Below, piece by piece: positions 1 to 64,000 of a stretch of 64,000 bases of DNA. The stretch comes from an uncultured Methanosarcinales archaeon (GTDB taxonomy: Archaea; Nanobdellota; Nanobdellia; Woesearchaeales; JASKKU01): the NCBI GenBank assembly GCA_964445165.1, contig CAYUJZ010000002.1, positions 1,737 through 65,736 on the forward strand. The letters run 5' to 3'. Every line of letters starts with the position of its first letter. Within the stretch, counting starts at the first letter, position 1. The notes below the pieces were generated by a model. The model was not told the DNA's origin. It saw only the letters and a list, made by a program, of their open reading frames with translations, and searched no databases. The position numbers were made by a program, and so were the translations under genes.

Positions 1-716
1 GCCATCAATTTTTCTTCTGGCTCTTCCAGTGGCACTAAAAAAGGAATAATGACTTCATGGTCTTCACCATCTCCAACTTTATTATACCTTATAATTGCCT
101 CAATATTTTTCCAGGTTGTGGAGATTTTTTTCTGACTTTCTCCGTCCTCATCACTTAAATAGCCTTCAACTGCAAAAAGAAACCTTTCCCCATATGTTTC
201 ATCCCTGAGCGGAACCTTTGTATCAATAAGATACTGAATCAGGCCTGATATTTCTCCGCCTTCAGAAACTTCCTCTGAGAAAGTTATCCTTGAGCAGATA
301 ACGCCGGCAAACCTCATGCCTGTAAAAAAATTATGATAAGGGTTAATTGTCCCTTTCTCAAGCATATCATGGCACCGGTAAAGCTCTTGGGCTATAATGT
401 CGCTGATAATCTCATCTCTTCTTTCCTCAAAGATATCGCCGTAATTAGCAACGCGCTGCCCGTCAATATAAACCGCTGACCTGGAGCCATCAATAGTAAC
501 GCTGTCATCAAATACCTGGACAAGCCTTGACTTGCAGTCAGCCAGCATAAGGCTTTTGCCCACAAACCTTATTTTGTCCCCTCCAGCCGCAGTTACCCTG
601 CATATCTGCTCATCGGTCATAAAAAAGCTCATAAGCGAGCCCTGGTCAAAAAGAATTGTCAGTAAGACAAACACAATCAAAACAAGCAGAATCCTCGCCA
701 AGGTTGAATGAGCCAT
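1..716 (-). CDS. hypothetical membrane-anchored protein (partial; C-terminus beyond window edge)
   Basis: Continuous minus-strand ORF from the ATG at 716 to position 1. Begins MAHSTLARILLVLIVFVLLTILF (N-terminal hydrophobic anchor) and continues without stops (…DEQICRVTAAGGDKIRF…). No family recognised. Confidence 0.4.
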   Translation of the reverse strand, partial: MAHSTLARILLVLIVFVLLTILFDQGSLMSFFMTDEQICRVTAAGGDKIRFVGKSLMLADCKSRLVQVFDDSVTIDGSRSAVYIDGQRVANYGDIFEERRDEIISDIIAQELYRCHDMLEKGTINPYHNFFTGMRFAGVICSRITFSEEVSEGGEISGLIQYLIDTKVPLRDETYGERFLFAVEGYLSDEDGESQKKISTTWKNIEAIIRYNKVGDGEDHEVIIPFLVPLEEPEEKLM

Positions 717-919
717 TTTAGCCTAAAAACCCCCGAATTACCGAAGAAATGATTATTATTGCCAGTACAAAAAGGATTGTCATTAATACAATCTCAACCC
801 AGCTTATACCTTTCTTGGATTTCACGCTTTCATTTTTAAATCAGGGGTTTATTAAATTTGTGGTTGAGAGAATCTTATTAAGAAAAAGCTTTTAAACTAT
901 AAAAAGTCACTCTTTTGGT

Positions 920-1894
920 ATGGTTACTTCAGAGATGTCATATGCTATAATTGAAAACCTGCTTTGCAGCCCTAAGAAAAGGGAGATTGTTGAGCTAATG
1001 ACAGAGTATATTCCAGGTGCAAGGGTTTTCTCCATAATTAGCACGCAGGACCTTGCATCAAAGATGAAAGAGATAAAAAGCTATGACCCCGACATTATTC
1101 TTTCAGTTGGCGGGGATGGAACTGCACATAATGTGCTCAACCAGATGTTTCAGGAAGGGCTTGAGAAAAAGATTTTTGGGTTGGTTCCTGCTGGCTCTGG
1201 GAATGACTTTTCAATGTATGGATTAGGCATGAGTGTTCCTAGCACTAAATCAAAGAAAGCGATTTTTAGAAGCATAGATGATTATATTTATCCGGATACA
1301 AAGCAGGTTGATGTTGGCTTGTTTAAAGCGGAATATGAGAGGATTGTGCTTAACAGCGTTGGGTTTGGCTATACTGCTGAGATTGCTTTTAACTCCCAGG
1401 ATTACTATCACTTTGGAAGGCTGAGGTATCTTGCTGCCGGGCTTGCAAGCTTTATGAACGGGCTAGGCAACTATGCTTCTAGGCTTGAGGAAGTAAAAAT
1501 AAACGGCAAGGATAGGGATATGCCGGATAAAAACCTGATTACGCTCGTTATGAACTCCAAGGCTTCAGGAGGCGGTCTTATGTTTAACCCTATAGGAAGT
1601 GTTTGCGATGGGGTGTTTTCTTTTATAACCCTGAAAGAGGTTGGCAAAGGAGAGCTTGCAAAGCTGCTCTGGCAGGTTATTAAAAAAAAGCAGTTCTACA
1701 AAGACTGGAATGTGATGTATAACGGCGATGTAAGTAAGGTTAGCGTGGCTTCTGATACCTTGAGGCTGGTTGAGCTTGATGGGGAGATTCTTCCGGCAAC
1801 AAAAAGATTCAGTGTGGAAGTGCTCCCTGCCAAGGTTAGAATGATTACTAAAAAATCAGAAAAGCATTCTCAGGACAGATTGACCTTTGCCTGA
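920..1894 (+). CDS. diacylglycerol/lipid kinase catalytic-domain protein (DAGK_cat, YegS/BmrU-like)
   Basis: ORF-track protein with LSVGGDGTAHNVLN (the GGDG ATP-binding motif of DAGK_cat lipid kinases) and a glycine-rich GLVPAGSGNDF segment. 324 aa. Confidence 0.6.
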   Translation: MVTSEMSYAIIENLLCSPKKREIVELMTEYIPGARVFSIISTQDLASKMKEIKSYDPDIILSVGGDGTAHNVLNQMFQEGLEKKIFGLVPAGSGNDFSMYGLGMSVPSTKSKKAIFRSIDDYIYPDTKQVDVGLFKAEYERIVLNSVGFGYTAEIAFNSQDYYHFGRLRYLAAGLASFMNGLGNYASRLEEVKINGKDRDMPDKNLITLVMNSKASGGGLMFNPIGSVCDGVFSFITLKEVGKGELAKLLWQVIKKKQFYKDWNVMYNGDVSKVSVASDTLRLVELDGEILPATKRFSVEVLPAKVRMITKKSEKHSQDRLTFA

Positions 1895-2410
1895 TTCAAT
1901 CTCTTCTTTTGTTAAGCCTTTAAACTCATGCGGGAATACGAGCCACTTATCTGTTTCGTGGATGTAGTAATCAGGGGTTATGCTTGTCTCGTTGTTCTCA
2001 GGCTTGTAGTAAAGCATTGCTGTCTTGATTTCCTTTGGGCAGTTTTCTCCTGAATCTGCTTTTAGTTTTTCTATAAGTGCCTTGATACTTAGGCCTGTGT
2101 CAAAAACGTCATCTACGATAAGGATTTTATCATCTTTCTTTACTCTTTTTGTTATGTAGCTCAGCCCGAAGATGTCTACTTTTGCCTTGTGCTTGTCTTC
2201 ACGGTTGTAGCCTGAAGTGCGTATTGCAATGTGGTCTGTGGGTATGCCCCAGAAATCCAGGGCTTCCTGAACGATGCAGCCCGGGAATGCCCCACCTCTC
2301 CATAACCCAATCAGATAATCCGGCCTGAAGCCTGATTCTTTTATCTTTCTTGCCAGAAGGACTGAATCTGTATAGAAATCACCTAAACTAACGAAAAGCT
2401 TGCCTGCCAT
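1856..2410 (-). CDS. purine (hypoxanthine/guanine-type) phosphoribosyltransferase
   Basis: Type I PRTase PRPP-binding motif KILIVDDVFDTGLS. 184 aa, the typical size for archaeal HGPRT. Confidence 0.6.
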   Translation of the reverse strand: MAGKLFVSLGDFYTDSVLLARKIKESGFRPDYLIGLWRGGAFPGCIVQEALDFWGIPTDHIAIRTSGYNREDKHKAKVDIFGLSYITKRVKKDDKILIVDDVFDTGLSIKALIEKLKADSGENCPKEIKTAMLYYKPENNETSITPDYYIHETDKWLVFPHEFKGLTKEEIESGKGQSVLRMLF

Positions 2411-2447
2411 GTTTTATGTGGAAGGCTGCTGCTTTTATTTTTTTTGG

Positions 2448-2573
2448 TTTGAGATAAGCGCCAGGGGAGGGATTCGAACCCCCGCTCCCAAAGGGACAGG
2501 CTCTCAAGGCCTGCGCAATACCAGACTATGCGACCCTGGCTCAGGCAGAAGAGTCTAGCGAAGCTTTATAAGG
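2448..2573. repeat. 126-bp direct repeat, copy 1 (whole tRNA-Ser gene plus both flanks)
   Basis: Bases 2448-2573 (tttgagataagcgccagggg…gaagctttataagg) are identical to 4286-4411. Confidence 0.9.
2459..2540 (-). tRNA. tRNA-Ser (anticodon UGA), copy 1
   Basis: Reverse complement folds as a tRNA. Acceptor stem GCCAGGG/CCCTGGC is 7 bp. T-loop is TTCGAAT. Anticodon stem CAGGC/GCCTG with loop CTTGAGA gives anticodon TGA. A 13-nt variable arm (TCCCTTTGGGAGC) marks a class II tRNA. A TATA-like TTATAAAG sits about 25 nt upstream on the minus strand. Confidence 0.75.
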
Positions 2574-2591
2574 AATATTAAAAACAAAAAG

Positions 2592-4262
2592 TTAATCATT
2601 ACACCTACTTGAGTTAATAAGGAATAAATATGGCAAATCGGTATCCTGAAATAATTCAGTACAATTCATAAAATTTTTATAGAGAGAAATCCTTTCAAGA
2701 CTACTATAAATTGCTGTTATATTTCTCTTCAGAATGTATTGATCTAACGAATGATTATAAATATTTAATGCTGCTTGATGATTTACCACACCATCAAGAT
2801 TAACAACATTGAAAGATGAGAAAAAAGACAATCTCCCTGAATCAAAAGAACCAATTATTAAACTGTCATCAAACCTTAATTCAAGCTCTTTTAACTTTTC
2901 AAAGAAATCGGATTCTTCTTTATTGATTAGTATTAGATAGGAAGTCAGAAAACCTGAAATTACAATTAAAAAACATAAAATAAACCTCGAAGAAGAACTA
3001 AAGGATAATATTTGTCTTCTAGATACAAGAATCAAAGAGATTAGAATCAAAAAAGAGGGCGTAAGAATGTACCATATTTGAAAATGGGATATATAAAAAA
3101 TATAAAAAAAGGCCATTGCAAAGCCCAATAAAGCAAAAAACCAACAATTTCGAAAATCGTAACTAGTTGCTGGCTTAAATAACTTAACTAAAAGAATAAC
3201 ACAAAAAAGGAAGATCATAATTGATATGGAAAAATCAGTAAAGTTACTTCCAGCAAAACGAATTGGATCAAAATAAAAGCCTGGAAGCAGAAAAAGAGAT
3301 AAGAAGCAACAAAAAAACATTAAAAGATTCCCAATGTTTTTTTTATCTAAAAAAGTCTTCCTGGAAAAAGAAGGAAAGTTAATAAAAATTAAAGGAAATA
3401 ACAAAATCGAACCAAAAATGCTTAAGAACTTAAGTGGCCATACTGCTAAATTTGTCATTTTAGCCAAGTTTTGATGATTGTATGTTTCTCTATAAGAAAG
3501 AACCTTGCCTGATTCTTGCATAAATGAACCGAAATTCAAGTATGAGTACACAAACCAAGGGCTAATTAATATTAAAAAAAACAAAAAAGATAGCATAAAT
3601 TTTTTAATTTGATCTTTTGAAAGAACAATCCTTCTATTCTTATATAAATAAAAAAGGAAACATAAAAAGATGGGTATAATTGTATCACTTCTTGAGAGAA
3701 AACTCAATGCACCAAAAACACCAAGCAGAATAAAAAAGTATAATTTTTTATTTTCTGAATTTAACAGCTTTACAAAAAGATACAAAAACAAAGAAAAGAA
3801 GAATAATGCAAGAGGGGTTTCTACTCCTTGTTTAGAAATAAAAAAAACAAGAGGACTGGAAACCCATATTAAAAGGAACAATAAAGAAATAAAGTTGTTT
3901 CGTATTGTATTTTTTATAATTAAGTATCCAATAACTCCAGAACCTATGATTAAACAATGCATAAGTAAATGAGAAAGGATTTGAATTGCATTTTCCGATA
4001 AACCTGAAAAATTATAAATGAAAATCAAATACAAAAGGTACAGAGGATGGAAACCATTTGTTGTTGAGAAGCCATCACTGGTAATGAAGCCAAATTTTTC
4101 ATAATTTCTTGCCAGAACAAGATAATAATAAAAATCGTCAGAAATAAAACTTTCTCTTGAAGAAGGTTCAAAAAAAAAGAGAAAAAAACCTGAAAAAGAA
4201 AAGTAAAAAATAATTGATATCAAAGCGATATAAAATAGACACTTTTTTTCTTTTTTATTCAA
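2592..4262 (-). CDS. polytopic membrane protein, GT-C-fold glycosyltransferase-like (PMT/ArnT/YfhO-like), on a low-GC island
   Basis: 556 aa with more than 12 predicted TM helices. An N-terminal short loop is followed by a long hydrophobic core and a C-terminal soluble domain (…VVNLDGVVNHQAAL…). Composition is dominated by F/L/I/K/N/S/Y. Local GC is about 25-27% (hand count of 60-nt lines) against about 47% in the flanks. Confidence 0.45.
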   Translation of the reverse strand: MNKKEKKCLFYIALISIIFYFSFSGFFLFFFEPSSRESFISDDFYYYLVLARNYEKFGFITSDGFSTTNGFHPLYLLYLIFIYNFSGLSENAIQILSHLLMHCLIIGSGVIGYLIIKNTIRNNFISLLFLLIWVSSPLVFFISKQGVETPLALFFFSLFLYLFVKLLNSENKKLYFFILLGVFGALSFLSRSDTIIPIFLCFLFYLYKNRRIVLSKDQIKKFMLSFLFFLILISPWFVYSYLNFGSFMQESGKVLSYRETYNHQNLAKMTNLAVWPLKFLSIFGSILLFPLIFINFPSFSRKTFLDKKNIGNLLMFFCCFLSLFLLPGFYFDPIRFAGSNFTDFSISIMIFLFCVILLVKLFKPATSYDFRNCWFFALLGFAMAFFYIFYISHFQIWYILTPSFLILISLILVSRRQILSFSSSSRFILCFLIVISGFLTSYLILINKEESDFFEKLKELELRFDDSLIIGSFDSGRLSFFSSFNVVNLDGVVNHQAALNIYNHSLDQYILKRNITAIYSSLERISLYKNFMNCTELFQDTDLPYLFLINSSRCND

Positions 4263-4285
4263 TATTTGTCCCTCTCTTTAAGCGT

Positions 4286-4411
4286 TTTGAGATAAGCGCC
4301 AGGGGAGGGATTCGAACCCCCGCTCCCAAAGGGACAGGCTCTCAAGGCCTGCGCAATACCAGACTATGCGACCCTGGCTCAGGCAGAAGAGTCTAGCGAA
4401 GCTTTATAAGG
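4286..4411. repeat. 126-bp direct repeat, copy 2
   Basis: Identical to 2448-2573. Its last 19 bp encode the C-terminus (…LIKLR) and TAG stop of the HAD gene at 4393-5001. Confidence 0.9.
4297..4378 (-). tRNA. tRNA-Ser (anticodon UGA), copy 2
   Basis: Sequence identical to copy 1, with the same upstream TATA-like element. Confidence 0.75.
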
Positions 4412-5001
4412 TTTTTTCTTTGGGCAAGGTAAACCTCTGAGAATTCTTTCATCAGGGGCTTGTCTCCCTTGCCATCGGTGTAGAGTATTATGTGCTTGCC
4501 CTGGAAGCCTCCAAGGTGCTGCCTTAGGCGCCTGAGCTTTTCTTTGCCATAGCAATTTTTGCCGTCAAGCCTGCCTGTAAACTTATTGTCTTTAAACTCG
4601 AGCTTTGTTGCGATGACCTCTTTTATGCCTAATGAATCTGCAAAGGGCTGCACCCAGTTTTCTATGGAAGCGGTTGCGATGATAACCCTGTTTTTCTTTT
4701 CAACATGGAAATTTATTTTTTCAAGTATTTTTTTGTTTAGGCGCTTTTGCATCCTGGCGTGGAACTTCCTGCACTTTTCATTGAAATAATCCAGGGTTGT
4801 ATTCCTGAAGAAGAAGCTAAGCAGGATCTCCTTTGCCCTAGAGTTTGTGATAAGCCCAAGCCTGTATGAGATAAAAACAGGAGAGAGAAGTGCAACACCG
4901 GATAAAAACTTAAAAGGCCCATAGTTAAATATAAGAAAAGCATACAGGGAATCCGTATTAATTATTGTCTCGTCAAAATCAAAGACCGCTATCTTTTCCA
5001 T
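4393..5001 (-). CDS. HAD-superfamily hydrolase (phosphoserine-phosphatase-like, HAD-IB)
   Basis: N-terminal HAD motif I VFDFDETII (DxDxT), a cap-domain segment, and C-terminal motifs GDGKGD…TDG. 202 aa. The 3' end lies inside repeat copy 2. Confidence 0.65.
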   Translation of the reverse strand: MEKIAVFDFDETIINTDSLYAFLIFNYGPFKFLSGVALLSPVFISYRLGLITNSRAKEILLSFFFRNTTLDYFNEKCRKFHARMQKRLNKKILEKINFHVEKKNRVIIATASIENWVQPFADSLGIKEVIATKLEFKDNKFTGRLDGKNCYGKEKLRRLRQHLGGFQGKHIILYTDGKGDKPLMKEFSEVYLAQRKNLIKLR

Positions 5002-5007
5002 TTTTGC

Positions 5008-6144
5008 TCAGTAAGGGTCCCATTCCTTGATTTCTTCATACTTAGGGAACTTGCCGTAGGGGTACTGCTTAAAAAGCTTTCCCCACTCGGTTTTGTTGAA
5101 CTGGGCTATCTTCTTTTTTCCTGTGGTTGGGTACCACAAGGAGTCGTGGTAAAAGCCTGATGCGAATATAAACATCTTGAACAAGGGTGAATGGAAAAGA
5201 AGGTTGTGGAGCCATTTTATGTTTGATGTGCCTTTCCTTATCCTCTGGTCCCACTTGATTACCAGGCTCTTTTTTGTCTGGAAGCCAAAGTTTAGCCTTT
5301 TGAACTCGCTTTCCGGCATTCCAAGGATTTTTATCCTGTTAAGGCCTGCGTTTCCCAGGCCTGCGTCATCTGCCAGCTTAAGGTACTTGATTCTCAGTGG
5401 GTCAAAGCCCATGATTTTTGCTGCAACTGCATCAATGGCAACCTGGTCGTCACCTGCAAGGATTATGTTTCCTATGTAGGGCTCCATTACCCTGGGGCCT
5501 GCGCCGTCCCCGCATACTGTGCCGTCCATAACCGCAAAGACACTGCTGTGGATTTCTTTCTGTATTGAGAGAAGGTCTACCAGGACTTCATGTATCTTTT
5601 TGTGGGCATGGTGCCTGTACTTTGGGATTAAGCCGCCGAAAGCGTTTTTCATAGCGCCTGTGGTTGTGGTGTGGCCGTGGGTTTTTACAGTAGGGAGGTG
5701 AACTACATTTGAGCCGAAGAACATTTTAGGCACCAGAATCTCGCCGAAAAGGTCTTTCATTGCGAGCATTTTTGACTTTGGCCTGTGGGTTACCCACTCG
5801 ACGTCAGTAAGGGGCTGGTACTTAACCCCGTACTTTTTTAGCATAGGGAGCCATTTGTTGTCGTAGGCGCCTTTCCAGGGGTGTGTGACAACAGTCTGGT
5901 TCTCAACGCCTACTATCTTTTCATAGCCGTCTTTTTTAAGTGTCCTGAGAAGGCCTTCGAGCTGCCAGGGCTGGGTTGAGCAGGCTGGGTAGTAGAGGCT
6001 CCAGGAAAGGTTGAGCTTTATAATGGTCTCTGCTGTCTTTTTTATGATTTTTTCGTATGCACAGAGATGCAGGAGCTTTTCGTAATCATCAAGAACTGTC
6101 TCTGGCGATGTCCTTAGTACCGCAACTTTGCTTTGCATTTTCAT
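5008..6144 (-). CDS. DUF362-like protein
   Basis: 378 aa with IIKLNLSW…P segments and MDGTVCGDGAGP, which is reminiscent of DUF362-family proteins. The match is from memory, not a search. Confidence 0.4.
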   Translation of the reverse strand: MKMQSKVAVLRTSPETVLDDYEKLLHLCAYEKIIKKTAETIIKLNLSWSLYYPACSTQPWQLEGLLRTLKKDGYEKIVGVENQTVVTHPWKGAYDNKWLPMLKKYGVKYQPLTDVEWVTHRPKSKMLAMKDLFGEILVPKMFFGSNVVHLPTVKTHGHTTTTGAMKNAFGGLIPKYRHHAHKKIHEVLVDLLSIQKEIHSSVFAVMDGTVCGDGAGPRVMEPYIGNIILAGDDQVAIDAVAAKIMGFDPLRIKYLKLADDAGLGNAGLNRIKILGMPESEFKRLNFGFQTKKSLVIKWDQRIRKGTSNIKWLHNLLFHSPLFKMFIFASGFYHDSLWYPTTGKKKIAQFNKTEWGKLFKQYPYGKFPKYEEIKEWDPY

Positions 6145-6185
6145 TCAGGATGGGGATGGCTGGCTCTTTTAAATGTTTTCAAAAG

Positions 6186-7055
6186 CTAGCCCAGGATAGC
6201 GAAGCCATTGGTGTAGTAGAATGCAAAGAGCATGTAAACAAACCAAAGGAACAGGGAAGAGAGAAGAACCTTGTCCCTCACCAGCAGGCGCTCTATAGAC
6301 TCAACATTGTGTTTTTTTAAGTTAAGGTAGAGGTATCTCAGGAGCGCAAGCACCACAAAAAAAAGCGAGTACATCACCATCTCTGAGTGCGCGCCCAGGA
6401 TGCAGTAGATTGCATAAAACACTATGCAGGAGGTTACTGACAAAACCAGCATCGCATCCAAGATGCCTTCAGTATATGACTCAAGGACTTTTCTTTTGTT
6501 TTTTATGTGAACCAGCTCTGACTTCCTCTTCCCTACTGCAAGCATCAGCGCCAGGAAGAATGTGGCGAAAACAATCCAGGGAGTAATCTTGATGTTGACA
6601 GGGATTCCTCCGGCGAGTATCCTTATCACGAAGAGAAACCCAACGAGAAACACATCAAATACCGGGATATGCTTCAGCCTGAAGCTGTAGAGCAGGTTTA
6701 TGCCAATGTAGGCGAAGATTATCAGGGATGCTGTAAAATGCAGCCTTGAGAGGACTGCCAGCATAAAGATTCCCAGCAGGCAGGCAAGTGCAAGCGCCTC
6801 AAGGGTGCTTACTTTTCCTGAGGCAATCGGCCTTTTTGACTTTATGGGGTGAAGCCTGTCTTTTTCTTTGTCTGCTATGTCATTAACTATGTAGACAATG
6901 CTGGAAGCAAAAGAAAAAGCCAGAAAAACCAGAAACACGCTTATAAACAGGGGTATGTTGGTGATGTTCTCAGAGAAGAAAAGAGGCGCAAAGATTACTG
7001 CGTTCTTGTAAAAATGCGAAACCCTGAGGCACTTTATGTAGCTTAAAACTTTCAT
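6186..7055 (-). CDS. UbiA-family prenyltransferase (DGGGP-synthase-like / polyprenyl-phosphate phosphoribosyltransferase-like)
   Basis: UbiA Asp-rich motif NDIADKEKDRLHPIKSKRPIASGKVS. 289 aa with 8-9 TM helices. Confidence 0.7.
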   Translation of the reverse strand: MKVLSYIKCLRVSHFYKNAVIFAPLFFSENITNIPLFISVFLVFLAFSFASSIVYIVNDIADKEKDRLHPIKSKRPIASGKVSTLEALALACLLGIFMLAVLSRLHFTASLIIFAYIGINLLYSFRLKHIPVFDVFLVGFLFVIRILAGGIPVNIKITPWIVFATFFLALMLAVGKRKSELVHIKNKRKVLESYTEGILDAMLVLSVTSCIVFYAIYCILGAHSEMVMYSLFFVVLALLRYLYLNLKKHNVESIERLLVRDKVLLSSLFLWFVYMLFAFYYTNGFAILG

Positions 7056-7428
7056 TAAGCAGTAGATAAAAGTGTGCTTTAAATGTTTTTCGCCGGGTTT
7101 TTGCTGAAAAAGAAGAGCTTAATTGACTTCAGCAAATTATTCAGAAAAAGAGGAATTATCCAGAAAAAAGCCTACTCCTTTAGCCACAATTTTCTGCTTA
7201 AATTCAGAGCTGTCAAACAGCTTTTTCTGCTCAGGCGTTAAATCCTGGCCACACTTTGCCTCATTTAAATATGTTGCGTTTATCAAACGCAACTTTTATA
7301 ACTGTTGGGAAAACGCTTAATTCCCTGAGTTCTAGCTGATTCCTGAAAAATAACAAAAATTTTAAATAACATCCCAAAACCTGACTCTTATCTGGATTCG
7401 TTCCGGGCTGCAGTTAGGGGGCTTAAAA

Positions 7429-10350
7429 ATGCGCGTACTTGATGAGATTGATGATGTAATTGAAGACAGAAAAGACAAGAAAACCAAGGTTCTGCTTACT
7501 ATTGTGCTTATTCTTATTCCTATGCTTCTGGCTATTTTCATAAGGGTGCAGCCTGCCTACCTGCCTATTACTGATGAATGGGCGAGAGACAGCATTTACA
7601 ATGGGATTGGCAACCAGATACAGCAGCAGGTTAATGCGCAGTACCCTCTCCTGCCTGAGCAACAGAAGCGAAGCATTGTGCAGGAGCAGCTTGACGAGTA
7701 TATTAGGCAAAATAGTGAGATGATTGAAAGGGAAATTCAGAGGTATTCCCTTGAGCTGAAGGAAAAGCTCAAAGAAGACGAGGGAAATATAACTTACCTT
7801 ACTGCGATTGACCCATACCATTACTTCAGGCTTACCAGGAACATAGTTGAGCTGGGGCATCCCGGAGACATGATGCTTGAAGATGGCAGAAACATTGACT
7901 ACCTTATGCTTGGCGGGGCGCCGATTGAGAGAAAGCCAACCTACCACAGAAGGTTTACAAACCTGCTTGAGCTGATCAATGCAAACACTTACAGGATGCT
8001 GCGCTTTCTCGGCTCTGATGTAACGCTTCTGCAGGTGGTGTTTTTTAGCTCTGTCTGGCTTTCTGCAGCCTGTGTGATTCCTGCTTTTTTCATCGGGAAA
8101 AGGCTTGCCGGAAACATTGGAGGGTTTTTTGCAGGGGCAGTTATTGCTATCCACCCTTTCTTTGTCTCCAGGACTATTGGCGGGTTTGCTGATACCGATG
8201 CTTTTAACATTCTGTTTCCACTGATTGCCGCTTGGATGCTTATTGAGGCTTTCAGGAGCAGAAACACCAGGAATACTGTAATATTCTCTGTGCTTACTGC
8301 CGTTACATTATGGATTCTCTCAACGGCGTGGACTCCTGGGCCAACGCTTATAGTGCTTCTGGGCGCGCTTGCTGCCAATGTGGCGCTTGCGCTGATTCTT
8401 TACAACACCGCAAGGTTCAAGGATAACAGGAAAGGCAAGGGCTATGCTTTTATGGCAGTGAATGCCGGGCTGATAGCGGTTATACTGCTTGCTCTTTACT
8501 TCATTGACACTAGCCTGCTTCCCTGGGGAGGCCTGTTCCAGGGGACTGTTTCAAATATTTTCTTAATTATATTCTTTTCAACAATATTTGCCGGGTTGAT
8601 TTATCTTGCATCTGAGCTGTTATCTTCGGGGCTGAAGAGAGATGTTTCTGAAAAGAAGCAGTTTTTTAGGAAGGAAGCAAAGATTACTTTGCTGATTCTG
8701 GGAGTCTTTTTTGTGTCTTATTTTCTGATGAGCTCATACAACTTAAGGTCAGGAGGCTTTAACTTTAGCAATATGATAGACAACATCGGAGCAACGATAG
8801 GGTTTGTCCAGATTAAGGATGTTGCGACTGGCACTATCTGGCCGAATGTTTACACGACTGTTGCTGAGCTAAAACAGGCAAGCTTCAGCCAGATTGTTGA
8901 TAACCTTGGGGGGCAGTTCCTCTTCTTTGTCTCTTTGATAGGAATTGGTATAGCTGTTTTTGCGAAAGGTAGGGGCAAAAACAATACTGCATTGTTCTCC
9001 CTGCTTCTTGCGATCTGGATGGCTTCAACTGTGTACGCTACATTCAAGGGAATCAGGTTTGTGCTTATGATCGTGCCGCCTTTTGCGATTGCGATCGGGG
9101 TTGCGATTGGGCTGGGCGGAAAATACTTAGCTGGCATGCTTGAAAAGAACTTCCAGATAAAAGCAAGCATCACCAAGCTGCTTCTTGTGGCTTTGTTTGT
9201 GTTTGTGCTGTTTTTCGGCACTGACTCTATGTACTCAAATGCCTACCAGCTTTCATCAAGGCAGTTCCCTATGATGAACGACGGATGGTTTGGGTCCTTA
9301 TCTGAAATCAATGAAAAGTCAGACGAGGATGCTATCATAACGTCCTGGTGGGATTTTGGGCACTGGTTTAAGGCAATAGCAAGAAGGCAGGTCACTTTTG
9401 ACGGTGCGAGCCAGAATACGCCGATGGCGCACTGGGCTGGAAGAATACTGCAGACTGACGATGAGACTGAAGCATTAGCGATACAAAGGATGCTTAACTG
9501 CGGCTCTAACGAGGCGTTTTATATCCTTGAGGAGAACCTCACGGACGCTGCTGCAATAAGGATTGTTAAGGACATTATTATGATGCCAAGGGAGGATGCA
9601 AGGCAGCACCTTCTTAATTATGTAAGCGAGGATGCTGCTGAACAGATTCTTCAGTATTCGCACTGCACTCCGCCTCAGTCTTTCTTTATCACATCTGAAG
9701 ACATGGTTGGGAAATCTGAGGTTTGGGGGCACTTCGGCACCTGGAACTTCACAAGGTCAACGATGTACAACAGGGTTAGGTTTTTGGGGGAGGCTGAAGC
9801 CCTGGAGATTTTAAAGGATTACTTTAACCTGAGCGATGAGCTTGCAAGGAGGTATTACTACCAGATAAGGGTTACTGACAATGCTGATGAGTGGGTTTCT
9901 CCCTGGCCTTCCTATATCGGGGCAGAGATCAGCTGCACGAAGAGAAATAATGAAACTATCCTGGAATGCACGAGAATGTTCTCGGCTACGCAGGGCGTAA
10001 AGGTGTTTATCAACCTTACCTCAATGGAGGCTTATGTGAGCCAGATGGAAAACGGGAGCAGGCCGCACTCTTTTGTTTACTATGATGATGAGGGGAACTC
10101 TTACATCAAAGAATATGAGTCGCCTTTGCTTGACCTGTCAGTAACCCTGAAAGAGCGTGCTGACGGAAGCTACCAGATTGTCATGGGCGACCCGCTGCTT
10201 AGAAACAGCATGTTCACGAGGCTGTTTTTCCTTGAGGGGCACGGAACGAATTACTTTAAAGAATTCAGCAACATAAGGGATGTTTTTGGGCAGAGGGTAA
10301 TTGTGTGGACTATTGACTGGGAGAGCTTTTTAGAGGATTTTGAGGGCTGA
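7429..10350 (+). CDS. aglB: archaeal oligosaccharyltransferase AglB (STT3 family)
   Basis: 973 aa. A 13-TM N-terminal domain is followed by the diagnostic WWDFGHW (WWDYG) motif at SWWDFGHWFKA and a large C-terminal periplasmic domain. Confidence 0.85.
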   Translation: MRVLDEIDDVIEDRKDKKTKVLLTIVLILIPMLLAIFIRVQPAYLPITDEWARDSIYNGIGNQIQQQVNAQYPLLPEQQKRSIVQEQLDEYIRQNSEMIEREIQRYSLELKEKLKEDEGNITYLTAIDPYHYFRLTRNIVELGHPGDMMLEDGRNIDYLMLGGAPIERKPTYHRRFTNLLELINANTYRMLRFLGSDVTLLQVVFFSSVWLSAACVIPAFFIGKRLAGNIGGFFAGAVIAIHPFFVSRTIGGFADTDAFNILFPLIAAWMLIEAFRSRNTRNTVIFSVLTAVTLWILSTAWTPGPTLIVLLGALAANVALALILYNTARFKDNRKGKGYAFMAVNAGLIAVILLALYFIDTSLLPWGGLFQGTVSNIFLIIFFSTIFAGLIYLASELLSSGLKRDVSEKKQFFRKEAKITLLILGVFFVSYFLMSSYNLRSGGFNFSNMIDNIGATIGFVQIKDVATGTIWPNVYTTVAELKQASFSQIVDNLGGQFLFFVSLIGIGIAVFAKGRGKNNTALFSLLLAIWMASTVYATFKGIRFVLMIVPPFAIAIGVAIGLGGKYLAGMLEKNFQIKASITKLLLVALFVFVLFFGTDSMYSNAYQLSSRQFPMMNDGWFGSLSEINEKSDEDAIITSWWDFGHWFKAIARRQVTFDGASQNTPMAHWAGRILQTDDETEALAIQRMLNCGSNEAFYILEENLTDAAAIRIVKDIIMMPREDARQHLLNYVSEDAAEQILQYSHCTPPQSFFITSEDMVGKSEVWGHFGTWNFTRSTMYNRVRFLGEAEALEILKDYFNLSDELARRYYYQIRVTDNADEWVSPWPSYIGAEISCTKRNNETILECTRMFSATQGVKVFINLTSMEAYVSQMENGSRPHSFVYYDDEGNSYIKEYESPLLDLSVTLKERADGSYQIVMGDPLLRNSMFTRLFFLEGHGTNYFKEFSNIRDVFGQRVIVWTIDWESFLEDFEG

Positions 10351-10387
10351 TTTTTAGGGAAACGAGAGCTGTTAAAGGGAAATACAA

Positions 10388-11578
10388 ATGAGCCAGAAAG
10401 AAAACTGGATATTTGATAGAGGCCTGTTTAGCAACAAGAAGGTTTTGGCAGCTCTACTTTTTTGTGTTGCTTTTGTTCCTACTTTTATTCAGGTTGTCCT
10501 GAAAATGGTAATCCTCAGGGGGCCAAAGTTTGCTATTACACATCTGTTATTTAACTATGAGATAGAGTTTGTTAAAAGGGGGCTAATAGGAGAATTGCTG
10601 AGGCTTGTTTTTTCCGAAATAACTTTTAAGATTGCTATGGCTTTCTTCTTTATAATACTAGCAGTCGCGCTGGCTGTGCTGGTGCTTGTCTTTTTTAAGC
10701 CCTATAAGCTCTATAAAAAGCCTGGGCTTTTTCTTTTCTTCCTTCTTGCAATAACGCATTTTGCAACTGCAAACCAGTTTATTTATGACATCGGAAGGTT
10801 TGACCAGTTTCTTCTAATTATAACCTTTGTTTGCATGATTATGATATGCCGGCTCAAAACGCTGAGCTATTTCCTGCTGCCTTTGCTGATTGTTTTGGGG
10901 CTTCTTATACATGAGGCTTTCCTTTTTATGTTTATACCCCTGATTTTTGCCTATTACATCTACAAGAGAAGAATGGTAAAAAGAGAGCTTGCTTTCTTAT
11001 TCCTGCTCGGGGGCTTAGCTATTTGCTCTACATACATTATTGGAACAAGAGGAATGGTTACGACAATGGGTTATGAAGAGTATTATAGCAACCTCAAAGA
11101 AGGCGAGAAAGCGCTCGTGTCTGAGGGTGCCTCGAATATTCCTTTCAGGGGGCTAAAGGACAATTTAGAATACAGCTTTGCAAGGAACAGGGACAAGAAT
11201 TTCTTTCTGGACCACATGATATTCTTAATCGCGCTTAGCCCGACTATTTTCCTTTTTGGGAAAATCTTCAAAGCACTAGTAAGAAACAGAAAAGAGCTGC
11301 TTCTTGCTTTTTCTGCATTAACTCCTCTTTTGCTCTACTTGCTGGGGCATGACTTTGCAAGGTGGTGGGGGCTAGCTATAACAAATGCCTTTATAGTTAT
11401 ATCGCTTCTTGCGCTTAAAAAGAGCAGCTCTGAGAAACTGGAGAAGGCTTGTATTGAAAACAAGCACTTAATCATTAACGCAATAATTATCTCATTAGTC
11501 TTGGGCCCAATCGGGATTTACAGTTTCTTCCCTAGGATTGTTGAAGGAATCAAGTTCCTGGTGATGTTTGTTTTGTGA
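10388..11578 (+). CDS. uncharacterised polytopic membrane protein (paralog A; candidate Wzy-like polymerase or ligase)
   Basis: 396 aa, multi-TM. Shares long identical stretches with 13121-14323, for example YE(I/L)EFVKRGLIGE, KPGLFLFFL.AITHFATANQFI.DIGRFDQ and GLLIHE.F.FMFIPLI.AYYIYK. Confidence 0.5.
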   Translation: MSQKENWIFDRGLFSNKKVLAALLFCVAFVPTFIQVVLKMVILRGPKFAITHLLFNYEIEFVKRGLIGELLRLVFSEITFKIAMAFFFIILAVALAVLVLVFFKPYKLYKKPGLFLFFLLAITHFATANQFIYDIGRFDQFLLIITFVCMIMICRLKTLSYFLLPLLIVLGLLIHEAFLFMFIPLIFAYYIYKRRMVKRELAFLFLLGGLAICSTYIIGTRGMVTTMGYEEYYSNLKEGEKALVSEGASNIPFRGLKDNLEYSFARNRDKNFFLDHMIFLIALSPTIFLFGKIFKALVRNRKELLLAFSALTPLLLYLLGHDFARWWGLAITNAFIVISLLALKKSSSEKLEKACIENKHLIINAIIISLVLGPIGIYSFFPRIVEGIKFLVMFVL

Positions 11579-11602
11579 TTAAAAGAAAATGTTTTTATAT
11601 GA

Positions 11603-13114
11603 TTGCCTGATAGTTTTTCCTGGAAAATGAGCGAGAGCCTTAAGCAGACTGTCAGGAAGAATGTCTTTTTTCTTTACCTGTTCTCTTTTCTTGTTATTCC
11701 TGTGAGCTTTGCAATAAGGATTGTTCTTGCGAGGAATCTTTCCGGGGCTGATTTCGGGCTTGTTTACTCTCTGCTTAGCTTCTTTGGGCTGATTAGCATA
11801 TTTAATGACTTTGGGCTTACTGAAACTTTGAACTATCATGGTGTGAGGTTCTACGAGAAAAAGAGGCTTGGCAGGCTTAAGGGCGCTGTGCGGATTGCTT
11901 TTCTTTCCCAGACGATTACTGCTGTTGCGATTGGGCTGGTGCTTTTCTTTTTTGCGCCCTGGCTTGCTGAGAATTATTTTCATTACCCTATGGCTGGGGC
12001 GGCTTTGCAGGCCGGGCTGCTTTATTTCCTGTTCTTCAACATGTCCAGGGCTTTTGTGACTGCGGTAAATGTTACCCAAAATGTGTTTTACAACAAGATG
12101 TTTGAGGTGTTTAACCTTGCTGTGGTCGCAGCCGGGGTGGTGGCTTTGTGGCTTACCGGCAGGCTGAGCGCTGAGGGAACGATGCTGTTCTGGGGGATGG
12201 GAATTTTTATTGTCTTTATTCTTTCATTCTTTGTTTCAAGGAGCAAGATTAGGGAGATTTCGCGTGTGAAGGCTGAGGCTGACTTTGGGCTGTTTAAGAA
12301 GCTGTTGAAGTATTCTTTGTTTGTTGCGCTTGGGACAGGGGCGATGTATGTGCTGAGCTATTCTGACCTGCAGGTTATAACTTACTTTTCCACGCTTGAG
12401 AATGCGGGGCTTTACAGCGCTGCGAGCTCTATCTCTAAGGTGCTGGCCGGGCTTGCACTGCCTATCGCTGCGCTGCTTTTCCCGCTCGGGTCCAAGCTTT
12501 TTTCAGAGGGCAGGAAAAAGGAGATTAAGGCTATTCTTGAGCTGACTTACTCATTGGGCTTTTTTGTGGCTGTGCCGTTTTTTCTGCTTGCGAGTGTTTT
12601 TTCTAAGGAGGTTCTTCTGGTAATCTTCGGGCAGGGGTTTGTTGCCTCGCAGGGGGCTTTGCTGGTGCTGCTTGCTGCGAAAGTGTTTTATGTGTTTTTC
12701 TCTATTAACTTTGCTTTCAGCGCTGCTTTCGGAAGGGTTAAGGAAAGAACCAAGTACCTTTATTTTGCTGCCTTGCTGAATATTGTGCTGAGCATCCTGC
12801 TTGTGAGGGTGCTTGGGATTGTCGGGGTTGCTGTGGGGACTCTGGTGACTACCTTGTTTCTCTTTGGGTCTACTTACTTTATTGTGAATAAAGAGGTGCC
12901 TTTCTCGATTGACTTTTTTTATATCCTGAAGACTGTGTTTCTTTCCCTGGGGGTGCTTGTGCTTGCTTTTGGCGTGAAGGCAGTGATGCCTGGGCATTAT
13001 GTGGTTAAGGCTGTTGTTATTGGAGGGCTGGCTTGTGCTGTTTACCTGCTTGGGGGGATTAAGCTTAAGCTTGTGGATGTCAAGAAGATTCTTGCAATGG
13101 TTAGGGAGAGGTGA
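11603..13114 (+). CDS. Wzx-like oligosaccharide flippase (MOP/polysaccharide biosynthesis protein family)
   Basis: 503 aa with about 14 TM helices and the organisation typical of PST/Wzx flippases. It sits in the glycan locus next to aglB. Confidence 0.6.
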   Translation: MPDSFSWKMSESLKQTVRKNVFFLYLFSFLVIPVSFAIRIVLARNLSGADFGLVYSLLSFFGLISIFNDFGLTETLNYHGVRFYEKKRLGRLKGAVRIAFLSQTITAVAIGLVLFFFAPWLAENYFHYPMAGAALQAGLLYFLFFNMSRAFVTAVNVTQNVFYNKMFEVFNLAVVAAGVVALWLTGRLSAEGTMLFWGMGIFIVFILSFFVSRSKIREISRVKAEADFGLFKKLLKYSLFVALGTGAMYVLSYSDLQVITYFSTLENAGLYSAASSISKVLAGLALPIAALLFPLGSKLFSEGRKKEIKAILELTYSLGFFVAVPFFLLASVFSKEVLLVIFGQGFVASQGALLVLLAAKVFYVFFSINFAFSAAFGRVKERTKYLYFAALLNIVLSILLVRVLGIVGVAVGTLVTTLFLFGSTYFIVNKEVPFSIDFFYILKTVFLSLGVLVLAFGVKAVMPGHYVVKAVVIGGLACAVYLLGGIKLKLVDVKKILAMVRER

Positions 13115-13120
13115 GGGCTT

Positions 13121-14323
13121 TTGACTGCAGATGAGCATATCCATAATAAGGATTGGCTATACTCATGGATTATTGAAAACAAGAAACTATCGCTGGCACT
13201 GTTTGTGCTAGCTGCATTAATCCCTACTCTGGTTATGACCATCCTGAAGCTTGTGATTTTAAGGTGGAAAAGCATTGGGACTGGCCTTTTTGTAAACTAT
13301 GAGCTTGAATTTGTTAAGAGAGGGTTAATCGGAGAGGCTTTCAGGCACATTTTTTCAGAGATTACATTTAGCATCACTGTGGTTTTCTCTTTTATTATTA
13401 TGGCTGGGGCGATAATTGTGCTTGCTGTCTTGTTTTACAAGCCATATAGGCTGAATAATAAGCCTGGGCTATTCTTATTCTTTCTTTTTGCTATAACGCA
13501 TTTTGCAACTGCAAACCAGTTTATATTTGACATTGGAAGGTTTGACCAGGCTCTTCTGGTAATTGCTTTTGTGTGCTTTATTTTGATTAACAAGAGAATG
13601 AAAATAGGCTACCTTTTGATTCCGTGCCTGCTTGTTTTGGGGTTGCTGATACATGAAGGCTTCTTTTTTATGTTTATTCCCCTGATAATTGCTTACTACA
13701 TTTATAAGAACAAGATCTGCTGCTGGAAGCTTGCATTCTTGCTTTTTCTGGGCATACTGGCTGTTGGCTCTACTTATATTATCGGAACTGAGGGCCAGCT
13801 AACCAAGACTTCAATTGAGGACCACCAACGTTATATTAATGAAAAAAACAGCGAGATAAGCATTCCTTATGAACCCGAGGGAATTCATACAAGAGGTGTT
13901 AAGGAAAATATAGGCTATACTGTTGAGAGGCTGGCTAACCGGTGGACTGTTTTTGGGCTTCTGGTTTTTTTTCCTGCAGTTTTGCCAACGATTATGATTT
14001 TTAAAAAAATATTCAGGGCGATTATAAAGAGCAAAAAAGAGCGTCTTCTGATGCTGGCCTGTTTAACTCCTTTGCTGCTTTACCCCTTGGGGATTGACGG
14101 CCCGAGGTGGATTGGGCTGGCTATAACTAACCTTTTTATTGTCACTTCGCTGCTTGCCTTGAACAAGAGCCACTCAAATAAGCTTAACAGCATTATGGTT
14201 GAGATAAGGCACTTGGTTATAGGGGCAATAATTATTTCTGTAATCCTTGGCCCTATCGGGGTGGTAACCTTTTTTACCAGAATAACTGAGCCTATAAGAT
14301 TTTTGGTTGGCTACAGACCCTGA
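13121..14323 (+). CDS. uncharacterised polytopic membrane protein (paralog B of 10388-11578)
   Basis: 400 aa. By-eye alignment to paralog A gives about 55-60% identity across the full length. Confidence 0.5.
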   Translation: MTADEHIHNKDWLYSWIIENKKLSLALFVLAALIPTLVMTILKLVILRWKSIGTGLFVNYELEFVKRGLIGEAFRHIFSEITFSITVVFSFIIMAGAIIVLAVLFYKPYRLNNKPGLFLFFLFAITHFATANQFIFDIGRFDQALLVIAFVCFILINKRMKIGYLLIPCLLVLGLLIHEGFFFMFIPLIIAYYIYKNKICCWKLAFLLFLGILAVGSTYIIGTEGQLTKTSIEDHQRYINEKNSEISIPYEPEGIHTRGVKENIGYTVERLANRWTVFGLLVFFPAVLPTIMIFKKIFRAIIKSKKERLLMLACLTPLLLYPLGIDGPRWIGLAITNLFIVTSLLALNKSHSNKLNSIMVEIRHLVIGAIIISVILGPIGVVTFFTRITEPIRFLVGYRP

Positions 14324-14902
14324 TTAAGGCGGGTTGTGCCCACAAACAAAGTCGTTATGCACTTTTATTCTTTTTATGCTTGCCAGGAAGACTCCTGCGA
14401 ACAGGAGCATTATTGCGATTGTGTTTCTCCAGGCGATTACTCCTGGCTTGATGTCTGGGTCTGTTGTGTAGCGCCAGTCTATTGAGGCCTGGGGGGTGTA
14501 TTTTTCCAGCCTGAAGTGGAACAGGGGAACAAGGCTTGAGTATGTTGAAACCTCGAGCTCTGCGGTTACGAAGTCTTCTGAGAAGGGGTATAGGAGCGGG
14601 ATGCCTCCGTAGCTTAGGTCTAAAAGCAAATGTGAGAATAGGAAAAAGGATATTACGAACAGGCATCTTGCGTATTTTGAGTCTTTTAGCCTGAATATAA
14701 CTGCTATCAGAAGGATGATTATGGGTATGAAGATGCTGTGTGAGAAGGTCCTGTGGACTGCTGTGCCGAGAAAAACATCGAAATCCGGCAGAATTGCAAA
14801 AACCGAGAGCACTAATGAGGAGAGGAGTATCTTGTTGTACTTAAGCTGGTCGTAGAGTATGAGTGCAATAAGCGGAAAGAGCCAGTGGCTTAGCAGGTCC
14901 AT
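14324..14902 (-). CDS. membrane-bound metal-dependent hydrolase (YdjM/DUF457 family)
   Basis: 192 aa, about 5 TM, with the HRTFSHS motif (the HRxxTHS signature of the DUF457/YdjM family). Confidence 0.5.
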   Translation of the reverse strand: MDLLSHWLFPLIALILYDQLKYNKILLSSLVLSVFAILPDFDVFLGTAVHRTFSHSIFIPIIILLIAVIFRLKDSKYARCLFVISFFLFSHLLLDLSYGGIPLLYPFSEDFVTAELEVSTYSSLVPLFHFRLEKYTPQASIDWRYTTDPDIKPGVIAWRNTIAIMLLFAGVFLASIKRIKVHNDFVCGHNPP

Positions 14903-14965
14903 AATGCCGGGAAGCTGGAATTATTTAAAAAAGTTTATAAAAAAGCTCACGGAGCTTAACCTGAT

Positions 14966-16078
14966 ATGTACTTTTACCAGCAGAACGAAAAGACGAAAGC
15001 GATTGAGGCTGACATTAATGAGAAGATTAAGAGCTTCGTCAGCTATATTGAGGGCACGCCCTGGCTGAAGAAGAGCACAATTAGCTTTGGCCTGGTAGGG
15101 CCTTGTGCAAGAGGGCAGGGGTTTTACCATAATGAAGATGCAAGAAGCGACTTTGACTTTTACCTTCTCTCAAATGAATTAAACCTGGAAAAAGAAAAAA
15201 GGGCAAAAAAAGCTTTTTTTGAGATTTTTAAGAAACAGAAGCCTAGCCTGCAGGTGGAATCAAAAAGACTGCAAGTAAAGCATGATGAGGATGTTTCCCT
15301 GCACTATGTTTCTCCTACTATTTTCAAGAGGCCCGACCTGATGTTTTTTGAGTACGTTGAATCTGGAAAGGCCTTTTATGGAAAAAAGATTAATAAAATC
15401 TCAATTGAGAGAATTCCTAAATTCGAAGGGTTCAGGAACATTCTGTTCAGGTCTTGCGTGTTTTTCTCTCTGTTTGATGTAAATAATGGAAAGCTAAAGC
15501 TAAAAGAGAATGTAGCAAAAGAGAGGTTTTTCTACGGATACTCAAAGGTAATTTTCAGCATCGGGGAGGTTTTCCTGCTTCTTGAAAGGAGCTATGTTGC
15601 TGATAACTTCAGAAGGAATGAGATAATCAAAGAGAGCAAGCATGCTAAAAAGCTCAAGAACTTTATTGAAGAGCATGAAAAGATGAATAAGCTCAGGTAC
15701 AGCAGCCATACTGTTAGCTTAGAGAAAGAATTCAAAAGAAAGGATGAATATATCAGCTATGCGTTTAAGGTTCTTGAGCAGGGGTATGACATTCTGGTTA
15801 GCGAATTATTCAAAGGGAATATTAATGAGCTGAAAAAAACATCAGCCAGGGGAGTAAGAAAAATCTGGAACAGGCTGTTCTTTATGAAAAGGTATTTTTG
15901 CATGACAAAAAAACTCAGAATCCCAAAGGGAGAGCCTTTTGTTGAGCTGATTCTGATGGCTTATGAATTTATAAGAAAAGCCAACAGAGACAAGGGCATA
16001 AGAAAAGAAGAGCTGGAGAACATCTTAATTTACTGGAAGATTGCCCCCTGGGTTTACTTTAAGGAACAAGACTTCTAA
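14966..16078 (+). CDS. hypothetical protein with a possible nucleotidyltransferase-fold N-terminus
   Basis: 370 aa. FGLVGPCARGQG…SDFDFYLL resembles the G[SG]…D.D signature of minimal nucleotidyltransferases. The resemblance is weak. Confidence 0.3.
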   Translation: MYFYQQNEKTKAIEADINEKIKSFVSYIEGTPWLKKSTISFGLVGPCARGQGFYHNEDARSDFDFYLLSNELNLEKEKRAKKAFFEIFKKQKPSLQVESKRLQVKHDEDVSLHYVSPTIFKRPDLMFFEYVESGKAFYGKKINKISIERIPKFEGFRNILFRSCVFFSLFDVNNGKLKLKENVAKERFFYGYSKVIFSIGEVFLLLERSYVADNFRRNEIIKESKHAKKLKNFIEEHEKMNKLRYSSHTVSLEKEFKRKDEYISYAFKVLEQGYDILVSELFKGNINELKKTSARGVRKIWNRLFFMKRYFCMTKKLRIPKGEPFVELILMAYEFIRKANRDKGIRKEELENILIYWKIAPWVYFKEQDF

Positions 16079-16103
16079 AAACATAAGGCTTTTTTGAAAT
16101 TGG

Positions 16104-17312
16104 TCAGAAAACAGGCTTGCCATCAAGATTTTTGGGGATCTCGCTTTCAAGCCCCAAGGCTTTTAGCATTGAGGGGAATATGTCTACTACATTCATCTCT
16201 TTGTGCTTTGTCCTGAAGGCGTTTGTTATAAAGAAGCCGTAAGAGCATGGTGATTCCGGGGCGTATCCATGCATTCCCCTGATGCCTGAGCGGATTGGGG
16301 CAAAGTAGTCTGGAAAGATTCTTGTGTTTGTCTTAACCAGAAATATGTCTTCTCCCCATTTCCTGTCTTCAAACCTAATGTGGTATTTTTCACGCTGCTT
16401 GTCATCAAGGTATGTTAGCTCAGGGACTTTCCTAAAGGCTTCGACAACTTTTTCCCTAACGCCTTTTCTATGGTACCAAAACCTTACCATGGTTGCATCA
16501 AAGAATGCAACGAAGTCTCTTGGCTGCTTAAACTCCAGGGATTTGAAAACCGGCCTTAAGTCAACAAAGTTTTTGACTTCGCACATGCCGTGGTCTGAGA
16601 ATGCAAACAAATTAACCTTTCCATGCTCTTTAAGCGCTTTGGTGTACAGCTCTTTTACTTTCTTATCACACTGCTTGAGGTAATCAATTACTTTCTCTGA
16701 TGAAGGGCCGTATGAGTGGCCGTATCCGTCTCCAAAGTACATATAAAAGAAATCTGCCTGGCTCTTTGTCAGCTTCATATCGCTTACTTCATTTACATTT
16801 TTCTCTCCTATAAAAAGGCAGCCGAGGTCTGCCTGCCCGTGCCAGGAGATTTTGTTTTTTTCCAGGACAGAGAACAGGCTCTCCTTGTATTCTGGCTCCT
16901 GGGATTTGCACGAAAAGAACCTGGACATTTTTGGTGGGAGCGCAGGTGGGTACTCAATAATCCTTTTGTACCATTTTGGTGAGGATTGCTTAAGCCTTTT
17001 GAATTTGTAATAGGGAATTTTAACTGCACCTATAAAGTATTTCCTGAGCTTTTCAAACGGAATCAGCTTTAGGTACCAGACAGGCTTGAAATAATTGGAT
17101 TTTGGGTCGTAGTAGTATATTGTGAATTTTTTATGCCTCTCCTGGTAAAGGCCTGTCCAGATGGTTGGGTGAATGCCTACCGAGAAGCCTAAAAGGGTTT
17201 TTAGCGGCAGTAGCTGCTGTTTCTCTGAAAGCTCGTATAAGAAGGGGGTGATTTCTGGCGTAATTTGGTCATGCCTTACTGCATCCATGAGAAAAATAAG
17301 TGTTTTTTGCAT
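16104..17312 (-). CDS. alkaline-phosphatase-superfamily type I phosphodiesterase / nucleotide pyrophosphatase-like enzyme
   Basis: 402 aa. N-terminal LIFLMDAVRHD (the metal-binding Asp region of NPP/AlkP-fold enzymes) and C-terminal GMHGYAPE (the GxHGY motif). Confidence 0.55.
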   Translation of the reverse strand: MQKTLIFLMDAVRHDQITPEITPFLYELSEKQQLLPLKTLLGFSVGIHPTIWTGLYQERHKKFTIYYYDPKSNYFKPVWYLKLIPFEKLRKYFIGAVKIPYYKFKRLKQSSPKWYKRIIEYPPALPPKMSRFFSCKSQEPEYKESLFSVLEKNKISWHGQADLGCLFIGEKNVNEVSDMKLTKSQADFFYMYFGDGYGHSYGPSSEKVIDYLKQCDKKVKELYTKALKEHGKVNLFAFSDHGMCEVKNFVDLRPVFKSLEFKQPRDFVAFFDATMVRFWYHRKGVREKVVEAFRKVPELTYLDDKQREKYHIRFEDRKWGEDIFLVKTNTRIFPDYFAPIRSGIRGMHGYAPESPCSYGFFITNAFRTKHKEMNVVDIFPSMLKALGLESEIPKNLDGKPVF

Positions 17313-17313
17313 A

Positions 17314-18471
17314 TTAAATCCTTTTTATTGCCTGGTAATTCCTTTCGCAGTTGTGATTATCTATGTGCTTAAAAAACTTATCGGCTCTTTCTGCGTATTT
17401 TTTCTCCGTCTCAAAGCTTTTTGTTTCATTAATTCTCTTAAGAATTCTTTCAAGCTCATCTATCATCTGCTTCTCTGTTTTTACTACCTTGCCAAAGCCT
17501 TCTTTATCGTAATCGAAGATGTCTTCATAATGATACTTCCCTATCTGGTAGAATATCATATGCCTTTTCATATAAGCAAAGTCGAAAAGCACGCTTGAGT
17601 AGTCGGTGATTAGCAGTGCTGAGCGTTTAATGAGAGCTGAAATGTTGTTGTTTTTATCTGTCTTATCACCGATTACTTTTACCCTCTCAAATTCTGAGTT
17701 GAAGAGGTGAGAGTATTTTTGCATAACATAATGAAGCACAAAATTCAGCCTGAAATCATACTTTTCAAGAAGCTTATTTATGGAGCCTGAATTAATGATA
17801 TTATTAAGAGCAATATAGTACTTGTGCTTCTTAAACTCTTCTTCACTCGCACCCTGAAGGCTTTTCTTCCAGCTCATCATCACAAGTATCTCTCTTTCAG
17901 GCTGCGCACCATAGAGATTATCAAACCTGGCTAATCCGGTGATTTTTATCTCTTTTTCATATCCCATATATTTCTTGACAATCTGAGCTTCTTTTTCTGC
18001 AGAACAGACAAACATGTCAAAATGCCAGTACTTCTTATGGTATGGATTAACTTTAGACTTGATTACTCCATGCTGAAGAAAGATTAATTTTGTTCTTGGC
18101 TTAAGAAGTTTCTTCAAAGAGTAGCCTTCTTTATAAAAATAAAAAGGGTCCGTATCGTAGCTAAAGATTAACTTGCCTGCGTGCACAAAATACCAGAGAT
18201 GCCTTAAAGAGAACCTGTAAACAACATTTTTGTCCTCAAGCATTTCCTTAAATTCTGCAGATTTCTTGTTTTTGCATAAGAATACAGAGGTTATTTTCTT
18301 ATCTTTTTTCTTTACGTAATTGTAAAGGTAATAAGCATTGTCAATACCGAAAGGCCTTTCTATGAAAAACCAGATTTCTTTCTTTTTGAGAAACCAGAAT
18401 GGCTTAAATATAATATAGAAAAAAATCAAGTAAGCCATATATACTGCTGCCTTGAACCTGCTTTCTATCAT
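17314..18471 (-). CDS. CDP-glycerol glycerophosphotransferase-like (TagB/TagF, Glyphos_transf family)
   Basis: 385 aa. The FLQHGV…KITGLARFDNLY region resembles the conserved HG…G.PR.D core of TagF-family enzymes. Its stop overlaps the AlkP-like gene by 1 nt (17312/17314). Confidence 0.5.
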   Translation of the reverse strand: MIESRFKAAVYMAYLIFFYIIFKPFWFLKKKEIWFFIERPFGIDNAYYLYNYVKKKDKKITSVFLCKNKKSAEFKEMLEDKNVVYRFSLRHLWYFVHAGKLIFSYDTDPFYFYKEGYSLKKLLKPRTKLIFLQHGVIKSKVNPYHKKYWHFDMFVCSAEKEAQIVKKYMGYEKEIKITGLARFDNLYGAQPEREILVMMSWKKSLQGASEEEFKKHKYYIALNNIINSGSINKLLEKYDFRLNFVLHYVMQKYSHLFNSEFERVKVIGDKTDKNNNISALIKRSALLITDYSSVLFDFAYMKRHMIFYQIGKYHYEDIFDYDKEGFGKVVKTEKQMIDELERILKRINETKSFETEKKYAERADKFFKHIDNHNCERNYQAIKRI

Positions 18472-18669
18472 TTGACTAACAAGAATAAACCTTTTTACAA
18501 TGATATTTAAAATTAATGTTTTTTAAAATTGTTATACTCTTTTAATATAATGGTATTTTCCCTGGTTTTTCGTCTAGGTTTGCTGAATTGCCTTTAAAAA
18601 CAGATTAAAAACACGAGAATTTTTTTTACGACAGAAAATCACTAGAAACCCAACACATCACATCTAGTT

Positions 18670-19685
18670 CTAAAAGCCCATTTCCTTTAAGCATCTATCA
18701 AAGGATTCTTTGAACTCATTAATCTTGGCTTCCTTTGTATAATTCATCGCAATCTTCCTATGTTCCTCTCTCAGGCGGTTCAAATATTTATTGTCTTTTT
18801 TCATAAGCTGAATTATTTTGTCAGCTATATCTTTATCGCTACTTTTTAAGTCAATTATGAAATCTTTGTCCTTGACAAGGTAGTTCGTTCCGACTTGGCT
18901 TGATGTGATTGGAATAACTCTTGACACCATGGATTCAAGAACAACAGACGGGTGAGAATCAAATTTTGAAGGAAGCAAGAGAAAATCTGAATTCTTCAGG
19001 TAATGAGCTATATCTTCTGAAAACCCAACAAACTTTATTTTCTTTTTTTCTTTTGTTTTCAATAAAACTTCTTTTTCTAAGCTGCCTGTTCCTACTATTG
19101 TTAAATTCACGTTAGGCTCTTTATCTGAAATAATGCTGAAAATATCAATAGTCTTAAGAATATTTTTATTATCGTCAAGCGAACCCAAAAACAAGAGGTT
19201 CTTGCTTGAACTTCTCACAAGGTCTATTTTTGATAAGACTTTCTCTCGAGTCAAAAAAGGATTTGAGACCAATGCAGTTTTTTTGGTGTAACTCTCTAGA
19301 TATCTCCTGTTAAGTTCGGAGACAGCAATGTAAGAGTCTATCCTGGAAAGAAAAGAATTAATTATTGCCTTTGAAAAATATCCATACCTTTTATTCGCTA
19401 AGTGAAAAAAAAGCGGGTCTGCATCCAGGTAAATTATCTTTATTCCCGGCCTGAAAATCTTAAGAATCGCTGAGAAGTAAAGGCCAGAAAAACCCTCGCA
19501 GAGGAAAACTCCTCTTTTGTCATACTTACAGAAAGTGAAAGCAGCCTGATTATGTTATACAAGGGGTTGAGGATATATTTAATATTATCAGGTGCGGGAG
19601 CAATCTCTTCAGCTCCTACTGATTCTGCAAAAGCCTGATGAACTGGATGTGGCTTTGGAATGTTCCGCACAAAGTAGACCTTCAT
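18670..19685 (-). pseudogene. GT4-family glycosyltransferase with a frame disruption near 19500-19560
   Basis: The C-terminal 200-aa ORF (a GT4 C-domain, LLPSKFDSHPSVVLESM…) continues upstream in frame for about 95 more codons (…GVFLCEGFSGLYFSAILKIF…IAVSELNRRYL…) to a TAA at 19555-19557. A credible N-terminus (MKVYFVRNIPKPHPV…, ATG at 19685) is in the -1 frame. Confidence 0.4.
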
Positions 19686-19692
19686 TTTCTGT

Positions 19693-20838
19693 TTATCTTT
19701 CTTCGCAGGATACTTCTGCAACTGCCTCTCTATAAACCTCAAAAGTCTTCTCTGCAACTTTGTCCCAGGTGTAGTTGCTCTTCACCAGCTGATAGCCGGC
19801 TGTACCCATTTTATTTAGCTCCTTCCTGCTCCTGCTCAGGAGTGCCTTCAGCGCGCTGCCCAGCTTTTTTGGGCTCTTGGGGGGGACTATAAGCCCATTT
19901 TCACCTTCAACAACAAAGTCCTTGTTGCCGCCTACATCTGTCACAAGCACTGGAAGCCTTGCTGCCCAGGCTTCAAGAAGTGTTAAAGGCTGGCCTTCGT
20001 AAAGGGAAGGAAGAACAAAAAGGTGAGATGACTTATACTCTTTTATCAGGCCTCCTCCATAAACCTTGCCCCTGAATTTGAAAAGCCTGTCCACTTTTTT
20101 CTCTTTAGCAAGCTGTTTCAGGCTTTCTTCCTCGCTGCCTCCGCCGATCAGGTGAAACTCGCAGCTTTTTATCTCATGCTTTATTAAGGAAACTGCCTCG
20201 ATTAAATACTTAAGGCCTTTCTGGGGATGAAGCCGGCCCACAAAAATAGCTTTGATGTTTTTTGCTTTCTCTGCTTTAACAGCATCATATTTTTCTACAT
20301 TGACTCCGTTCGGGATAACTACAGGCTTGTTTTTGTTTCTTAATTTCAGAAAAGAGCTGTCAACTGTAATCTCGCGTGAATACTTTATTTTCGCCTGGAG
20401 GAACAGCTCAACCTTTGAAAGCATCCAGCTTTTAAGGTTGCGGCCGTACATGTCCCGGATTGCGTCAATGCCGCAACCGTGAACTGTGTAGACAACAGGA
20501 ATTGCTAATTTTCGTGAGAGTCTTTTTGCCGGCCATCCTGGAAGGTTTGCGTGTGCATGAATAACATCATAGCTTTTTCTCCTGATGATTTCCTTCTGAA
20601 CGTCCCTGCACCACTTAAGCCTTGAGAGAAATGAATCAAAGCTTGCTTTCCTGCCAACCCTATATATGCTTAGCCTGCCATTATGGAATGACTCTTTCCT
20701 TTTTCCGTCCAGGTTCATCACAAAAACGTCCACAGAACACTTATGATTCAATACGAGCTTGTTTGCAAGCTCCCAAACGTGTGCCTGCCCGCCTCCCCAT
20801 ACCGGCTTCCAGGCTTCGATAAGCATGCACACTCTCAT
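19693..20838 (-). CDS. glycosyltransferase family 4 (GT-B fold)
   Basis: 381 aa. N-terminal GGG donor-site loop, and the EX7E motif region EGQPLTLLEAWAARLPVLVTDVGGNKDFV. Confidence 0.85.
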   Translation of the reverse strand: MRVCMLIEAWKPVWGGGQAHVWELANKLVLNHKCSVDVFVMNLDGKRKESFHNGRLSIYRVGRKASFDSFLSRLKWCRDVQKEIIRRKSYDVIHAHANLPGWPAKRLSRKLAIPVVYTVHGCGIDAIRDMYGRNLKSWMLSKVELFLQAKIKYSREITVDSSFLKLRNKNKPVVIPNGVNVEKYDAVKAEKAKNIKAIFVGRLHPQKGLKYLIEAVSLIKHEIKSCEFHLIGGGSEEESLKQLAKEKKVDRLFKFRGKVYGGGLIKEYKSSHLFVLPSLYEGQPLTLLEAWAARLPVLVTDVGGNKDFVVEGENGLIVPPKSPKKLGSALKALLSRSRKELNKMGTAGYQLVKSNYTWDKVAEKTFEVYREAVAEVSCEER

Positions 20839-21977
20839 TTTCCTGCGTTCTCGTAAACGTGCTCTACCTGGAATGCGAGCTTTTCCCAGTCGTACTTCTC
20901 AAGCACAAGCGGGGCTTCGCTGAGGCACTTGTCATAAAAAGACTGATCCTTTAATAGCTCAGATGCCTTGTCTGCCAGGTCGAGCTCATTGCCTGGCTCA
21001 AAGAGCTGGCCTCCTTTGCCTGTGTCTGTAACCTCGATTGTAGGAGGAATCGCTGAGTTTATGAAGGGTGTGCCTGCTGCCAGGGCTTCTACTGTGACTA
21101 TCCCAAAGCCTTCAACATCACTTGGCAGGCAGAAGAGCTTGCTTGTTGCAATCTCCTTCACCACATCCTCATGCTTCTCTACAAAGCCAAAGAACTTTAC
21201 ATGCTCTTTAAGGCCAAGCTCATTAGCCATTTTCTCCAGGCTTTCCCGCTCACGGCCTACCCCGATTATCTTAATCAGCAGGCTTGGGAATTCCGGGAGC
21301 ATTATTTTTGCTGCCTTGAGCAGCAGGTCTACTCTTTTGTACTTGACCAGCCTCCCAACAAAGCAGATGCTTTCAGGCTGCTTCTTCACTTCGCCCAGAG
21401 AATACTTTTCTTTATCAATTCCATTATACACAACAGTTATCCTGCTTGGCTCTACCTTTCCTTTTGTCTCAAGCTTCCCTTTGGTATAGTTGCTTACTGC
21501 GATGAAATGGCTCCACTTCATGGAAAGAATTCTTCTCTCAACAATCTCTCCAAGCATTCCTGAGGGGCCCATATTCTTAACCCACTCGCCGCCTATCCAG
21601 ACATCGTGGTATGTTGCAACTGCCGGGACCTTGTGAAGCCTTGCTATCTTGTATGCTGCAGGGTAGCTGACAAAGTTGTAGCCGTCAACCACGTCAGGGC
21701 TAAGCTTTTTTCCTGCCTTCATTGCCTCACGCACAAAGGAAAGCCTTGCTGAGAGCTTTCCGCCCTGGGAATAGTCTCTCTCATTGCCTACCCTTATAAC
21801 TTCTATGCCGGCAAAACTGTCTTTCTCTTTTGTGCCTGTCTCCCTGCTGGTTATAACTGTTACCTTATGCCTTTTTGCAAGGTGCCTTGCGATGTGAAAT
21901 GCCCTGGCTTCCACGCCTCCTTTAACATCGCATTGGTCGCTAAAGGGAAAGAATTCTGTCACAATAAGGATTTTCAT
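20835..21977 (-). CDS. glycosyltransferase family 4 (GT-B fold)
   Basis: 380 aa. MKILIVTEFFPF…GGVE N-terminus and EGFGIVTVEALAAGTPFI C-domain motif. Overlaps the downstream GT4 by 4 nt. Confidence 0.85.
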   Translation of the reverse strand: MKILIVTEFFPFSDQCDVKGGVEARAFHIARHLAKRHKVTVITSRETGTKEKDSFAGIEVIRVGNERDYSQGGKLSARLSFVREAMKAGKKLSPDVVDGYNFVSYPAAYKIARLHKVPAVATYHDVWIGGEWVKNMGPSGMLGEIVERRILSMKWSHFIAVSNYTKGKLETKGKVEPSRITVVYNGIDKEKYSLGEVKKQPESICFVGRLVKYKRVDLLLKAAKIMLPEFPSLLIKIIGVGRERESLEKMANELGLKEHVKFFGFVEKHEDVVKEIATSKLFCLPSDVEGFGIVTVEALAAGTPFINSAIPPTIEVTDTGKGGQLFEPGNELDLADKASELLKDQSFYDKCLSEAPLVLEKYDWEKLAFQVEHVYENAGK

Positions 21978-22039
21978 CTTAGCAGCTAAACTTGTTATAT
22001 ATTTAAAAGTTTATGGTTTTCCTGTGCAAACTGGCTGAG

Positions 22040-22297
22040 CTACTTATAAACATTTCTTCGATGGCCTATTTCAACAGCAATAATCAGCAGCTTGCCTGCA
22101 AGAATATCCAGAATTACTCTAAAGTTGCCTATCCGCAACCTGAAATACCCTGACCCAACTAATTTCTTAACATGAGAATGCGGCTTTATCCTGCACCTTT
22201 CCAAAGAAGAAACTATTCTCCTTTTGTCTTTTTCGTCCAGTTTTTTTAGAAACTTCTTTGCTTCTTCTGTAAAGTATATGTCAAACACCAGCAACAC
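22040..22297 (-). CDS. relE: RelE/ParE-family type II toxin (mRNA interferase)
   Basis: 85 aa. GSGYFRLRIGNFRVILDI…IAVEIGHRRNVY is the characteristic RelE/ParE core. Confidence 0.7.
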   Translation of the reverse strand: MLLVFDIYFTEEAKKFLKKLDEKDKRRIVSSLERCRIKPHSHVKKLVGSGYFRLRIGNFRVILDILAGKLLIIAVEIGHRRNVYK

Positions 22298-22317
22298 TCT
22301 CCAAGCATAATGATTTC

Positions 22318-22539
22318 TTACAAGCCAAGCTCTTTCTTGACTTCTTCAAGGGAATAAACTCTCCCTGCCTTGATGTCCTCTTCTGCTTTCTTTATTCTTC
22401 TTTTTGTCTCTTCTGAAAGCTCCATTGAGTCCTCCAGCGCATCCCAGATTACTTCTTCATAAGACTCCTTGTCATAAAGCTTTCTTTCTTTCAGCTTTGA
22501 CAATAATTCCTTGCTAACCTGAATAGTTGTGGTTTCCAT
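22318..22539 (-). CDS. relB: RelB-like antitoxin
   Basis: 73 aa, acidic. The C-terminus …AEEDIKAGRVYSLEEVKKELGL resembles archaeal RelB antitoxins. It lies immediately upstream of the toxin with a 20-nt gap. Confidence 0.55.
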   Translation of the reverse strand: METTTIQVSKELLSKLKERKLYDKESYEEVIWDALEDSMELSEETKRRIKKAEEDIKAGRVYSLEEVKKELGL

Positions 22540-22606
22540 AGCGGGTGTATAGTTGGCTATATTTATAAAATTTTCTCTTATATGATGGAAAGTATTTCAG
22601 AACTAC

Positions 22607-23035
22607 CTACTTCTTTCCAGCTTCATGCTCAACAAGCGCTGCCTTCACTGCTTTTAAAGGAAGCATTGCGCACTTTATCCTGTTCACGCCAAGGCTAATC
22701 CCAATAAGCTCTCTTATGTGCTTCTCATCAAGCTTCAAAACCTCAGAAACCTTCAATCCTTTTAGCTCATCAAACAGCATGTCTGCTGAGGCGATTGAGA
22801 TGGTGCAGCCCTCAGCTAAGAAGCCAGCGTCCTTAACTGCCTCGGCTTCAACCTGGAGGTAAACTGTTATCTTGTCTCCGCAGAGGGGGTTTGTGTCATG
22901 AAAGCTTGCATTAAACTTTGGGGGCTTTCGCTGGTTGTGTGGCTTTTCTCCCCTTTCCATTAGCTCATCATACTTTTCGTGGTCTTGCATTTTAGTATTT
23001 CTGCTCAATTTCCCTGAGTGCATCTGCGAGTGCAT
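22607..23035 (-). CDS. sufU: Fe-S cluster assembly scaffold, SufU/IscU (NifU N-terminal-like)
   Basis: Contains …NPLCGDKI…EGCTISIASADML…, the conserved Cys-containing IscU/SufU motifs. The likely true start is the internal MQDHEKY… at about 22990, directly abutting the sufS stop. Confidence 0.65.
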   Translation of the reverse strand: MHSQMHSGKLSRNTKMQDHEKYDELMERGEKPHNQRKPPKFNASFHDTNPLCGDKITVYLQVEAEAVKDAGFLAEGCTISIASADMLFDELKGLKVSEVLKLDEKHIRELIGISLGVNRIKCAMLPLKAVKAALVEHEAGKK

Positions 23036-24197
23036 CTATTTCCTCAAAGGTGTTGTAGAGGTAAAAGCTTGCACGGACTGTGCCTGTCACGCCCAGGGCC
23101 TTGTGCATAGGGATTGCACAGTGGGTGCCTGCCCGCGTTGCTATCTTCCGCCTGTCCAGCAGGGCTGAAATGTCGTGGGGATGGAGTTTCTTATGCACAA
23201 ATGAGACTATCGCGTTCTTTCCATCTAAACAGCCTGCAAAGAGAGTAAGGCTTTTTATATCGCCAAGCCTTTTCAACGCATACTCCAGAATCTCATGCTC
23301 ATACTCCTCTATGTTACTAAGCCCAATTGAAGACAAAAACTCGACTGCTTTGGAAAGCCCATAAGCCTCTACAAAAGGCATTGTCCCTGCCTCGAACTTG
23401 TGCGGGGGCTCTAAAGCCTTGTATCCTCTTTCAGACACTTCTGAAACCATCTCCCCGCCGCCCAGGAAGCAAGGCATCTTTTCAAGCATCTGTTTTCTTC
23501 CGTACAAAACGCCTATGCCTGTGGGCCCAAGCATTTTATGGCCTGAGAATGCAAGGAAGTCAATGTGCTCCAGAGAAAAAGAATGATGAGGAACGAGCTG
23601 GGCGCCGTCACAAATCGTTATTTTCCCAAGCGACTTTGCGTACTCAAAAAAAGAATGGCCTGTTATGAAGCCGGTAACATTGGAAGCGCCGGCCAGGGAA
23701 ACTATGTCTGCATCGGAAACTTTTTTGCGGAAATCAGAAACATCCAACCTTAAGTCTTGATCAAGCCCTACAAAGCTGATCTCTACATTCTTGTATCTTT
23801 CCTTTGCAATCATCCAGGGGACTATGTTTGAATGGTGCTCTGACAGGGAAATGAGTACAGAAGCCTTTCCTTTCTTTGCGATTATCATTCGGACAAGAGA
23901 ATCAGCCAGCAGATTGAGTGATTCTGTTGTGTTTTTTGTGAATATAACTTCCTCGGGCTGGCTGCCGATAAAATCACCAACTTTCTTCCTTGAGTTTTCA
24001 TACAGCTCTGTTGCTTCCTCACTAAGCTTATATACGCCCCTGTGTATGTTTGCGTAGCTTTTTGAGTAGAACTCTTCCATTGCCTTTACTGCTGAGGCCA
24101 GCTTTGGCGTGGAAGCCCCGTTATCGAGAAAGATGTAATTATCCGGTATAAGAACCTCTTTCCTGATTTTATTTACCTGCTCTTTAGTCAAGCTCAT
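22992..24197 (-). CDS. sufS: cysteine desulfurase (class V aminotransferase, SufS-type)
   Basis: 401 aa. Shows the PLP-lysine motif SGHKMLGPTGIGVLYG and the conserved C-terminal GTHCA Cys loop. Confidence 0.85.
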   Translation of the reverse strand: MSLTKEQVNKIRKEVLIPDNYIFLDNGASTPKLASAVKAMEEFYSKSYANIHRGVYKLSEEATELYENSRKKVGDFIGSQPEEVIFTKNTTESLNLLADSLVRMIIAKKGKASVLISLSEHHSNIVPWMIAKERYKNVEISFVGLDQDLRLDVSDFRKKVSDADIVSLAGASNVTGFITGHSFFEYAKSLGKITICDGAQLVPHHSFSLEHIDFLAFSGHKMLGPTGIGVLYGRKQMLEKMPCFLGGGEMVSEVSERGYKALEPPHKFEAGTMPFVEAYGLSKAVEFLSSIGLSNIEEYEHEILEYALKRLGDIKSLTLFAGCLDGKNAIVSFVHKKLHPHDISALLDRRKIATRAGTHCAIPMHKALGVTGTVRASFYLYNTFEEIDALADALREIEQKY

Positions 24198-24996
24198 TTT
24201 CCCACCTCTCTAAGTGCTGCTCAAATTCTTCTTCTGGAAGGTTTCTTAGCAGTATATTCTTTCTTATTAAAATCCTTGCCTCTTCTTCAGAGAGGCCTTT
24301 TGAGTATAAGTAAAACAGCTCTGCCTTGTCATAGCCTCTTGCCAGGGCGCTGTGTGATGCCTTTATGTTGTCGTTGCTTATTTCTATGAAGGGGGATAGC
24401 TCTACCGAGCCACCTTCAACCAGTGAAAAAAGGTCGATTGCGCATGAAACTCCTAAAGCCTTTTCCGGAATAATGGCTTTTGCCCTTACCTTTGACTCTG
24501 CGTAATTCACTGAGTCAAGGCTCAACTTAAAGCTGCTCGCCTCGTAGTGAAATGAATCAATATGAAACTCGGTATCTGAGCTAAAAACTGAAGAAACGCT
24601 AATTCTTGCCTGGCTTTGTTTCTGGCTATCTGACTTAATCTCGCATTTCCCAACATTCCTGCACATCCAGTTTAGGGCAACAGAATCAGCTGGCAGGAAA
24701 ACCATTCTCTTTACTGGAACAGATGAAACAAGATTCAGGACAGAATCCTTTGCATCCGAATAGGCTATTAATGTAAGGGTTTTGGCTTTGCTCTCATTAA
24801 TGCTGATAAAGTTATTGCCGGAAAAAGAAACGAGAACTATCTCTTCCTGCGGGACAATTCCTGCACCAGCATTCCAGCTGCTTAACTCTATGCACTCAAC
24901 AGTCCTGGATAACTTTACTCCAAGCCTCAGAAGCCTTACTCTAACATCTGCAGGAATCCCTGAATACTCTTTTTTTTCAATATTGATTTTTCCCAT
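24184..24996 (-). CDS. sufD: SufD-like Fe-S assembly protein (SufB/SufD family, short form)
   Basis: 270 aa. The C-terminus …AELFYLYSKGLSEEEARILI… matches the SufB/SufD C-terminal signature. Confidence 0.55.
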   Translation of the reverse strand: MGKINIEKKEYSGIPADVRVRLLRLGVKLSRTVECIELSSWNAGAGIVPQEEIVLVSFSGNNFISINESKAKTLTLIAYSDAKDSVLNLVSSVPVKRMVFLPADSVALNWMCRNVGKCEIKSDSQKQSQARISVSSVFSSDTEFHIDSFHYEASSFKLSLDSVNYAESKVRAKAIIPEKALGVSCAIDLFSLVEGGSVELSPFIEISNDNIKASHSALARGYDKAELFYLYSKGLSEEEARILIRKNILLRNLPEEEFEQHLERWENELD

Positions 24997-24997
24997 T

Positions 24998-26359
24998 TTA
25001 GCCTACGCTGTTTTCCATCTGCATCCTGATCAGCTTATTTAGCTCTACAGCATATTCCATTGGAAGCTCTTTCACAATTGGGCTTAGAAAGCCGAGGACA
25101 ATAAGGGTTTTTGCCTCTTCTTCTGAGATGCCTTTGCTCATAAGGTAAAAGAGCTTGTCCTGATCGATTTTTCCTACGCTTGCCTCGTGCTTTACTAGTG
25201 AATTTGTATTCTGGATTATGTTGGTCGGGTAGGTGTTGCTCTTTGAGATGTCATCAAGCAGCAGGGCATCGCAGTTAACGCTGACATTTGAGTTTTCTGC
25301 GGCTTTCAGCACTTTTACCAGACCCCTATAAGTGTGGGTTCCTCCTTTGAATGAGATACCTTTGCCGACTACCTTTGAGCTTGTGTTTTTTCCTATGCAG
25401 ATTACTTTGCCGCCGGCATCTATGTTCTGGCTTTCGCCTGCTGAGGTTATGCTTAGTATGTCGCCTCTTGAGTTATCGCCTTTCAGTATGATTGCCGGGT
25501 ACTTCATGTTTAGCCCTGAGCCAAGGTTTCCGTCTATCCACTCTATTACTGCGTTTTCTTCAGCCAGGCCTCTTTTGGTAGTGAGGTTGAGCACATTCTT
25601 GCTCCAGTTCTGGACTGTGGAAAAGCGCATCCTTGAGTTTTTCTTTGCGAATATCTCTACCACGCCTGCGTGCAGGCTGGCGCTGCTGTACAATGGAGCT
25701 GTGCAGCCTTCTACATAGTGAACTTCTGCGCCTTCGTCTACAATGATAAGCGTCCTTTCGAACTGGCCTGAGCCTTCGAAATTCATCCTGTAGTATGTCT
25801 GGAGTGGCATAGTTAATTTCACTCCTTTTGGAACGTAGATGAATGTGCCGCCTGACCATGCTGCTGTGTTCAGGGCAGAGTACTTATTGTCTGAATAGGG
25901 AATAAGCCTGCCGAAGTATTCCTTAACGATTTCCGGGTGCTCATGGACTGCTTCGTCCATGCTTGAGAATATAACTCCCTGCTTTGCGATTTCTTCCTTA
26001 AGCTTTTTGTAGACAACCTCGGACTCGTACTGGGCTCCGCTTCCTGCAAAAAACTCTCTTTCTGCTTCGGGAATGCCCAGCTTGTCAAAGGTTTCCTTGA
26101 TTTCCTTAGGGAGCTTTTCCCAGTCGCTCTGCTGTGACTCTACTGGTTTTGTAAAAAGCGTTATTTTTGAGAAGTCAATGGGAATCTCGGGTGACCAGGA
26201 AGGCAGCCCCATGGAGAGAAAAGCATCAAGCGCCTTGAGCCTGAGCTCTCTCATCCAGGCAGGGTCTTTTTTTATCTCTGAAAGCTTAAGCACTGCTTCC
26301 TTTGTTATGCCTGGCGGAGTCCTGTATACATAACCCTTTTTGCTGCTTTCGGTTTTCAT
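24998..26359 (-). CDS. sufB: Fe-S cluster assembly protein SufB
   Basis: 453 aa. SufB signature …DKLFYLMSKGISEEEAKTLIVLGF…. Confidence 0.85.
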   Translation of the reverse strand: MKTESSKKGYVYRTPPGITKEAVLKLSEIKKDPAWMRELRLKALDAFLSMGLPSWSPEIPIDFSKITLFTKPVESQQSDWEKLPKEIKETFDKLGIPEAEREFFAGSGAQYESEVVYKKLKEEIAKQGVIFSSMDEAVHEHPEIVKEYFGRLIPYSDNKYSALNTAAWSGGTFIYVPKGVKLTMPLQTYYRMNFEGSGQFERTLIIVDEGAEVHYVEGCTAPLYSSASLHAGVVEIFAKKNSRMRFSTVQNWSKNVLNLTTKRGLAEENAVIEWIDGNLGSGLNMKYPAIILKGDNSRGDILSITSAGESQNIDAGGKVICIGKNTSSKVVGKGISFKGGTHTYRGLVKVLKAAENSNVSVNCDALLLDDISKSNTYPTNIIQNTNSLVKHEASVGKIDQDKLFYLMSKGISEEEAKTLIVLGFLSPIVKELPMEYAVELNKLIRMQMENSVG

Positions 26360-26363
26360 TTAA

Positions 26364-27089
26364 CTAAGAATTTCCATTTATTATGGGCTCAAAGCCTGAG
26401 TCATTTATCTTTCCGGCAAGCTCGATTCCACCCTGCTTCAGGATTTTGCCTTTGTCATAAAGGTAAACCGCATCCACATCAAGAAACTCGAGAATGCGGG
26501 TATAGTGTGTGATTAGCAGGATGCCTTTATCTTTTTTCAGTGATTTCAGAATAGAGGCTACTGACTTAAGTGAGTCTACGTCCAGGCCGGAGTCAATCTC
26601 ATCAATCAGCAGAAACTTAGGGTTCACCAGAAGTGCGGACAGAAGCTCTATTCTTTTTCTCTCACCGCCACTGAAGCCTGTTATCTCTCTTTCCAGGATG
26701 CTCTTTTCCAGGGAGAGCAGGGAAAGCAGCTCCTCTACTCTTTGGGAAAAGTCTTTTGAGCTTTTGAACCTGTGCTTTGAGCTGTTCCACAAAAGGTGGC
26801 GAAGCCTGATTCCTGGAAGGTCTATCGGGCTCTGGAAAACAGCAGCAATGCCTTTTTTTGAAAGCTCATGCGTAGGCAGTCCTGAAACATCTTCATTATT
26901 GAGAAAAACCCTGCCTGAAACTTGGTAAGACGGGTGTTTCATAATTCCGAAGATTAGCGTGCTTTTCCCTGATCCGTTTGGGCCCATCAGGACATGAAGC
27001 TCTCCCTGGCCTATTTCAAGGCTTGCTGAATCCACAATCTTTTTTCCGCCAGTTGATACTGAAAGGCTTTCTGTTTTTAATGTTTTCAT
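26364..27089 (-). CDS. sufC: Fe-S cluster assembly ATPase SufC
   Basis: 241 aa. Walker A GPNGSGKST, ABC signature LSGGERKR, and Walker B LLIDEIDSGLD. Confidence 0.85.
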   Translation of the reverse strand: MKTLKTESLSVSTGGKKIVDSASLEIGQGELHVLMGPNGSGKSTLIFGIMKHPSYQVSGRVFLNNEDVSGLPTHELSKKGIAAVFQSPIDLPGIRLRHLLWNSSKHRFKSSKDFSQRVEELLSLLSLEKSILEREITGFSGGERKRIELLSALLVNPKFLLIDEIDSGLDVDSLKSVASILKSLKKDKGILLITHYTRILEFLDVDAVYLYDKGKILKQGGIELAGKINDSGFEPIINGNS

Positions 27090-27129
27090 CTGAACAATGG
27101 AAAAGGGATATTATTTAAACTTAACGAAA

Positions 27130-27147
27130 GATTAACGGCCGTTAATC
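27130..27147. promoter_or_regulatory. 18-bp perfect palindrome GATTAACGGCCGTTAATC within an array of TTAAC/GTTAA half-sites, upstream of sufC
   Basis: Read directly: gattaacggccgttaatc is its own reverse complement. Further cttaacg, cgttaac and tgttaat sites lie between 27119 and 27174. A TATA-like tttaaataat follows (minus-strand sense) about 25 nt before the sufC ATG. Confidence 0.5.
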
Positions 27148-27177
27148 TGAAAGCTCGTTAACAAAACTGTTAATTTG

Positions 27178-28080
27178 CTAATCAAGAAACGTGGTTATAA
27201 TTGGCTTTTCAAGTACAATTACCGTATGCTCAAACTGGGATACAAGGGAATTGGTTTTTTCTACCAGAGGCGCGAATTCTTCTATGATTCCTTCCCTGGA
27301 AAGCACAGAAAGGCCAAGTGCAGTTTTTGGCGCTCCGAGGTGTCTTTCCAGCAGCCTTCTTGAAAAGGGGAGGCCTTTACTGTCTTTTATCAGCTTAAGA
27401 ATCTCCCTGGCGTAAGGGTGCCTTGTGTTCCTGGCTGCCTTTAGCATAAAGACATTGGGGTTTCCTCTCTCTTCAACCACACCGTCTCCAGGTGTTGCGA
27501 ATGGCTCTATTGCAATAACCTGGCCTTCCTTGAGCCTATGCGGAGAGTCAAAAGGAACATTCGGGATTGAAGGCTCGGTATGTATATGGTAAAAATCCAT
27601 TGTATGCCCTGAGAGGTTTCTCACAGGATTGAAGCCATACGAGCGAATTGCCTTTTGGATTGCCAGGCTTATTTCCATTATGAGAATGCCCGGCTTTACA
27701 AGCTTAAGCGACTCCTCAAGTGCTTTTCTTGACGCCTCAAGAAGCTTTTCATGCTTTCCGTTTGAAAGGTCAATTGTAAGTGCACAGTCTCCTATTGCGC
27801 CGTTTACACATACTCCTACGTCCAGTTTTACAACATCTCCTTCTGCGAGAATGTAATCATCCTTCTGGCTTGGGCAGAAATGTGCTGCGACTTCGTTCAC
27901 TGAAATCTGGGCAGGGAACGCAGGGATTGCTCCTTTTTCAGCAATGAATTTCTCAACTTCATCAAGTATCTGCATTACACTTTTTCCTGCCTGGATTTTC
28001 GGCTTGCCAAAATCACGGGCCTGAGCTGCAATTTTGCCTGCAAGAATCCAGTCTTTGTAATTATTCATTGAGCCTTCCAT
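27178..28080 (-). CDS. map: methionine aminopeptidase, type 2 (archaeal)
   Basis: 300 aa. Metal-ligand regions …DVGVCVNGAIGDCA… and HTMDFYHIHTEPSIPN. Confidence 0.8.
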   Translation of the reverse strand: MEGSMNNYKDWILAGKIAAQARDFGKPKIQAGKSVMQILDEVEKFIAEKGAIPAFPAQISVNEVAAHFCPSQKDDYILAEGDVVKLDVGVCVNGAIGDCALTIDLSNGKHEKLLEASRKALEESLKLVKPGILIMEISLAIQKAIRSYGFNPVRNLSGHTMDFYHIHTEPSIPNVPFDSPHRLKEGQVIAIEPFATPGDGVVEERGNPNVFMLKAARNTRHPYAREILKLIKDSKGLPFSRRLLERHLGAPKTALGLSVLSREGIIEEFAPLVEKTNSLVSQFEHTVIVLEKPIITTFLD

Positions 28081-28200
28081 TTACGCTAAAAACCCGGATT
28101 CATTTAAAAAGGTTTGGTTAGGCCTGCTGATTCTTAATGATTCCTGAGCCTCAGTAGTAATAAAAAGATTTAAAAGCCTCTAATAAAAAGAGTATTTATC

Positions 28201-30450
28201 ATGGAATGTGAGAACAGGGTTTTTTCTGAAGGGGATGATTATATCTTAAGGATTAACTGCAATGAGTGCCCCCTGTCCCCTTCCCTGGAAGACAATGATA
28301 TGTGCATGAGAAATATCGTAGAGCTTCTTCTGCAAAATGAGAATGTCACCAAGATTGTGCTCACACAGAGAAGGGACTATGAATATGATGAAAAGCAGGT
28401 TAACCTGCTGAAGGAGATTGCATTAATCTACAGGAAGATTGCAAGGGATAAGGGGCATTACGGGCTTGGCTCTGTCGCAGAGAGCATGAGCAGGAGAGTG
28501 AATGCTTATTATGTGAGGTTCAAAGAGCTTGTGACTAACCGGCTAAAGTCAGACCCGGTAGGGACTTATGTTGAGCTTGTAAGGCTTAGAAGAGAGATTA
28601 AGATAACGCTGACCGAGGAAGAGAAGAAAGGCGCTGAATCCATCATCCAGCCTATTGAGAAGATAATAGGCATGCTGGAGGAAAGCAGGCTTATAACTGT
28701 CATAAAGCCGCACCTTCCAGGGTATGCTGTAGGTGACAGGTCGGTTTACTCTATGGTGTTTTCGCCTGTTATTAAGCCGGACTTTATGTTTACTAAGCTG
28801 ATGGCCTCTTATCCGCATGCAGGCGAGGTTATTGGGAGCTATTTTTTAGAGGATTCAACAGAGGTTACTATCTTTTCTGTTCCTGACAGCTTGCTGAGGC
28901 TTTACCATGTTGTGCCGCCTGAGCTAAAGCTTTCCGAAGAGAAGTATACGATACTCGACAAGGCAAGGATTATTTTGTCAGAGCACACGCCGAGCAGGTC
29001 GGACTTTACTGACCCGAGGAGGATAAGGGATGTGTTCTTCCATGTAGGAAAGGACCTGATTGAAGAGATATCAAGCCAGGAGCAGATTAAGCTTAAGGAG
29101 CAGGAGGTTGACCAGCTGGCAAGCATTCTTGTAAGGTTTACTGTGGGGTTTGGGCTGATTGAAATCCTGCTTGGAGATGAGAATATCCAGGACATTACGA
29201 TTAACAGCCCGCAGGGCAAGACAAAGGTGTTTCTTTCTCACTCAGAGTTTGAGGACTGCTTTACCAACATTGTGCCTTCAACTGCTGATGCTGAGTCCTG
29301 GTCATCAAAGCTGAGAATGATTTCTGGAAGGCCGCTTGACGAGGCAAACCCCATTCTTGACACTGAGATTGAGCTTCCTAACGCCAGGGCAAGGGCTGCT
29401 GCTATCTCACCGCCTATTAATCCCAGCGGCTTGGCTTTTGCTTTCAGGAGGCACAGGAACAAGCCCTGGACTCTGCCGCTTTTTATGGACAGCAAGATGC
29501 TTAATGCGACTGCTGCTGGCTTGCTTAGCTTTCTAATTGATGGTTCCAGGACTTTTCTGGTTGCAGGGACAAGAAGCGCTGGAAAGACTTCCCTGCTTGG
29601 CTCTTTTATGGTTGAGGTTATGAGAAAGCACAGGATAATCTCAATTGAGGATACTCTCGAGCTTCCCACCTCATTCTTAATGGACCTTGGCTATAATATC
29701 CAGCCGATGAAGGTAGCCTCTGCGCTTACCAAAAGCACGAACGAGCTTGGGGCTGAGGAAGGAATCAGAACTACATTGAGGATGGGCGACTCATGCCTGT
29801 TTGTTGGGGAGGTCAGGAGCATTGAGGCGCAATCCCTTTATGAGGCGATGAGAATCGGGGCGCTTGCGAATGTTGTTGCGGGAACCATACACGGGGATTC
29901 TCCTTATGGTGTCTATGACAGGGTTGTTAATGACCTTAAGGTGCCAAAGACATCTTTCAAGGCAACTGATATAATTGTGGTTGCAAACCCAATAAGAAGC
30001 CCCGAGGGCCTGAAAAGGGAGAGAAGGATTACAAGAATAACTGAGGTCAGAAAAAACTGGGAAGATGACCCGCTGGCTGAGAAGGGGTTTGTTGACCTTA
30101 TGAGATATGACTCTGCCAAAGACGAGCTTGTGCTTACTGATGAGCTAATGAACGGGGAGTCCGATGTGCTGAAGTCAATTGGAAGCACTGTGCGTGAATG
30201 GGCTGGAAACTGGGACGCCATCTGGGATAATATCATGCTTAGGGCAAAGATGAAAGAAGAGCAGGTAAAGCTTTTCAAAAGCATTAAGCATAATGACATC
30301 CTTGAGGCTGAGTTCAGCATTGAATGCAATGACGCATTTCACAAGATATCGGCTGATGTGAAAAAAGAGAAAAGGTTCCTTGACTCTTCAGAGATTTTCT
30401 CAAGGTGGAGAGCCTGGCTCATAAGGGAAGCAAGGAAATTCAAAAAATGA
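28201..30450 (+). CDS. archaeal type IV filament (pilus/archaellum-type) assembly ATPase, FlaI/GspE/VirB11 superfamily, with a ~330-aa N-terminal extension
   Basis: 749 aa. Walker A LVAGTRSAGKTSLLGS, a Walker B-like MGDSCLFVGEVRS, and the core organisation of secretion-system protein E. The first ~330 residues, including a Cys-containing CNECPLSP…DMCM segment, precede the usual ATPase N-domain. Confidence 0.7.
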   Translation: MECENRVFSEGDDYILRINCNECPLSPSLEDNDMCMRNIVELLLQNENVTKIVLTQRRDYEYDEKQVNLLKEIALIYRKIARDKGHYGLGSVAESMSRRVNAYYVRFKELVTNRLKSDPVGTYVELVRLRREIKITLTEEEKKGAESIIQPIEKIIGMLEESRLITVIKPHLPGYAVGDRSVYSMVFSPVIKPDFMFTKLMASYPHAGEVIGSYFLEDSTEVTIFSVPDSLLRLYHVVPPELKLSEEKYTILDKARIILSEHTPSRSDFTDPRRIRDVFFHVGKDLIEEISSQEQIKLKEQEVDQLASILVRFTVGFGLIEILLGDENIQDITINSPQGKTKVFLSHSEFEDCFTNIVPSTADAESWSSKLRMISGRPLDEANPILDTEIELPNARARAAAISPPINPSGLAFAFRRHRNKPWTLPLFMDSKMLNATAAGLLSFLIDGSRTFLVAGTRSAGKTSLLGSFMVEVMRKHRIISIEDTLELPTSFLMDLGYNIQPMKVASALTKSTNELGAEEGIRTTLRMGDSCLFVGEVRSIEAQSLYEAMRIGALANVVAGTIHGDSPYGVYDRVVNDLKVPKTSFKATDIIVVANPIRSPEGLKRERRITRITEVRKNWEDDPLAEKGFVDLMRYDSAKDELVLTDELMNGESDVLKSIGSTVREWAGNWDAIWDNIMLRAKMKEEQVKLFKSIKHNDILEAEFSIECNDAFHKISADVKKEKRFLDSSEIFSRWRAWLIREARKFKK

Positions 30451-32573
30451 ACGATGAGAGCTTCCGAAAGCTGGAAAGGAAATATAAGAAAAAGCTTGAA
30501 AAAAGCCTGAACTTCAGCGATATGGGAGAGAACAATGAGCTGAGCTCTTCAGACTTTCTTGAGTTTAAAAAGCAGAGTTTTCCCAAGAGGCTTACGCTCT
30601 ACGAAAAGATGTGCAATCTCTTTGACAGTATTATTAAGATTGAGCCAGGCAAAGAAAACAAGCGGGATTACGAGGAGGCTATTGAGCAGACTCATCTCCA
30701 GATAACACCTTCGGGAGCTATCTCTTTTGCTGTGCTTTTTCCGATTATCATCTGCTCTTTAATCATTGCTGGGGCGTTTGGAATCAGCATAGTTATGGAT
30801 ACGTCGCTGGACCTTTTCTTGGTTTTGTCTGTGCTTGTAATGGGAATAGCAATGATTATGGTGTTTATGCAGCTTCCCCTGAACATTGCAAACAAGAAAA
30901 GGACAAGAGCATCAAACCAGATGATACTTGGCGTGTTCTACACTGTGAGCTATATGAGGCATACCTCAAACCTTGAGCTTGCTGTTGAGTTTGCTGCAAA
31001 CCACCTTCCTGCCCCGCTTTCGCTGGACTTCAGGAAAGTGCTCTGGGACCTGGAAACCGGCAAATTCTCTAACATCAAAGACTCGCTGGCGGCTTACCTT
31101 GAAACCTGGAGAAGGACGAACCTTGAGTTTATTCAGGCGTTCAACCTGATTCAAGGATCGCTGATGGAGTCTAATGAGGAAAGAAGGGTAATGATGCTTG
31201 ACAGGGCTGTTAGTGTTTTAATGGATGAGACTTATGACAAAATGCTGCATTATGCGCATTCCCTGAAAAGCCCAATTACCACTTTGCATATGTTTGGGAT
31301 AATTATGCCCTTGTTGGGCCTGGTAATCCTGCCGCTGGTTGTCGGGTTTATTGAAGAGGTAAGGTGGTACCACATTTCGATTCTCTATAACATCGTGCTT
31401 CCGGTAAGCCTTTACTACATGGCAAAGAAGATACTTTCGGTAAGGCCGGCGGGGTCAAGTGAGGTGGATGTAAGCTTTATACAGGCTGACAGCAGGAGGG
31501 GGCTTGTGCTTCTGATTTCTATTGTTTGCATTATTATTGCTATTATTGGAATCCTGCCTCCGGTTTTGTACATGTCAATTGGCGAAGAGGGGGCTGTTGC
31601 GCTTGACCAGCGGCTAGGCGTTCTTAAGCTTTTTGATTACAGGACAAATGACCTTGGAGAAACGATTGGGCCTTTTGGCACTTTATCTGTTCTTATCTCT
31701 ATTCTAACACCGTTGGGCATAGCCTTCCTTATTGGCTTTAAGGATTACTTCAGGACTAAGAAGCTGGTCCAGGTAAGAGGAGATATCATAAAGCTGGAGC
31801 AGGAGTTCAGCTCTGCGCTTTTCCAGCTGGGAAATAGGCTTGATGATGGGATTCCTGTTGAGATGGCGCTGGAGAATGTTGCGGGCATAATGAAAGAGAC
31901 AAATGCCGGAAAATTCTTCGGCGCAATTGCCATGAACATCAGGCGGCTGGGGCTTGGGGTTTATAATGCCATCTTTGACCAGAAGGTTGGGGCCATAAGA
32001 TTGTTCCCTTCAAGCATCATAGAAAGCTCTATGAAGGTGTTAATCCAGACAATAAAAAAGGGGCCCAAAACTGCTGCTGTTGCTATCATGAATGTTTCAA
32101 AGTACATCCAGGAGATGCACAGGATTAATGAGAGGCTGAAAGATATGCTGTCTGAGGTATCTTCAAGCATATCCAGCCAGGTTAGGTTCATTGCGCCAAT
32201 TATCGCGGGAATTGTGGTTGGCCTAACTTCCATGATTACTCTCATCATGGGCAAGATCAGGGAAAGGGTTATGGATCTAGGTATGCAGGGCGCAGAGACT
32301 GGGGGTGTTGACTATGCAGGAAATATCATGTCGATGTTCAGCAGCAATATAACACCTTTCCACTTCCAGCTTATTGTGGGAATCTATATTGTTCAGGTTA
32401 CAATCATAATGAGCCAGCTTTACAATGCAATACAAAACGGGGAGGACAAGATTTATGAGAAGTTCTGCATAAGCGACAACCTAATCAAGGGGGTGTTGCT
32501 TTATGCAATCATTGCGTTCTTTATTACCCTGATCTTCGGGATTGTAGGTGCAACGATTGCGGTTGGTTTCTAG
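30405..32573 (+). CDS. polytopic membrane platform protein, FlaJ/TadC (T2SS-F-like) family
   Basis: 722 aa, with about 9 TM helices alternating with long cytoplasmic helical domains. Immediately downstream of the ATPase and overlapping it, which is the canonical archaeal ATPase + platform pair. Confidence 0.5.
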   Translation: MESLAHKGSKEIQKMNDESFRKLERKYKKKLEKSLNFSDMGENNELSSSDFLEFKKQSFPKRLTLYEKMCNLFDSIIKIEPGKENKRDYEEAIEQTHLQITPSGAISFAVLFPIIICSLIIAGAFGISIVMDTSLDLFLVLSVLVMGIAMIMVFMQLPLNIANKKRTRASNQMILGVFYTVSYMRHTSNLELAVEFAANHLPAPLSLDFRKVLWDLETGKFSNIKDSLAAYLETWRRTNLEFIQAFNLIQGSLMESNEERRVMMLDRAVSVLMDETYDKMLHYAHSLKSPITTLHMFGIIMPLLGLVILPLVVGFIEEVRWYHISILYNIVLPVSLYYMAKKILSVRPAGSSEVDVSFIQADSRRGLVLLISIVCIIIAIIGILPPVLYMSIGEEGAVALDQRLGVLKLFDYRTNDLGETIGPFGTLSVLISILTPLGIAFLIGFKDYFRTKKLVQVRGDIIKLEQEFSSALFQLGNRLDDGIPVEMALENVAGIMKETNAGKFFGAIAMNIRRLGLGVYNAIFDQKVGAIRLFPSSIIESSMKVLIQTIKKGPKTAAVAIMNVSKYIQEMHRINERLKDMLSEVSSSISSQVRFIAPIIAGIVVGLTSMITLIMGKIRERVMDLGMQGAETGGVDYAGNIMSMFSSNITPFHFQLIVGIYIVQVTIIMSQLYNAIQNGEDKIYEKFCISDNLIKGVLLYAIIAFFITLIFGIVGATIAVGF

Positions 32574-32575
32574 AG

Positions 32576-32767
32576 ATGAGGTTCTGCCCAGTCTGCAAAA
32601 GCAAAGATATAGAGAATGACCTTTCTGTCCAGTCTATTGGCAGCGGCGAGGTCTTTAACAGGCTAAGATGCAAAAACTGCGGCTATTCCGGAATTTTCTT
32701 TCCTGAAATAAGCAAGGAAAGCAAGCCTCAAAAGAAAGCCAGAAAAAAGCAGGGAAAGAAGAAATAG
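32576..32767 (+). CDS. small zinc-ribbon protein
   Basis: 63 aa. CPVCKS…(17)…CKNCGY forms a CxxC…CxxC Zn-ribbon, followed by a basic tail. Starts 3 nt after the stop of the platform gene. Confidence 0.35.
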   Translation: MRFCPVCKSKDIENDLSVQSIGSGEVFNRLRCKNCGYSGIFFPEISKESKPQKKARKKQGKKK

Positions 32768-32775
32768 CTTATTTA

Positions 32776-33474
32776 CTACCTGAGAAGCTTGCTCACAACA
32801 GAAAAGGCTACGCATGACCAATTCTCCAGCCTGCAATCCTTTGACCTGAAATGCTCAAGGGCTTCGGGTATTGGAATCAGCTTTCCGTAATCGCACTCGA
32901 AGCCGTTTGGCTCAATCTCTGTCGCATCTGTGTCAACCAGAAACAGAACCCCAAAGTGCACCTTGCCGACCTCATCGGAATCGTCATTGATATAGCCAAG
33001 AGGGGTTACGCTTTTTATGGAGCCGTTTATCTTTACTTCCTCCTTTATCTCGCGCAGCATGCTTGTAACAAGAGGATTGTCACCTGCAAAAGAATCCTGC
33101 CTGTCTATGTGGCCGCCTATTCCTATTGACCATTTTCCCCTTAGCCTGTCTTCATTGTAATGCTCCCTGCTTTCAGATCGCTGGTATGCAAAGATTGTTT
33201 TCTGCTTGGAGTTAGCAATAACACAGTAGGCTATTGGCTGCTTTAGGCTTGTGTCTGTCTCTGCCTTGCCTCTTTGATGAAATGCTGAACAGCTGGCTAA
33301 AGTTGAAAGAAAGTCCTTTTCAGAATGTGGGAGAAAGCCCTGAAAATAGAAGTTGACAAAAAGAGCCTCTCTGGGAACGACCATGATGCTCTGATCGTTT
33401 TTAGGCATCTTGTATTTAAGGTGTAAAGGCAAAGGTTTTAAAGTTTTCTGTAAAAATGTTATAAAAAGCCACAC
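32776..33474 (-). CDS. Nudix-family hydrolase
   Basis: Nudix-box-like GGHIDRQDSFAGDNPLVTSMLREIKEEVKI (Gx5Ex7REUxEExGU). The true start may be the internal MPKNDQ… at about 33408. Confidence 0.5.
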   Translation of the reverse strand: MWLFITFLQKTLKPLPLHLKYKMPKNDQSIMVVPREALFVNFYFQGFLPHSEKDFLSTLASCSAFHQRGKAETDTSLKQPIAYCVIANSKQKTIFAYQRSESREHYNEDRLRGKWSIGIGGHIDRQDSFAGDNPLVTSMLREIKEEVKINGSIKSVTPLGYINDDSDEVGKVHFGVLFLVDTDATEIEPNGFECDYGKLIPIPEALEHFRSKDCRLENWSCVAFSVVSKLLR

Positions 33475-33540
33475 TAGGCGGGAGCGGTGTAAAGCTTTAT
33501 GGCATTAAGAAATTATCTTTTAAAAAGCAAAAAAAACAAA

Positions 33541-33951
33541 TCAAGACTTCTGAACACACTTGCAGGGTTTTAAGCCTTGGTTTAGCGCCTTTACTTTTGA
33601 CTTGAACTTAACCCTGTTCATTGGCTTGATGTTTTGTGCAAATGGGCAGTTTTCTATATGAAAAAGCTTTCCGCTCTTGGTTCCCACATAATGCTTTGGG
33701 AGCCTCTTTGCTGTAACCCTTGCAGTCATTGCTTCAGAGTGTTTCTGGGGCTTTTCTTCTCTGCTTGATTCCAGCTTAGAAACCCGTGCCTGCAGCTCAT
33801 TCTCATAAAGCCTTAGCTGCCTTACCAGGTCAAGAACCTTATCCTGCGCCTCGCCAAGTGCATCTATCTGGCTCTGCAGGCTCATTACATCTTTCCTTAC
33901 CAGCTCAAAGGAGCGTATAACATTGTTTTCTATTGAACTCATTGAAACCAC
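33541..33951 (-). CDS. coiled-coil protein with C-terminal Ada-like Zn-binding domain
   Basis: 136 aa. N-terminal heptad-rich segment (LQSQIDALGEAQDKVLDLVRQLRLYENELQARVSKLE). C-terminal KLFHIENCPFAQNIKPMNRVKFKS…GLKPCKC matches the pattern of the Ada N-terminal Zn-binding domain. Confidence 0.4.
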   Translation of the reverse strand: MVSMSSIENNVIRSFELVRKDVMSLQSQIDALGEAQDKVLDLVRQLRLYENELQARVSKLESSREEKPQKHSEAMTARVTAKRLPKHYVGTKSGKLFHIENCPFAQNIKPMNRVKFKSKVKALNQGLKPCKCVQKS

Positions 33952-34031
33952 CTTTTTCTACTACGAGGTGATTAATTCGCACATATTTAAATGTTTCGGA
34001 ATTGTTGTTACTACAGAGAAACAAAAGCCTG

Positions 34032-34352
34032 TTAGCCATCAACTGTAAAAAGCCTGCTGTCTTTCACTTTGAAAAGGCCTATTCTTGCCCCGGCGTCAAG
34101 CCAGGCGTGGGCGTAGTTCACTGCTGCAAAGGCTGTAACATAGTCGCCTTTTCTGAGAAAATGGTTCTTTGCATCGCTAAAGTAGCGCTCTGCCATATCG
34201 AGAAAGTCAAGCGCCTGCTCTTTCCTTGAAGAATCCAGCTCTGAGCTTTTGGCCAGCTCAAGGGCCTGCTGGGTTATGCTGAAGTATCTTTCCAGCTTTT
34301 TCAGGGTTATCCTATCATGCTTCTGCTCCATGAAAATGCCTCTTGAATTCAC
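34032..34352 (-). CDS. hypothetical protein
   Basis: 106-aa ORF with predicted helices. Its 4-nt overlap with the serS start suggests co-transcription. No family recognised. Confidence 0.3.
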   Translation of the reverse strand: MNSRGIFMEQKHDRITLKKLERYFSITQQALELAKSSELDSSRKEQALDFLDMAERYFSDAKNHFLRKGDYVTAFAAVNYAHAWLDAGARIGLFKVKDSRLFTVDG

Positions 34353-35638
34353 TCAAAAAAGCCAGAATGCTTTTCCAGCTTCTTTTTGCCTCCCATATAG
34401 GGGACAAGCACATCGGGAATTGTTACTGTGCCATCCTTGTTCTGGAAGTTTTCGAGTATTGCCACCATTGCCCTGGAGGTTGCTATCACTGTATTGTTCA
34501 GGGTGTGTGCAAAGTACCTCTCATTGCCGTCAACAACCCTGATATTAAGCCGCCTGGCCTGGGCTGCTTCCATATTTGTGCAGGAGGTTATCTCAAAGTA
34601 ATCGTTTTTTCTTGGAGACCACACTTCTAGGTCTGCTGTTTTTGCCTTCAGGTCAGCCATATCACCTGAGCAGCCTTCTATTTCCCTGAATGGAAGGCCA
34701 AGGCTCCTGAAAATCTCTTTGGAGTGCCCCTGCATCTCATCATAGAACTTATAAGAGTCTTCGGGCTCACAGATAACTATCATCTCCTGCTTGTTGAACT
34801 GATGTGTCCTGAAAAGGCCTTTTTCGTCTATGCCGTGGCTGCCAATCTCTCTCCTGAAGCATGGCGAGAAGCCTGTTATCTTTATTGGAAGGCTCTTTTT
34901 CGGGATGAGCTGGTTGACGAACATTCCTATCAGGGGGTGCTCGCTTGTTGCAATAAGGAAAAGGTTGTCCTGTGTTTTGTAAGACATGTGCTCTATCTCT
35001 TCCTGGGAGTACACACCTCTGAGTATTTCCTCACGTATAAGCCATGGAGGCTCTACAAAAATGTATCCGTGCTTTACCATATAATCTCTTGCGTAATTGA
35101 TAAGTGCCATGTCCAGAAGGGCAAGGTCGCCTTTTAGGAAGTAAAAGCCGTTTCCTGAGGTTCTTGTTGAGGCGTCAAAGTCTGCTATGTTAAGGGATTC
35201 TGCAATCTCTGTGTGGCTTTTTACAGGAAAGTCAAACTTTCTCGGCTTGCCTACTACTTCCCTGACCACGTTTTCTGATGCGTCTTTGCCTATCGGGACT
35301 GACTTGTGTATCATGTTGGGGATGCTCATAAGAATTTCCCTTATCTCAGAAGACAGGGTAGTTGTAATCTCTTCAATCTCCTTAATTCTGGGAGGTATCT
35401 CTTTGGCTTTTTTTATGAGGTGCGAGGCATCTTTTTTTGCCTTTTTTAGCTGGTTTATCTCAGAGCTAATCTGGTTTCTTTTTGCCCTGAGCTCCTGGGA
35501 CTCTTTTAAGAGCTTCCTGTATTCTTTGTCTTTCTTGATAAAGTCATCTACAAGCTTCAGCTTCTCGGGCTTGAACTTTTTCCTGATATTCTCTTTTACT
35601 TTTTCCGGGTTCTCCCGAATAAATTTTGGATCCAGCAT
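34349..35638 (-). CDS. serS: seryl-tRNA synthetase
   Basis: 429 aa. Classic N-terminal coiled-coil arm (MLDPKFIRENPEKVKENIRKKF…) and a class II catalytic core (…FRREIGSHG…, GSGD/E-containing motifs). Confidence 0.9.
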   Translation of the reverse strand: MLDPKFIRENPEKVKENIRKKFKPEKLKLVDDFIKKDKEYRKLLKESQELRAKRNQISSEINQLKKAKKDASHLIKKAKEIPPRIKEIEEITTTLSSEIREILMSIPNMIHKSVPIGKDASENVVREVVGKPRKFDFPVKSHTEIAESLNIADFDASTRTSGNGFYFLKGDLALLDMALINYARDYMVKHGYIFVEPPWLIREEILRGVYSQEEIEHMSYKTQDNLFLIATSEHPLIGMFVNQLIPKKSLPIKITGFSPCFRREIGSHGIDEKGLFRTHQFNKQEMIVICEPEDSYKFYDEMQGHSKEIFRSLGLPFREIEGCSGDMADLKAKTADLEVWSPRKNDYFEITSCTNMEAAQARRLNIRVVDGNERYFAHTLNNTVIATSRAMVAILENFQNKDGTVTIPDVLVPYMGGKKKLEKHSGFFE

Positions 35639-35735
35639 TTTGCTTCCCCCTGGCTTTTAGCAAGCGCAGCTAAAGGGATTAGGTTTTAAGTAAATATATA
35701 AAGTTTTTCTGTATTCTTACGGAAAGTGAGCTAAA

Positions 35736-36413
35736 ATGCTATATGTCTGTGCAACTCCGATTGGCAACCTGAGTGATGTGTCTGAAAGGCTTAGGGATGT
35801 GCTTAACAAAGCTGAGTATGTAATCTGCGAGGACAGCAGAAGGGCTTCCAAGCTGCTTGGGCATCTTGGAATTAAAGGAAAAAAGCTAATCGTAAACAAT
35901 GAATTCAACGAGAAGAAGGCTCTGAGTAAAATAGCCAGGGCATTCTCTCAGAGCGATGCTGCACTGATAACTGATGCAGGAATGCCAGGGATTTCTGACC
36001 CGGGCTTTATCGTTGTAAGGGAGGCAATACGGCGAGGGATTCCTTTTTCTGTGGTTCCAGGGCCGAGTGCTGTGGTAGCTGCGCTGGCTGCTTCCGGGTT
36101 TCCGTGCGAGAGGTTTTGCTTTGAGGGGTTTCTGCCAAAGACAAGAGCAAAGAGATGCAGGATTTTCAAAGAATTGAGCAAGGAGAAAACTACTGTCTTC
36201 TTTGAAAGCCCTTACAGGATAAGAAAAACCCTTGAAGACATGGCAAAGTATATTCCAGAAAGGCAGGCTGCCTTGTGCAGGGAGCTGACTAAAAGGTTTG
36301 AGGAAGTTATCAGGGGGAATTCTAAGGAGGTACTTTCTGAGATCAACTCTAGAGAAGGAAGCCTAAAAGGAGAGATTACGGTTGTTGTTGCTCCTGAAGG
36401 ATTTAATTTTTGA
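35736..36413 (+). CDS. RsmI-like SAM-dependent (tetrapyrrole-methylase-fold) 2'-O-methyltransferase
   Basis: 225 aa. LYVCATPIGNLSDVSERL…ICEDSRRASKLL is highly similar to the bacterial 16S rRNA C1402 2'-O-methyltransferase RsmI N-terminus. Confidence 0.6.
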   Translation: MLYVCATPIGNLSDVSERLRDVLNKAEYVICEDSRRASKLLGHLGIKGKKLIVNNEFNEKKALSKIARAFSQSDAALITDAGMPGISDPGFIVVREAIRRGIPFSVVPGPSAVVAALAASGFPCERFCFEGFLPKTRAKRCRIFKELSKEKTTVFFESPYRIRKTLEDMAKYIPERQAALCRELTKRFEEVIRGNSKEVLSEINSREGSLKGEITVVVAPEGFNF

Positions 36414-36475
36414 GTATTATCATAAGTTTTAGAAGCATAAGATTTATATGTTCTTAAAAGAAAAAGCAATTTACT

Positions 36476-37297
36476 TTGAAAGCCTCTGATAAGAAATTGA
36501 TGCTTCACTTTATAATTTCAGGAGTGATAGCTTTCTCAGTTATGCTTTCTTCTAATGCAATGGCGCAAGAATCCTGCCATGACACAGAAGGCAGAATTAA
36601 CTTTTACACCAGGGGCACTGTGTCCGGAATCGCTGATGGCAGGTTTTTTACTTTCACAGATTACTGTAAAGATGACACCCTGGCTGAGTTCTACTGCCAA
36701 AACAATGATGTAAAAAACTTGACATTCGAATGCGAGAATGGCTGTACCGATGGAAGGTGCATGCTTTGCACACCACTAGAGCAAAGATGTGCGGGAAATG
36801 TATTAGAAAGATGCAATGTATTCGGGACAGGCTGGTCGCACCACAGAAACTGCCCACGCGATTGTGAAGATGGAGAATGCGTTGAATTCAGAAGCAGCTC
36901 TAGCGACTTGGTTACCCTGCCTATTGAGCCAGACATCTGGCCTGTTCTTCCTACCTGCTATGACAGCGATGGGCAGGACTTTTACAATAAGGGCTATGTA
37001 GAGCACTCGGTTTACCGGTTTGGGAATTATCTTCAAGTCAGGAAATATGATTACTGCCAAGGAGATTTTTTGAATGAGCAGGTTTGTGCTATGGGAATGC
37101 CTTCATTCATAAGGCACAGGTGCGATTATGGCTGCCGTGACGGCGCCTGCTCTGAGCAAGCCAGCTTCTGGGGAACCTACTGGGACAATGGGTTTAGCCT
37201 TGAGCATGGCGGGATAAATCCCAATCAAAAAAACGAGGTTTATATTCAAAGGCGAGATTCTGCACATCCAAGCAAATATGAAGACAAATGCGTTTAG
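36476..37297 (+). CDS. secreted cysteine-rich repeat protein (C-x2-G-C-x-DG-x-C repeats)
   Basis: 273 aa. N-terminal signal peptide (…AFSVMLSSNAMAQES). At least 24 Cys, with repeated motifs CENGCTDGRC, CPRDCEDGEC and CDYGCRDGAC. The frame continues past TAG at 37295 for 61 more codons containing CPDGCNNGAC. Confidence 0.5.
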   Translation: MKASDKKLMLHFIISGVIAFSVMLSSNAMAQESCHDTEGRINFYTRGTVSGIADGRFFTFTDYCKDDTLAEFYCQNNDVKNLTFECENGCTDGRCMLCTPLEQRCAGNVLERCNVFGTGWSHHRNCPRDCEDGECVEFRSSSSDLVTLPIEPDIWPVLPTCYDSDGQDFYNKGYVEHSVYRFGNYLQVRKYDYCQGDFLNEQVCAMGMPSFIRHRCDYGCRDGACSEQASFWGTYWDNGFSLEHGGINPNQKNEVYIQRRDSAHPSKYEDKCV

Positions 37298-37479
37298 GTA
37301 AGGACAAGGGATGGCTGTGTGCCTGCTGTCAAGGAATACTTCTGCACATCCAGCTTTAAGACTTCTAACTCAAATTCTATGAGAAGTGCATACATGCTAT
37401 GCCCTGATGGGTGCAACAATGGTGCCTGCGTTGGTACCCCTGGCGAGGTTTACATGACTCTGCAGAACCCTGAATGCAG

Positions 37480-38946
37480 CTAGTAAGCCTTGGAGAAAAT
37501 CACAAAATGCTTCGCTTTTTTTGAGCAGTTTATGCAGCTTGCCTCTCCGTGCTCTTTTGAGATATTCCCGGTGATGACTCTTGAGGTGATTCCTTCTGTC
37601 TTTTCGCGGATGTCTGCCTCGCAGGGCTTCTCGCCGCAGAAAGGCACTTCAACCCATTTTCCCTGGTTGATTTCCTGAACCATCTCTATGAAGTTTGAGG
37701 TCTTTTTTGTCCTTGCGTCTATTGAGTCTTTTGCTTTTTTAAAGAGAGATGCCTGGATATTATCCAGCAGTTCAGAGACTTTCTGCTTTGCTTCTGATAT
37801 ATTATAGGACTGCTTTTCGCCTGTGTCTCTCCTGCAGGCAACGAAAGTATGGCTTTCTAAGTCTCTCATGCCCAGTTCTATCCTTACTGGAATTCCTTTA
37901 AGCTCCCACTCGTTAAACTTCCAGCCAGGGGTCATGCTTTCGCGCTGGTCTATCCTGACTTTTAATCCTGAAAGGGCTTTTTTTAGCTTTTCAGCTTCGG
38001 CAAGCACTTTTTCTCTTGCCTCTTCCCTGAAGATTGGGATTATAACCACTTGTGTTGGCGCTACCCTTGGTGGAAGCACAAGCCCTTTATCATCTGAATG
38101 CAACATTATCATTGAGCCGATTAGCCTTGTTGAGAATCCCCAGGAATTCTGAAAGGGGTAATGTTTTTCGGAGTCTTTTCCAAGGAATTGTATATCAAAC
38201 GCCTTTGAGAAGTTCTGGCCGAGGTGGTGGGTGGTGCCCAGCTGGCTGGCTTTGCCGTCTGGCATCAGGCCTTCCATAGTGTTTGTAAATACTGCACCGG
38301 CAAACTTCTCGCTGTCTGTCTTTCTTCCTATCTTTACTGGCATTGCAAGAAGGCTTTCGCAAAGGCTCTTGTACTCCTTTATGTAGTCGTCTGCCTCTTT
38401 TATGCATTCTTTTTCTGTCTCATAAACGCAGTGGCCTTCCTGCCAAAGGAACTCCCTGCTTCTCAAAAAGAGCTTTACTGCGTTTGTCTCCCACCGGACA
38501 ATGTTGCACCATTGGTTTATCTTAAGCGGGAGGTCTCTCCATGAGCGTATCCACTTTGAGTAGGAATCGTACATGATTGCCTCTGATGTTGGCCTTAAAG
38601 CGAGCCGCTCTTCTGAAGAATCCTTTCTTTCTATCCAGGCAACTTCTGGCGAGAAGCCCTCTGCGTGCTCTGCCTCTCTCTTGAAGAATGATTCGGGGAC
38701 AAACATTGGGAAATAAGCATTCTCAACCCCGTACTTTTCAAGAACTTTATTGAAGTGCTCCTGTATTCTCATCCAGATTGCATAGCCAAGCGGCCTTATT
38801 ACCATGCAGCCTTTTACCGGGGCATAGTCTGCCACGCCTGCCTTAAGAACAACCTGGGAATACCACTCGCTGATGTCCTCGCTTTTCTTTACAGTTATGC
38901 CTTTTTCGCTGGGCTTGCTTTCTTTGCTTTCGCCTTGCTTTGCCAT
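37480..38946 (-). CDS. proS: prolyl-tRNA synthetase (archaeal/eukaryotic type)
   Basis: 488 aa. Class II core and archaeal-type C-terminal Zn-binding extension (…CINCSKKAKHFVIFSKAY). Confidence 0.9.
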   Translation of the reverse strand: MAKQGESKESKPSEKGITVKKSEDISEWYSQVVLKAGVADYAPVKGCMVIRPLGYAIWMRIQEHFNKVLEKYGVENAYFPMFVPESFFKREAEHAEGFSPEVAWIERKDSSEERLALRPTSEAIMYDSYSKWIRSWRDLPLKINQWCNIVRWETNAVKLFLRSREFLWQEGHCVYETEKECIKEADDYIKEYKSLCESLLAMPVKIGRKTDSEKFAGAVFTNTMEGLMPDGKASQLGTTHHLGQNFSKAFDIQFLGKDSEKHYPFQNSWGFSTRLIGSMIMLHSDDKGLVLPPRVAPTQVVIIPIFREEAREKVLAEAEKLKKALSGLKVRIDQRESMTPGWKFNEWELKGIPVRIELGMRDLESHTFVACRRDTGEKQSYNISEAKQKVSELLDNIQASLFKKAKDSIDARTKKTSNFIEMVQEINQGKWVEVPFCGEKPCEADIREKTEGITSRVITGNISKEHGEASCINCSKKAKHFVIFSKAY

Positions 38947-39072
38947 GCTTATTCCTAGGTTAATCTAAGTTTTAAATAGGTTTCGATATTATTGAGCTTG
39001 AATGTATATCCTGTGTTTTTAACAACTGCAAAAGAGCAAAATCTATTTAAAGCTTAACTTACAACCCTCTTT

Positions 39073-40578
39073 ATGGAAGAATTAAGTGTTCTGGAGCTTG
39101 CATTAAGGCTTTTCTACGTATTCCTGATAATTGTATGTGGGGTTTTGATATCCAGGCTTGCTTCCCGGGGCTTTGTTAAGCTAAGGAGGGTTGGAAGGGG
39201 CTCTTTTGACAATGGGAATGCCGGGATTTCGGGCATTGCAGAGAAGCTGATTGTGATTACTTCGCTGCTGATTGCGCTGGTATACCTGGGATTCTCTTCT
39301 TATGAGGCTATACTCTCGCCTTTTGTGGATGCTGTGCCAAGGGTTATAACTATTGTACTGCTGTTTGTTATTGGAGTATTTATTATAAACCTGATACTGA
39401 GCCTGATAAGGCTTTTTGTTTCTAAAACCGGCATTGAAGACTACCTAGTTGAGGAGGATTCTGTGCATATCCTAAGGATTTCGTTTATTATTGTCAAGAT
39501 GCTTTTGTACCTGCTGCTGATAAATGTTGTGGCGATTGCGTCTGATTTTCCTATGGTAAGAGAAGCTCTGGGAATGATAGTAATTCCTGCTGTGGTTCTT
39601 CTGATAGCTGTGCTGTTTGTGGGAATGATTAACCCGCTGAGGGATTATGTCGGGGGAGTTTACCTTAAGAATGTATATAAGCTTAAGCCCGGGGCTTCTG
39701 TTGAGTTTCAGGATAAGGGTTATGAGGTTGAAAGGGTGCATAACTTTCATACTGAGCTTGTTTCCAGGGATAACAGGCTTTTTGTGATTCCAAACAGAAT
39801 TCTTTCTGGGGGGATGATTGCGATTGGGAAAAGGGGCAGAGAGATAGAGAGCCTTGAGAGAATAAAGGAGAATTTTTATGCTCAGCTGCCTTCTTACTGC
39901 GGGCCTGCTTCTGCGCAGATTGTGCTTTCTTTCTTTGGGATTGAGTCTAAACAGGAGGAACTGGGCAGGCTGATGAAAACTATTACAAGAACCAAAGAAG
40001 ATGAGGCTGCCGGGACTCACCCGAAAGAGCTTATTTCTGCTGTTGAGGAGTTTACCAATAAAGAGGTAATTGGGTGCTGGCTGGATTATGATAAGATTAG
40101 CAACCTTAAGAAGGAGGCAAGGGAGTGGCTTGGCGAGGGTGCGCTGCTGATTGTTGACTACAAGAAGAAGTACCTCTTCCCAAATGCAAAGAGAGCGCAT
40201 TACTCTGTTGTGGTTGGTGTCAAGAGCGATGAGCTGCTGGTTGTTGACCCTTCGAGCAAGGCCGGAGGGGTTTATTTCTCTGACTATAGGGACATTGAGG
40301 CTGGAATGAATACTTACTCTAGGCTGATTCAGGGAAAAAGAGGCTATATTGTGCTTGCGCCTAAGGGAACCCCTGCGTACAGGAGAATTAAGGACGGGCT
40401 GGTTTACTCTGACATTAACATGTACCAGAAGGCCACTAAGGCCTTAAAGGACAAGCTGAACAAGTTTACGAGCTCAGTTACATTGTATGAGACTTTTCCT
40501 CCTTTCATCAGAAAGCACCTCAAGGATTTCGAGAGGGAGCAGGTCAGAAGGGTGTGGAAGCCAAACCAGAAAAAATAA
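39073..40578 (+). CDS. MscS-like mechanosensitive channel fused to a C-terminal peptidase-C39-like (papain-fold) domain
   Basis: 501 aa. About 5 TM helices, then an MscS beta-domain-like segment KPGASVEFQDKGYEVERVHNFHTELVSRDNRLFVIPNRIL. A C-terminal module carries a candidate catalytic Cys in QLPSYCGPASAQIVL and His/Asp in KRAHYSVVVGVKSDELLVVDP. Confidence 0.45.
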   Translation: MEELSVLELALRLFYVFLIIVCGVLISRLASRGFVKLRRVGRGSFDNGNAGISGIAEKLIVITSLLIALVYLGFSSYEAILSPFVDAVPRVITIVLLFVIGVFIINLILSLIRLFVSKTGIEDYLVEEDSVHILRISFIIVKMLLYLLLINVVAIASDFPMVREALGMIVIPAVVLLIAVLFVGMINPLRDYVGGVYLKNVYKLKPGASVEFQDKGYEVERVHNFHTELVSRDNRLFVIPNRILSGGMIAIGKRGREIESLERIKENFYAQLPSYCGPASAQIVLSFFGIESKQEELGRLMKTITRTKEDEAAGTHPKELISAVEEFTNKEVIGCWLDYDKISNLKKEAREWLGEGALLIVDYKKKYLFPNAKRAHYSVVVGVKSDELLVVDPSSKAGGVYFSDYRDIEAGMNTYSRLIQGKRGYIVLAPKGTPAYRRIKDGLVYSDINMYQKATKALKDKLNKFTSSVTLYETFPPFIRKHLKDFEREQVRRVWKPNQKK

Positions 40579-40603
40579 AAACAAGAGCAAAAGGTGATAA
40601 AAA

Positions 40604-40942
40604 ATGGAAGAAGTATACAAAACATATGCCGGGGATTACCTTGGGATAATAAGGAAACTAACGGGCCTAAGCGGCATTATGGAAGTAAGAGTGCCTAACG
40701 ATATACTTAACTTTGCTGAAGAAGAAGGATTAACTGGCAAAGTAAGAATAGTCCCCTCTGAAGAGCCAGGATTAAGATTCTTATTACGCTGTCTGCCTAT
40801 CAATCCTGAAAGATTTGAGGAAGATATATACAAAGTAACAGGCATAGATGGAAATGTTATGTATGGTAACTGCAACTCTTCATATCACTTTTACATTCCA
40901 GGAAGTAAGTTGCCCATTGTTTTTGAAAGAGCTAATAAATAA
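40604..40942 (+). CDS. hypothetical protein
   Basis: 112-aa ORF 25 nt downstream of the MscS-C39 gene. No motif recognised. Confidence 0.3.
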   Translation: MEEVYKTYAGDYLGIIRKLTGLSGIMEVRVPNDILNFAEEEGLTGKVRIVPSEEPGLRFLLRCLPINPERFEEDIYKVTGIDGNVMYGNCNSSYHFYIPGSKLPIVFERANK

Positions 40943-40977
40943 AATAATTAGCAGCTGCCTGGGTTAGCGAAAGCATC

Positions 40978-42168
40978 TTGATACTAACCAAAAGATTAAT
41001 AAAAAAAGGAGAAGCTAAGGTTTCTATGGATTATAAGCTTACGCCCTGGGAAGCAAAAGGGAACTTTGACTATGAGAGGATAATCAAGGACTTTGGCATA
41101 TCGAAGATTGACGCCGGGCTTCTTAAAAGGATTGAAGCGATTGCTGCTAAGAAGGGCCTTCTTGTTCATCATATGCTGAGGAGAGGGATTTTCTTTGCTC
41201 ACAGAGACCTTGGCTGGCTTCTTGATGAGTTTGAAAAAGGCAAGGAGGTTTTTCTTTATACTGGAAGAGGGCCTTCCGGGAGGGTTCACCTTGGGCATCT
41301 TGTACCTTTGCTATTCACTAAGTACCTTCAGGACCTTTTTGGTGCTGAGCTTTACCTGCAGTTTACTGATGACGAGAAGTTTTTGTTCAAGAGGGAATTA
41401 AGCCTGGAAGATGTGAGAAATTATACTGAAGAAAATATTCTGGATATCATGGCTGTTGGCTTCGACCTTAAGAGGACAAAGGTAATTATTGACACTAAGC
41501 ATGCCGGGCTTCTTTACCCTGAGGCTATCAGGGTTGCGAAGAAGATAACTTTCTCGACTGTTAAGGCGAGCTTTGGGTTTGACAACGGGACCAACATCGG
41601 GAGCATATTCTTTACTGCGATGCAAGCTGTGCCTGCTTTTTTGCCTTCTGTGCTGAAAAAGAGGAATGTTCCCTGCCTGATTCCGCATGCTGTTGACCAG
41701 GACCCGCATTTCAGGGTTACAAGGGATATTTTGCCTAAGCTCGGATACTACAAGCCGGCATCTATCCAGTGCATGTTCCTGCCAAGCCTGCTTGGGGTTG
41801 AAAGCGAGAGCAAGATGTCTTCTTCTATTGATAACGGGATTTACCTTTCTGATGACGAGAAGGCTGTCAGGAGAAAAATCAACAAGTATGCTTTCTCAGG
41901 CGGGCAGGCAACTGTGGAGGAGCACAGGAAAAAGGGCGGCAACCCTGATGTTGACATTCCGTACCTCTGGCTTACTTTCTTTGAGGATAATGATGCAAAG
42001 CTTAAGAAGATACATGATGACTACAGGTCTGGAAAGCTGCTATCCGGCGAGATTAAGAAGATTATTGCTGACAAGCTGGTATCTATCCTGAATGAGATTA
42101 AGGAAAGAAAGGAGAAGCTCAGGCCGAAGCTAAAGGAGATTATGGGTTCTCTAGACAAGTCCTTTTAA
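40978..42168 (+). CDS. trpS: tryptophanyl-tRNA synthetase (archaeal/eukaryotic type)
   Basis: 396 aa. HIGH-class motif GRVHLGHL and KMSSS. Long stretches align with eukaryotic TrpRS (FLYTGRGPS…FTDDEKFL…AMQAVPAF…CLIPHAVDQDPHFRVTRD…KINKYAFSGGQATVEEHRKKGGNPDVD). Confidence 0.9.
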   Translation: MILTKRLIKKGEAKVSMDYKLTPWEAKGNFDYERIIKDFGISKIDAGLLKRIEAIAAKKGLLVHHMLRRGIFFAHRDLGWLLDEFEKGKEVFLYTGRGPSGRVHLGHLVPLLFTKYLQDLFGAELYLQFTDDEKFLFKRELSLEDVRNYTEENILDIMAVGFDLKRTKVIIDTKHAGLLYPEAIRVAKKITFSTVKASFGFDNGTNIGSIFFTAMQAVPAFLPSVLKKRNVPCLIPHAVDQDPHFRVTRDILPKLGYYKPASIQCMFLPSLLGVESESKMSSSIDNGIYLSDDEKAVRRKINKYAFSGGQATVEEHRKKGGNPDVDIPYLWLTFFEDNDAKLKKIHDDYRSGKLLSGEIKKIIADKLVSILNEIKERKEKLRPKLKEIMGSLDKSF

Positions 42169-42184
42169 AGAATCTAAAAGCTAG

Positions 42185-42814
42185 TTAGCCAAGCAGGCTG
42201 TCTAATTTTATTTGATTAATATTATAAAGCCCTGGCGGCCTTCTTCTATTAAGCCCAAGAAAAGCAGACTCAAGCTGTTTAACATTTGGGGACAAATGAA
42301 CAATAGTGAATAAATGAATAGGGATTGTAGCAGAAGGCGGCACTTTTAAGTATCCAGACAAAAATGATTTTAGAAAATCTTGCTCAACAACATCCAACTT
42401 ATACGTGTTTTTAAAATGCCCAACAGTATCCTGAAACTCTAAGGCTGCTGGCTGGACTTTGCCTCTATGAAAGCTTCCTGAATCCTCCTGATTGGCAACT
42501 GGGCTTTTTGCCAGTATTGGCTGAAAAGAGATTGGGCTAAAGGCATATTCCTGGATTTCAGGAAACAAAGCCTCAATAATATTGTTGAGCGTGTCATGGT
42601 CTTGCTCAGAATCTAGGCGAAGCTTAAATTTATCAGGCTTGTGCCAGGGGCTTTTGCCTGTATAAAGAACAAAATGGTGAAGCTCCTGGGCAGGGCCCAT
42701 GATTTCTGGGGTTACCATATAAGATGATAAGACATCTAGAAATCCTTCTTTTTGTAGCTGAGCCAGCTTCTCTGGAACTGATTTCCAATGCCTGCCATAA
42801 ATATTTTCTGCCAT
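42185..42814 (-). CDS. hypothetical protein
   Basis: 209-aa ORF. No confident family assignment. Confidence 0.3.
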   Translation of the reverse strand: MAENIYGRHWKSVPEKLAQLQKEGFLDVLSSYMVTPEIMGPAQELHHFVLYTGKSPWHKPDKFKLRLDSEQDHDTLNNIIEALFPEIQEYAFSPISFQPILAKSPVANQEDSGSFHRGKVQPAALEFQDTVGHFKNTYKLDVVEQDFLKSFLSGYLKVPPSATIPIHLFTIVHLSPNVKQLESAFLGLNRRRPPGLYNINQIKLDSLLG

Positions 42815-42849
42815 ATAGCAGGAGAAATAGCCAGGGTTTATAAAAGTTA

Positions 42850-43542
42850 CTAAAGAGTGGTAACTTGTTTTTCTAAGAGAGTTCCTTTGTATTTTTTTCC
42901 GGCCAAGAATGCTTTTATGCTCCTGAAATCCCTGCCATTTATGATTGCTACTTTAATGCTGTTCTTCCTGCAGAACTCTGCTGCCACAGGGTCAAACGGG
43001 CAGTTCATCCCTGGTGAGAAAAGGGGGAACATAGAAAGGTATTCCTGCCAGCTGGCTTTTTTAATTGGGTTTGCATCCTGATGGGTAGAAGGATTTTTAT
43101 CATAAAGAAAATCCACATTGGTCAGGTTAAGCACAATGCCAGTGCTGTAGGTTTTTGCGCAGGCTGCTGCCACATAATCAGAGGAAAAGCCTGGCTTGTA
43201 TCCTGAGTAGATAAGAATGCTCTCTTTTGCTTTTGCCTTTTTGAAAGGGTTTGAAAGAGTCTTTTTATAAGCATAGCTTGAGAAACATCGCTTTACCAGC
43301 CCTGCATTCAGGCGGGTTGCCTCTATTCCGAGCCAGTCTAGCTGTGATGGGTCTTTTATTCCGAGCTTTTTTCCTGCTGTTATGTATGACCTTGCGGTCC
43401 TGCCTCCACCTACAACTACAATAAGCCTGGTTTTTTGTGAGATTTTTTCAGCAAATCTTGCAAAATCATTTATAAAATCAGTATCCGGAAAGCTGCTTGA
43501 GAAAATAAGAGATCCCCCCAGGGAAAGTATTGCTGTCTTCAT
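42850..43542 (-). CDS. pyrH: UMP kinase (archaeal PyrH, amino-acid-kinase fold)
   Basis: MKTAILSLGGSLI…VVVGGGRTARSYI…GIEATRLNAGLV are the signature motifs of archaeal UMP kinases. The start is taken at the internal ATG (43542), which overlaps the stop of the upstream gene by 4 nt. The ORF track extends further, to 43650. Confidence 0.7.
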   Translation of the reverse strand: MKTAILSLGGSLIFSSSFPDTDFINDFARFAEKISQKTRLIVVVGGGRTARSYITAGKKLGIKDPSQLDWLGIEATRLNAGLVKRCFSSYAYKKTLSNPFKKAKAKESILIYSGYKPGFSSDYVAAACAKTYSTGIVLNLTNVDFLYDKNPSTHQDANPIKKASWQEYLSMFPLFSPGMNCPFDPVAAEFCRKNSIKVAIINGRDFRSIKAFLAGKKYKGTLLEKQVTTL

Positions 43543-43892
43543 TTCGACATGCCTACAAGGATTACTCCAATTATGATAAGCAGTATAGCAGCAAGCTTTT
43601 TTCTCCCAACCTTTTCCTTGAGAAAAAAGACTGACAAAATAACAGTCCATATGTAAGAAAGGGAAGTTATAGGGTATGCAATTGAAACAGGCAGCACTTT
43701 TAGAGATGGAATGAACACAATCGTTGAGAAGAAGTAAAGTACAAAGCCTAAGATCACTGTATGGTTTGATAAGAGTGTCTTCAGCGAAAACCTGCCAGAG
43801 CCTTTCTTTAGCATAAGCGCCCCAAAACTTCCAAGGACTGTGGATAATACGACAAGCCCAACTGCACTGATAAAGCTAGCCAAGTGGGCCAC
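43539..43892 (-). CDS. small 4-TM DMT/SMR-like transporter subunit
   Basis: 117 aa with 4 TM helices and an EamA/SMR-like hydrophobic pattern. Paired with the adjacent homologous gene. Confidence 0.45.
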   Translation of the reverse strand: MAHLASFISAVGLVVLSTVLGSFGALMLKKGSGRFSLKTLLSNHTVILGFVLYFFSTIVFIPSLKVLPVSIAYPITSLSYIWTVILSVFFLKEKVGRKKLAAILLIIIGVILVGMSK

Positions 43893-44268
43893 CCCCTTCT
43901 TTTGCCGGGACTGGCTTTGAAGCCTGGCTTAAAACGAAAATGCCTGAAAAAATCGTAATAATTCCAGCTATTTTGAGAAGGCTCAGGGCTTCTTCGAAAA
44001 TAAAGAAAGAAAGCACTGCAACCCAGATAAAGCCTGAGGCAATGATTGGGTATACTATAGAAAGCTCTGCTCTCTTCAGCGCTGTTATGAGAAGCAGGGC
44101 AGAAAGGAAGTAAAGAAATAATGCACCTAATAATGGAAAGTTTGTAATAAGCACAAATGGATTGAGGGAAAACTCTTCTGAAGAAACCTTAAAAAGCATC
44201 TGGGCAATTGAATTCAGGAATGTTGAGAAGAATACAATTCCGAGAACCGAGCCTTTCATTGCTACCAA
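43876..44268 (-). CDS. small 4-TM DMT/SMR-like transporter subunit
   Basis: 130 aa with 4 TM helices. Overlaps its partner by 17 nt, the arrangement of paired SMR systems such as EbrAB/YkkCD. Confidence 0.45.
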   Translation of the reverse strand: MVAMKGSVLGIVFFSTFLNSIAQMLFKVSSEEFSLNPFVLITNFPLLGALFLYFLSALLLITALKRAELSIVYPIIASGFIWVAVLSFFIFEEALSLLKIAGIITIFSGIFVLSQASKPVPAKEGGGPLG

Positions 44269-44336
44269 AAAAATTCTTTTATTTTTAAGCTTTTGGTTTA
44301 AAGAAAAGATTAAAGAAAAAGAAAAAAGAGGGAAAA

Positions 44337-45419
44337 TCAGTCAACAATCTCTATCCCAAGCTCATCTGTGAGGGCTTCCTGCTCGTACATCTCTCTTGTC
44401 TCTTCCCTGTGAGCTTTCTTTCCAAGCACCCATGGCGACTTGACTCCTGTTATGATTGTCATGACAACCACTTTCCCTTTCATGTCGTCGGTAACCCTTG
44501 CTCCCCAGATAACATTCGCACTGTCGTCCAATGAGCCTGTTACTTTCTCTCCTATCTGGTTGATTTCCTCAAGAGTCAGGTCCGGGCCTCCGTGGACATG
44601 TATTAATGCCCCGCCTGCGCCTTCGTAGCTTATGTCGAGAAGGGGGTTCTCAAGCGCCTGCTTGACCGACTCGTCAACCTTATTGTTAGTGTCTGAATAG
44701 CCTACACCAATAACAGCAACGCCTCCGTCTTTCATTATTGCTCTTACATCAGCAAAGTCAAGGTTAACAAGGGATGGTATTGCTATTGTCTCAACTATGC
44801 CTTTAATCATTGTAGAAATAAGCTCATTTGCCACTGCAAATGCCTGCCTGATAGGAAGGTCTCCTGCAACCTCTACGAGCCTGTTGTTGTCAATAACTAT
44901 TACTGTATCACAGCTCTGCCTCAGGCTTGAAAGGCCCATCTCTGCCTTATCTATCCTTGCCCTTTCTATCTTGAAAGGCATGGTTACTACGCCTATGACT
45001 ATTGAGCCTATGTCTCTCGCAACCTTCGCAACTACCGGGGCTGCCCCGGTTCCTGTGCCTCCGCCCATTCCTGCACAGACAAAAACCATGTCAGCGCTGT
45101 CAAGGGAATCCTTGATTTTGGTAAGCGCTTCCCTTGCTGACTCTTCGCCTTTCTCAGGAAACCCTCCACACCCAAGGCCTTTGGTAACATTCTCACCTAT
45201 CAAAAACTTTTTATCAGCACTGGTAATATTAAGGTGCTGCTGATCGGTATTCATTGCAAAGATTTCAGCACCTTTGACTCCTTTTTCATGAAGCCAGGAA
45301 GCCATGTTGTTCCCTGCGCCGCCTACGCCAACGACCTTAATATTGGCTTGTCCTACGGTATTAGCAAACTTTTTTATTTCGTCCTCGTTCTTGAGTGCGT
45401 TTTCCAGAAGCACATTCAT
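44337..45419 (-). CDS. ftsZ: cell division GTPase FtsZ
   Basis: 360 aa. Tubulin signature GGGTGTGAAPVVA, plus the NTDQQHL and T7-loop regions. Confidence 0.9.
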   Translation of the reverse strand: MNVLLENALKNEDEIKKFANTVGQANIKVVGVGGAGNNMASWLHEKGVKGAEIFAMNTDQQHLNITSADKKFLIGENVTKGLGCGGFPEKGEESAREALTKIKDSLDSADMVFVCAGMGGGTGTGAAPVVAKVARDIGSIVIGVVTMPFKIERARIDKAEMGLSSLRQSCDTVIVIDNNRLVEVAGDLPIRQAFAVANELISTMIKGIVETIAIPSLVNLDFADVRAIMKDGGVAVIGVGYSDTNNKVDESVKQALENPLLDISYEGAGGALIHVHGGPDLTLEEINQIGEKVTGSLDDSANVIWGARVTDDMKGKVVVMTIITGVKSPWVLGKKAHREETREMYEQEALTDELGIEIVD

Positions 45420-45588
45420 GTTTTTTCCCCCTCAATAATATTTAGGCAAGCCCTAATGAACCAGCCTGAAATCAAAACAGAGGCACAACTATTTAAACAT
45501 TTCTATTTTTGAAAAGATATTTCAAAAATGTTCAAAGAAGCAAATATACAGAAAGCAAAAAGTTTTTAGACGAGAAAAACCCGACAGC

Positions 45589-46119
45589 CTAAGGGAAAAC
45601 CTGTTTTCTCTCATCAGCATACATTCCCATTTTTGACATCTGCTCAAACTGGCTTTCTGAAAGTATCATAAACTTTACCTGAAACCCTGTTTCCTCAAAC
45701 AACTTTTTTGCTGCCTGCTCAACTGCCTGCGAGCTTACATTTTCACCAAGTATTATCAGGCTTGCTGTCTCATCCGTGACTTTTCCATAAAGGTAAACCT
45801 TAATAATGCCGGATACCTGGGAAAGATAGCCCATAAGAACTTCAAGAGGCTTCTGCTTGCTTGACATCACTTCTGAAATCATCTTGCCTTTCTGGCTTTT
45901 TGAGAGGGAAAAAAGCCTCTGCGGGCCATAGCTCTTTTCATCTATATACTTCTTTTCTACAAGGAATTTCAGGATTCTGAAAGTGGTTGCTATGCTTACT
46001 TTTGAAAGGCCTGAAATTTCCTTAAGGTAAAAATTCTTTGATGGCTCTTTTACAAAAACCCTAAGAATTCTCATTATCTTTTCATCAACAAGGTCGTCCA
46101 GTATTTCATAAACCTTCAT
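45589..46119 (-). CDS. winged-helix DNA-binding protein (putative transcription regulator)
   Basis: 176 aa. N-terminal wHTH-like SKNFYLKEISGLSKVSIATTFRILKFLVEKKYI. Confidence 0.35.
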   Translation of the reverse strand: MKVYEILDDLVDEKIMRILRVFVKEPSKNFYLKEISGLSKVSIATTFRILKFLVEKKYIDEKSYGPQRLFSLSKSQKGKMISEVMSSKQKPLEVLMGYLSQVSGIIKVYLYGKVTDETASLIILGENVSSQAVEQAAKKLFEETGFQVKFMILSESQFEQMSKMGMYADERKQVFP

Positions 46120-46273
46120 GGGTTTTCAAAAATGAAAGAGCAAGTATTTAAGTTTTTCTTTTTTGGAAGGGCTTTTCAAAAAGATGCTTGGTTTTCAGAG
46201 TTGAAAAGCGTTGTTGCTTTTGATAACTTCTTCGGATTGGCTCGTATTGAAAAAAGAAACCTTGCGTGTTTGC

Positions 46274-47449
46274 TTATTTAGGCTTACCTAATAAAGCCTG
46301 CTCAAAAAGCGAATAGGCTGTATCTAAATGCTCCTGCCTAACCTCGTTTTTGAGCTCAAGCCTTGCCAGGGCCTTTGAGAGCCTCAGCATTCCAACAAGG
46401 GTTTTTTCGTTTATGGGAAAAAAGCTTTCCGGCTCTCTTTCCTTAAGCTTAAGAAAAAACGCGGACATTGCATCTTCCAGGCTTTCCGGAAAATAGGGCT
46501 CTCTTGACCTGCAGTAGCCTATGTACTCCCTGGCAAAGATAATGTCGGGGCTTTTTGCTGAGCCGTATACGCGCTTGAGGCCAGGGCTTGAAGGTGAAGC
46601 CGCTGGCTCTTCGTGCTTTGGCTTTTGGCCTATAATTGCCGGAAAGTTAAATGCTCCAGCCATGAGCTCAGGCTGTGGCAACTGCTCAAGAACCTGCTCT
46701 TTTGCCTTGATGAACCTTGTAGGCACAGAAGGAATGAGCCTTGCAACTATGCTTGTCCTGCACTTAATCTTTCTTAGGCGCTGGCTGCGTTTGCCTTCTG
46801 GAACTTCCTGCCCTTTCGAGGGAATGCCTGGGATTAAGGAATGCTCCATTGCCTCAAAAAGCAGCCCAATCTCATCTTCTTTCATCTCACCCAGGCTTGT
46901 AATGAGAATAGAAGACTCATCTGCCTGGGAAAGAGCCTGCTTCAGGCCTACCTTGCCTGTGCTTTCCCCTGGGTCAAAGCTGGAAAAGCCTGGAAGCAGG
47001 TCATCAATGCCAGCCAGCATGGCATCTACCGGAGAATCCCTGTCAGATGCTATCAGAAGGTGAAAAGGGTCTGGGGAACAGAGGAATATTGCCAGGGTGT
47101 CGGTTAAGAAATCCGGCACTGAGCCGGGGCTATAGCTCTTTAGAATTCCAGAGATGTTTTTTAATGCATCAGAGGAGAATCTCCTGAACCACTTCTCAAA
47201 GCTTTTCTCAAGAACCATCTTGTTGGCTACTTCTATAAAAGAATTTGTTGCTTCATCTTCTGTAATCGGGTGAAAAACAGGAAAAGAGAAGCCAAAGCCA
47301 AAGCTTGTTGACAGCTCGGAAAACGAAGCAGTAGCCTTCTTTTCTGACAAAAGCCTCCTAAGCTTCTCCGAATAACTAAAAGGCAGATACTCTTTCACAG
47401 AGCCCAGCGCTCTTGATGAATCTTTGCTAAGTGAAGAAAAGAGGGGCAT
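46274..47449 (-). CDS. MCM-derived AAA+ domain protein with degenerate Walker A/B (likely catalytically inactive), no N-terminal OB/Zn domain
   Basis: 391 aa. By-eye alignment to the MCM core: HLLIASDRDSPV lies at the Walker-A position (the usual sequence is LLVGDPGTAKS). ILITSLGEMKEDEIGLLFEAMEHSLI lies at the Walker B / IHEAMEQQ position (usually IDEFDKM…). The C-terminal IIFAREYIGYCRSREPYFPE… and TLVGMLRLSKALARLELKNEVRQEHLDTAYSLF match the MCM lid / winged-helix region. Confidence 0.45.
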   Translation of the reverse strand: MPLFSSLSKDSSRALGSVKEYLPFSYSEKLRRLLSEKKATASFSELSTSFGFGFSFPVFHPITEDEATNSFIEVANKMVLEKSFEKWFRRFSSDALKNISGILKSYSPGSVPDFLTDTLAIFLCSPDPFHLLIASDRDSPVDAMLAGIDDLLPGFSSFDPGESTGKVGLKQALSQADESSILITSLGEMKEDEIGLLFEAMEHSLIPGIPSKGQEVPEGKRSQRLRKIKCRTSIVARLIPSVPTRFIKAKEQVLEQLPQPELMAGAFNFPAIIGQKPKHEEPAASPSSPGLKRVYGSAKSPDIIFAREYIGYCRSREPYFPESLEDAMSAFFLKLKEREPESFFPINEKTLVGMLRLSKALARLELKNEVRQEHLDTAYSLFEQALLGKPK

Positions 47450-47512
47450 TGGTGTTCACTTTTCTGAGAGTTATGCAAAAAGTATATAAAACATTTGCTC
47501 TGTTAAGGCAAC

Positions 47513-48094
47513 ATGAGCAACTCTTCTGGAAAAAAACCTAAGCAAATGAGCAAGGTGGTTAAGGCAGACATCATTTCAACCCTGACCGATGTTTCTGCAA
47601 GGATAAAGGAGGAAAAGTTTTCAGACTTAATGAGCCTTTCCAACCACGTAATCCACAATGCCTCAGTTTTCCAGGACGAAGACAGCGTTTCTGTTGCTGT
47701 CGCTGTATACGCACTCTACAAAACCCTTTCCGTATACAGGCTGGACCATTCAAGGATTTTGGGGCTGATTGACAAGGCAATAAAGGCCCTGGAAAGGGAT
47801 GATTATGCTCATTTCAGGAGCTCTATCTCTTCGGTAATTAAGGTTATTGAAGCGGTTGACAAGAGGCTGAGCAGGTATGTTGATGAGGTTGTGAATAAAG
47901 CGAAGATAAAGAAGGCAGTAAAGATATATGACCACGGGATTTCGCTTGCAAGGGTTGCTGAGCTCATGGGCATAAGCCAGTGGGAGCTTCTGAATTATCT
48001 TGGAAATGTTAAGGAAAGGGAAGAGAAGTTCAATAGGAGCAGGCTTGATGTAGCAAGGGATATCTTTGCAGGGCAGGAGGGGAAAGGCAAATGA
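47513..48094 (+). CDS. hypothetical protein with C-terminal HTH-like segment
   Basis: 193 aa. HGISLARVAELMGISQWELLNYLG looks like a helix-turn-helix. Overlaps the next gene by 4 nt. Confidence 0.3.
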   Translation: MSNSSGKKPKQMSKVVKADIISTLTDVSARIKEEKFSDLMSLSNHVIHNASVFQDEDSVSVAVAVYALYKTLSVYRLDHSRILGLIDKAIKALERDDYAHFRSSISSVIKVIEAVDKRLSRYVDEVVNKAKIKKAVKIYDHGISLARVAELMGISQWELLNYLGNVKEREEKFNRSRLDVARDIFAGQEGKGK

Positions 48095-48819
48095 AATGCC
48101 TGATTTTTGACTCTGGGCCTGTTATCAGTCTCTCTCTAAACAACCTTCTCTGGCTTATTCCTGAGTTAAGGAAAGATTTTGGCGGGCACTTTCTAATTTC
48201 CAGAAGCGTTGAGAAAGAGCTGATTGACAACCCGCTCAGCAGGACAAAGAGGTTTATTCTGGAAGCGTTAAATGTTATGTCGCTCGTTGCATCTGGAGAC
48301 CTCAATGTTGCCAGGGGCGAGGGGATTAAGGAGATTTATGACAAAATAGACCATTCCACAAACAAGGCTTTCAGCTCAGGGGATTCCTACATTACCTTGA
48401 TGCACCCCGGGGAGATTGAGACTATTGCCATCACACTGAAATACAAGGCAGAGGGCATTGTAGTGGATGAGAGGAACACCAGGCTGCTTATAGAGGAGCC
48501 AAAAACACTAAAGAAAATACTTGAAAAGAAGCTCCACAGAAAGATAAGAATGGAAGAGTACAGGATAAAGGAATTCCAGGACCTAGTTAAAGATGTAAAG
48601 GTTATAAGGTCGGCTGAACTTGTTGCTGTTGCTTATGAGAAGGGCATTATACAAAAGAACTATCCTGCTGAAATAAGAAAGATTGAGAGGAATTTTGAGA
48701 AATTCCTGTTAGAGGGCGTGCTGTGGGGGGTTAAGCTTCGCGGATGCTCTGTAAGCGACCATGAGATCGAGGCTATGAAGAAAAGCGTGATGAAAGCCTG
48801 GAAAAACCAAAAGTTTTAA
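48091..48819 (+). CDS. hypothetical protein, possible PIN-like nuclease fold
   Basis: 242 aa. An N-terminal LIFDSGPVISL segment and a later GEIETIAI…VVDERN segment resemble the acidic PIN-domain motifs. The match is weak. Confidence 0.25.
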   Translation: MKCLIFDSGPVISLSLNNLLWLIPELRKDFGGHFLISRSVEKELIDNPLSRTKRFILEALNVMSLVASGDLNVARGEGIKEIYDKIDHSTNKAFSSGDSYITLMHPGEIETIAITLKYKAEGIVVDERNTRLLIEEPKTLKKILEKKLHRKIRMEEYRIKEFQDLVKDVKVIRSAELVAVAYEKGIIQKNYPAEIRKIERNFEKFLLEGVLWGVKLRGCSVSDHEIEAMKKSVMKAWKNQKF

Positions 48820-48844
48820 TAGTTCTGAAAGGAAGAGACTTAGT

Positions 48845-49429
48845 ATGGCATATATAGCCTGGCTGGGGAAGAATAGAAAAACATTCAGCTCAAAGAGAGA
48901 GCTAATCTATTTTGTTAAGGAAAACCCTAACCTTAATATGAAGGTTTATGAGGAAGACGCCTTTGGCAATGCAAGAGAGCTCGGAACCGGGGAAATGCTG
49001 GAGCTTATAAGCGAGTCAAAGCAAGGGATGCGGTTTCCTGAAGAAAATCCCGAAAAAAACAGGCAGGAAGATTATGCTAAAATGCCAGGAAGGCAGCAGA
49101 AAGAGCATAGCGGAGAGGTTGCAGGCCAAAGGCTTTTTGGCCAGAGAGAGCCTGCAAGAAGCCCGAGGCAGGAATACTTTGAGGATAGAGAGCTTCTTTC
49201 TAACAGCATAAACAGGATATACGGCAGCAGCAATCCCCAGCAAGCTGCGGCTGCAAAACAGGACGCATACTCACAGCTCAAGCCAGGGGCAAGCACTCGC
49301 CAGGGCTTTCTCTCTCATCTCATTCTCGTTCTCGCAATACTACTTGGGCTGATAGCACTTTATATTGTTGTGCCTCTTATCATGCAGAATTTTATAGGGG
49401 GAATAACTGCACCTCCGGTCACTCCCTAG
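48845..49429 (+). CDS. hypothetical tail-anchored membrane protein
   Basis: 194 aa. Charged, low-complexity soluble part and a single C-terminal TM helix (LILVLAILLGLIALYIVVPLI). Confidence 0.3.
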   Translation: MAYIAWLGKNRKTFSSKRELIYFVKENPNLNMKVYEEDAFGNARELGTGEMLELISESKQGMRFPEENPEKNRQEDYAKMPGRQQKEHSGEVAGQRLFGQREPARSPRQEYFEDRELLSNSINRIYGSSNPQQAAAAKQDAYSQLKPGASTRQGFLSHLILVLAILLGLIALYIVVPLIMQNFIGGITAPPVTP

Positions 49430-49473
49430 GATAATTATAATGTATTAATAAAAGTATAATAAAGGCAAAAGAA

Positions 49474-49782
49474 TCAGTCTATCATTTCGATTTCTATATT
49501 TAACCCGTCTGGTATTGCCACTCTCATTACCAGCCTTAAGGTCCTTTCATCAAGGCTTACGTCTATAAGCCTTTTGTGGATTCTCATCTCAAACCTATCA
49601 AAAGAAGCACTTCCCTCGCCATCAGGGCTTTTTCTTGTGGTAATCTTAAGCTTTTTTGTTGGCAGCGGGATTGGACCTCGCATATCTACCCCAGTCTTCT
49701 CTATTATCTGCCTGATTTCATCGCATACTGCGTTAATCTTGCTGACATCCGTGCTTGCTAGCTTTATCCTTGCTTTTGACAT
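49474..49782 (-). CDS. rps10: 30S ribosomal protein S10 (uS10)
   Basis: 102 aa. …[19 protein letters not shown]…[13 protein letters not shown]… is the canonical uS10 core. Lies downstream of tuf, as in the archaeal str cluster. Confidence 0.9.
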
Positions 49783-49867
49783 GGCTCATCTCCTCTGAAA
49801 AAACTTTGTCATGATGAAAGGTTGTTTCATCATGGCACAAAGCAAAATCAAAAAATGAAAAAACCTC

Positions 49868-51172
49868 TTATTTCTTTTCGAGCTCCTTCTTCACCAGGTC
49901 TATACACATTCCTGCTGATACAGTTACTCCTGAGTCCCTTACTGCAAACCTGGACATTTGAGGAATGTCTTTTTGCTTCTCAATCACCAAAGGCCTTCTT
50001 GGCTTTATCTTGACAATTGCTGCGTCCCCGTTCTTCAGGGTTGTTGGGTTTTCCTCAAGTGTCTCTCCAGTTGCAGGGTTGAGTTTCTTCACAAACTCGG
50101 TAAAGGTGCAGGTTACCTGAGAGGTATGCACGTGGAACACCGGCGTGTAGCCAACAGTCATCGCAGACGGGTGGTTTAATACAACAATCTGTGCTGTGAA
50201 CTCGTCAGCGAGAGTTGGCGGGTTGTCCGGATGACCTATAACGTCTCCTCTTGCAACATCCTTGGAGCCAAAGCCCCTTACGTTGAACCCAATGTTATCA
50301 CCTGGGCCTGCCTGCTTCATTGTCTCGTGGTGCATCTCTATTGTCTTGCACTCTCCGAGAACTCCTCTTCCTTCTCTTCCTGGAACAGCTATAATCTTGT
50401 CTCCAACCTTAAGGACTCCTGTCTCGATTCTTCCGACCGGGACAACACCAACTCCTGTAATCGAGAAGACATCCTGGATTGGAAGCCTCAGTGGAAGCTC
50501 TGTTGGCTTCTCTGGAACGCTTAAGGTGTCTATTGTCTCCAGGAGTGTCTTTCCTGTATACCAGGACATGTTCTCTGACTTCTTTACAACATTGTCTCCC
50601 ATCAAAGAGGAGATCGCTACAAAAGGAATCTGGTCCGGCTTGAACCCGACGCTCTTGAGAACCTTGCTTACATCCTCTTTTACTGCGTTGTACTTTGCCT
50701 GGTCATACTTGACCTTATCCATTTTGTTGATTGCTACTATGATCTGCTGCACTCCAAGAGTCCTTGATAGAAAGATATGCTCTTTTGTCTGTGCATTCAC
50801 ACCATCATCTGCTGCCACTACAATAACTGCTGCGTCTGCCTGGGATGCTCCGGTAATCATGTTCTTTACAAAATCCCTGTGACCAGGGGCATCAATTATT
50901 GTGAAGTAAAACTTGTCAGTTTCAAACTTCTGGTGAGCCAGGTCGATTGTAATTCCTCGCTCTCTTTCTTCTTTGAGGCTGTCCATCACGAAGGCGAACT
51001 CAAAACCGCCTTTTCCGATTCTCTCTGCCTCTTCCTTCAGCTTCCTAAGCTTCTGCTCCTCAACATTTCCTGAGTCAAACAAAAGCCTCCCTACGGTTGT
51101 GGATTTCCCGTGGTCTATGTGTCCAACGAACACAAGGTTTATATGTTCTTTAGCACTTGCCATTTTTTTCAT
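49868..51172 (-). CDS. tuf: translation elongation factor aEF-1alpha
   Basis: 434 aa. G1 motif [10 protein letters not shown] (the archaeal/eukaryotic form), G3 DAPGHRDF, G4 NKMD. Confidence 0.95.
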
Positions 51173-51432
51173 AACCTCCCTAAGTATAATGTGTGTGTAT
51201 GTTGGATTTTCCGTATATTTAAAAAGCTTTCTGTTGAGAATGAGAAAGAACTATTAAAAAATTAAGAAATGAGGCTTAGAGTAGCCATAACAAGATTATT
51301 ATAAATAGTATTCAGATAAAAATGAGAATGGATAACAAACAAATACCAATAATATGCTGATAACTAATCTCGCCTTTAAAAAGGAAAAATAAAAGAAAAT
51401 ATTTAAATAGTAAGCAGCCAAAGAGGGAAAAT

Positions 51433-52452
51433 ATGCACTGGCAAAAACAGGAAATTAATCAGGGGTTTAATTTGGCTTTTGGCTTTTCTGCATTCTGCTC
51501 ATTCCTGCTTGGGCTTCTGGTGCTGCTTGCTTCCTGCTCTGAAGGGGCAGTTGAGCGTAATGGCTTATATGAAGGCACCGAAGGCCTGAAAATAAGCTTA
51601 AGCTCTCCAAGAACAGAGTATTATGTTAGTGAAGGTGCAGACGGATTTATTGATCAGGTTGAGATTCCGTTCATTCTCGGGCTTGAGAACCTGGGCAGGG
51701 CAAGAATAGAAGAGGAGGGCTTCAGGCTGGAGCTTTTTGGGTTTGACCCAAGGATAATCTCCACAACTCCACGCACATTCGAGGATTTCAACATGGAGAT
51801 GAATGTTATTACACTCAAAGATTCTGCTTTTGAGGGTGTGAGCCTTGCCAGGCCCCTGGGGGACAGAAAAGCAATAACTGGGAGGGACATTGAATTTGGA
51901 ACAAAAAAGGATGCAAGCATTCCCGGAGACAGCTACCAGTTTAACCTGAAGGCCAACCTTTGCTACAGGTATAAGACCTACTTTAGTGACAGTTTTATAG
52001 TTTCACCAAGAGGCAGCCAGCAGGAATTCATTGAAGGAGGGCTTTATGACAGAAAGGATTACGGAGAAAAAGGACAGGGTGCCCCTATTGCCGTTACAAG
52101 GGCTGAGGTGGAGCCGATAGGCAATAAGGCAAGGGTTACCTTTTACATAAAAAGGCTTGATAATGTAGAGATTTATTATAATAGGGATGCTTCTCCGAAA
52201 AAAGATGAGTGTGGCTCTGTCAGGTTTGAGAACAGGAACAAGGTTCTGGTTTCAGGCGTGTGGCTGTCTGGCGCCCAGAAGGCGAGCTGCCTGGAAAAAG
52301 AGTTTTATCTTGATGCCAAGGGCGAAGGAATAATCGACTGCATCTTCGATGAAGGGGTTCCATCATCAAGCGCGAGCACTGTGATTTCGCTTGAATTAGA
52401 GTATGATGTGTTTGACTCAGCGTCACTTGGCTTTAGGCTTAGGAAAATATAA
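51433..52452 (+). CDS. secreted protein with lipobox-like signal (paralog 1)
   Basis: 339 aa. N-terminal hydrophobic segment ending LLASCSEG, with LASC fitting the lipobox consensus. Shares conserved blocks with 52475-53479: LCYRYKTYFSDS, GQGAPIAVT, GNKA, KRLDNVEIY, and C-terminal LELEYDVFD…RKI. Confidence 0.45.
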   Translation: MHWQKQEINQGFNLAFGFSAFCSFLLGLLVLLASCSEGAVERNGLYEGTEGLKISLSSPRTEYYVSEGADGFIDQVEIPFILGLENLGRARIEEEGFRLELFGFDPRIISTTPRTFEDFNMEMNVITLKDSAFEGVSLARPLGDRKAITGRDIEFGTKKDASIPGDSYQFNLKANLCYRYKTYFSDSFIVSPRGSQQEFIEGGLYDRKDYGEKGQGAPIAVTRAEVEPIGNKARVTFYIKRLDNVEIYYNRDASPKKDECGSVRFENRNKVLVSGVWLSGAQKASCLEKEFYLDAKGEGIIDCIFDEGVPSSSASTVISLELEYDVFDSASLGFRLRKI

Positions 52453-52474
52453 AAAAAGAGTGAAGGCAGAAAAC

Positions 52475-53479
52475 ATGATAAGAAAAGTGATTAAACCTAA
52501 CAGGGATAAGAGTTGCCAGGTGTATTTTTTTCTTGCATTAATGGCTGTTTCTGTAATTTTTATTTCTTCCTGCTCTCCGGAAGCAGAGCAAACAGGCCTG
52601 TTTACCGGAACACAGGGGCTAAAGATAAGTGTCTCGGGATTTTCTTCTGAGATACTGCTTCCTTCCGGGATTGAGGAAAGTACAATTATCCCTTTTATTG
52701 CATCAATAGAGAATATGGGCAGGCATACGGTTGGGACAGATGACTTCAAGCTTATGCTTTCTGGGTATGACCCCCAGCTAATTGAGTGTTCTGGAGCCAG
52801 CAATCCTGACTTGCTGATACGAGAATGCGAAGTAACCCTGAATCATGGGCGAACTATTGAAGGCAGAAACACACTCAGAAGAATCGGAGACAAGGTTATA
52901 ATTACAAATGATATGTTTGATTTTAAGACAAGCCCTGAGGGAATTCCTGGCGACATGTACAGGTTTGAATTGCTTTTCTCAATGTGCTACAGATATAAGA
53001 CCTACTTTAGTGACAGCCTGATGCTTGACCCAAATTCTGATTTCCAAAAAATTGATTACAGAGGGCAGGCAAGCATGAGAACACATACCGGAGGGCAGGG
53101 TGCACCTCTTGCAGTTACAGGAATCAGCTCAATTGCTACTGGAAACAAGGCAATTGTTTTTGTTAATGTTAAGAAGATGGATAATGTCCAGGTATACTTT
53201 GATGAGGAAAAGCCCCCGGCAATTCAGAAGTGCGGCTCTGCTTCTTATAATATTAGGGATAGATTCAAGGTCACAATGGCTCAGCTATCAGACTTCACGG
53301 AGCTATCTCTATGCAATGGAAAGACTTTTTACCTCAATGACATGGGAGAAGGCCAGTTTACCTGCGAGTTTGAGCTTGGGAGAGACATCAGAAACGAGAT
53401 AAGCTCTATATTCAACCTTGAGCTTGAGTATGACGTTTTTGACTACACAAAGCAGCCTTTTTCAATGAGGAAGATATAA
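52475..53479 (+). CDS. secreted protein with lipobox-like signal (paralog 2)
   Basis: Start taken at the ATG at 52475 (MIRKVIKPN…), 20 nt after paralog 1's stop. The signal ends FISSCSPE, with ISSC fitting the lipobox. The same conserved blocks as paralog 1 are present, for example MCYRYKTYFSDS, GQGAPLAVT, LELEYDVFD…RKI. Confidence 0.45.
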   Translation: MIRKVIKPNRDKSCQVYFFLALMAVSVIFISSCSPEAEQTGLFTGTQGLKISVSGFSSEILLPSGIEESTIIPFIASIENMGRHTVGTDDFKLMLSGYDPQLIECSGASNPDLLIRECEVTLNHGRTIEGRNTLRRIGDKVIITNDMFDFKTSPEGIPGDMYRFELLFSMCYRYKTYFSDSLMLDPNSDFQKIDYRGQASMRTHTGGQGAPLAVTGISSIATGNKAIVFVNVKKMDNVQVYFDEEKPPAIQKCGSASYNIRDRFKVTMAQLSDFTELSLCNGKTFYLNDMGEGQFTCEFELGRDIRNEISSIFNLELEYDVFDYTKQPFSMRKI

Positions 53480-53596
53480 CGAAAAGATTCAAAAAGTTTT
53501 TAAATGGCTTGATTTCCCTAAAAAACACAAAAGAAATGAAATGCTGCTAATGAAAGTGTTTCAGTAAATGTTTTGTCAACAAGAGAGGTAAACAAA

Positions 53597-53998
53597 ATGG
53601 CAGGAGTTAAGCAGTCTTCGGTGGGAAGCCTTAAGCAGGGAAGCTATGTTGTTATTGATGGTGCTGCCTGCAAGGTTGTGGACATGCAGGTATCAAAGCC
53701 TGGGAAGCATGGGCATGCAAAGGTAAGGCTTACTGCAGTTGGGCTCATTGATGAGAAGAAAAGGGTAATTGTAATGCCGGGGCATGACAGCATTGATGTC
53801 CCTATCATCGAAAAAAAAAATGCACAGGTGCTTTCTATTAGTGGGAACACTGCAAGCGTAATGGAACTTGAGACTTATGAAAATTTTGACCTTGAGATTC
53901 CGGAAGAACTCAGGCAGGAATGTGCAGAGGGCTCTATTGTGCTTTACTGGGACATTCTTGGAGATAGGGTTATGAAACAGGTTAAGCAGGGTGAGTGA
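53597..53998 (+). CDS. eif5a: translation initiation factor 5A (aIF-5A)
   Basis: Start taken at MAGVKQ (ATG 53597). The hypusination loop is SKPGKHGHAK. An OB-fold C-terminal domain follows. Confidence 0.9.
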   Translation: MAGVKQSSVGSLKQGSYVVIDGAACKVVDMQVSKPGKHGHAKVRLTAVGLIDEKKRVIVMPGHDSIDVPIIEKKNAQVLSISGNTASVMELETYENFDLEIPEELRQECAEGSIVLYWDILGDRVMKQVKQGE

Positions 53999-53999
53999 A

Positions 54000-54161
54000 A
54001 TGGCAAAGATTCCAGAGGCAGAGGTAAGGCTGTTCAAGAACATTTTTGTTTGTAAAGAGTGTAAAAGCAAGATAAGGGCTCCTCCACTTAAGGTGTTTGC
54101 AAAAAAAATCAGGTGCAGGAAATGCAACTCTAATTCATTGAGGCCTGTCAGGAAAAAGTAA
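54000..54161 (+). CDS. rpl40e: 50S ribosomal protein L40e (53 aa; below the ORF-track length cutoff)
   Basis: Translation MAKIPEAEVRLFKNIFVCKECKSKIRAPPLKVFAKKIRCRKCNSNSLRPVRKK. It has the conserved …FPEAE.R.F…C..C… start and a C4 zinc ribbon, as in L40e. Begins 2 nt after the aIF-5A stop. Confidence 0.6.
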   Translation: MAKIPEAEVRLFKNIFVCKECKSKIRAPPLKVFAKKIRCRKCNSNSLRPVRKK

Positions 54162-54200
54162 ATCCAGCTAGCCTATTTGAAAAATTTATCAAATTAATGG

Positions 54201-55439
54201 ATGCTTAAAATGGATAGTGTTTTTATTGAAACGGCGCTTTTTTTCGTCTTTATTCTTGTTATGGGTGCCTTCCTGATTTCTAAAAGAAAAAAGCTTAATG
54301 TCGAATGGGTGCTTAAGCCGGCTATTTACCTCATGCTCTACAAGACCAAGTTTGGCATTAAGTTTATTGATTATCTAGCAAAAAAGATTGGTGGGCTTGT
54401 AAGGCTGATCGGCTATCTGTTTATGATGCTTGGAATTGTGATTATACCATTAATGACCTGGGCCTTTGTAAAAAGCTTTTATGATATGGCTATGGCACCT
54501 GGCTCTGTGCCCGGAGTCGGGCTTGTGCTTCCTATTCCTATGCCCGGAGTGTTCTATGTGCCTTTTTCATTCTGGATAATCTCGCTTTTTGTGATTATGA
54601 TTTTCCACGAGTTTGCGCACGGGATTGTTGCAAAAGCACATAAGATTCCTATAAAATCCAGCGGGTTTGCTTTTTTTGGGATTTTTGCGCCGCTTGTTCC
54701 TGGTGCTTTTGTTGAGCCTGATGAAAAGGCTATAAAGAAGGCAAAGGCTTCTACAAAGCTTTCTGTTTTTGCTGCCGGGCCCATGATGAATATAATTTTG
54801 GGTATTTTTATCCTTGCGGTTGTTTTTCCTCTTGCAGAAGCGCCAGTGCGTGATGAAGGCCTATTATATAATTTCAACATCTTTGGCACAAGTGGAATTA
54901 TCAATATTACTGGCGTAACTGTTGCAGGCTATATGAACTTTAGTGAAGAGCCTTATGCCAAGTATAACTTAAGCTCGCCGGCAAGGCTTGTGGGGCTTCC
55001 TATAAATTCTACAATAGAAGAAATCAATGGAATGAAGATAATATCTACTTTTGATATAACTAGAGCAGTTGACCTATCAAACAATACAATTACTGTTATT
55101 GCTGATGGTGAAAAATATACCTTTTCTCCAATAGATGACCCTTTAGAGGACAGGAAACTTCTTGGAATCGTGCCCGGGCTCGACTATAAAGAAGTTACTG
55201 GAGGAAAATACATTGCATACAGTTTCCTTTTGGGCCTGCTTAGCTGGCTGTGGCTTCTTAATATTGGAATCGGGACTTTTAACCTGCTGCCAATAAACAT
55301 ACTTGACGGAGGGCAGATGCTGAAGGCAATCCTGGATAAGTTTATGAAAGAGGAAAAATCAAATAAAATTGTTTCTTTGTTCTCCTGGGGAATTGGGCTG
55401 ATGGTGCTGTTTATGATTGCTATGTCTTTCTTCCTTTAA
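54201..55439 (+). CDS. site-2 protease (M50 family; RseP-like) with PDZ domain
   Basis: 412 aa. HEFAHGIVA (HExxH) in a TM helix, a PDZ-like middle segment, and the LDG motif NLLPINILDGGQML. Confidence 0.85.
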   Translation: MLKMDSVFIETALFFVFILVMGAFLISKRKKLNVEWVLKPAIYLMLYKTKFGIKFIDYLAKKIGGLVRLIGYLFMMLGIVIIPLMTWAFVKSFYDMAMAPGSVPGVGLVLPIPMPGVFYVPFSFWIISLFVIMIFHEFAHGIVAKAHKIPIKSSGFAFFGIFAPLVPGAFVEPDEKAIKKAKASTKLSVFAAGPMMNIILGIFILAVVFPLAEAPVRDEGLLYNFNIFGTSGIINITGVTVAGYMNFSEEPYAKYNLSSPARLVGLPINSTIEEINGMKIISTFDITRAVDLSNNTITVIADGEKYTFSPIDDPLEDRKLLGIVPGLDYKEVTGGKYIAYSFLLGLLSWLWLLNIGIGTFNLLPINILDGGQMLKAILDKFMKEEKSNKIVSLFSWGIGLMVLFMIAMSFFL

Positions 55440-55500
55440 GGCCTTTCGGAGCTTTTAATAATAAAAAATATAAGAAGTGCTTTATTTGTTATAAGAAAGA

Positions 55501-56418
55501 ATGCTAATCAGAAATTATGAAATAAAAATGCTTCTTGCGCCACTCAGCGAGGTTACCAATACGAATTTCAGGATTCTGTGCAGAGAGCACGGAGCTGACC
55601 TGGCTTTTCTTCCTTTTGTGAATGTGAATGCGCTTGTGATGGGGGACAAGGTTGCCTGGGGCTGGGTAAAAGACTCGGAAAGAGAGCAGGCTCTAAGGGC
55701 TATCCAGCTTTTTGGGTCTGATGCTGAGATGTTCAGGAAGAGTGCCTGGGAAATTTCAAAAATAGGGCTTTTTGATATTATTGATATCAACGCTGCCTGC
55801 CCTGCAAGAAAAGTTGTTGAGGATGGGGCTGGCGGGGCTTTGCTTGTTGAGCCGCGAAGGCTGCGTGAAATTGTGAAAGCTGTGCGTGAAAGCTTTGATG
55901 GCATTGTGAGTGTGAAGCTAAGGCTGGGCTATAATAAAGACTCTATGCAGGAGGTGGCAGCTGCAATAGGCGGGATTGTTGAATTTGCAACTATTCATGG
56001 AAGGACTGTAAAGCAGGGCTACTCCGGAAAGAGCGACTGGGAAGCTATTAACAAGGCAAAAAAGCTTTTTAGTTGCCCAATTGTTGGGAATGGTGACATC
56101 CGCTCAAAAAAAGATTATTTAATGGTAAAGGATAAGGTTGATGCGGTGATGATTGGAAGGGCTGCGCTGAAAAACCCGCTTTTGTTTAATGAAATTAAGA
56201 GCAATAAAGAAACTGATAGGAAAAAGAGTGCTGTAGCCTGCCTGTCCTGGGGTTGTGAGAGTGAGGAAAGCCTGCTTCTGCTCAAAAGGTTCTGCACTTC
56301 TTTTGTCTCCGGGCTAAAGGGCTCAAGGGAAATGAAAGAGAAAATCTGCCGGTGCAAAAGCGTAAAAGAAACTAAAGCTTATGTGAAGAAAATCATAGCT
56401 TCCTTGCAAGAGAAATGA
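55501..56418 (+). CDS. tRNA-dihydrouridine synthase (Dus family)
   Basis: 305 aa. LAPLSEVTNTNFR…IIDINAACPARKVV…VSVKLRLG…ATIHGRT are conserved Dus/TIM-barrel motifs, including the catalytic Cys in NAACP. Confidence 0.8.
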   Translation: MLIRNYEIKMLLAPLSEVTNTNFRILCREHGADLAFLPFVNVNALVMGDKVAWGWVKDSEREQALRAIQLFGSDAEMFRKSAWEISKIGLFDIIDINAACPARKVVEDGAGGALLVEPRRLREIVKAVRESFDGIVSVKLRLGYNKDSMQEVAAAIGGIVEFATIHGRTVKQGYSGKSDWEAINKAKKLFSCPIVGNGDIRSKKDYLMVKDKVDAVMIGRAALKNPLLFNEIKSNKETDRKKSAVACLSWGCESEESLLLLKRFCTSFVSGLKGSREMKEKICRCKSVKETKAYVKKIIASLQEK

Positions 56419-57145
56419 ACCCTGAGTGGCTTATGCTCCAGCTTTTTGGCCTTACCTTTCTTCCCTCAACTTCCCACTTCTGCTCCATTATATTTGAAGT
56501 TTTTATGTAAAGGAATCTTTTGTCTTCAAGTATTGAGTTCACAAAGTCTGCGTTCTGGATTATTGTTGGTGTGTAGACTGCTATAAAACCGCCATGGCGG
56601 AGAACTTTGTATGCTGTTTCTACTGCTTTCCATGGCTCCGGCACATCAAGAACGAACAAGGATGCATCTTTTATTTTTATGCTTTCCGGCTCGTAGATGT
56701 TTTCGCTCCTGAATTCGATGTTGTCTACTCCTAGCTGTTTTGCATTTTCTGCTGCTATCTCCTGATGGTCTTCCCTTATGTCAAATGAGTAAACCTGCCC
56801 GCAGTACCTGGCGAGGAAAATCCCGAGGGCGCCGCTTCCTGAGCCTGCCTCTATGCAGGTATCTTCTTTTCCAACCAAAGTACCGGCAAGGATTGCTGCT
56901 GCGTCCTTTAATGGGATGATTTGTGCCCTTCTCTTGATTTTTGAGTAGAAATCGTAGAATGTGGGCTGAAGAACTGAAAGCGGGATTCCTTTATTGGTTT
57001 CTACTGTTTCTCCTGGCTTAGATTTTGAGAGCTTTTCTGCGCTGGCCATACCGTAGTTGGAATGGAAGTCTTTTGTCTTATCTGCTATAAAAAAACGCCC
57101 GCTTTTGTGGTAAAGCATAATAAGGCTTTTGTCTTTGTCTTTCAT
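56393..57145 (-). CDS. trmI: tRNA (adenine57/58-N1)-methyltransferase TrmI (GCD14 family)
   Basis: 250 aa. SAM motif I IEAGSGSGALGIFLA plus the FDIRED and VLDVPEPW motifs of TrmI. Confidence 0.8.
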   Translation of the reverse strand: MKDKDKSLIMLYHKSGRFFIADKTKDFHSNYGMASAEKLSKSKPGETVETNKGIPLSVLQPTFYDFYSKIKRRAQIIPLKDAAAILAGTLVGKEDTCIEAGSGSGALGIFLARYCGQVYSFDIREDHQEIAAENAKQLGVDNIEFRSENIYEPESIKIKDASLFVLDVPEPWKAVETAYKVLRHGGFIAVYTPTIIQNADFVNSILEDKRFLYIKTSNIMEQKWEVEGRKVRPKSWSISHSGFISLARKL

Positions 57146-57277
57146 AACAATGAGCTGATTGTTGCTTCTTAATAATTTATCTGTTTTTGCTGGATTGGGG
57201 TGTGTCTTTTTTCCGACAAGTATTCACTTTTGAAAGGTTATTAACTTTTATAAAAAACGGCTTAACCAGACTAATGC

Positions 57278-57745
57278 ATGGAAAAGGAAGGGGATACAGC
57301 GACTGCTGATGAGTCCAGGGTTCTTGAGATGCTCCAAGAGATTAATAAGAATGAAGGCTACATTTCCAGGGAAAGGCTTTCTTCGATAAGCAGTAAGCTT
57401 GGAATTCCTCTTTCGAGGCTTTATGGGCTTGTTACTTTCTACAACCAGTTTAACCTTGCGGTGAGTGGAAAATATACTATTGAAGTCTGCGAGGGAACTG
57501 CCTGCCATATCAACAAGAGCAGTGAGATTAAGAGGGCTGTGAACGATGTTGCTGGGATAAGGGTTGATGAGACTTCATCAGATGGGCTGTTTACATTAAG
57601 GGATGTGAGGTGCCTGGGCGCCTGTGCGCTTGCTCCTGTGCTGAGGCTAAACAAGAAGATTTACAGCAAGATGACCTACGAGAAGACTAAAGAGCTGATT
57701 CTTAAGCTTAAGAAAGAAGCGGAGGCTGAAGTGATGCAAAGATGA
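57278..57745 (+). CDS. hydC: NuoE-like [2Fe-2S] thioredoxin-fold subunit (HydC/HndA-type)
   Basis: 155 aa. …LVTFYNQFNL…IEVCEGTACHINKS…RCLGACALAPV… is the 24-kDa-subunit signature with four Cys. Its stop overlaps the hydB start by 4 nt. Confidence 0.75.
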   Translation: MEKEGDTATADESRVLEMLQEINKNEGYISRERLSSISSKLGIPLSRLYGLVTFYNQFNLAVSGKYTIEVCEGTACHINKSSEIKRAVNDVAGIRVDETSSDGLFTLRDVRCLGACALAPVLRLNKKIYSKMTYEKTKELILKLKKEAEAEVMQR

Positions 57746-59496
57746 AGCACATTATCAGGGTTTGCACCTGCACCGGGTGCCAGGCTAACGGCTCGCTTGA
57801 GATTTTTGAGGGCTTATGCAGGGCTGCTTCTGAAAGAAAGAAGGAATGTGAAGAGAAAGGGGTTGAGATTGAGGTTAAAGAAACTGGCTGCATTGGCTTG
57901 TCAGAGACTGTGCCTAATGTGCTGGTTGATCCTTCGGGCATTCTTTATGTTAATGTTAATGAGAACAATGCTGAAAAGATTGTTGACTCTGTAATAAACA
58001 ATTATGTTATTGATGAGATGCTGTTTGAGATTGACGGCAAGAAATACGGCAGGCTTGAGGATGTGCCTTTCTTTGCGCTGCAGGACAGGGTGCTGCTTGC
58101 AAGGTGTGGCTACACTACGCCTCTTTCTCTCTCAGATTATACTTGGTCCGGAGGATTTGAGGGGCTGAAAAAGGCGCTTGATATGCCGCAGGATGAGGTT
58201 ATTGAGATACTCAAGAATTCAAAGCTTCGCGGAAGGGGCGGGGCAGGGTTTCTTACCGGGCTGAAGTGGGGATTCCTGAAGAATGCTAAGGGCGATGAGA
58301 AGTTTCTTGTGTGCAATGCAGATGAGGGTGACCCAGGGGCTTTTATGGACAGGAGCCTGCTTGAGAGCGACCCTTTTGCTGTGCTTGAAGGAATGCTGAT
58401 TGGGGCTTATGCAACTGGCGCAACAAGGGGCTTTATTTACATCAGGGAGGAATACCCGCTTGCGATTGATAAGATTAAGACCGCTATTGATATCCTCAGG
58501 GAGAACGGCTATCTTGGGGACAATGTTCTTGGAAGGCTCTCTTTTGACATTGAGATAAGGAAAGGGGCTGGGGCTTTTGTGTGCGGAGAGGAGACTGCGC
58601 TTATGAATTCTGTTGAGGGCAAGCGGGGGCAGCCGAGGATTAAGCCGCCTTTCCCTGCTGAGAGAGGAATTTTTGGCAAGCCCACTAATATTAACAATGT
58701 CAAGACATATGCTTTTGTGCCGTTAATTTTGAGGAATGGGGCTGAATGGTTCCTTGAGAGAGGAGACGGCAAGTCTGCTGGAGGAACATTACTAATCTGC
58801 CTTACTGGAAAGATTAGGCTTAACGGTGTGGTTGAGGTTAAGATGGGCACTCCGCTCAGAAAGGTTATCTATGACATTGGCGGTGGCCTGAAGTCAGGCA
58901 AAAAGCTCAAAGGGGTTCAGACTGGAGGCCCATCTGGTGGGTGCATCCCTGAACCGCTTATTGACACTGAGATTGGCTATGAGACTATGCAGGGGCTTGG
59001 CTCTATCATTGGGTCTGGCGGGGTTATCTGTATTGATGAGGATGACTCTATTATTGACTTGTGCATTTTTTTCCTGGATTTCCTTGAGAAGGAATCCTGC
59101 GGGCAGTGCACTCCCTGCAGGGAAGGGATTGTCCAGATGAAAGACCTGATTATTAAAATCAAGGAAAGGAAAGCAACTGAGCAGGATATTGCTACGCTTG
59201 AAAGGCTGGCTGTGTATGTAAGGGACAATTCACTATGCGGCCTTGGGCAGACTTCACCTAATGTGGTGCTTTCCTCGCTTAAGTATTTCAGGGATGAGTT
59301 TGAAAGGAAGATTAGCGGCAAGCCGGTTTTTAAGATAAACGGAAAATGCACGGGTTGCCACCTTTGCTTACTTAAGTGCCCTGTTAAAGCTATAACAGGA
59401 AACCCTAAGGAGAAGCATGAAATAATCCAGGATAAATGCATTGGGTGCGGGATATGCTATGATGTCTGCAAGTTCAAGGCTATAGACAAGGAGTAA
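57742..59496 (+). CDS. hydB: NuoF-like NAD(P)H-binding flavoprotein subunit with extra Fe-S domains (HydB/HndC-type)
   Basis: 584 aa. An N-terminal [2Fe-2S]-like domain (CTCTGC). An FMN site GRGGAGFLTGLKWGF. A glycine-rich NAD(P)H-binding segment. The N3 [4Fe-4S] motif ESCGQCTPCREG. Two C-terminal CxxCxxCxxxCP ferredoxin motifs. Confidence 0.8.
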   Translation: MKHIIRVCTCTGCQANGSLEIFEGLCRAASERKKECEEKGVEIEVKETGCIGLSETVPNVLVDPSGILYVNVNENNAEKIVDSVINNYVIDEMLFEIDGKKYGRLEDVPFFALQDRVLLARCGYTTPLSLSDYTWSGGFEGLKKALDMPQDEVIEILKNSKLRGRGGAGFLTGLKWGFLKNAKGDEKFLVCNADEGDPGAFMDRSLLESDPFAVLEGMLIGAYATGATRGFIYIREEYPLAIDKIKTAIDILRENGYLGDNVLGRLSFDIEIRKGAGAFVCGEETALMNSVEGKRGQPRIKPPFPAERGIFGKPTNINNVKTYAFVPLILRNGAEWFLERGDGKSAGGTLLICLTGKIRLNGVVEVKMGTPLRKVIYDIGGGLKSGKKLKGVQTGGPSGGCIPEPLIDTEIGYETMQGLGSIIGSGGVICIDEDDSIIDLCIFFLDFLEKESCGQCTPCREGIVQMKDLIIKIKERKATEQDIATLERLAVYVRDNSLCGLGQTSPNVVLSSLKYFRDEFERKISGKPVFKINGKCTGCHLCLLKCPVKAITGNPKEKHEIIQDKCIGCGICYDVCKFKAIDKE

Positions 59497-59507
59497 AATA
59501 AAGCAAG

Positions 59508-61220
59508 ATGAAAGTAAGGATAAATGATAAGGAGTATGAGTTTGATGCTGGCAAGAGCATACTGGATGCCTGCAGCGAGATTGGGCTGAACCTGCCTACT
59601 TTCTGCCATCATGAGCTTCTTGAGCCAAGGGGGGTGTGCAGGCTCTGTGTTGTTGAGGCTGACGGCAAGCTTGTGCCTTCGTGTGCTACAAAAATCCGGG
59701 AAGGAATGAGTATTGAAACGCATTCTAACAGGGTTATTGAATCCAGAAGAATGAACCTTATGCTTCTGATTGCCGACCATCAGGAGGAGTGCCTTTCCTG
59801 CAATAAGTCTGATGACTGCCTGCTTTTCAAGTATGCAAATGAGTATGATATTCATGCTATTCCTTTTGAAAAAATCCAGAAAGAGAAGTTTGAGCCTGAT
59901 GAGTCCTGCTACTCTTTCAGAAGAGACCTAAGCAAGTGCATTAAATGCGGGAAGTGTGTTGAGGTGTGCAATGTGCTTCAGAAGGTTTATGCTATTGAAT
60001 ACTCTAAAAGGGGAAAAAGCCTTAAGATGTCAACTGCCTTTGAGTATCCTATCAAGGAGACGGAATGTACGTTCTGCGGTCAGTGCGTGCTTAACTGCCC
60101 TACATGCGCGCTTGAGGAGAAGTATGAGGCTTCTGACTTGATGTGGGCTATTAATGACAAGGAGACTGTGGTTGCCTGCCAGGTTGCGCCGAGCATCAGG
60201 GCTTCAATAATGGAAGAGTTCGGCAAGAACGAAGGCATTACTGTTGGAAAGCTCGTTTCTGCACTTAAGATGATTGGGTTTGACTATGTTTTTGACACGC
60301 AATTCGGCGCTGACTTAACCATCATGGAAGAAGCTAATGAGCTTTTAGAGAGGATTAAAGAGAATAAAAACCTGCCAATGTTTACCTCGTGCTGCCCTGC
60401 GTGGGTTAAGTTTGTAGAGGATAATTTTCAGGACTTTATCCCTAGCCTTTCTTCATGCAAAAGCCCACAGCAGATGCTTGCGAGCGTGTTCAGGACTTAC
60501 TTTGCGGGGAAGCTTGAAAGCAAGCCTGAGAACATAAAGCTTGCATCAATAATGCCATGCACTGCTAAGAAAACCGAGGCAAGAAGGTATGAGTTTATTG
60601 GAGACATTGACTTTGTGGTTACTACCAGGGAGCTTGCCAGGATGATTAAAGAGTTTGGGATTGAGTTTGAGGCGCTTGAGGAAAGCGAATTTGACTGCCC
60701 ACTTGGCGAGTCTTCTGGTGCTGGTGCGATTTTTGGGGTTTCAGGAGGGGTCTGTGAAGCTGCTTTGAGGACTGCCTATGAAACTGCTACTTCAAAAAAG
60801 CTTGAAAAGGTGGAGTTTGAGCAGATCAGGGGAGTGGATTTTTTTAAGCATGGTGAGATTGAGATAAACGGGAAATTTGTGAGGTTTGCTGTGGTGCATA
60901 CTCTTGGGAAGGCAAGAGACCTGCTTGAGCAGATGAGGAAGGGCGAAGCTCACTATGACTTTGTGGAGGTTATGGCGTGCCCTGGAGGGTGCATTGGCGG
61001 TGGGGGGCAGCCTATCCCAACTAATATGAAAACAATAAAGGAAAGGATGCAAAGGATTTACACGATTGACCAGCGCAAGAAGGTAAGAAGAAGCCATGAA
61101 AACCCTGACATTATCAGGATTTACGGTGAGTTCCTTGAAAAGCCGCTCAGTAAAAAGGCGCATGCGCTGCTTCACACTAAGTATATGAAAAGGAGCTATT
61201 ACTCTGATAAGAAGGGCTAA
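59508..61220 (+). CDS. hydA: [FeFe]-hydrogenase catalytic subunit HydA (M3-type with N-terminal 2Fe-2S and 4Fe-4S domains)
   Basis: 570 aa. A 2Fe-2S ferredoxin-like N-terminus (CHHELLEPRGVCRLC…SC). His-ligated and 2x[4Fe-4S] motifs (CIKCGKCVEVC, CTFCGQCVLNCP). All three H-cluster motifs are present: L1 FTSCCPAW, L2 MPCTAKKTE, L3 EVMACPGGCIGGGGQP. Confidence 0.85.
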   Translation: MKVRINDKEYEFDAGKSILDACSEIGLNLPTFCHHELLEPRGVCRLCVVEADGKLVPSCATKIREGMSIETHSNRVIESRRMNLMLLIADHQEECLSCNKSDDCLLFKYANEYDIHAIPFEKIQKEKFEPDESCYSFRRDLSKCIKCGKCVEVCNVLQKVYAIEYSKRGKSLKMSTAFEYPIKETECTFCGQCVLNCPTCALEEKYEASDLMWAINDKETVVACQVAPSIRASIMEEFGKNEGITVGKLVSALKMIGFDYVFDTQFGADLTIMEEANELLERIKENKNLPMFTSCCPAWVKFVEDNFQDFIPSLSSCKSPQQMLASVFRTYFAGKLESKPENIKLASIMPCTAKKTEARRYEFIGDIDFVVTTRELARMIKEFGIEFEALEESEFDCPLGESSGAGAIFGVSGGVCEAALRTAYETATSKKLEKVEFEQIRGVDFFKHGEIEINGKFVRFAVVHTLGKARDLLEQMRKGEAHYDFVEVMACPGGCIGGGGQPIPTNMKTIKERMQRIYTIDQRKKVRRSHENPDIIRIYGEFLEKPLSKKAHALLHTKYMKRSYYSDKKG

Positions 61221-61251
61221 TTTAATAAATAATTTTTCTATTTCTGAATTT

Positions 61252-62145
61252 ATGAAGCTTGATATGGCAATGTTGAGGATTGATGCTGAGGGTGTTTCTG
61301 CTGAGATTGAGAAGTTTATCAGGGAAAAGGCAAGGGATTTCTCAAAGGGTGGGGTTGTTGTGCCTGTTTCAGGAGGATTAGACTCAAGTGTTGTTGCTGG
61401 CCTGTGCGTGAGGGCTGTTGGTAAGGATAAGGTTGTTGGGCTGATGCTGCCTGAGAAGGAGGGCAATCCTGATGCTAAGAAGTATGCTTTGCTTTTGTGC
61501 AGGAAGCTTGGCATCAGGCATGAAGAAATTGATATCTCTAATGTACTTAAGGCTTTTGGGAACTATGATTTTGTGCTTTCGAAGATTCCTTCGCGGCTGT
61601 TAAAGAAGGTTGCTGTTGGAGGCTTTTTGGGGCTGTACAACCCGCTTAAGGATGGGCTTAAGGGGAAAGGAGGTGCGTTTGTGAGAAAAGGGATGTCTTA
61701 CCTTTACCTTAAGAACAGGGTGAGGTTTGTGTTTGCCTGCAAGTATGCTGAGGAGAATAACCTGCTGCTTGCCGGGAGCGCGCATAAGTCCGAGGACATG
61801 GTGGGCTTGTTTGTAAAGTTTGGTGTGGATGACCTGGCTGACATTATGCCGCTGAAGAATCTTTTCAGGAGCCAGGTGCTGCAGGTCGGGGAGCATATAG
61901 GGATTCCGCAGGAGATTTTGTCAAGAAAGCCAAACCCTGACATTATTCCAGGGGTTGAGAATAAATACTGGTTGTTTCTTAGGCTTGCGCCTGAGAAGGT
62001 TGACCTGGTTCTCCTTGGGCTTGAGAAGGGAATGAAGAAAGAGCAGATTGCCAGGGATGCGGGCTTGCCTCTGAAAAAGGTTGAAGAGATTGAGGAGCTG
62101 ACAAAAATCTCTTTTCATATGAGAAACCCGAATCTTGCGCCCTGA
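61252..62145 (+). CDS. nadE: NH3-dependent NAD+ synthetase
   Basis: 297 aa. PP-loop VVPVSGGLDSSVVAGL (SGGxDS) and NadE-like topology. Confidence 0.8.
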   Translation: MKLDMAMLRIDAEGVSAEIEKFIREKARDFSKGGVVVPVSGGLDSSVVAGLCVRAVGKDKVVGLMLPEKEGNPDAKKYALLLCRKLGIRHEEIDISNVLKAFGNYDFVLSKIPSRLLKKVAVGGFLGLYNPLKDGLKGKGGAFVRKGMSYLYLKNRVRFVFACKYAEENNLLLAGSAHKSEDMVGLFVKFGVDDLADIMPLKNLFRSQVLQVGEHIGIPQEILSRKPNPDIIPGVENKYWLFLRLAPEKVDLVLLGLEKGMKKEQIARDAGLPLKKVEEIEELTKISFHMRNPNLAP

Positions 62146-62147
62146 GC

Positions 62148-62576
62148 CTATTGCTTTTCCCAGGATTCAATTTCGCCCGGGACTGGCCTGAACAAGGGGT
62201 GGGGCTCTGGCTGGCTTATTGCTTTTAGATTAATGAGCTTTTCCGGCTCTCTTTTGCTGAGCTTTTTTAGCAGGTGGGAGAATTCGTAGTCCAGCTGGCC
62301 GGAGGTTACTGCTATCTGCTTTTTTAGAAGAGACTTTTTTATTTTAGCCTGGTCAAAGCAGTAGCCTCTTGCTTTTGCTTCTTCAAGGATGTATGTGAGG
62401 AAAGCATTTATTGATAAAATGGGCTCAGGGGCATTTCTGAACCGCACCAGCTGCGGATGGCTCCTGTAGCCTATTGTCTTATTCTCAAGGACTTTTTTCG
62501 CAAGAAGGCCTTCGCGCCAGACAGCAACTAAGCCTGCCTTGTCCAGGTATTTTGGGTGTATGCTCCAGAGGCGCAT
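62148..62576 (-). CDS. pyrimidine-dimer DNA glycosylase-like (T4 endonuclease V/DenV-like) protein
   Basis: 142 aa. N-terminus MRLWSIHPKYLDKAGLVAVWREGLLAKKVL…YRSHPQLVRF resembles the conserved start of the Pyr_excise family. Stop-to-stop adjacent to nadE. Confidence 0.5.
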   Translation of the reverse strand: MRLWSIHPKYLDKAGLVAVWREGLLAKKVLENKTIGYRSHPQLVRFRNAPEPILSINAFLTYILEEAKARGYCFDQAKIKKSLLKKQIAVTSGQLDYEFSHLLKKLSKREPEKLINLKAISQPEPHPLFRPVPGEIESWEKQ

Positions 62577-62616
62577 TGAAATTGGATGTTCAATTCCATA
62601 ATAAAGCTAACTATTT

Positions 62617-63027
62617 CTAATTAGGTGGAGAATATTTTTCTAAAACTTCGTTATATGCAGATTCTACTTTTTCTAAGGCAAGATAACAGGGAGCATAGTT
62701 TTCCTCAGGGCCTAATGTGCCTGCCTGGAGAAACAGTAAACTGTCCCCTCCAACGGTTCTGGGATGATAGCACAAGAAAACTTTTTCAGTTTCTGATAAC
62801 TTTATCGGTAAAACTAAATTTGTTTCATCTTTAATTGAAGATAATATTTTTTTCATATAAGATTCTTTTTTTGTTCCTAAATTCTCCATAATACTGGTTG
62901 CTACAGCATCTATTGAACCCTTCTCTTTTTTCTCAAACTCAACAGAAAACCCCAATGGTTTTCTTTCTTCCGGATCCTTTGCTGAAAAAACATATAGCTC
63001 TCCCAGTGAAACTTTCATTGTTTTCAA
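62617..63027 (-). CDS. hypothetical protein
   Basis: 136-aa ORF with no recognised motif. Confidence 0.3.
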   Translation of the reverse strand: MKTMKVSLGELYVFSAKDPEERKPLGFSVEFEKKEKGSIDAVATSIMENLGTKKESYMKKILSSIKDETNLVLPIKLSETEKVFLCYHPRTVGGDSLLFLQAGTLGPEENYAPCYLALEKVESAYNEVLEKYSPPN

Positions 63028-63143
63028 CCTCTATTGGCCTAACTCAAGGGATTAAGCCCCTTATTTAAGCTCAATAAAGGGAAATGAAGATTATTTAGTA
63101 TTTAAGCTTTGCGAAAATTAAACACTGCACAGTTGCTACAAGC

Positions 63144-63743
63144 CTAAGAAAAGTAATGCATTTCCAGTGCATCCTTAGCAAAGAATCTCCTTGTCTCCTC
63201 GTCTCCAAGGTGGCTGATGCTGCTTAAAAGCCGGAGGACTTGTTTGCCCTTGCTGATTTCGATAAGGGAAACCGAAGCATTGTCGATGAACATTGTATCC
63301 CAGAGGTTTTTGTTTTCCATGTTAAGTGTTTTTGAGATGAAAAACCTTATGAGGTTTGCATGGGCGAAGAGTGCAATGCTGCCTTTTTCCTTTGCTTCTT
63401 TAGCCAGCATGCTGAATGCCTGCTCTGCCCTTTCTTTGTCCTGCTGCTCTTTATCCTGGGGTGTGCCTGGCTTTTCTGCGCCTCCGACAACAACACGGTA
63501 TATCTCCTGGAAAAGAGGAGATATCTCTGCCGGGACTTTCGGCTTTAGTTTTCTGTACTCTTCATAAGTCTGAAGGGTTCTTTTGCTGTTGCTTACAAAA
63601 GCCTTTAAAAAGGTAAGTTTAGAAAGGAATTCTGCAAGTGCTTTTGCCTGGGAAACGCCTTTTTTTGTGAGCATTATCTCATTTCCTTTTTCTTCTGCCT
63701 CTGCATGCCTGATTAGCAGGATTCTTCCCATAGGAAACAACAA
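63144..63743 (-). CDS. histidine phosphatase (phosphoglycerate-mutase superfamily)
   Basis: 199 aa. N-terminal LLIRHAEAEE…GNE (RHG catalytic motif) and a later conserved His in LFAHANLIRF. Confidence 0.6.
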   Translation of the reverse strand: MLFPMGRILLIRHAEAEEKGNEIMLTKKGVSQAKALAEFLSKLTFLKAFVSNSKRTLQTYEEYRKLKPKVPAEISPLFQEIYRVVVGGAEKPGTPQDKEQQDKERAEQAFSMLAKEAKEKGSIALFAHANLIRFFISKTLNMENKNLWDTMFIDNASVSLIEISKGKQVLRLLSSISHLGDEETRRFFAKDALEMHYFS

Positions 63744-64000
63744 GAAAGGCGCGTATTTAAAGTTTTGGCTTGAAATGATGCCTGGCTCCGAAACCTTTAT
63801 AATATATTCACGACTCTACAGTTAAAATGTTTGGCAGGAAAAGGCTGGAGAATGAAGTTGATGCCGAATTTGAAAGGCATCATGACAGGATAAGCCATTT
63901 GAGTCTTTTTAAGCAACTTTTTATTGGTGCCAGTATTGCTTATGTTTCGCTTTTTGGGATAAAAGAGGCAGAGAAAACAATTGCAAGAAAAGAGCATCTT

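Follow-up and report, generated by a model that had tools for sequence, protein, structure and literature searches.

Introduction

Members of the MscS family of mechanosensitive channels are known that carry sensory or regulatory additions. The described systems closest to the protein analysed here are E. coli MscS, the five-TM channel YnaI, MscM, MscK and the plant channels MSL1 and MSL10, with which it shares homologous TM1–TM2 helices, a TM3a/TM3b pore helix, a beta-domain and a predicted N-out, C-in topology. MscS channels carry an alpha-beta domain and a C-terminal barrel, whereas here the beta-domain is followed by an enzyme domain. To our knowledge, no other MscS relative carries a fused enzyme, and our literature searches on such a fusion, or on MscS in DPANN archaea, returned no description of an MscS–peptidase architecture.

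For the enzyme domain (aa 266–430), the best structural and sequence match is Alr0975, or NsPCS, of Nostoc (MEROPS C83, clan CA), which has no membrane tether, whereas the fused domain is membrane-bound. The C39 domains of ComA and PCAT1 also adopt the papain fold and place the Cys within a Q...CG motif, and are likewise joined to a membrane transport module on what is, in the fusion, the predicted cytoplasmic side. They are N-terminal, however, while the fused peptidase is C-terminal, and the fusion has neither their ABC ATPase nor a double-glycine precursor gene. A further comparison comes from gene neighbourhoods: RimK is paired with RimB, which cleaves poly-Glu, and the rloABC operon of Pseudomonas, which encodes an ATP-grasp protein, a membrane transglutaminase-like protein and a peptidase, is required for hypo-osmotic tolerance, both systems being tied to glutamate or poly-glutamate and hypo-osmotic tolerance (PMC11957051).

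Results

The gene lies in a 64,000-nucleotide stretch of DNA, referred to here as the window, and our ORF listing returned the reading frame of the original prediction unchanged (39073..40578, forward strand, ATG start, 501 aa; Table 1). Database searches with its product gave 87 homologues of ~500 aa and one protein with 100% identity, and a search of GTDB species representatives gave 109 hits to ~500-aa orthologues, from which 80 loci were kept and fetched for comparison. The phylum labels among these 80 are Woesearchaeota, Nano(halo)archaeota, Aenigmatarchaeota, Iainarchaeota/Diapherotrites and similar; the fusion family is thus conserved in several DPANN phyla and, counting labelled genomes, almost confined to DPANN archaea. 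Its full-length members form ~50 clusters at 50% identity. The initial statement that the architecture is not a described one holds for the searchable literature, while public records do contain such proteins.

Two genes merged through sequencing or assembly error, or through a missed stop, could give the appearance of a fusion, and this had been named at the outset as grounds for abandoning the idea. The same unbroken ~500-aa ORF is found in 78 of the 80 independent loci as well as in numerous metagenome assemblies, which excludes a missed stop or frameshift; no point in favour of such an artefact was found, and its conservation refutes this explanation, to which we assign practically no chance. 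An AF2 model of the 501-aa protein has a mean pLDDT of 81.

Table 1 Features of the fusion gene in the window, and stand-alone short relatives
Feature	Position	Strand	Basis
Whole gene, MscS-like / papain-fold peptidase fusion, 501 aa	39073..40578 (incl. stop codon)	+	ORF listing
TM1–TM2, aa 6–71, counterpart of MscS TM1–TM2	39088..39285	+	Family profile 7–80 = E. coli MscS 27–97
TM3–TM4, aa 77–157, additional helix pair	39301..39543	+	Hydropathy, AF2 helices
TM5, aa 160–200, counterpart of pore-lining MscS TM3a/TM3b	39550..39672	+	Profile-to-MscS alignment, family column counts
MscS beta-domain, aa 201–252	39673..39828	+	Pfam PF00924, phmmer, Foldseek
Papain-fold cysteine peptidase domain, aa 266–430, Peptidase_C39_2 / phytochelatin-synthase-like	39868..40362	+	PF13529, Foldseek, profile
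Gln271 codon, oxyanion-hole Gln, = NsPCS Gln64	39883..39885	+	38/39 conserved; Alr0975 alignment
Cys276 codon, catalytic nucleophile, = NsPCS Cys70	39898..39900	+	39/39 conserved
His376 codon, catalytic His, = NsPCS His183	40198..40200	+	38/39 conserved; Alr0975 alignment
Asp392 codon, third triad residue, = NsPCS Asp201	40246..40248	+	39/39 conserved; Alr0975 alignment
Conserved C-terminal tail, aa 431–501, helices and last strand	40363..40575	+	Family columns, AF2
DPANN stand-alone short MscS-like, 273–285 aa	P0145; L039:7288-8145		

A hydropathy scan places five TM helices at aa ~6–30, 50–71, 77–119, 131–157 and 160–200, and the AF2 secondary structure agrees, in line with the estimate of about five made from the sequence. 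The TM3–TM4 pair resembles that of five-TM MscS relatives such as YnaI: the window protein matches Pfam MS_channel_1st_1 at aa 79–122, and a comparison of the family profile with solved structures aligned the region with YnaI and MscM in one continuous stretch. In TM5, D191 and G195 of the window protein align with MscS N117 and G121, and D/N191 and G195 are conserved in the family. Taken singly, the sequence scores just under the cutoffs for both PF00924 (aa 188–245, 18.6 bits against 20.2) and the MscS TM-helix Pfam (18.9 against 22). At the level of the family, PF00924 is found in 33 of 39 members (best E 5e-12) and the profile matches residues 94–179 of E. coli MscS at E 9e-12, so that the beta-domain-like segment proposed originally is upheld. 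In addition, phmmer matches the window protein to the MscS structure 7dlu (E 5e-5), and Foldseek returns MscS, YnaI and MSL10 for this part. The N-terminal 250 aa are thereby shown to be an MscS-superfamily module of five TM helices and a beta-domain, with the pore helix TM3a/TM3b leading into PF00924 that marks the superfamily.

The alpha-beta domain and C-terminal beta-barrel vestibule of MscS are missing. The alpha-beta domain profile PF21082 matched neither the single sequence nor the family in Pfam searches, and the residues beyond the beta-domain adopt a papain-like fold instead of the MscS cage in the AF2 model and in Foldseek, showing that the peptidase domain stands where the cage and barrel would be. 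Since cage-less MscS relatives exist, the alpha-beta cage is not universal in the superfamily: solved chains of 171–174 aa, named as MscS-type channels, match family profile positions ~172–258, and short MscS-like proteins consisting of TM helices and a beta-domain alone occur as stand-alone DPANN genes, found amid osmolyte and K+ transport genes. These chains (such as 9bgq and 9sdg) and genes (Table 1) share the TM helices and beta-domain of the fusion, but end at the beta-domain, where the window protein goes on into the peptidase domain and tail. Within TM3a, the gate positions equivalent to MscS L105 and L109 are hydrophobic. E. coli MscS has Gly/Ala packing in this helix, whereas the window family lacks it, with bulky residues at the positions equivalent to G101, A102, G104 and G108, so conduction by the pore is not assured.

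Several signals bear on topology, namely an acidic N-terminus, a basic segment after TM5 and a strongly basic TM1–TM2 loop with 6.8 K/R on average over the whole family, which suggests that this loop is cytoplasmic. The positive-inside rule and MscS homology together lead us to predict a cytoplasmic location for the enzyme domain. On the same grounds we set aside an extracellular wall-cleaving role, which a fold match to PeiR had raised.

The C-terminal half matches Peptidase_C39_2 (PF13529) above the gathering cutoff as a single sequence (37.5 bits against 24, aa 268–393) and in all 39 family members, so that the HMM search suggested at the outset supports the peptidase directly and both halves through family profiles. 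Foldseek ranks Alr0975 first among PDB structures (E 4e-8, target-normalised TM 0.62–0.69), followed by PeiR and then ComA, and the domain profile matches Alr0975 at E 2.4e-10 against ~0.09 for solved C39 structures. Given this difference, and catalytic residues that line up with those of Alr0975, the domain lies nearer the phytochelatin-synthase-like enzymes than the C39 peptidases of bacteriocin systems; of the C39/papain-like identity first put forward, the papain fold and PF13529 membership stand, and the nearer relationship is with C83.

The catalytic Cys lies in QLPSYC(276)GPASAQIVL, and the His and Asp in KRAH(376)YSVVVGVKSDELLVVD(392)P. These are the three residues picked out originally, and they prove correct, being conserved in 38–39 of 39 members and in register with Alr0975 (NsPCS numbering as in PMC3855540). 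The Cys276 column holds Ser in the glutathione-bound Alr0975 chain 6tjl and Cys in the other Alr0975 chains. Both the alignment and the fold match give the Gln, Cys, His, Asp order and papain fold of clan CA. K365, at least 90% conserved, aligns with NsPCS Arg173, the equivalent of the activity-essential Arg152 of AtPCS1 (PMC3855540). With the Gln-Cys-His-Asp set intact, the domain is apparently an active cysteine peptidase or transpeptidase, judging by its sequence. Across the family, conservation is highest in the peptidase domain and lowest in the TM parts. In the tail that follows, A435, Y451 and W495 are invariant and R493 and P497 at least 90% conserved, forming an R493-x-W495-x-P497 motif on the final strand (aa 491–495 in the AF2 model, where the tail helices have pLDDT ~53–56).

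The likeness to NsPCS extends to a C-terminal 'RGF/RGY' strand, but the long loop after the first helices of NsPCS is missing in the fusion. The phytochelatin synthase profile PF05023 scores 13.2 against a cutoff of 24.9 for the window protein, with weak matches in 22 of 39 family members. While Arg173, Lys206 and Tyr207 are strictly conserved in phytochelatin synthases (PMC3855540), Lys206 and Tyr207 align with A397 and G398 and have no match in register, placing the protein outside the phytochelatin synthases proper. It also falls outside Peptidase C39 as defined by PF03412, fusion to an ABC domain and a nearby double-glycine leader substrate: PF03412 reaches 19.1 against a cutoff of 22, although 32 of 39 family members match at E<=0.01, and the window protein contains no ABC domain.

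The 112-aa ORF noted earlier is present 25 nt downstream of the fusion gene, starting at 40604. We rejected it as a conserved partner because it is kept only in L008, a relative with 85% identity. No conserved neighbours of the fusion gene were found among close relatives, and its flanking ProRS and TrpRS genes are confined to this clade. Genuine conserved partners occur in other DPANN phyla and are RimK-type ATP-grasp ligases. In 29 of 78 loci, two or three RimK-family ligase genes directly follow the fusion gene on the same strand, a linkage that is new; in 25 of these the next called gene is RimK-like, overlapping the fusion gene or lying 7–52 nt downstream, and in the other four a small opposite-strand ORF call intervenes. 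The linkage is found in three phyla with differing flanking genes. One module ligase scores above the TIGR00768 rimK_fam cutoff (153 against 143 bits), and the Pfam RimK domain is matched as well.

A complete module, as in the Nanosalina locus L079, consists of the fusion gene, two RimK-like genes, a YheC/D-like gene and a P-loop gene. In Nanohaloarchaeota the module adjoins the gene for eS6, which encodes a poly-Glu/Asp tail at the end of the protein; this ribosomal protein was also the sole hit in a scan for LysW-type small acidic carrier proteins near the ligases. Pfam, NCBIfam and PDB searches gave no identity for a 345-aa P-loop neighbour, and a stand-alone C39_2 paralogue, P0138, returned only itself when used as a homologue query. 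Like RimK/RimB and rloABC, the fusion module brings together a ligase of the RimK type, a peptidase, and a papain- or transglutaminase-fold domain carried by a membrane protein. Systems of the rloABC type, however, use a retropepsin as the peptidase; their transglutaminase-like domain is periplasmic and lacks activity, and their membrane part does not resemble MscS. The fusion, by contrast, unites an apparently active cysteine peptidase and an MscS module in a single protein.

The Woesearchaeota clade of the window is without this linkage. No RimK-family gene lies directly downstream of the fusion gene on the same strand, tblastn found no RimK-like, YheC/D-like, P-loop, Trk, Kef or 'c8' genes in the 64-kb window, and the linkage is likewise absent in the closest relatives (36–85% identity). 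For the window protein, the putative substrate is therefore assigned by orthology. One Woesearchaeota locus has a module-type RimK gene adjacent but convergent, and a 'RimK' pair 7 kb from a Woesearchaeota fusion gene (L024) proved to be LysX/ArgX and was dropped from the module count.

Discussion

A catalytically intact enzyme in place of the MscS cage is, as far as we know and could find, undescribed so far. DPANN archaea have minimal genomes, so a fusion gene retained in them is likely to be important to these organisms. Our tentative reading, to which we give a probability of roughly 0.4, is that the protein forms a pore of the MscS type whose ring of peptidases acts on glutamyl peptides, a role linked to osmotic homeostasis. 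As suggested originally, the protein might couple envelope stress to proteolysis. Were it to assemble as a heptamer like other MscS relatives, seven peptidase domains would sit in a ring beneath a tension-sensitive pore. Their substrate, as the gene neighbourhood in other DPANN phyla suggests, may be short acidic (glutamyl) peptides or oligo-glutamate tails made by the co-operonic RimK-family ligases, which the peptidase would hydrolyse or transfer at the pore mouth. Such a 'cut-and-release' scheme would tie the glutamate/oligo-glutamate pool to osmotic release, and the ligase operons in many relatives do hint that peptide turnover and osmotic control are connected. The repeated operon association offers a concrete hypothesis joining oligo-glutamate peptide metabolism with osmotic release, which, if true, would extend to archaea a connection recently reported for bacteria, that of RimK-like systems with hypo-osmotic tolerance. 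It is unlikely, but conceivable, that the protein is an enzyme-coupled osmotic valve, in which ligase-made oligo-glutamate would serve as a non-permeant polyanion buffering K+, to be depolymerised by the seven peptidases into pore-permeant glutamate. DPANN archaea would then possess an osmolyte system buffered by a polymer, with a single operon encoding synthesis (RimK-like ligases), breakdown and release.

Loss of the Gly/Ala pore-packing motif to bulky residues, together with the higher conservation of the peptidase than of the TM parts, would also suit a non-conducting MscS-like part that serves as anchor and heptamerisation platform, with the peptidase trimming glutamate tails that RimK-type ligases add to proteins. 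This would amount to reversible protein glutamylation like that of RimK/RimB, which, with the membrane transglutaminase-like RloB, provides precedent, and the Nanohaloarchaeota module beside an eS6 gene with its acidic tail fits as well. Conservation across the family of the beta-domain and of the TM3b positions matching MscS N117 and G121 speaks against a mere scaffold, as does the setting of the stand-alone short homologues amid osmolyte and K+ transport genes, and we regard it as possible, if rather improbable. Gating could instead be what the papain fold tunes, taking the place of the cage in an MscS-type osmotic valve either as a sensor of ligands, redox state or thiols or as an autoprocessing module, with no separate substrate pathway. 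Regulation of gating is a common role of cytoplasmic domains in MscS relatives, and the clade of the window lacks a ligase partner; but retention of Gln-Cys-His-Asp and the substrate-binding basic residue in 38–39 of 39 members points to turnover catalysis, and the close operonic association with ligases in three phyla also speaks against pure regulation, so this seems to us quite unlikely.

By analogy with C39-ABC bacteriocin exporters, the peptidase might remove the leader of a small peptide, whether a ribosomal product or one synthesised by the ATP-grasp enzymes, and the product would then leave through the MscS-like pore. The fold does resemble the peptidase domains of ComA and PCAT1, most family members match Peptidase_C39, and both designs join a peptidase to a membrane transport module. 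Against this, the domain profile favours Alr0975 over solved C39 structures (2e-10 against 0.09), a conserved gene for a small precursor was not found (the 112-aa ORF being private to the clade and the scan for small acidic ORFs yielding eS6 alone), and the protein has no energy-coupling domain, which makes such export very unlikely. Databases currently label these proteins either 'mechanosensitive ion channel' or 'C39 family peptidase', and either name covers only one half of the protein.

A fusion of an MscS-like module and a papain-fold peptidase

The open reading frame at 39073-40578 (+) proved genuine, with an ATG start and 501 codons' worth of protein (501 aa), and the 112-aa reading frame 25 nt 3' of it is likewise present. 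A word-indexed search retrieved a protein with the identical sequence together with 87 homologues, each ~500 aa long; those with a named source belong to Woesearchaeota, Nanoarchaeota and Aenigmarchaeota, and their annotations read 'hypothetical', 'C39 family peptidase' or 'mechanosensitive ion channel'. As ~500-aa homologues recur, we judge the fusion gene to be no artefact of a missed stop or frameshift joining two genes, the alternative raised with the original prediction. When 1.8 billion cluster representatives were searched exhaustively with a profile, ~50 full-length clusters and then fragments came out, the lower matches including many proteins of ~170-290 aa that cover only profile positions ~5-255 (TM helices and β-domain), one of them a 273-aa Aenigmarchaeota 'mechanosensitive ion channel'. 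Scanning one genome per GTDB species gave 109 loci, of which 80 were kept for locus analysis; these carry the labels Woesearchaeota, Nanobdellota/Nanoarchaeota, Nanohaloarchaeota (including Nanosalina and Nanohalobium), Aenigmatarchaeota, Iainarchaeota/Diapherotrites and Asbonarchaeum, with some MAGs labelled 'uncultured Methanosarcinales'. The nearest of them is L008, a Woesearchaeota MAG locus with 85% identity and the same gene order, and the window is thus most likely part of a Woesearchaeota genome.

A hydropathy scan of the fusion protein shows five hydrophobic segments, in agreement with the long helices of the AlphaFold2 model. The MscS-type Pfam matches of the window protein lie below cutoff but turn firm at family level, where the β-domain is matched by 33 of 39 aligned homologues (best E 5e-12) and the TM helix by 25 of 39 (best E 1.6e-12). 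The family profile aligned to E. coli MscS (E 9e-12) in two pieces, positions 7-80 with MscS 27-97 (TM1-TM2) and positions 170-254 with MscS 94-179 (TM3a/TM3b and β-domain); the 5-TM relatives YnaI and MscM gave one continuous alignment. Conserved residues D/N191 and G195 stand opposite N117 and G121 of MscS TM3b, and bulky side chains replace the Gly/Ala packing residues of TM3a. The N-terminal half is an MscS-homologous membrane module, presumably comparable to MscS-family channels in its working too, and its pore may conduct. The canonical MscS cage domain is missing (no match to PF21082), and the peptidase begins ~15 residues past the β-domain, exactly at the position of this α/β domain. 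In the family as a whole the N-terminus is acidic, Lys/Arg average 6.8 in the TM1-TM2 loop and the segment beyond TM5 is basic, which indicates an N-out, C-in topology, as in all solved MscS relatives, and thus places the peptidase in the cytoplasm. The last 70 residues, modelled with low confidence, retain conserved A435, Y451, R493, W495 and P497.

Peptidase_C39_2, the sole Pfam family past cutoff in the window protein, is matched by all 39 aligned homologues, C39 by 32 and phytochelatin synthase by 22. A Foldseek search of the PDB with the AlphaFold2 model (mean pLDDT 81, pTM 0.58) placed the Nostoc phytochelatin-synthase-like enzyme Alr0975 (NsPCS) on top (E 4e-8, target-normalised TM 0.62-0.69 over ~200 residues), followed by the pseudomurein endoisopeptidase PeiR, then MscS/YnaI/MSL10, then the C39 domains of ComA and PCAT1; a profile of the C-terminal half ranked Alr0975 (E 2.4e-10) before PeiR (0.007) and ComA (just 0.09). 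In the profile alignment Q271, C276, H376 and D392, each present in 38-39 of the 39 homologues, are in register with Alr0975 Gln64, Cys70, His183 and Asp201 (numbering checked against PMC3855540); in chain 6tjl, the Alr0975 structure with bound glutathione, the Cys column has Ser. The almost invariant K365 stands opposite NsPCS Arg173, equivalent to AtPCS1 Arg152, which is essential for activity (PMC3855540), and NsPCS Lys206 and Tyr207 find no counterpart in register. Since Alr0975 is closest by both searches, with the catalytic set in register and Lys206/Tyr207 unmatched, we assign the domain to clan CA as an enzyme of C39_2 type that lies closest to the phytochelatin-synthase branch and resembles clan-CA peptidases in descent and working; it falls short of the thresholds and lacks the substrate-site features of phytochelatin synthase and of C39 proper, and is neither a bona fide C83 nor a bacteriocin C39 family member.

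Hydropathy, AlphaFold2, family-level Pfam and the profile match to MscS thus bear out the original prediction of an MscS-like half with about five TM helices and a β-domain, and its C39-like half and catalytic Cys and His/Asp (C276, H376 and D392) stand as well. We regard the MscS-peptidase architecture itself as close to certain. It had been proposed as undescribed, and literature searches directed at such a fusion or at MscS in DPANN yielded no description; what appears to be new is an MscS-superfamily member, conserved across DPANN, with an enzyme in place of the cage.

Coordinates of features in the fusion protein (aa), the window and the homologous loci (L, own coordinates)
Feature	Position	Evidence or remark
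Long helices	aa 6-40, 50-71, 77-119, 131-157, 160-200	AlphaFold2 model
Small β-domain	aa 209-251	AlphaFold2 model
α/β domain	aa 261-430	AlphaFold2 model
Helical tail, final strand	after aa 430	AlphaFold2 model
MscS TM helix PF05552	aa 79-122	Pfam, single sequence; 18.9 bits, below cutoff 22
MscS β-domain PF00924	aa 188-245	Pfam, single sequence; 18.6 bits, below cutoff 20.2
Peptidase_C39_2	aa 268-393	Pfam, single sequence; 37.5 bits, cutoff 24
Peptidase_C39 PF03412	aa 276-396	Pfam, single sequence; 19.1 bits, below cutoff 22
Phytochelatin synthase PF05023	aa 260-425	Pfam, single sequence; 13.2 bits, below cutoff 24.9
Class-II prolyl-tRNA synthetase gene	upstream of fusion gene	divergent
Tryptophanyl-tRNA synthetase gene	downstream of fusion gene	
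Cys-rich protein	window 36476-37297	273 aa
Two small membrane proteins	window 43539-44268	117 and 130 aa
tRNA-Ser(UGA) genes	window 2458-2540, 4296-4378 (minus)	identical
ORF between tRNA-Ser(UGA) genes	window 2592-4262 (minus)	556 aa, GC 0.33
Stand-alone short MscS-like proteins	L007:2055-6100, L039:7288-8145	273-285 aa
Fusion gene, ligases and P0138	L005:2401-8869	also in L006
eS6 gene	L072:6970-7347, L074:8156-8527, L079:8089-8466	
eS6 gene	L070:8357-8728, L076:7988-8356, L083:8183-8554	
CARDB surface protein	L027:11543-14206	~890 aa

Linkage to RimK-type ligases in other DPANN phyla

ORFs called in the 80 loci were grouped by BLASTP of all against all, and the loci represented in each cluster were counted. 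The commonest non-self cluster, present in 31 loci, comprises RimK-family ATP-grasp enzymes of ~270-300 aa. In 25 loci they follow the fusion gene directly, on its strand and with no other called gene between, usually as two and sometimes three tandem paralogues, overlapping it or beginning 7-52 nt past its stop; four further loci have a small opposite-strand ORF call in between, and one more locus, L056 of Woesearchaeota, carries a convergently oriented gene of the module type. Of the paralogues, the second scores above the TIGR00768 'RimK family alpha-L-glutamate ligase' cutoff (153 vs 143 bits), the third falls just short (142.5 bits) and the first has diverged. Two more genes recur, usually on the opposite strand immediately past the ligases: one for a YheC/D-like ATP-grasp protein (11 loci) and one for a 345-aa P-loop protein (16 loci). 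In Nanohaloarchaeota, TrkA, TrkH, eS6 and aIF2-γ lie upstream, and a Kef-like exchanger recurs. Operon linkage with RimK-type ligases thus occurs in three other DPANN phyla, Aenigmatarchaeota, Nanohaloarchaeota and Iainarchaeota/Diapherotrites, and, since the unit is retained while the flanks differ, this argues for a functional link over inherited synteny alone. The clade to which the window belongs lacks this link: tblastn detected none of the module families in the window's 64 kb, and module genes are absent near the fusion gene in all relatives above ~36% identity. Ligase-like genes 7 kb from the fusion gene in L024 were LysX/ArgX and were dropped from the module set.

Possible function and alternatives

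MscS relatives can export glutamate, as does Corynebacterium MscCG. RimB, the partner peptidase of RimK, takes off glutamate tails and has been proposed to balance glutamate against poly-glutamate. The related rloABC operon of Pseudomonas, which encodes an ATP-grasp protein, a 7-TM transglutaminase-like protein and a peptidase, is required for hypo-osmotic tolerance (PMC11957051). Enzymes of the phytochelatin-synthase type react with small acidic γ-glutamyl peptides through acyl-enzyme intermediates (PMC3855540). If the fusion protein is a heptamer like its MscS relatives, a ring of seven peptidase domains would lie under a tension-sensitive pore; the neighbourhood and this literature suggest that the peptidase may hydrolyse short glutamyl peptides, or transfer them, at the mouth of the pore, which would tie osmotic release to a pool of peptides or polyanions. 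We give this whole chain a probability of roughly 40%.

The main competitor, that the MscS module merely anchors a protein-deglutamylating peptidase, is a less probable but serious reading. That the papain-fold domain acts as a sensor is rather unlikely. This cytoplasmic domain has its catalytic set intact and is the most conserved region (mean majority fraction 0.63 vs ~0.40 in the TM part), which is compatible with an active enzyme. PCAT-like peptide export, to which the low-ranked C39 domains would point, seems improbable. Glutamyl-peptide turnover coupled to osmotic release is the reading we prefer.

Further observations on the loci

One stand-alone short MscS-like DPANN protein, consisting of TM helices and β-domain only, adjoins osmolyte genes (canonical three-domain MscS, inositol monophosphatase, TreT-like glycosyltransferase); others lie between TrkH and eS6, close to the fusion gene. 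In one locus, L005 (also L006), the fusion gene is accompanied by three RimK/GSH-S-like ATP-grasp genes, an adjacent Na_H_Exchanger+TrkA_N (Kef-like) gene and, among the ligases, the stand-alone C39_2 paralogue P0138 (236 aa), which is 24% identical to the window C-terminal domain (A2 alignment) and for which the word-indexed database contained no further homologue.

The eS6 gene of Nanohaloarchaeota, two genes upstream of the module, encodes an acidic C-terminal tail (e.g. ...GEEEEEE, ...SEEEEE, ...LLEEE). In bacteria, RimK adds glutamate to the C-terminal end of bS6, which is unrelated to eS6; the tail may be coincidence, halophile acidity or a genuine substrate hint. The module adjoins the aIF2-γ gene in Aenigmatarchaeota (L034, L038, L058, L067) and Nanohaloarchaeota, presumably as part of a candidate aIF2-γ/eS6/RpoE'-like array. 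A published analysis links the ATP-grasp protein CDC123 to eIF2-γ (PMC4431377), and this may be connected. In a Woesearchaeota subgroup (L027, with equivalents in L032, L035 and L044) the fusion gene is followed by a gene for a surface protein with a CARDB domain; L027, L032 and L035, though not L044, also encode a member of a 476-aa family without Pfam match, which occurs in nine loci overall.

In the window, the Cys-rich protein encoded upstream of the prolyl-tRNA synthetase gene has a hydrophobic N-terminal segment and no significant Pfam match, and the two overlapping tandem membrane proteins, of EamA/SMR type, probably form a paired half-transporter. The identity of the two tRNA-Ser(UGA) genes continues into ~19 nt of 5' and 13 nt of 3' flanking sequence, and the low-GC ORF between them has no Pfam match; the arrangement resembles either an insertion whose tRNA target was duplicated or a duplication of local origin.

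Follow-up and report, generated by a model that had tools for sequence, protein, structure and literature searches.

The [FeFe]-hydrogenase operon hydCBA described here encodes a NuoF-like subunit, HydB, from which, as judged by its sequence, all ligands of the B2/Zn site have been lost. This loss is what is new, the operon type itself being already known: Huang et al. 2021 (PMC8421398) reported trimeric A3 [FeFe] hydrogenases in Woesearchaeota, and Greening et al. 2024 (PMC11216029) described trimeric A3 enzymes in at least six DPANN phyla, with maturases usually missing. The view that such enzymes are uncommon in archaea, taken in a preliminary description of this DNA, is therefore outdated. 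The locus belongs to this documented Woesearchaeota/DPANN A3 group, from which it shows no essential difference: (i) the nuoE-like/nuoF-like/hydA gene set, the H-cluster motifs and the host phylum are the same; (ii) an affinity to Thermotogota enzymes and the typical lack of maturases are shared; and (iii) fermentative confurcation of NADH and ferredoxin is likewise predicted. A zinc or B2 site is mentioned in the main text of neither study. We consider it probable that hydCBA encodes a cytoplasmic heterotrimeric A3 (HydABC/Bfu-type) hydrogenase that would confurcate NADH and ferredoxin to H2.

An hydCBA operon resident in a woesearchaeal chromosome

Three co-directional genes lie at 57278-61220 of the window (the whole 64-kb stretch of DNA that was analysed), exactly where the preliminary description had placed them:

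57247-57254, + strand: TATA-box-like element TTTATAAA, read in the sequence 24 nt 5' of the hydC start codon
57278-57745, + strand: hydC, 155 aa, NuoE-like thioredoxin-fold [2Fe-2S] subunit (cluster C1)
57742-59496, + strand: hydB, 584 aa, NuoF-like FMN/NAD(H) flavoprotein
59508-61220, + strand: hydA, 570 aa, M3-type [FeFe] hydrogenase catalytic subunit
61233-61245, + strand: T-rich run TTTTTCTATTTCT, read in the sequence past the hydA stop codon

The genes had also been called overlapping, which holds for hydC and hydB (4 nt, ATGA) but not for hydB and hydA, which are separated by an 11-nt spacer. With hydA co-oriented with adjoining NuoF-like diaphorase and NuoE-like 2Fe-2S genes, the gene organisation is that of group A3, and the hydCBA cluster is common to all archaeal relatives examined. 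The TATA-like element stands at the usual archaeal TATA-to-start distance; we infer that it is an archaeal promoter, from which a leaderless or near-leaderless hydCBA transcript would arise, and the T-rich run may be an archaeal oligo-T terminator.

The host is a DPANN archaeon (Woesearchaeota). The archaeal markers noted earlier in the window (aIF5A, EF-1alpha, STT3/AglB, an MCM-lid protein and an archaeal-type ProRS) were confirmed, and the suggestion of a DPANN-like host was borne out by the nearest named genome, that of Ca. Woesearchaeota archaeon SpSt-1178, whose HydA is 94% identical. All three Hyd subunits are 88–94% identical to their SpSt-1178 counterparts, with every ligand kept, and the SpSt-1178 operon lies in an identical translation-gene neighbourhood.

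Two observations could mean that bacterial DNA was joined to an archaeal contig by misassembly or faulty binning: the closest named non-archaeal relatives of HydA are from Thermotogota (48–51% identity), and the tetranucleotide profile of the hyd segment is the least typical in the window (r 0.85 versus a median of 0.94). However, the junctions with GCD14/TrmI on the left and NAD synthase on the right recur in SpSt-1178 and in an independent 128.7-kb ENA assembly, which differs from the hyd locus by one mismatch in 3943 nt; the right-hand junction is also present in a JGI contig; and synteny, including the left-hand junction, is partly shared by a more distant, 62%-identical Woesearchaeote. 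The hyd genes do not stand out from the contig in GC, GC3 or codon usage, all being within about 1–2 SD of the other window genes, and the TATA-like element upstream has archaeal spacing. Since the same operon and neighbourhood occur in SpSt-1178 and in independent assemblies, the chimeric or bacterial contig against which the preliminary description had advised checking is effectively refuted, and we give such an artefact almost no credence. The hyd operon is stably resident in the archaeal chromosome.

Cofactor sites of HydA, HydC and HydB

The FMN and N3 motifs cited earlier for HydB and the H-cluster signatures cited for HydA were all located at defined residues, and the sites discussed below are as follows:

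57763-57903, + strand: HydB B5 region (aa 8-54), with Cys8, Cys13, Cys50, Ser54 (TCA, 57901-57903) and an extra Cys10 (57769-57771)
58231-58269, + strand: HydB FMN-binding glycine-rich loop GRGGAGFLTGLKW (aa 164-176), from motif position and comparison with 120 relatives
58339-58347, + strand: HydB AFM motif (Ala200-Phe201-Met202, within PGAFMDR), invariant in clade alignment A1
58924-58938, + strand: HydB GGPSG (aa 395-399, within QTGGPSGG), invariant in the same alignment
59047-59049, + strand: HydB Ser436, aligned with the B2/Zn ligand Cys438 of A. mobile HydB
59092-59238, + strand: HydB cluster B1 (N3-type [4Fe-4S]), Cys453/456/459/499, invariant in 120 of 120 relatives
59287-59346, + strand: HydB short linker (aa 516-535), with Lys523 for the B2 His and a deletion of ~10 residues that takes out the C-P-A-x-x-C pair
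59347-59469, + strand: HydB C-terminal ferredoxin domain, B3 and B4, two C-x2-C-x2-C-x3-C motifs
59604-60098, + strand: HydA accessory clusters, from residue positions, with spacing as in the alignment to CpI and T. kivui HydA1
60381-61013, + strand: HydA H-cluster motifs P1-P3, from residue positions and alignment to solved HydA

Group A HydA proteins are defined by the motifs P1 (TSCCPxW), P2 (MPCxxKxxE) and P3 (ExMxCxxGCxxGGGQP), together with four cluster-ligating cysteines and a proton-relay cysteine. The window's HydA conforms to this definition, with P1 as FTSCCPAW at 292–299 (Cys295, Cys296), P2 as MPCTAKKTE at 349–357 (Cys351) and P3 as EVMACPGGCIGGGGQP at 487–502 (Cys491, Cys495); all three align gap-free to T. 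kivui HydA1, and none of the H-cluster cysteines, previously read as intact subject to careful alignment, is lost. The N-terminal 2Fe-2S and 4Fe-4S ferredoxin domains proposed at the same time are present both as Pfam domains and as ligands: Fer2_4, NADH-G_4Fe-4S_3 and Fer4 (Fer4_7) precede Fe_hyd_lg_C (E 8e-95) and Fe_hyd_SSU, and the M3-type set of accessory clusters comprises a [2Fe-2S] (Cys33, 44, 47, 59), a His-ligated [4Fe-4S] (His91, Cys95, 98, 104) and two further [4Fe-4S] (Cys144/147/150/154 and Cys187/190/193/197). HydA scores 473.7 bits against the NCBIfam model TIGR02512 (cutoff 406), and among solved structures it is best matched, end to end, by HydA1 of the electron-bifurcating T. 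kivui enzyme (8a6t_A, E 1e-173).

HydC is a BfuC/HydC-type subunit, having the C1 [2Fe-2S] ligands (Cys71, Cys76, Cys112, Cys116) in a NuoE-like thioredoxin fold (2Fe-2S_thioredx, PF01257, E 2e-43); among solved chains it is closest to NfnC 9n5u_C and HydC 8a6t_C and 7p5h_C (E 1e-31 to 1e-38). HydB contains the Pfam domains Complex1_51K, SLBB and NADH_4Fe-4S, an N-terminal 2Fe-2S_thioredx domain and a C-terminal 2x[4Fe-4S] domain, and matches solved HydB proteins end to end (7q4v_B, 8a6t_B, 7p5h_B, 7t2r_B, 9n5u_B; E 1e-163 to 1e-181). Gene order, cofactor motifs and the matches to solved Bfu enzymes all agree with the trimeric HydABC architecture that had been put forward.

Three features have been used to recognise bifurcating beta subunits: AFM, the Phe of GAGAFVCGEE, and GGPSG (Losey et al. 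2020, PMC7311640; PMC8880783 is a second source for the AFM and FMN-NAD(H) pocket criteria). HydB has all three, the Phe being F279 (not Tyr) in the GAGA-F-xCGEE segment GAGAFVCGEETAL, likewise invariant in the clade alignment. The B1 and B3/B4 sites of Bfu-type BfuB/HydB are also present, the N3-cluster motif ESCGQCTPCREG spanning aa 451–462 and the eight B3/B4 cysteines (Cys536/539/542/546/566/569/572/576) being invariant in 120 of 120 relatives. In the FMN loop HydB has Leu171, a position at which 108 of these relatives have Pro, nine Leu and three Ser.

The B2 and B5 sites of HydB

The B2 cluster (Zn or 2Fe-2S) is ligated by Cys438, His525, Cys531 and Cys536 in A. mobile numbering, and HydB lacks all of these ligands of Bfu-type BfuB/HydB: Ser436 and Lys523 replace the first two, the C-x4-C pair is deleted, and Lys474 stands at the semi-conserved Cys476 position. 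Thus, the label 'electron-bifurcating-like' given in the preliminary description holds for most diagnostic features (AFM, Phe, GGPSG, B1, B3/B4) but not for the B2/Zn site. Among 246 HydB proteins sampled, the site is complete in 229 and wholly missing in 17, with no mixed cases; all named B2-less proteins are from Woesearchaeota or Nanobdellota, and one Altiarchaeales HydB in the sample keeps B2. For their account of archaeal A3 function Greening et al. 2024 (PMC11216029) used structural modelling, of a complex from Altarchaeota.

The N-terminal B5 domain (PF01257, E 1.5e-7), a thioredoxin-like [2Fe-2S] domain with the pattern C-x4-C ... C-x3-C, is altered as well. The fourth ligand, Cys in 119 of 120 relatives, is Ser54 in the window's HydB, and Cys10 is lineage-specific, being unique in that comparison; the 90%-identical SpSt-1178 HydB has the same Ser54 and Cys10 state. 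In T. kivui, bifurcation dropped to roughly a tenth when the entire B5 domain was deleted.

Probable coupling and maturation of the predicted complex

Confurcation of NADH and ferredoxin to H2 is, from its sequence, the most likely activity of the enzyme. We infer that the subunits form a complex, that NADH and ferredoxin are coupled and that H2 formation is the physiological direction, fermentation reductant being disposed of as H2. The FMN of HydB would oxidise NADH, while reduced ferredoxin would feed in electrons by way of B3/B4 at the HydB C terminus and the mobile C1 cluster of HydC; the two flows would join at the FMN-B1-C1 site and reach the H-cluster along the Fe-S clusters of HydA, in a reaction that should in principle be reversible. 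One Woesearchaeota relative without B2 carries hydCBA immediately 3' of the genes for a 2-oxoacid:ferredoxin oxidoreductase (four subunits) and for a small ferredoxin. This gene context, the archaeal A3 literature and a 2025 cryo-EM study, in which the bifurcation site is FMN+B1+C1 and B2 is treated as non-essential, argue for confurcation, as do the ligands, the matches to solved bifurcating enzymes, the AFM, Phe and GGPSG features, and the N- and C-terminal Fe-S domains.

The electron-bifurcating bacterial HydABC complexes of solved structure (T. kivui 8a6t, A. woodii 7q4v, T. maritima 7p5h) have the same subunit set and domain order, and the window's enzyme has every A1-A4, H-cluster, B1, B3, B4 and C1 ligand found in them, as well as an FMN/NAD site with AFM, Phe and GGPSG; like the T. 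kivui and A. woodii proteins, HydA lacks a C-terminal A5 domain. Unlike these complexes, which contain stoichiometric Zn at B2, the window's operon has Ser436, Lys523 and the linker deletion, Ser54 for Cys plus Cys10 at B5, Leu171 for Pro in the FMN loop, an archaeal host and a putative promoter of archaeal type. The top-scoring solved matches to HydB and HydC are 9n5u_B and 9n5u_C of the archaeal Nfn-Bfu enzyme NfnABC from Thermococcus sibiricus (PMC12018979), whose Bfu core bifurcates with a redox-inert metal at B2 and B5. However, the A subunit of NfnABC is no hydrogenase but an NADPH/FAD module, and NfnABC still binds Zn at B2 and B5, whereas the window's B2 ligands are gone entirely.

Conversely, the missing B2 ligands, Ser54 at B5 and the lack of HydE/F/G within 74 kb argue against confurcation. 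One 2024 paper states that a complete B1-B5 set seems needed for bifurcation, and the Zn site has been proposed as the hinge of the C-terminal domain movement (Furlan et al.). If bifurcating, the enzyme must operate without B2/Zn and with a Ser/Cys-swapped B5. The loss of B2 might instead mark a loss of coupling, in a multimeric hydrogenase that links H2 to NAD(H) only or to ferredoxin only, a reading that we regard as unlikely. The B2 His, found in 1550 of 1558 BfuB, is reported missing from non-bifurcating homologs (Schut et al. 2022), as it is, with the Cys ligands, from the window's HydB; Ser54 would weaken the B5 site; and the nearest NCBIfam model to HydA is NF040763, 'NADH-dependent [FeFe] hydrogenase, group A6' (760.4, under its cutoff of 765). 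The non-bifurcating, NADH-dependent S. wolfei Hyd1ABC and S. aciditrophicus HydAB (PMC7311640) are likewise multimeric, combining HydA with NuoF/NuoE-type partners. However, the FeFe enzymes of solved structure have a redox-inert Zn at B2, and the non-bifurcating beta subunits that have been characterised contain fewer domains for binding [Fe-S] clusters and, at the diagnostic positions, Thr/Ser...Lys/Ser/Ala, Tyr and no GGPSG. The window's HydB is in the bifurcating state at all three and retains both terminal domains that are missing from non-bifurcating enzymes, the 2Fe-2S domain at the N terminus and, at the C terminus, the 2x[4Fe-4S] domain with its eight invariant cysteines. We favour ferredoxin coupling because retention of a ferredoxin-docking domain under purifying selection would otherwise be hard to explain.

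As the preliminary description had stated for the window, we found no HydE/F/G-like or radical-SAM gene there, nor in ~10 kb of additional contig (about 74 kb in all), and no maturase-like gene among radical-SAM neighbours in relatives. An active HydA must then be matured without recognisable HydEFG nearby. That the genes are intact and the enzyme is inactive or cryptic in vivo, in an organism without HydE/F/G to build the [2Fe]H subcluster, seems to us quite improbable: the stretch searched was just ~74 kb of the genome, and the H2-producing Ca. P. syntrophicum likewise has no maturase genes, an alternative maturation route having been argued for (Greening et al. 2024, PMC11216029). Furthermore, the subunits of two species are 88–94% identical and have kept every ligand, which speaks for purifying selection acting on a functional enzyme.

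The hydCBA operon and its predicted cofactors

The preliminary description had reported three co-directional, overlapping genes for a NuoE-like subunit, a NuoF-like flavoprotein and an [FeFe] hydrogenase catalytic subunit. The three genes and their common direction were borne out; the overlap applies to hydC and hydB, which share 4 nt, but not to hydB and hydA, which are separated by an 11-nt gap.

57278-57745, plus strand: hydC, NuoE-like subunit (155 aa)
57742-59496, plus strand: hydB, NuoF-like subunit (584 aa)
59508-61220, plus strand: hydA, catalytic subunit (570 aa)

A TTTATAAA element lies 24 nt 5' of the hydC ATG, a spacing that would fit leaderless transcription from an archaeal promoter.

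Pfam and NCBIfam searches identified HydC as a NuoE-type thioredoxin-like [2Fe-2S] protein (E 2e-43) and divided HydB into an N-terminal 2Fe-2S_thioredx domain, a NuoF-type FMN domain, an SLBB domain, an N3-type 4Fe-4S region and a C-terminal 2x[4Fe-4S] domain. In HydA, the N-terminal 2Fe-2S and 4Fe-4S domains noted earlier were recovered as Fer2_4, NADH-G_4Fe-4S_3 and two Fer4 domains, followed by the catalytic Fe_hyd_lg_C (E 8e-95) and Fe_hyd_SSU. HydA passes TIGR02512 ([FeFe] hydrogenase group A; 473.7 bits, cutoff 406) and falls 5 bits short of a narrower model, NF040763 ('NADH-dependent [FeFe] hydrogenase, group A6'; 760.4 against a cutoff of 765).

All motifs quoted for HydB and HydA in the preliminary description were located as described, and no H-cluster cysteine is lost on alignment: Cys296, 351, 491 and 495 are present in HydA, as is the relay residue Cys295. 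The HydA accessory-cluster ligands (Cys33/44/47/59; His91 with Cys95/98/104; Cys144/147/150/154; Cys187/190/193/197) and those of the HydC cluster C1 (Cys71/76/112/116) are likewise complete, while in HydB the ligands of B1 (Cys453/456/459/499) and the eight cysteines of B3/B4 are each invariant in 120 of 120 relatives. HydB also carries AFM, the phenylalanine in GAGAFVCGEE, and GGPSG—all three of the residue patterns that separate bifurcating from non-bifurcating beta subunits (Losey et al. 2020, PMC7311640; Feng et al. 2022, PMC8880783). Its FMN loop has Leu171 where proline is usual.

Among solved structures, HydA matches end to end the electron-bifurcating T. kivui HydA1 (8a6t_A, E 1e-173); next come the HydA proteins of A. 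woodii and T. maritima, with CpI after them. The solved counterparts of HydB and HydC are B and C subunits from the Bfu family (NfnABC 9n5u, NiFe-HydABCSL 7t2r, HydABC 7q4v/8a6t/7p5h). End-to-end sequence matches with E below 1e-160 are enough to settle the fold. Structure matches, ligands and motifs thus support the bacterial-type trimeric HydABC architecture originally proposed.

Relatives, host and chromosomal setting

The nearest HydA relatives are 53–64% identical, and those that are named are proteins of Woesearchaeota metagenome-assembled genomes (MAGs); Marinitoga and Thermosipho (Thermotogota) follow at about 48–51%. As judged from identity, this order matches the published placement beside Thermotogae. 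Group A [FeFe] hydrogenases are encoded by Woesearchaeota subgroups B, E, G, H and J; most of these enzymes are trimeric, with nuoF-like and nuoE-like genes, and are classed as A3, with conserved metal-binding cysteines and a DPANN clade near Thermotogae and Bacteroidetes (Huang et al. 2021, PMC8421398). A3 HydABC has further been found in at least six DPANN phyla and tied to carbohydrate-degrading Woesearchaeales, and an Altarchaeota A3 complex has been modelled (Greening et al. 2024, PMC11216029). The initial interpretation was therefore right, and the locus is a further member of the described A3 Woesearchaeota group. At 90% identity, the window's HydB clusters with HDP73701.1 (NCBI, from a Woesearchaeota MAG), a protein automatically annotated as NuoF.

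The archaeal markers on which the host assignment had relied were confirmed, among them an archaeal-type ProRS and the following:

7429-10350: STT3/AglB
46274-47449: MCM-lid protein
49868-51172: EF-1alpha
53573-53998: aIF5A

Two further contigs, one of 128.7 kb from ENA and one from JGI, encode a HydA identical to the window's. On the ENA contig, hydCBA sits among the same genes as in the window, with S10, EF-1alpha, aIF5A, an M50 protease, Dus and GCD14/TrmI to its left and NAD synthase, a pyrimidine-dimer glycosylase and, further on, aEF-2 to its right; hydCBA itself differs from the window's at one of 3943 nt. A scan of species-representative genomes identified Ca. Woesearchaeota archaeon SpSt-1178 (DSBS01000042.1), in which HydC, HydB and HydA are 88%, 90% and 94% identical and the gene order around hydCBA is the same; a check of the published dataset found no match to SpSt-1178 in the supplements of Huang et al. 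2021. The Dus-GCD14-hydCBA arrangement is kept even in a more distant Woesearchaeote (HydA 62% identical).

In GC, GC3 and codon usage, the hyd genes deviate from the window's other genes by no more than about 1–2 SD. The tetranucleotide correlation of 57278-61220 with the whole window is the lowest observed (r 0.85; median 0.94), below even that of the 27%-GC island, which may be due to Cys/Gly-rich composition with a strong purine skew, or to an old transfer that has not fully ameliorated. This atypicality is what could be cited for a chimeric or contaminant contig, but it is not decisive: independent assemblies and cross-species synteny rule such a contig out, base composition and codon usage are ordinary, and we consider it extremely improbable that the operon was misassembled into the contig. 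Shared neighbours, synteny and composition instead indicate a long-resident chromosomal Woesearchaeota locus. It adds one more well-assembled, clearly chromosomal A3 [FeFe] hydrogenase to those known from Woesearchaeota, and backs the view of some DPANN archaea as fermentative H2 producers.

Two other features of the window deserve mention. At 2448-4411, two perfect direct-repeat copies of 126 nt (2448-2573 and 4286-4411), both with a complete tRNA-Ser(TGA) gene inside, enclose a single 556-aa ORF (2592-4262, minus strand) of 27% GC; its GC3 is 23%, against a window mean of 43%. The ORF has no Pfam or PHROGs match. The segment resembles a small piece of foreign DNA that inserted at a tRNA gene and duplicated its target, but no integrase is visible. 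At 51433-53479, a pair of neighbouring paralogous ORFs (339 and 358 aa) with a slight overlap, whose position is conserved in the related record L001, have N-terminal hydrophobic, lipobox-like segments and similar C-terminal halves ending ...LELEYDVFD...RKI; they matched no family in Pfam, PHROGs or NCBIfam.

The B2 and B5 sites of HydB

What merits attention in HydB is that the B2/Zn site has gone in its entirety, a clean and lineage-restricted loss, and that a B5 ligand has changed as well. In A. mobile HydB, the B2 ligands are Cys438, (Cys476), His525, Cys531 and Cys536 (Feng et al. 2022, PMC8880783), and in FeFe enzymes the site holds stoichiometric Zn on three cysteines and one histidine, proposed to act as a hinge for the C-terminal domain (Furlan et al.). 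In contrast to the A. mobile protein, the window's HydB lacks Cys438, His525, Cys531 and Cys536: Ser436, Lys474 and Lys523 occupy B2 positions, and a deletion of about 10 residues takes out the C-x4-C pair.

Scored from the alignment, B2 is all-or-none in 246 HydBs: the cysteine and the H...C-x4-C linker occur together in 229 and are both missing from 17, with no mixed case. This pattern, and the agreement of three independent alignments, exclude an alignment artefact, as does the fact that the window's HydB has only three histidines, none close to the B2 site. Nor can Cys430 and Cys441 serve as substitute ligands, as they cannot rebuild a 3Cys+His site. These two residues flank Ser436 (aa 430-441, window 59029-59064; ICIDEDDSIIDLCI) only in the query and SpSt-1178 lineage, other B2-less relatives having Ala, Val or Leu at their positions.

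Every named B2-less HydB comes from a Woesearchaeota or Nanobdellota MAG. The bacterial relatives, including Thermosipho, retain B2, whereas the window's HydB does not; the HydBs of an Altiarchaeales MAG and of a 'Nanoarchaeota archaeon' MAG also retain it, so that its loss is not a general DPANN trait. Loss of B2 with a retained C-terminal ferredoxin domain was seen in only three of the top 150 profile matches from a library of 1.84 billion representatives, two of them Woesearchaeota by name. The B2-less sequences are monophyletic in an NJ tree of 124 sequences and fall into five pure clades in one of 246; given this disagreement, a single origin is not established. Neither B2 nor zinc is mentioned in the main text of PMC8421398 or PMC11216029, and we found no mention of B2 loss in these enzymes in those papers on archaeal hydrogenases, or in the survey of Bfu enzymes, that were accessible for reading.

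In one Woesearchaeota relative (record L086, HydB at 6042-7976), the B2 linker is not deleted; in its place, an acidic stretch of about 50 residues that contains no Cys (…EEPVMEDIESGHKKDVPKDETQKDDKSAEKSS…) joins the four-helix bundle to the ferredoxin domain, so that the predicted loss of the metal site came about in another way. A Woesearchaeota sub-clade (L084 5713-7872; also P0126-P0128) has HydBs of 679-722 aa, about 100-140 residues above the 584 aa of the window's, with the extra residues outside the aligned N-terminal, B2 and C-terminal ligand regions.

At B5, the fourth cysteine is replaced by Ser54 (codon TCA), alone among 120 relatives, and the same lineage has a unique Cys10 within the C-x4-C loop of the site. 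Both residues recur in the 90% identical SpSt-1178 HydB and are therefore real; a sequencing error at Ser54 is further countered by the independent assembly, with its single differing nucleotide. In thioredoxin-like [2Fe-2S] ferredoxins, serine ligation and ligand swapping are known.

On balance, we lean towards regarding the Woesearchaeota/Nanobdellota HydABC enzymes as natural B2-less Bfu hydrogenases, in which FMN, B1, C1, B3/B4 and all bifurcation-type motifs are kept, the whole of B2 is deleted and, in the present lineage, the B5 ligands are re-wired.

Predicted reaction and maturation

The best-supported reading is that NADH and reduced ferredoxin would be oxidised jointly to yield H2, electrons passing along FMN-B1-HydA chain-H-cluster on one path and C1-B3/B4-ferredoxin on the other. 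We consider it probable that the window enzyme is such a confurcating hydrogenase, given the complete predicted electron path, the bifurcation-type motifs, a ferredoxin-docking domain that selection has retained, and, in the B2-less L086, a POR-plus-ferredoxin cluster that hydCBA directly follows. Structures from 2025 locate bifurcation at FMN+B1+C1 and regard B2 as dispensable (PMC12018979), so that its loss would be tolerable.

Against confurcation stands the B2 histidine, a near-universal hallmark of bifurcating BfuB that the window's HydB lacks: it is present in 1550 of 1558 BfuB and absent from non-bifurcating homologs (Schut et al. 2022), in a sequence set without archaeal FeFe-HydABC. 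A 2024 paper, in which B1–B5 all appear necessary, counts on the same side. That the enzyme is non-bifurcating nevertheless seems to us unlikely.

The cofactors of the Bfu core are disputed among three views: the full B1–B5 set, FMN with B1 and C1 only, and Zn as a hinge. A naturally B2-free enzyme conserved under selection is a ready-made test of these models. If B2-less enzymes still bifurcate, they are a natural knockout in which neither a B2 metal nor a Zn 'hinge' is needed, which would back the model of a minimal flavobicluster made of FMN, B1 and C1; if bifurcation is absent, the published confurcating-H2 assignment for these DPANN archaea would need revision. The lineage is also a warning against calling an enzyme 'bifurcating' on the strength of A3 gene organisation alone.

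A further possibility is that the enzyme stays unmatured in vivo. As first noted, the window contains no HydE-, HydF- or HydG-like gene (about 55 ORFs screened), and the genes in a further 10 kb or so of flanking sequence include none either. The radical-SAM genes that neighbour hydA in relatives are not hidden maturases: that of L083 is DUF512/NirJ-like, with weak scores, and that of L085 is a DNA-repair radical SAM adjoining a photolyase. The lack of maturases in the window, in the flank and among these radical-SAM neighbours agrees with the literature pattern. We judge an unmatured enzyme quite improbable.

The window also encodes a complete SUF Fe-S assembly set (SufCBDS; 22992-27089, minus strand), which likely supplies the many Fe-S clusters of HydABC.

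26364-27089, minus strand: SufC-like ABC ATPase
24998-26359, minus strand: SufB
24184-24996, minus strand: SufD-like protein
22992-24197, minus strand: class-V aminotransferase / SufS

A DUF362 protein is encoded at 5008-6144 (minus strand), and in L086 a DUF362-Fer4 fusion (734-1918) adjoins the POR-hydCBA cluster; DUF362 may be a recurring Fe-S partner.
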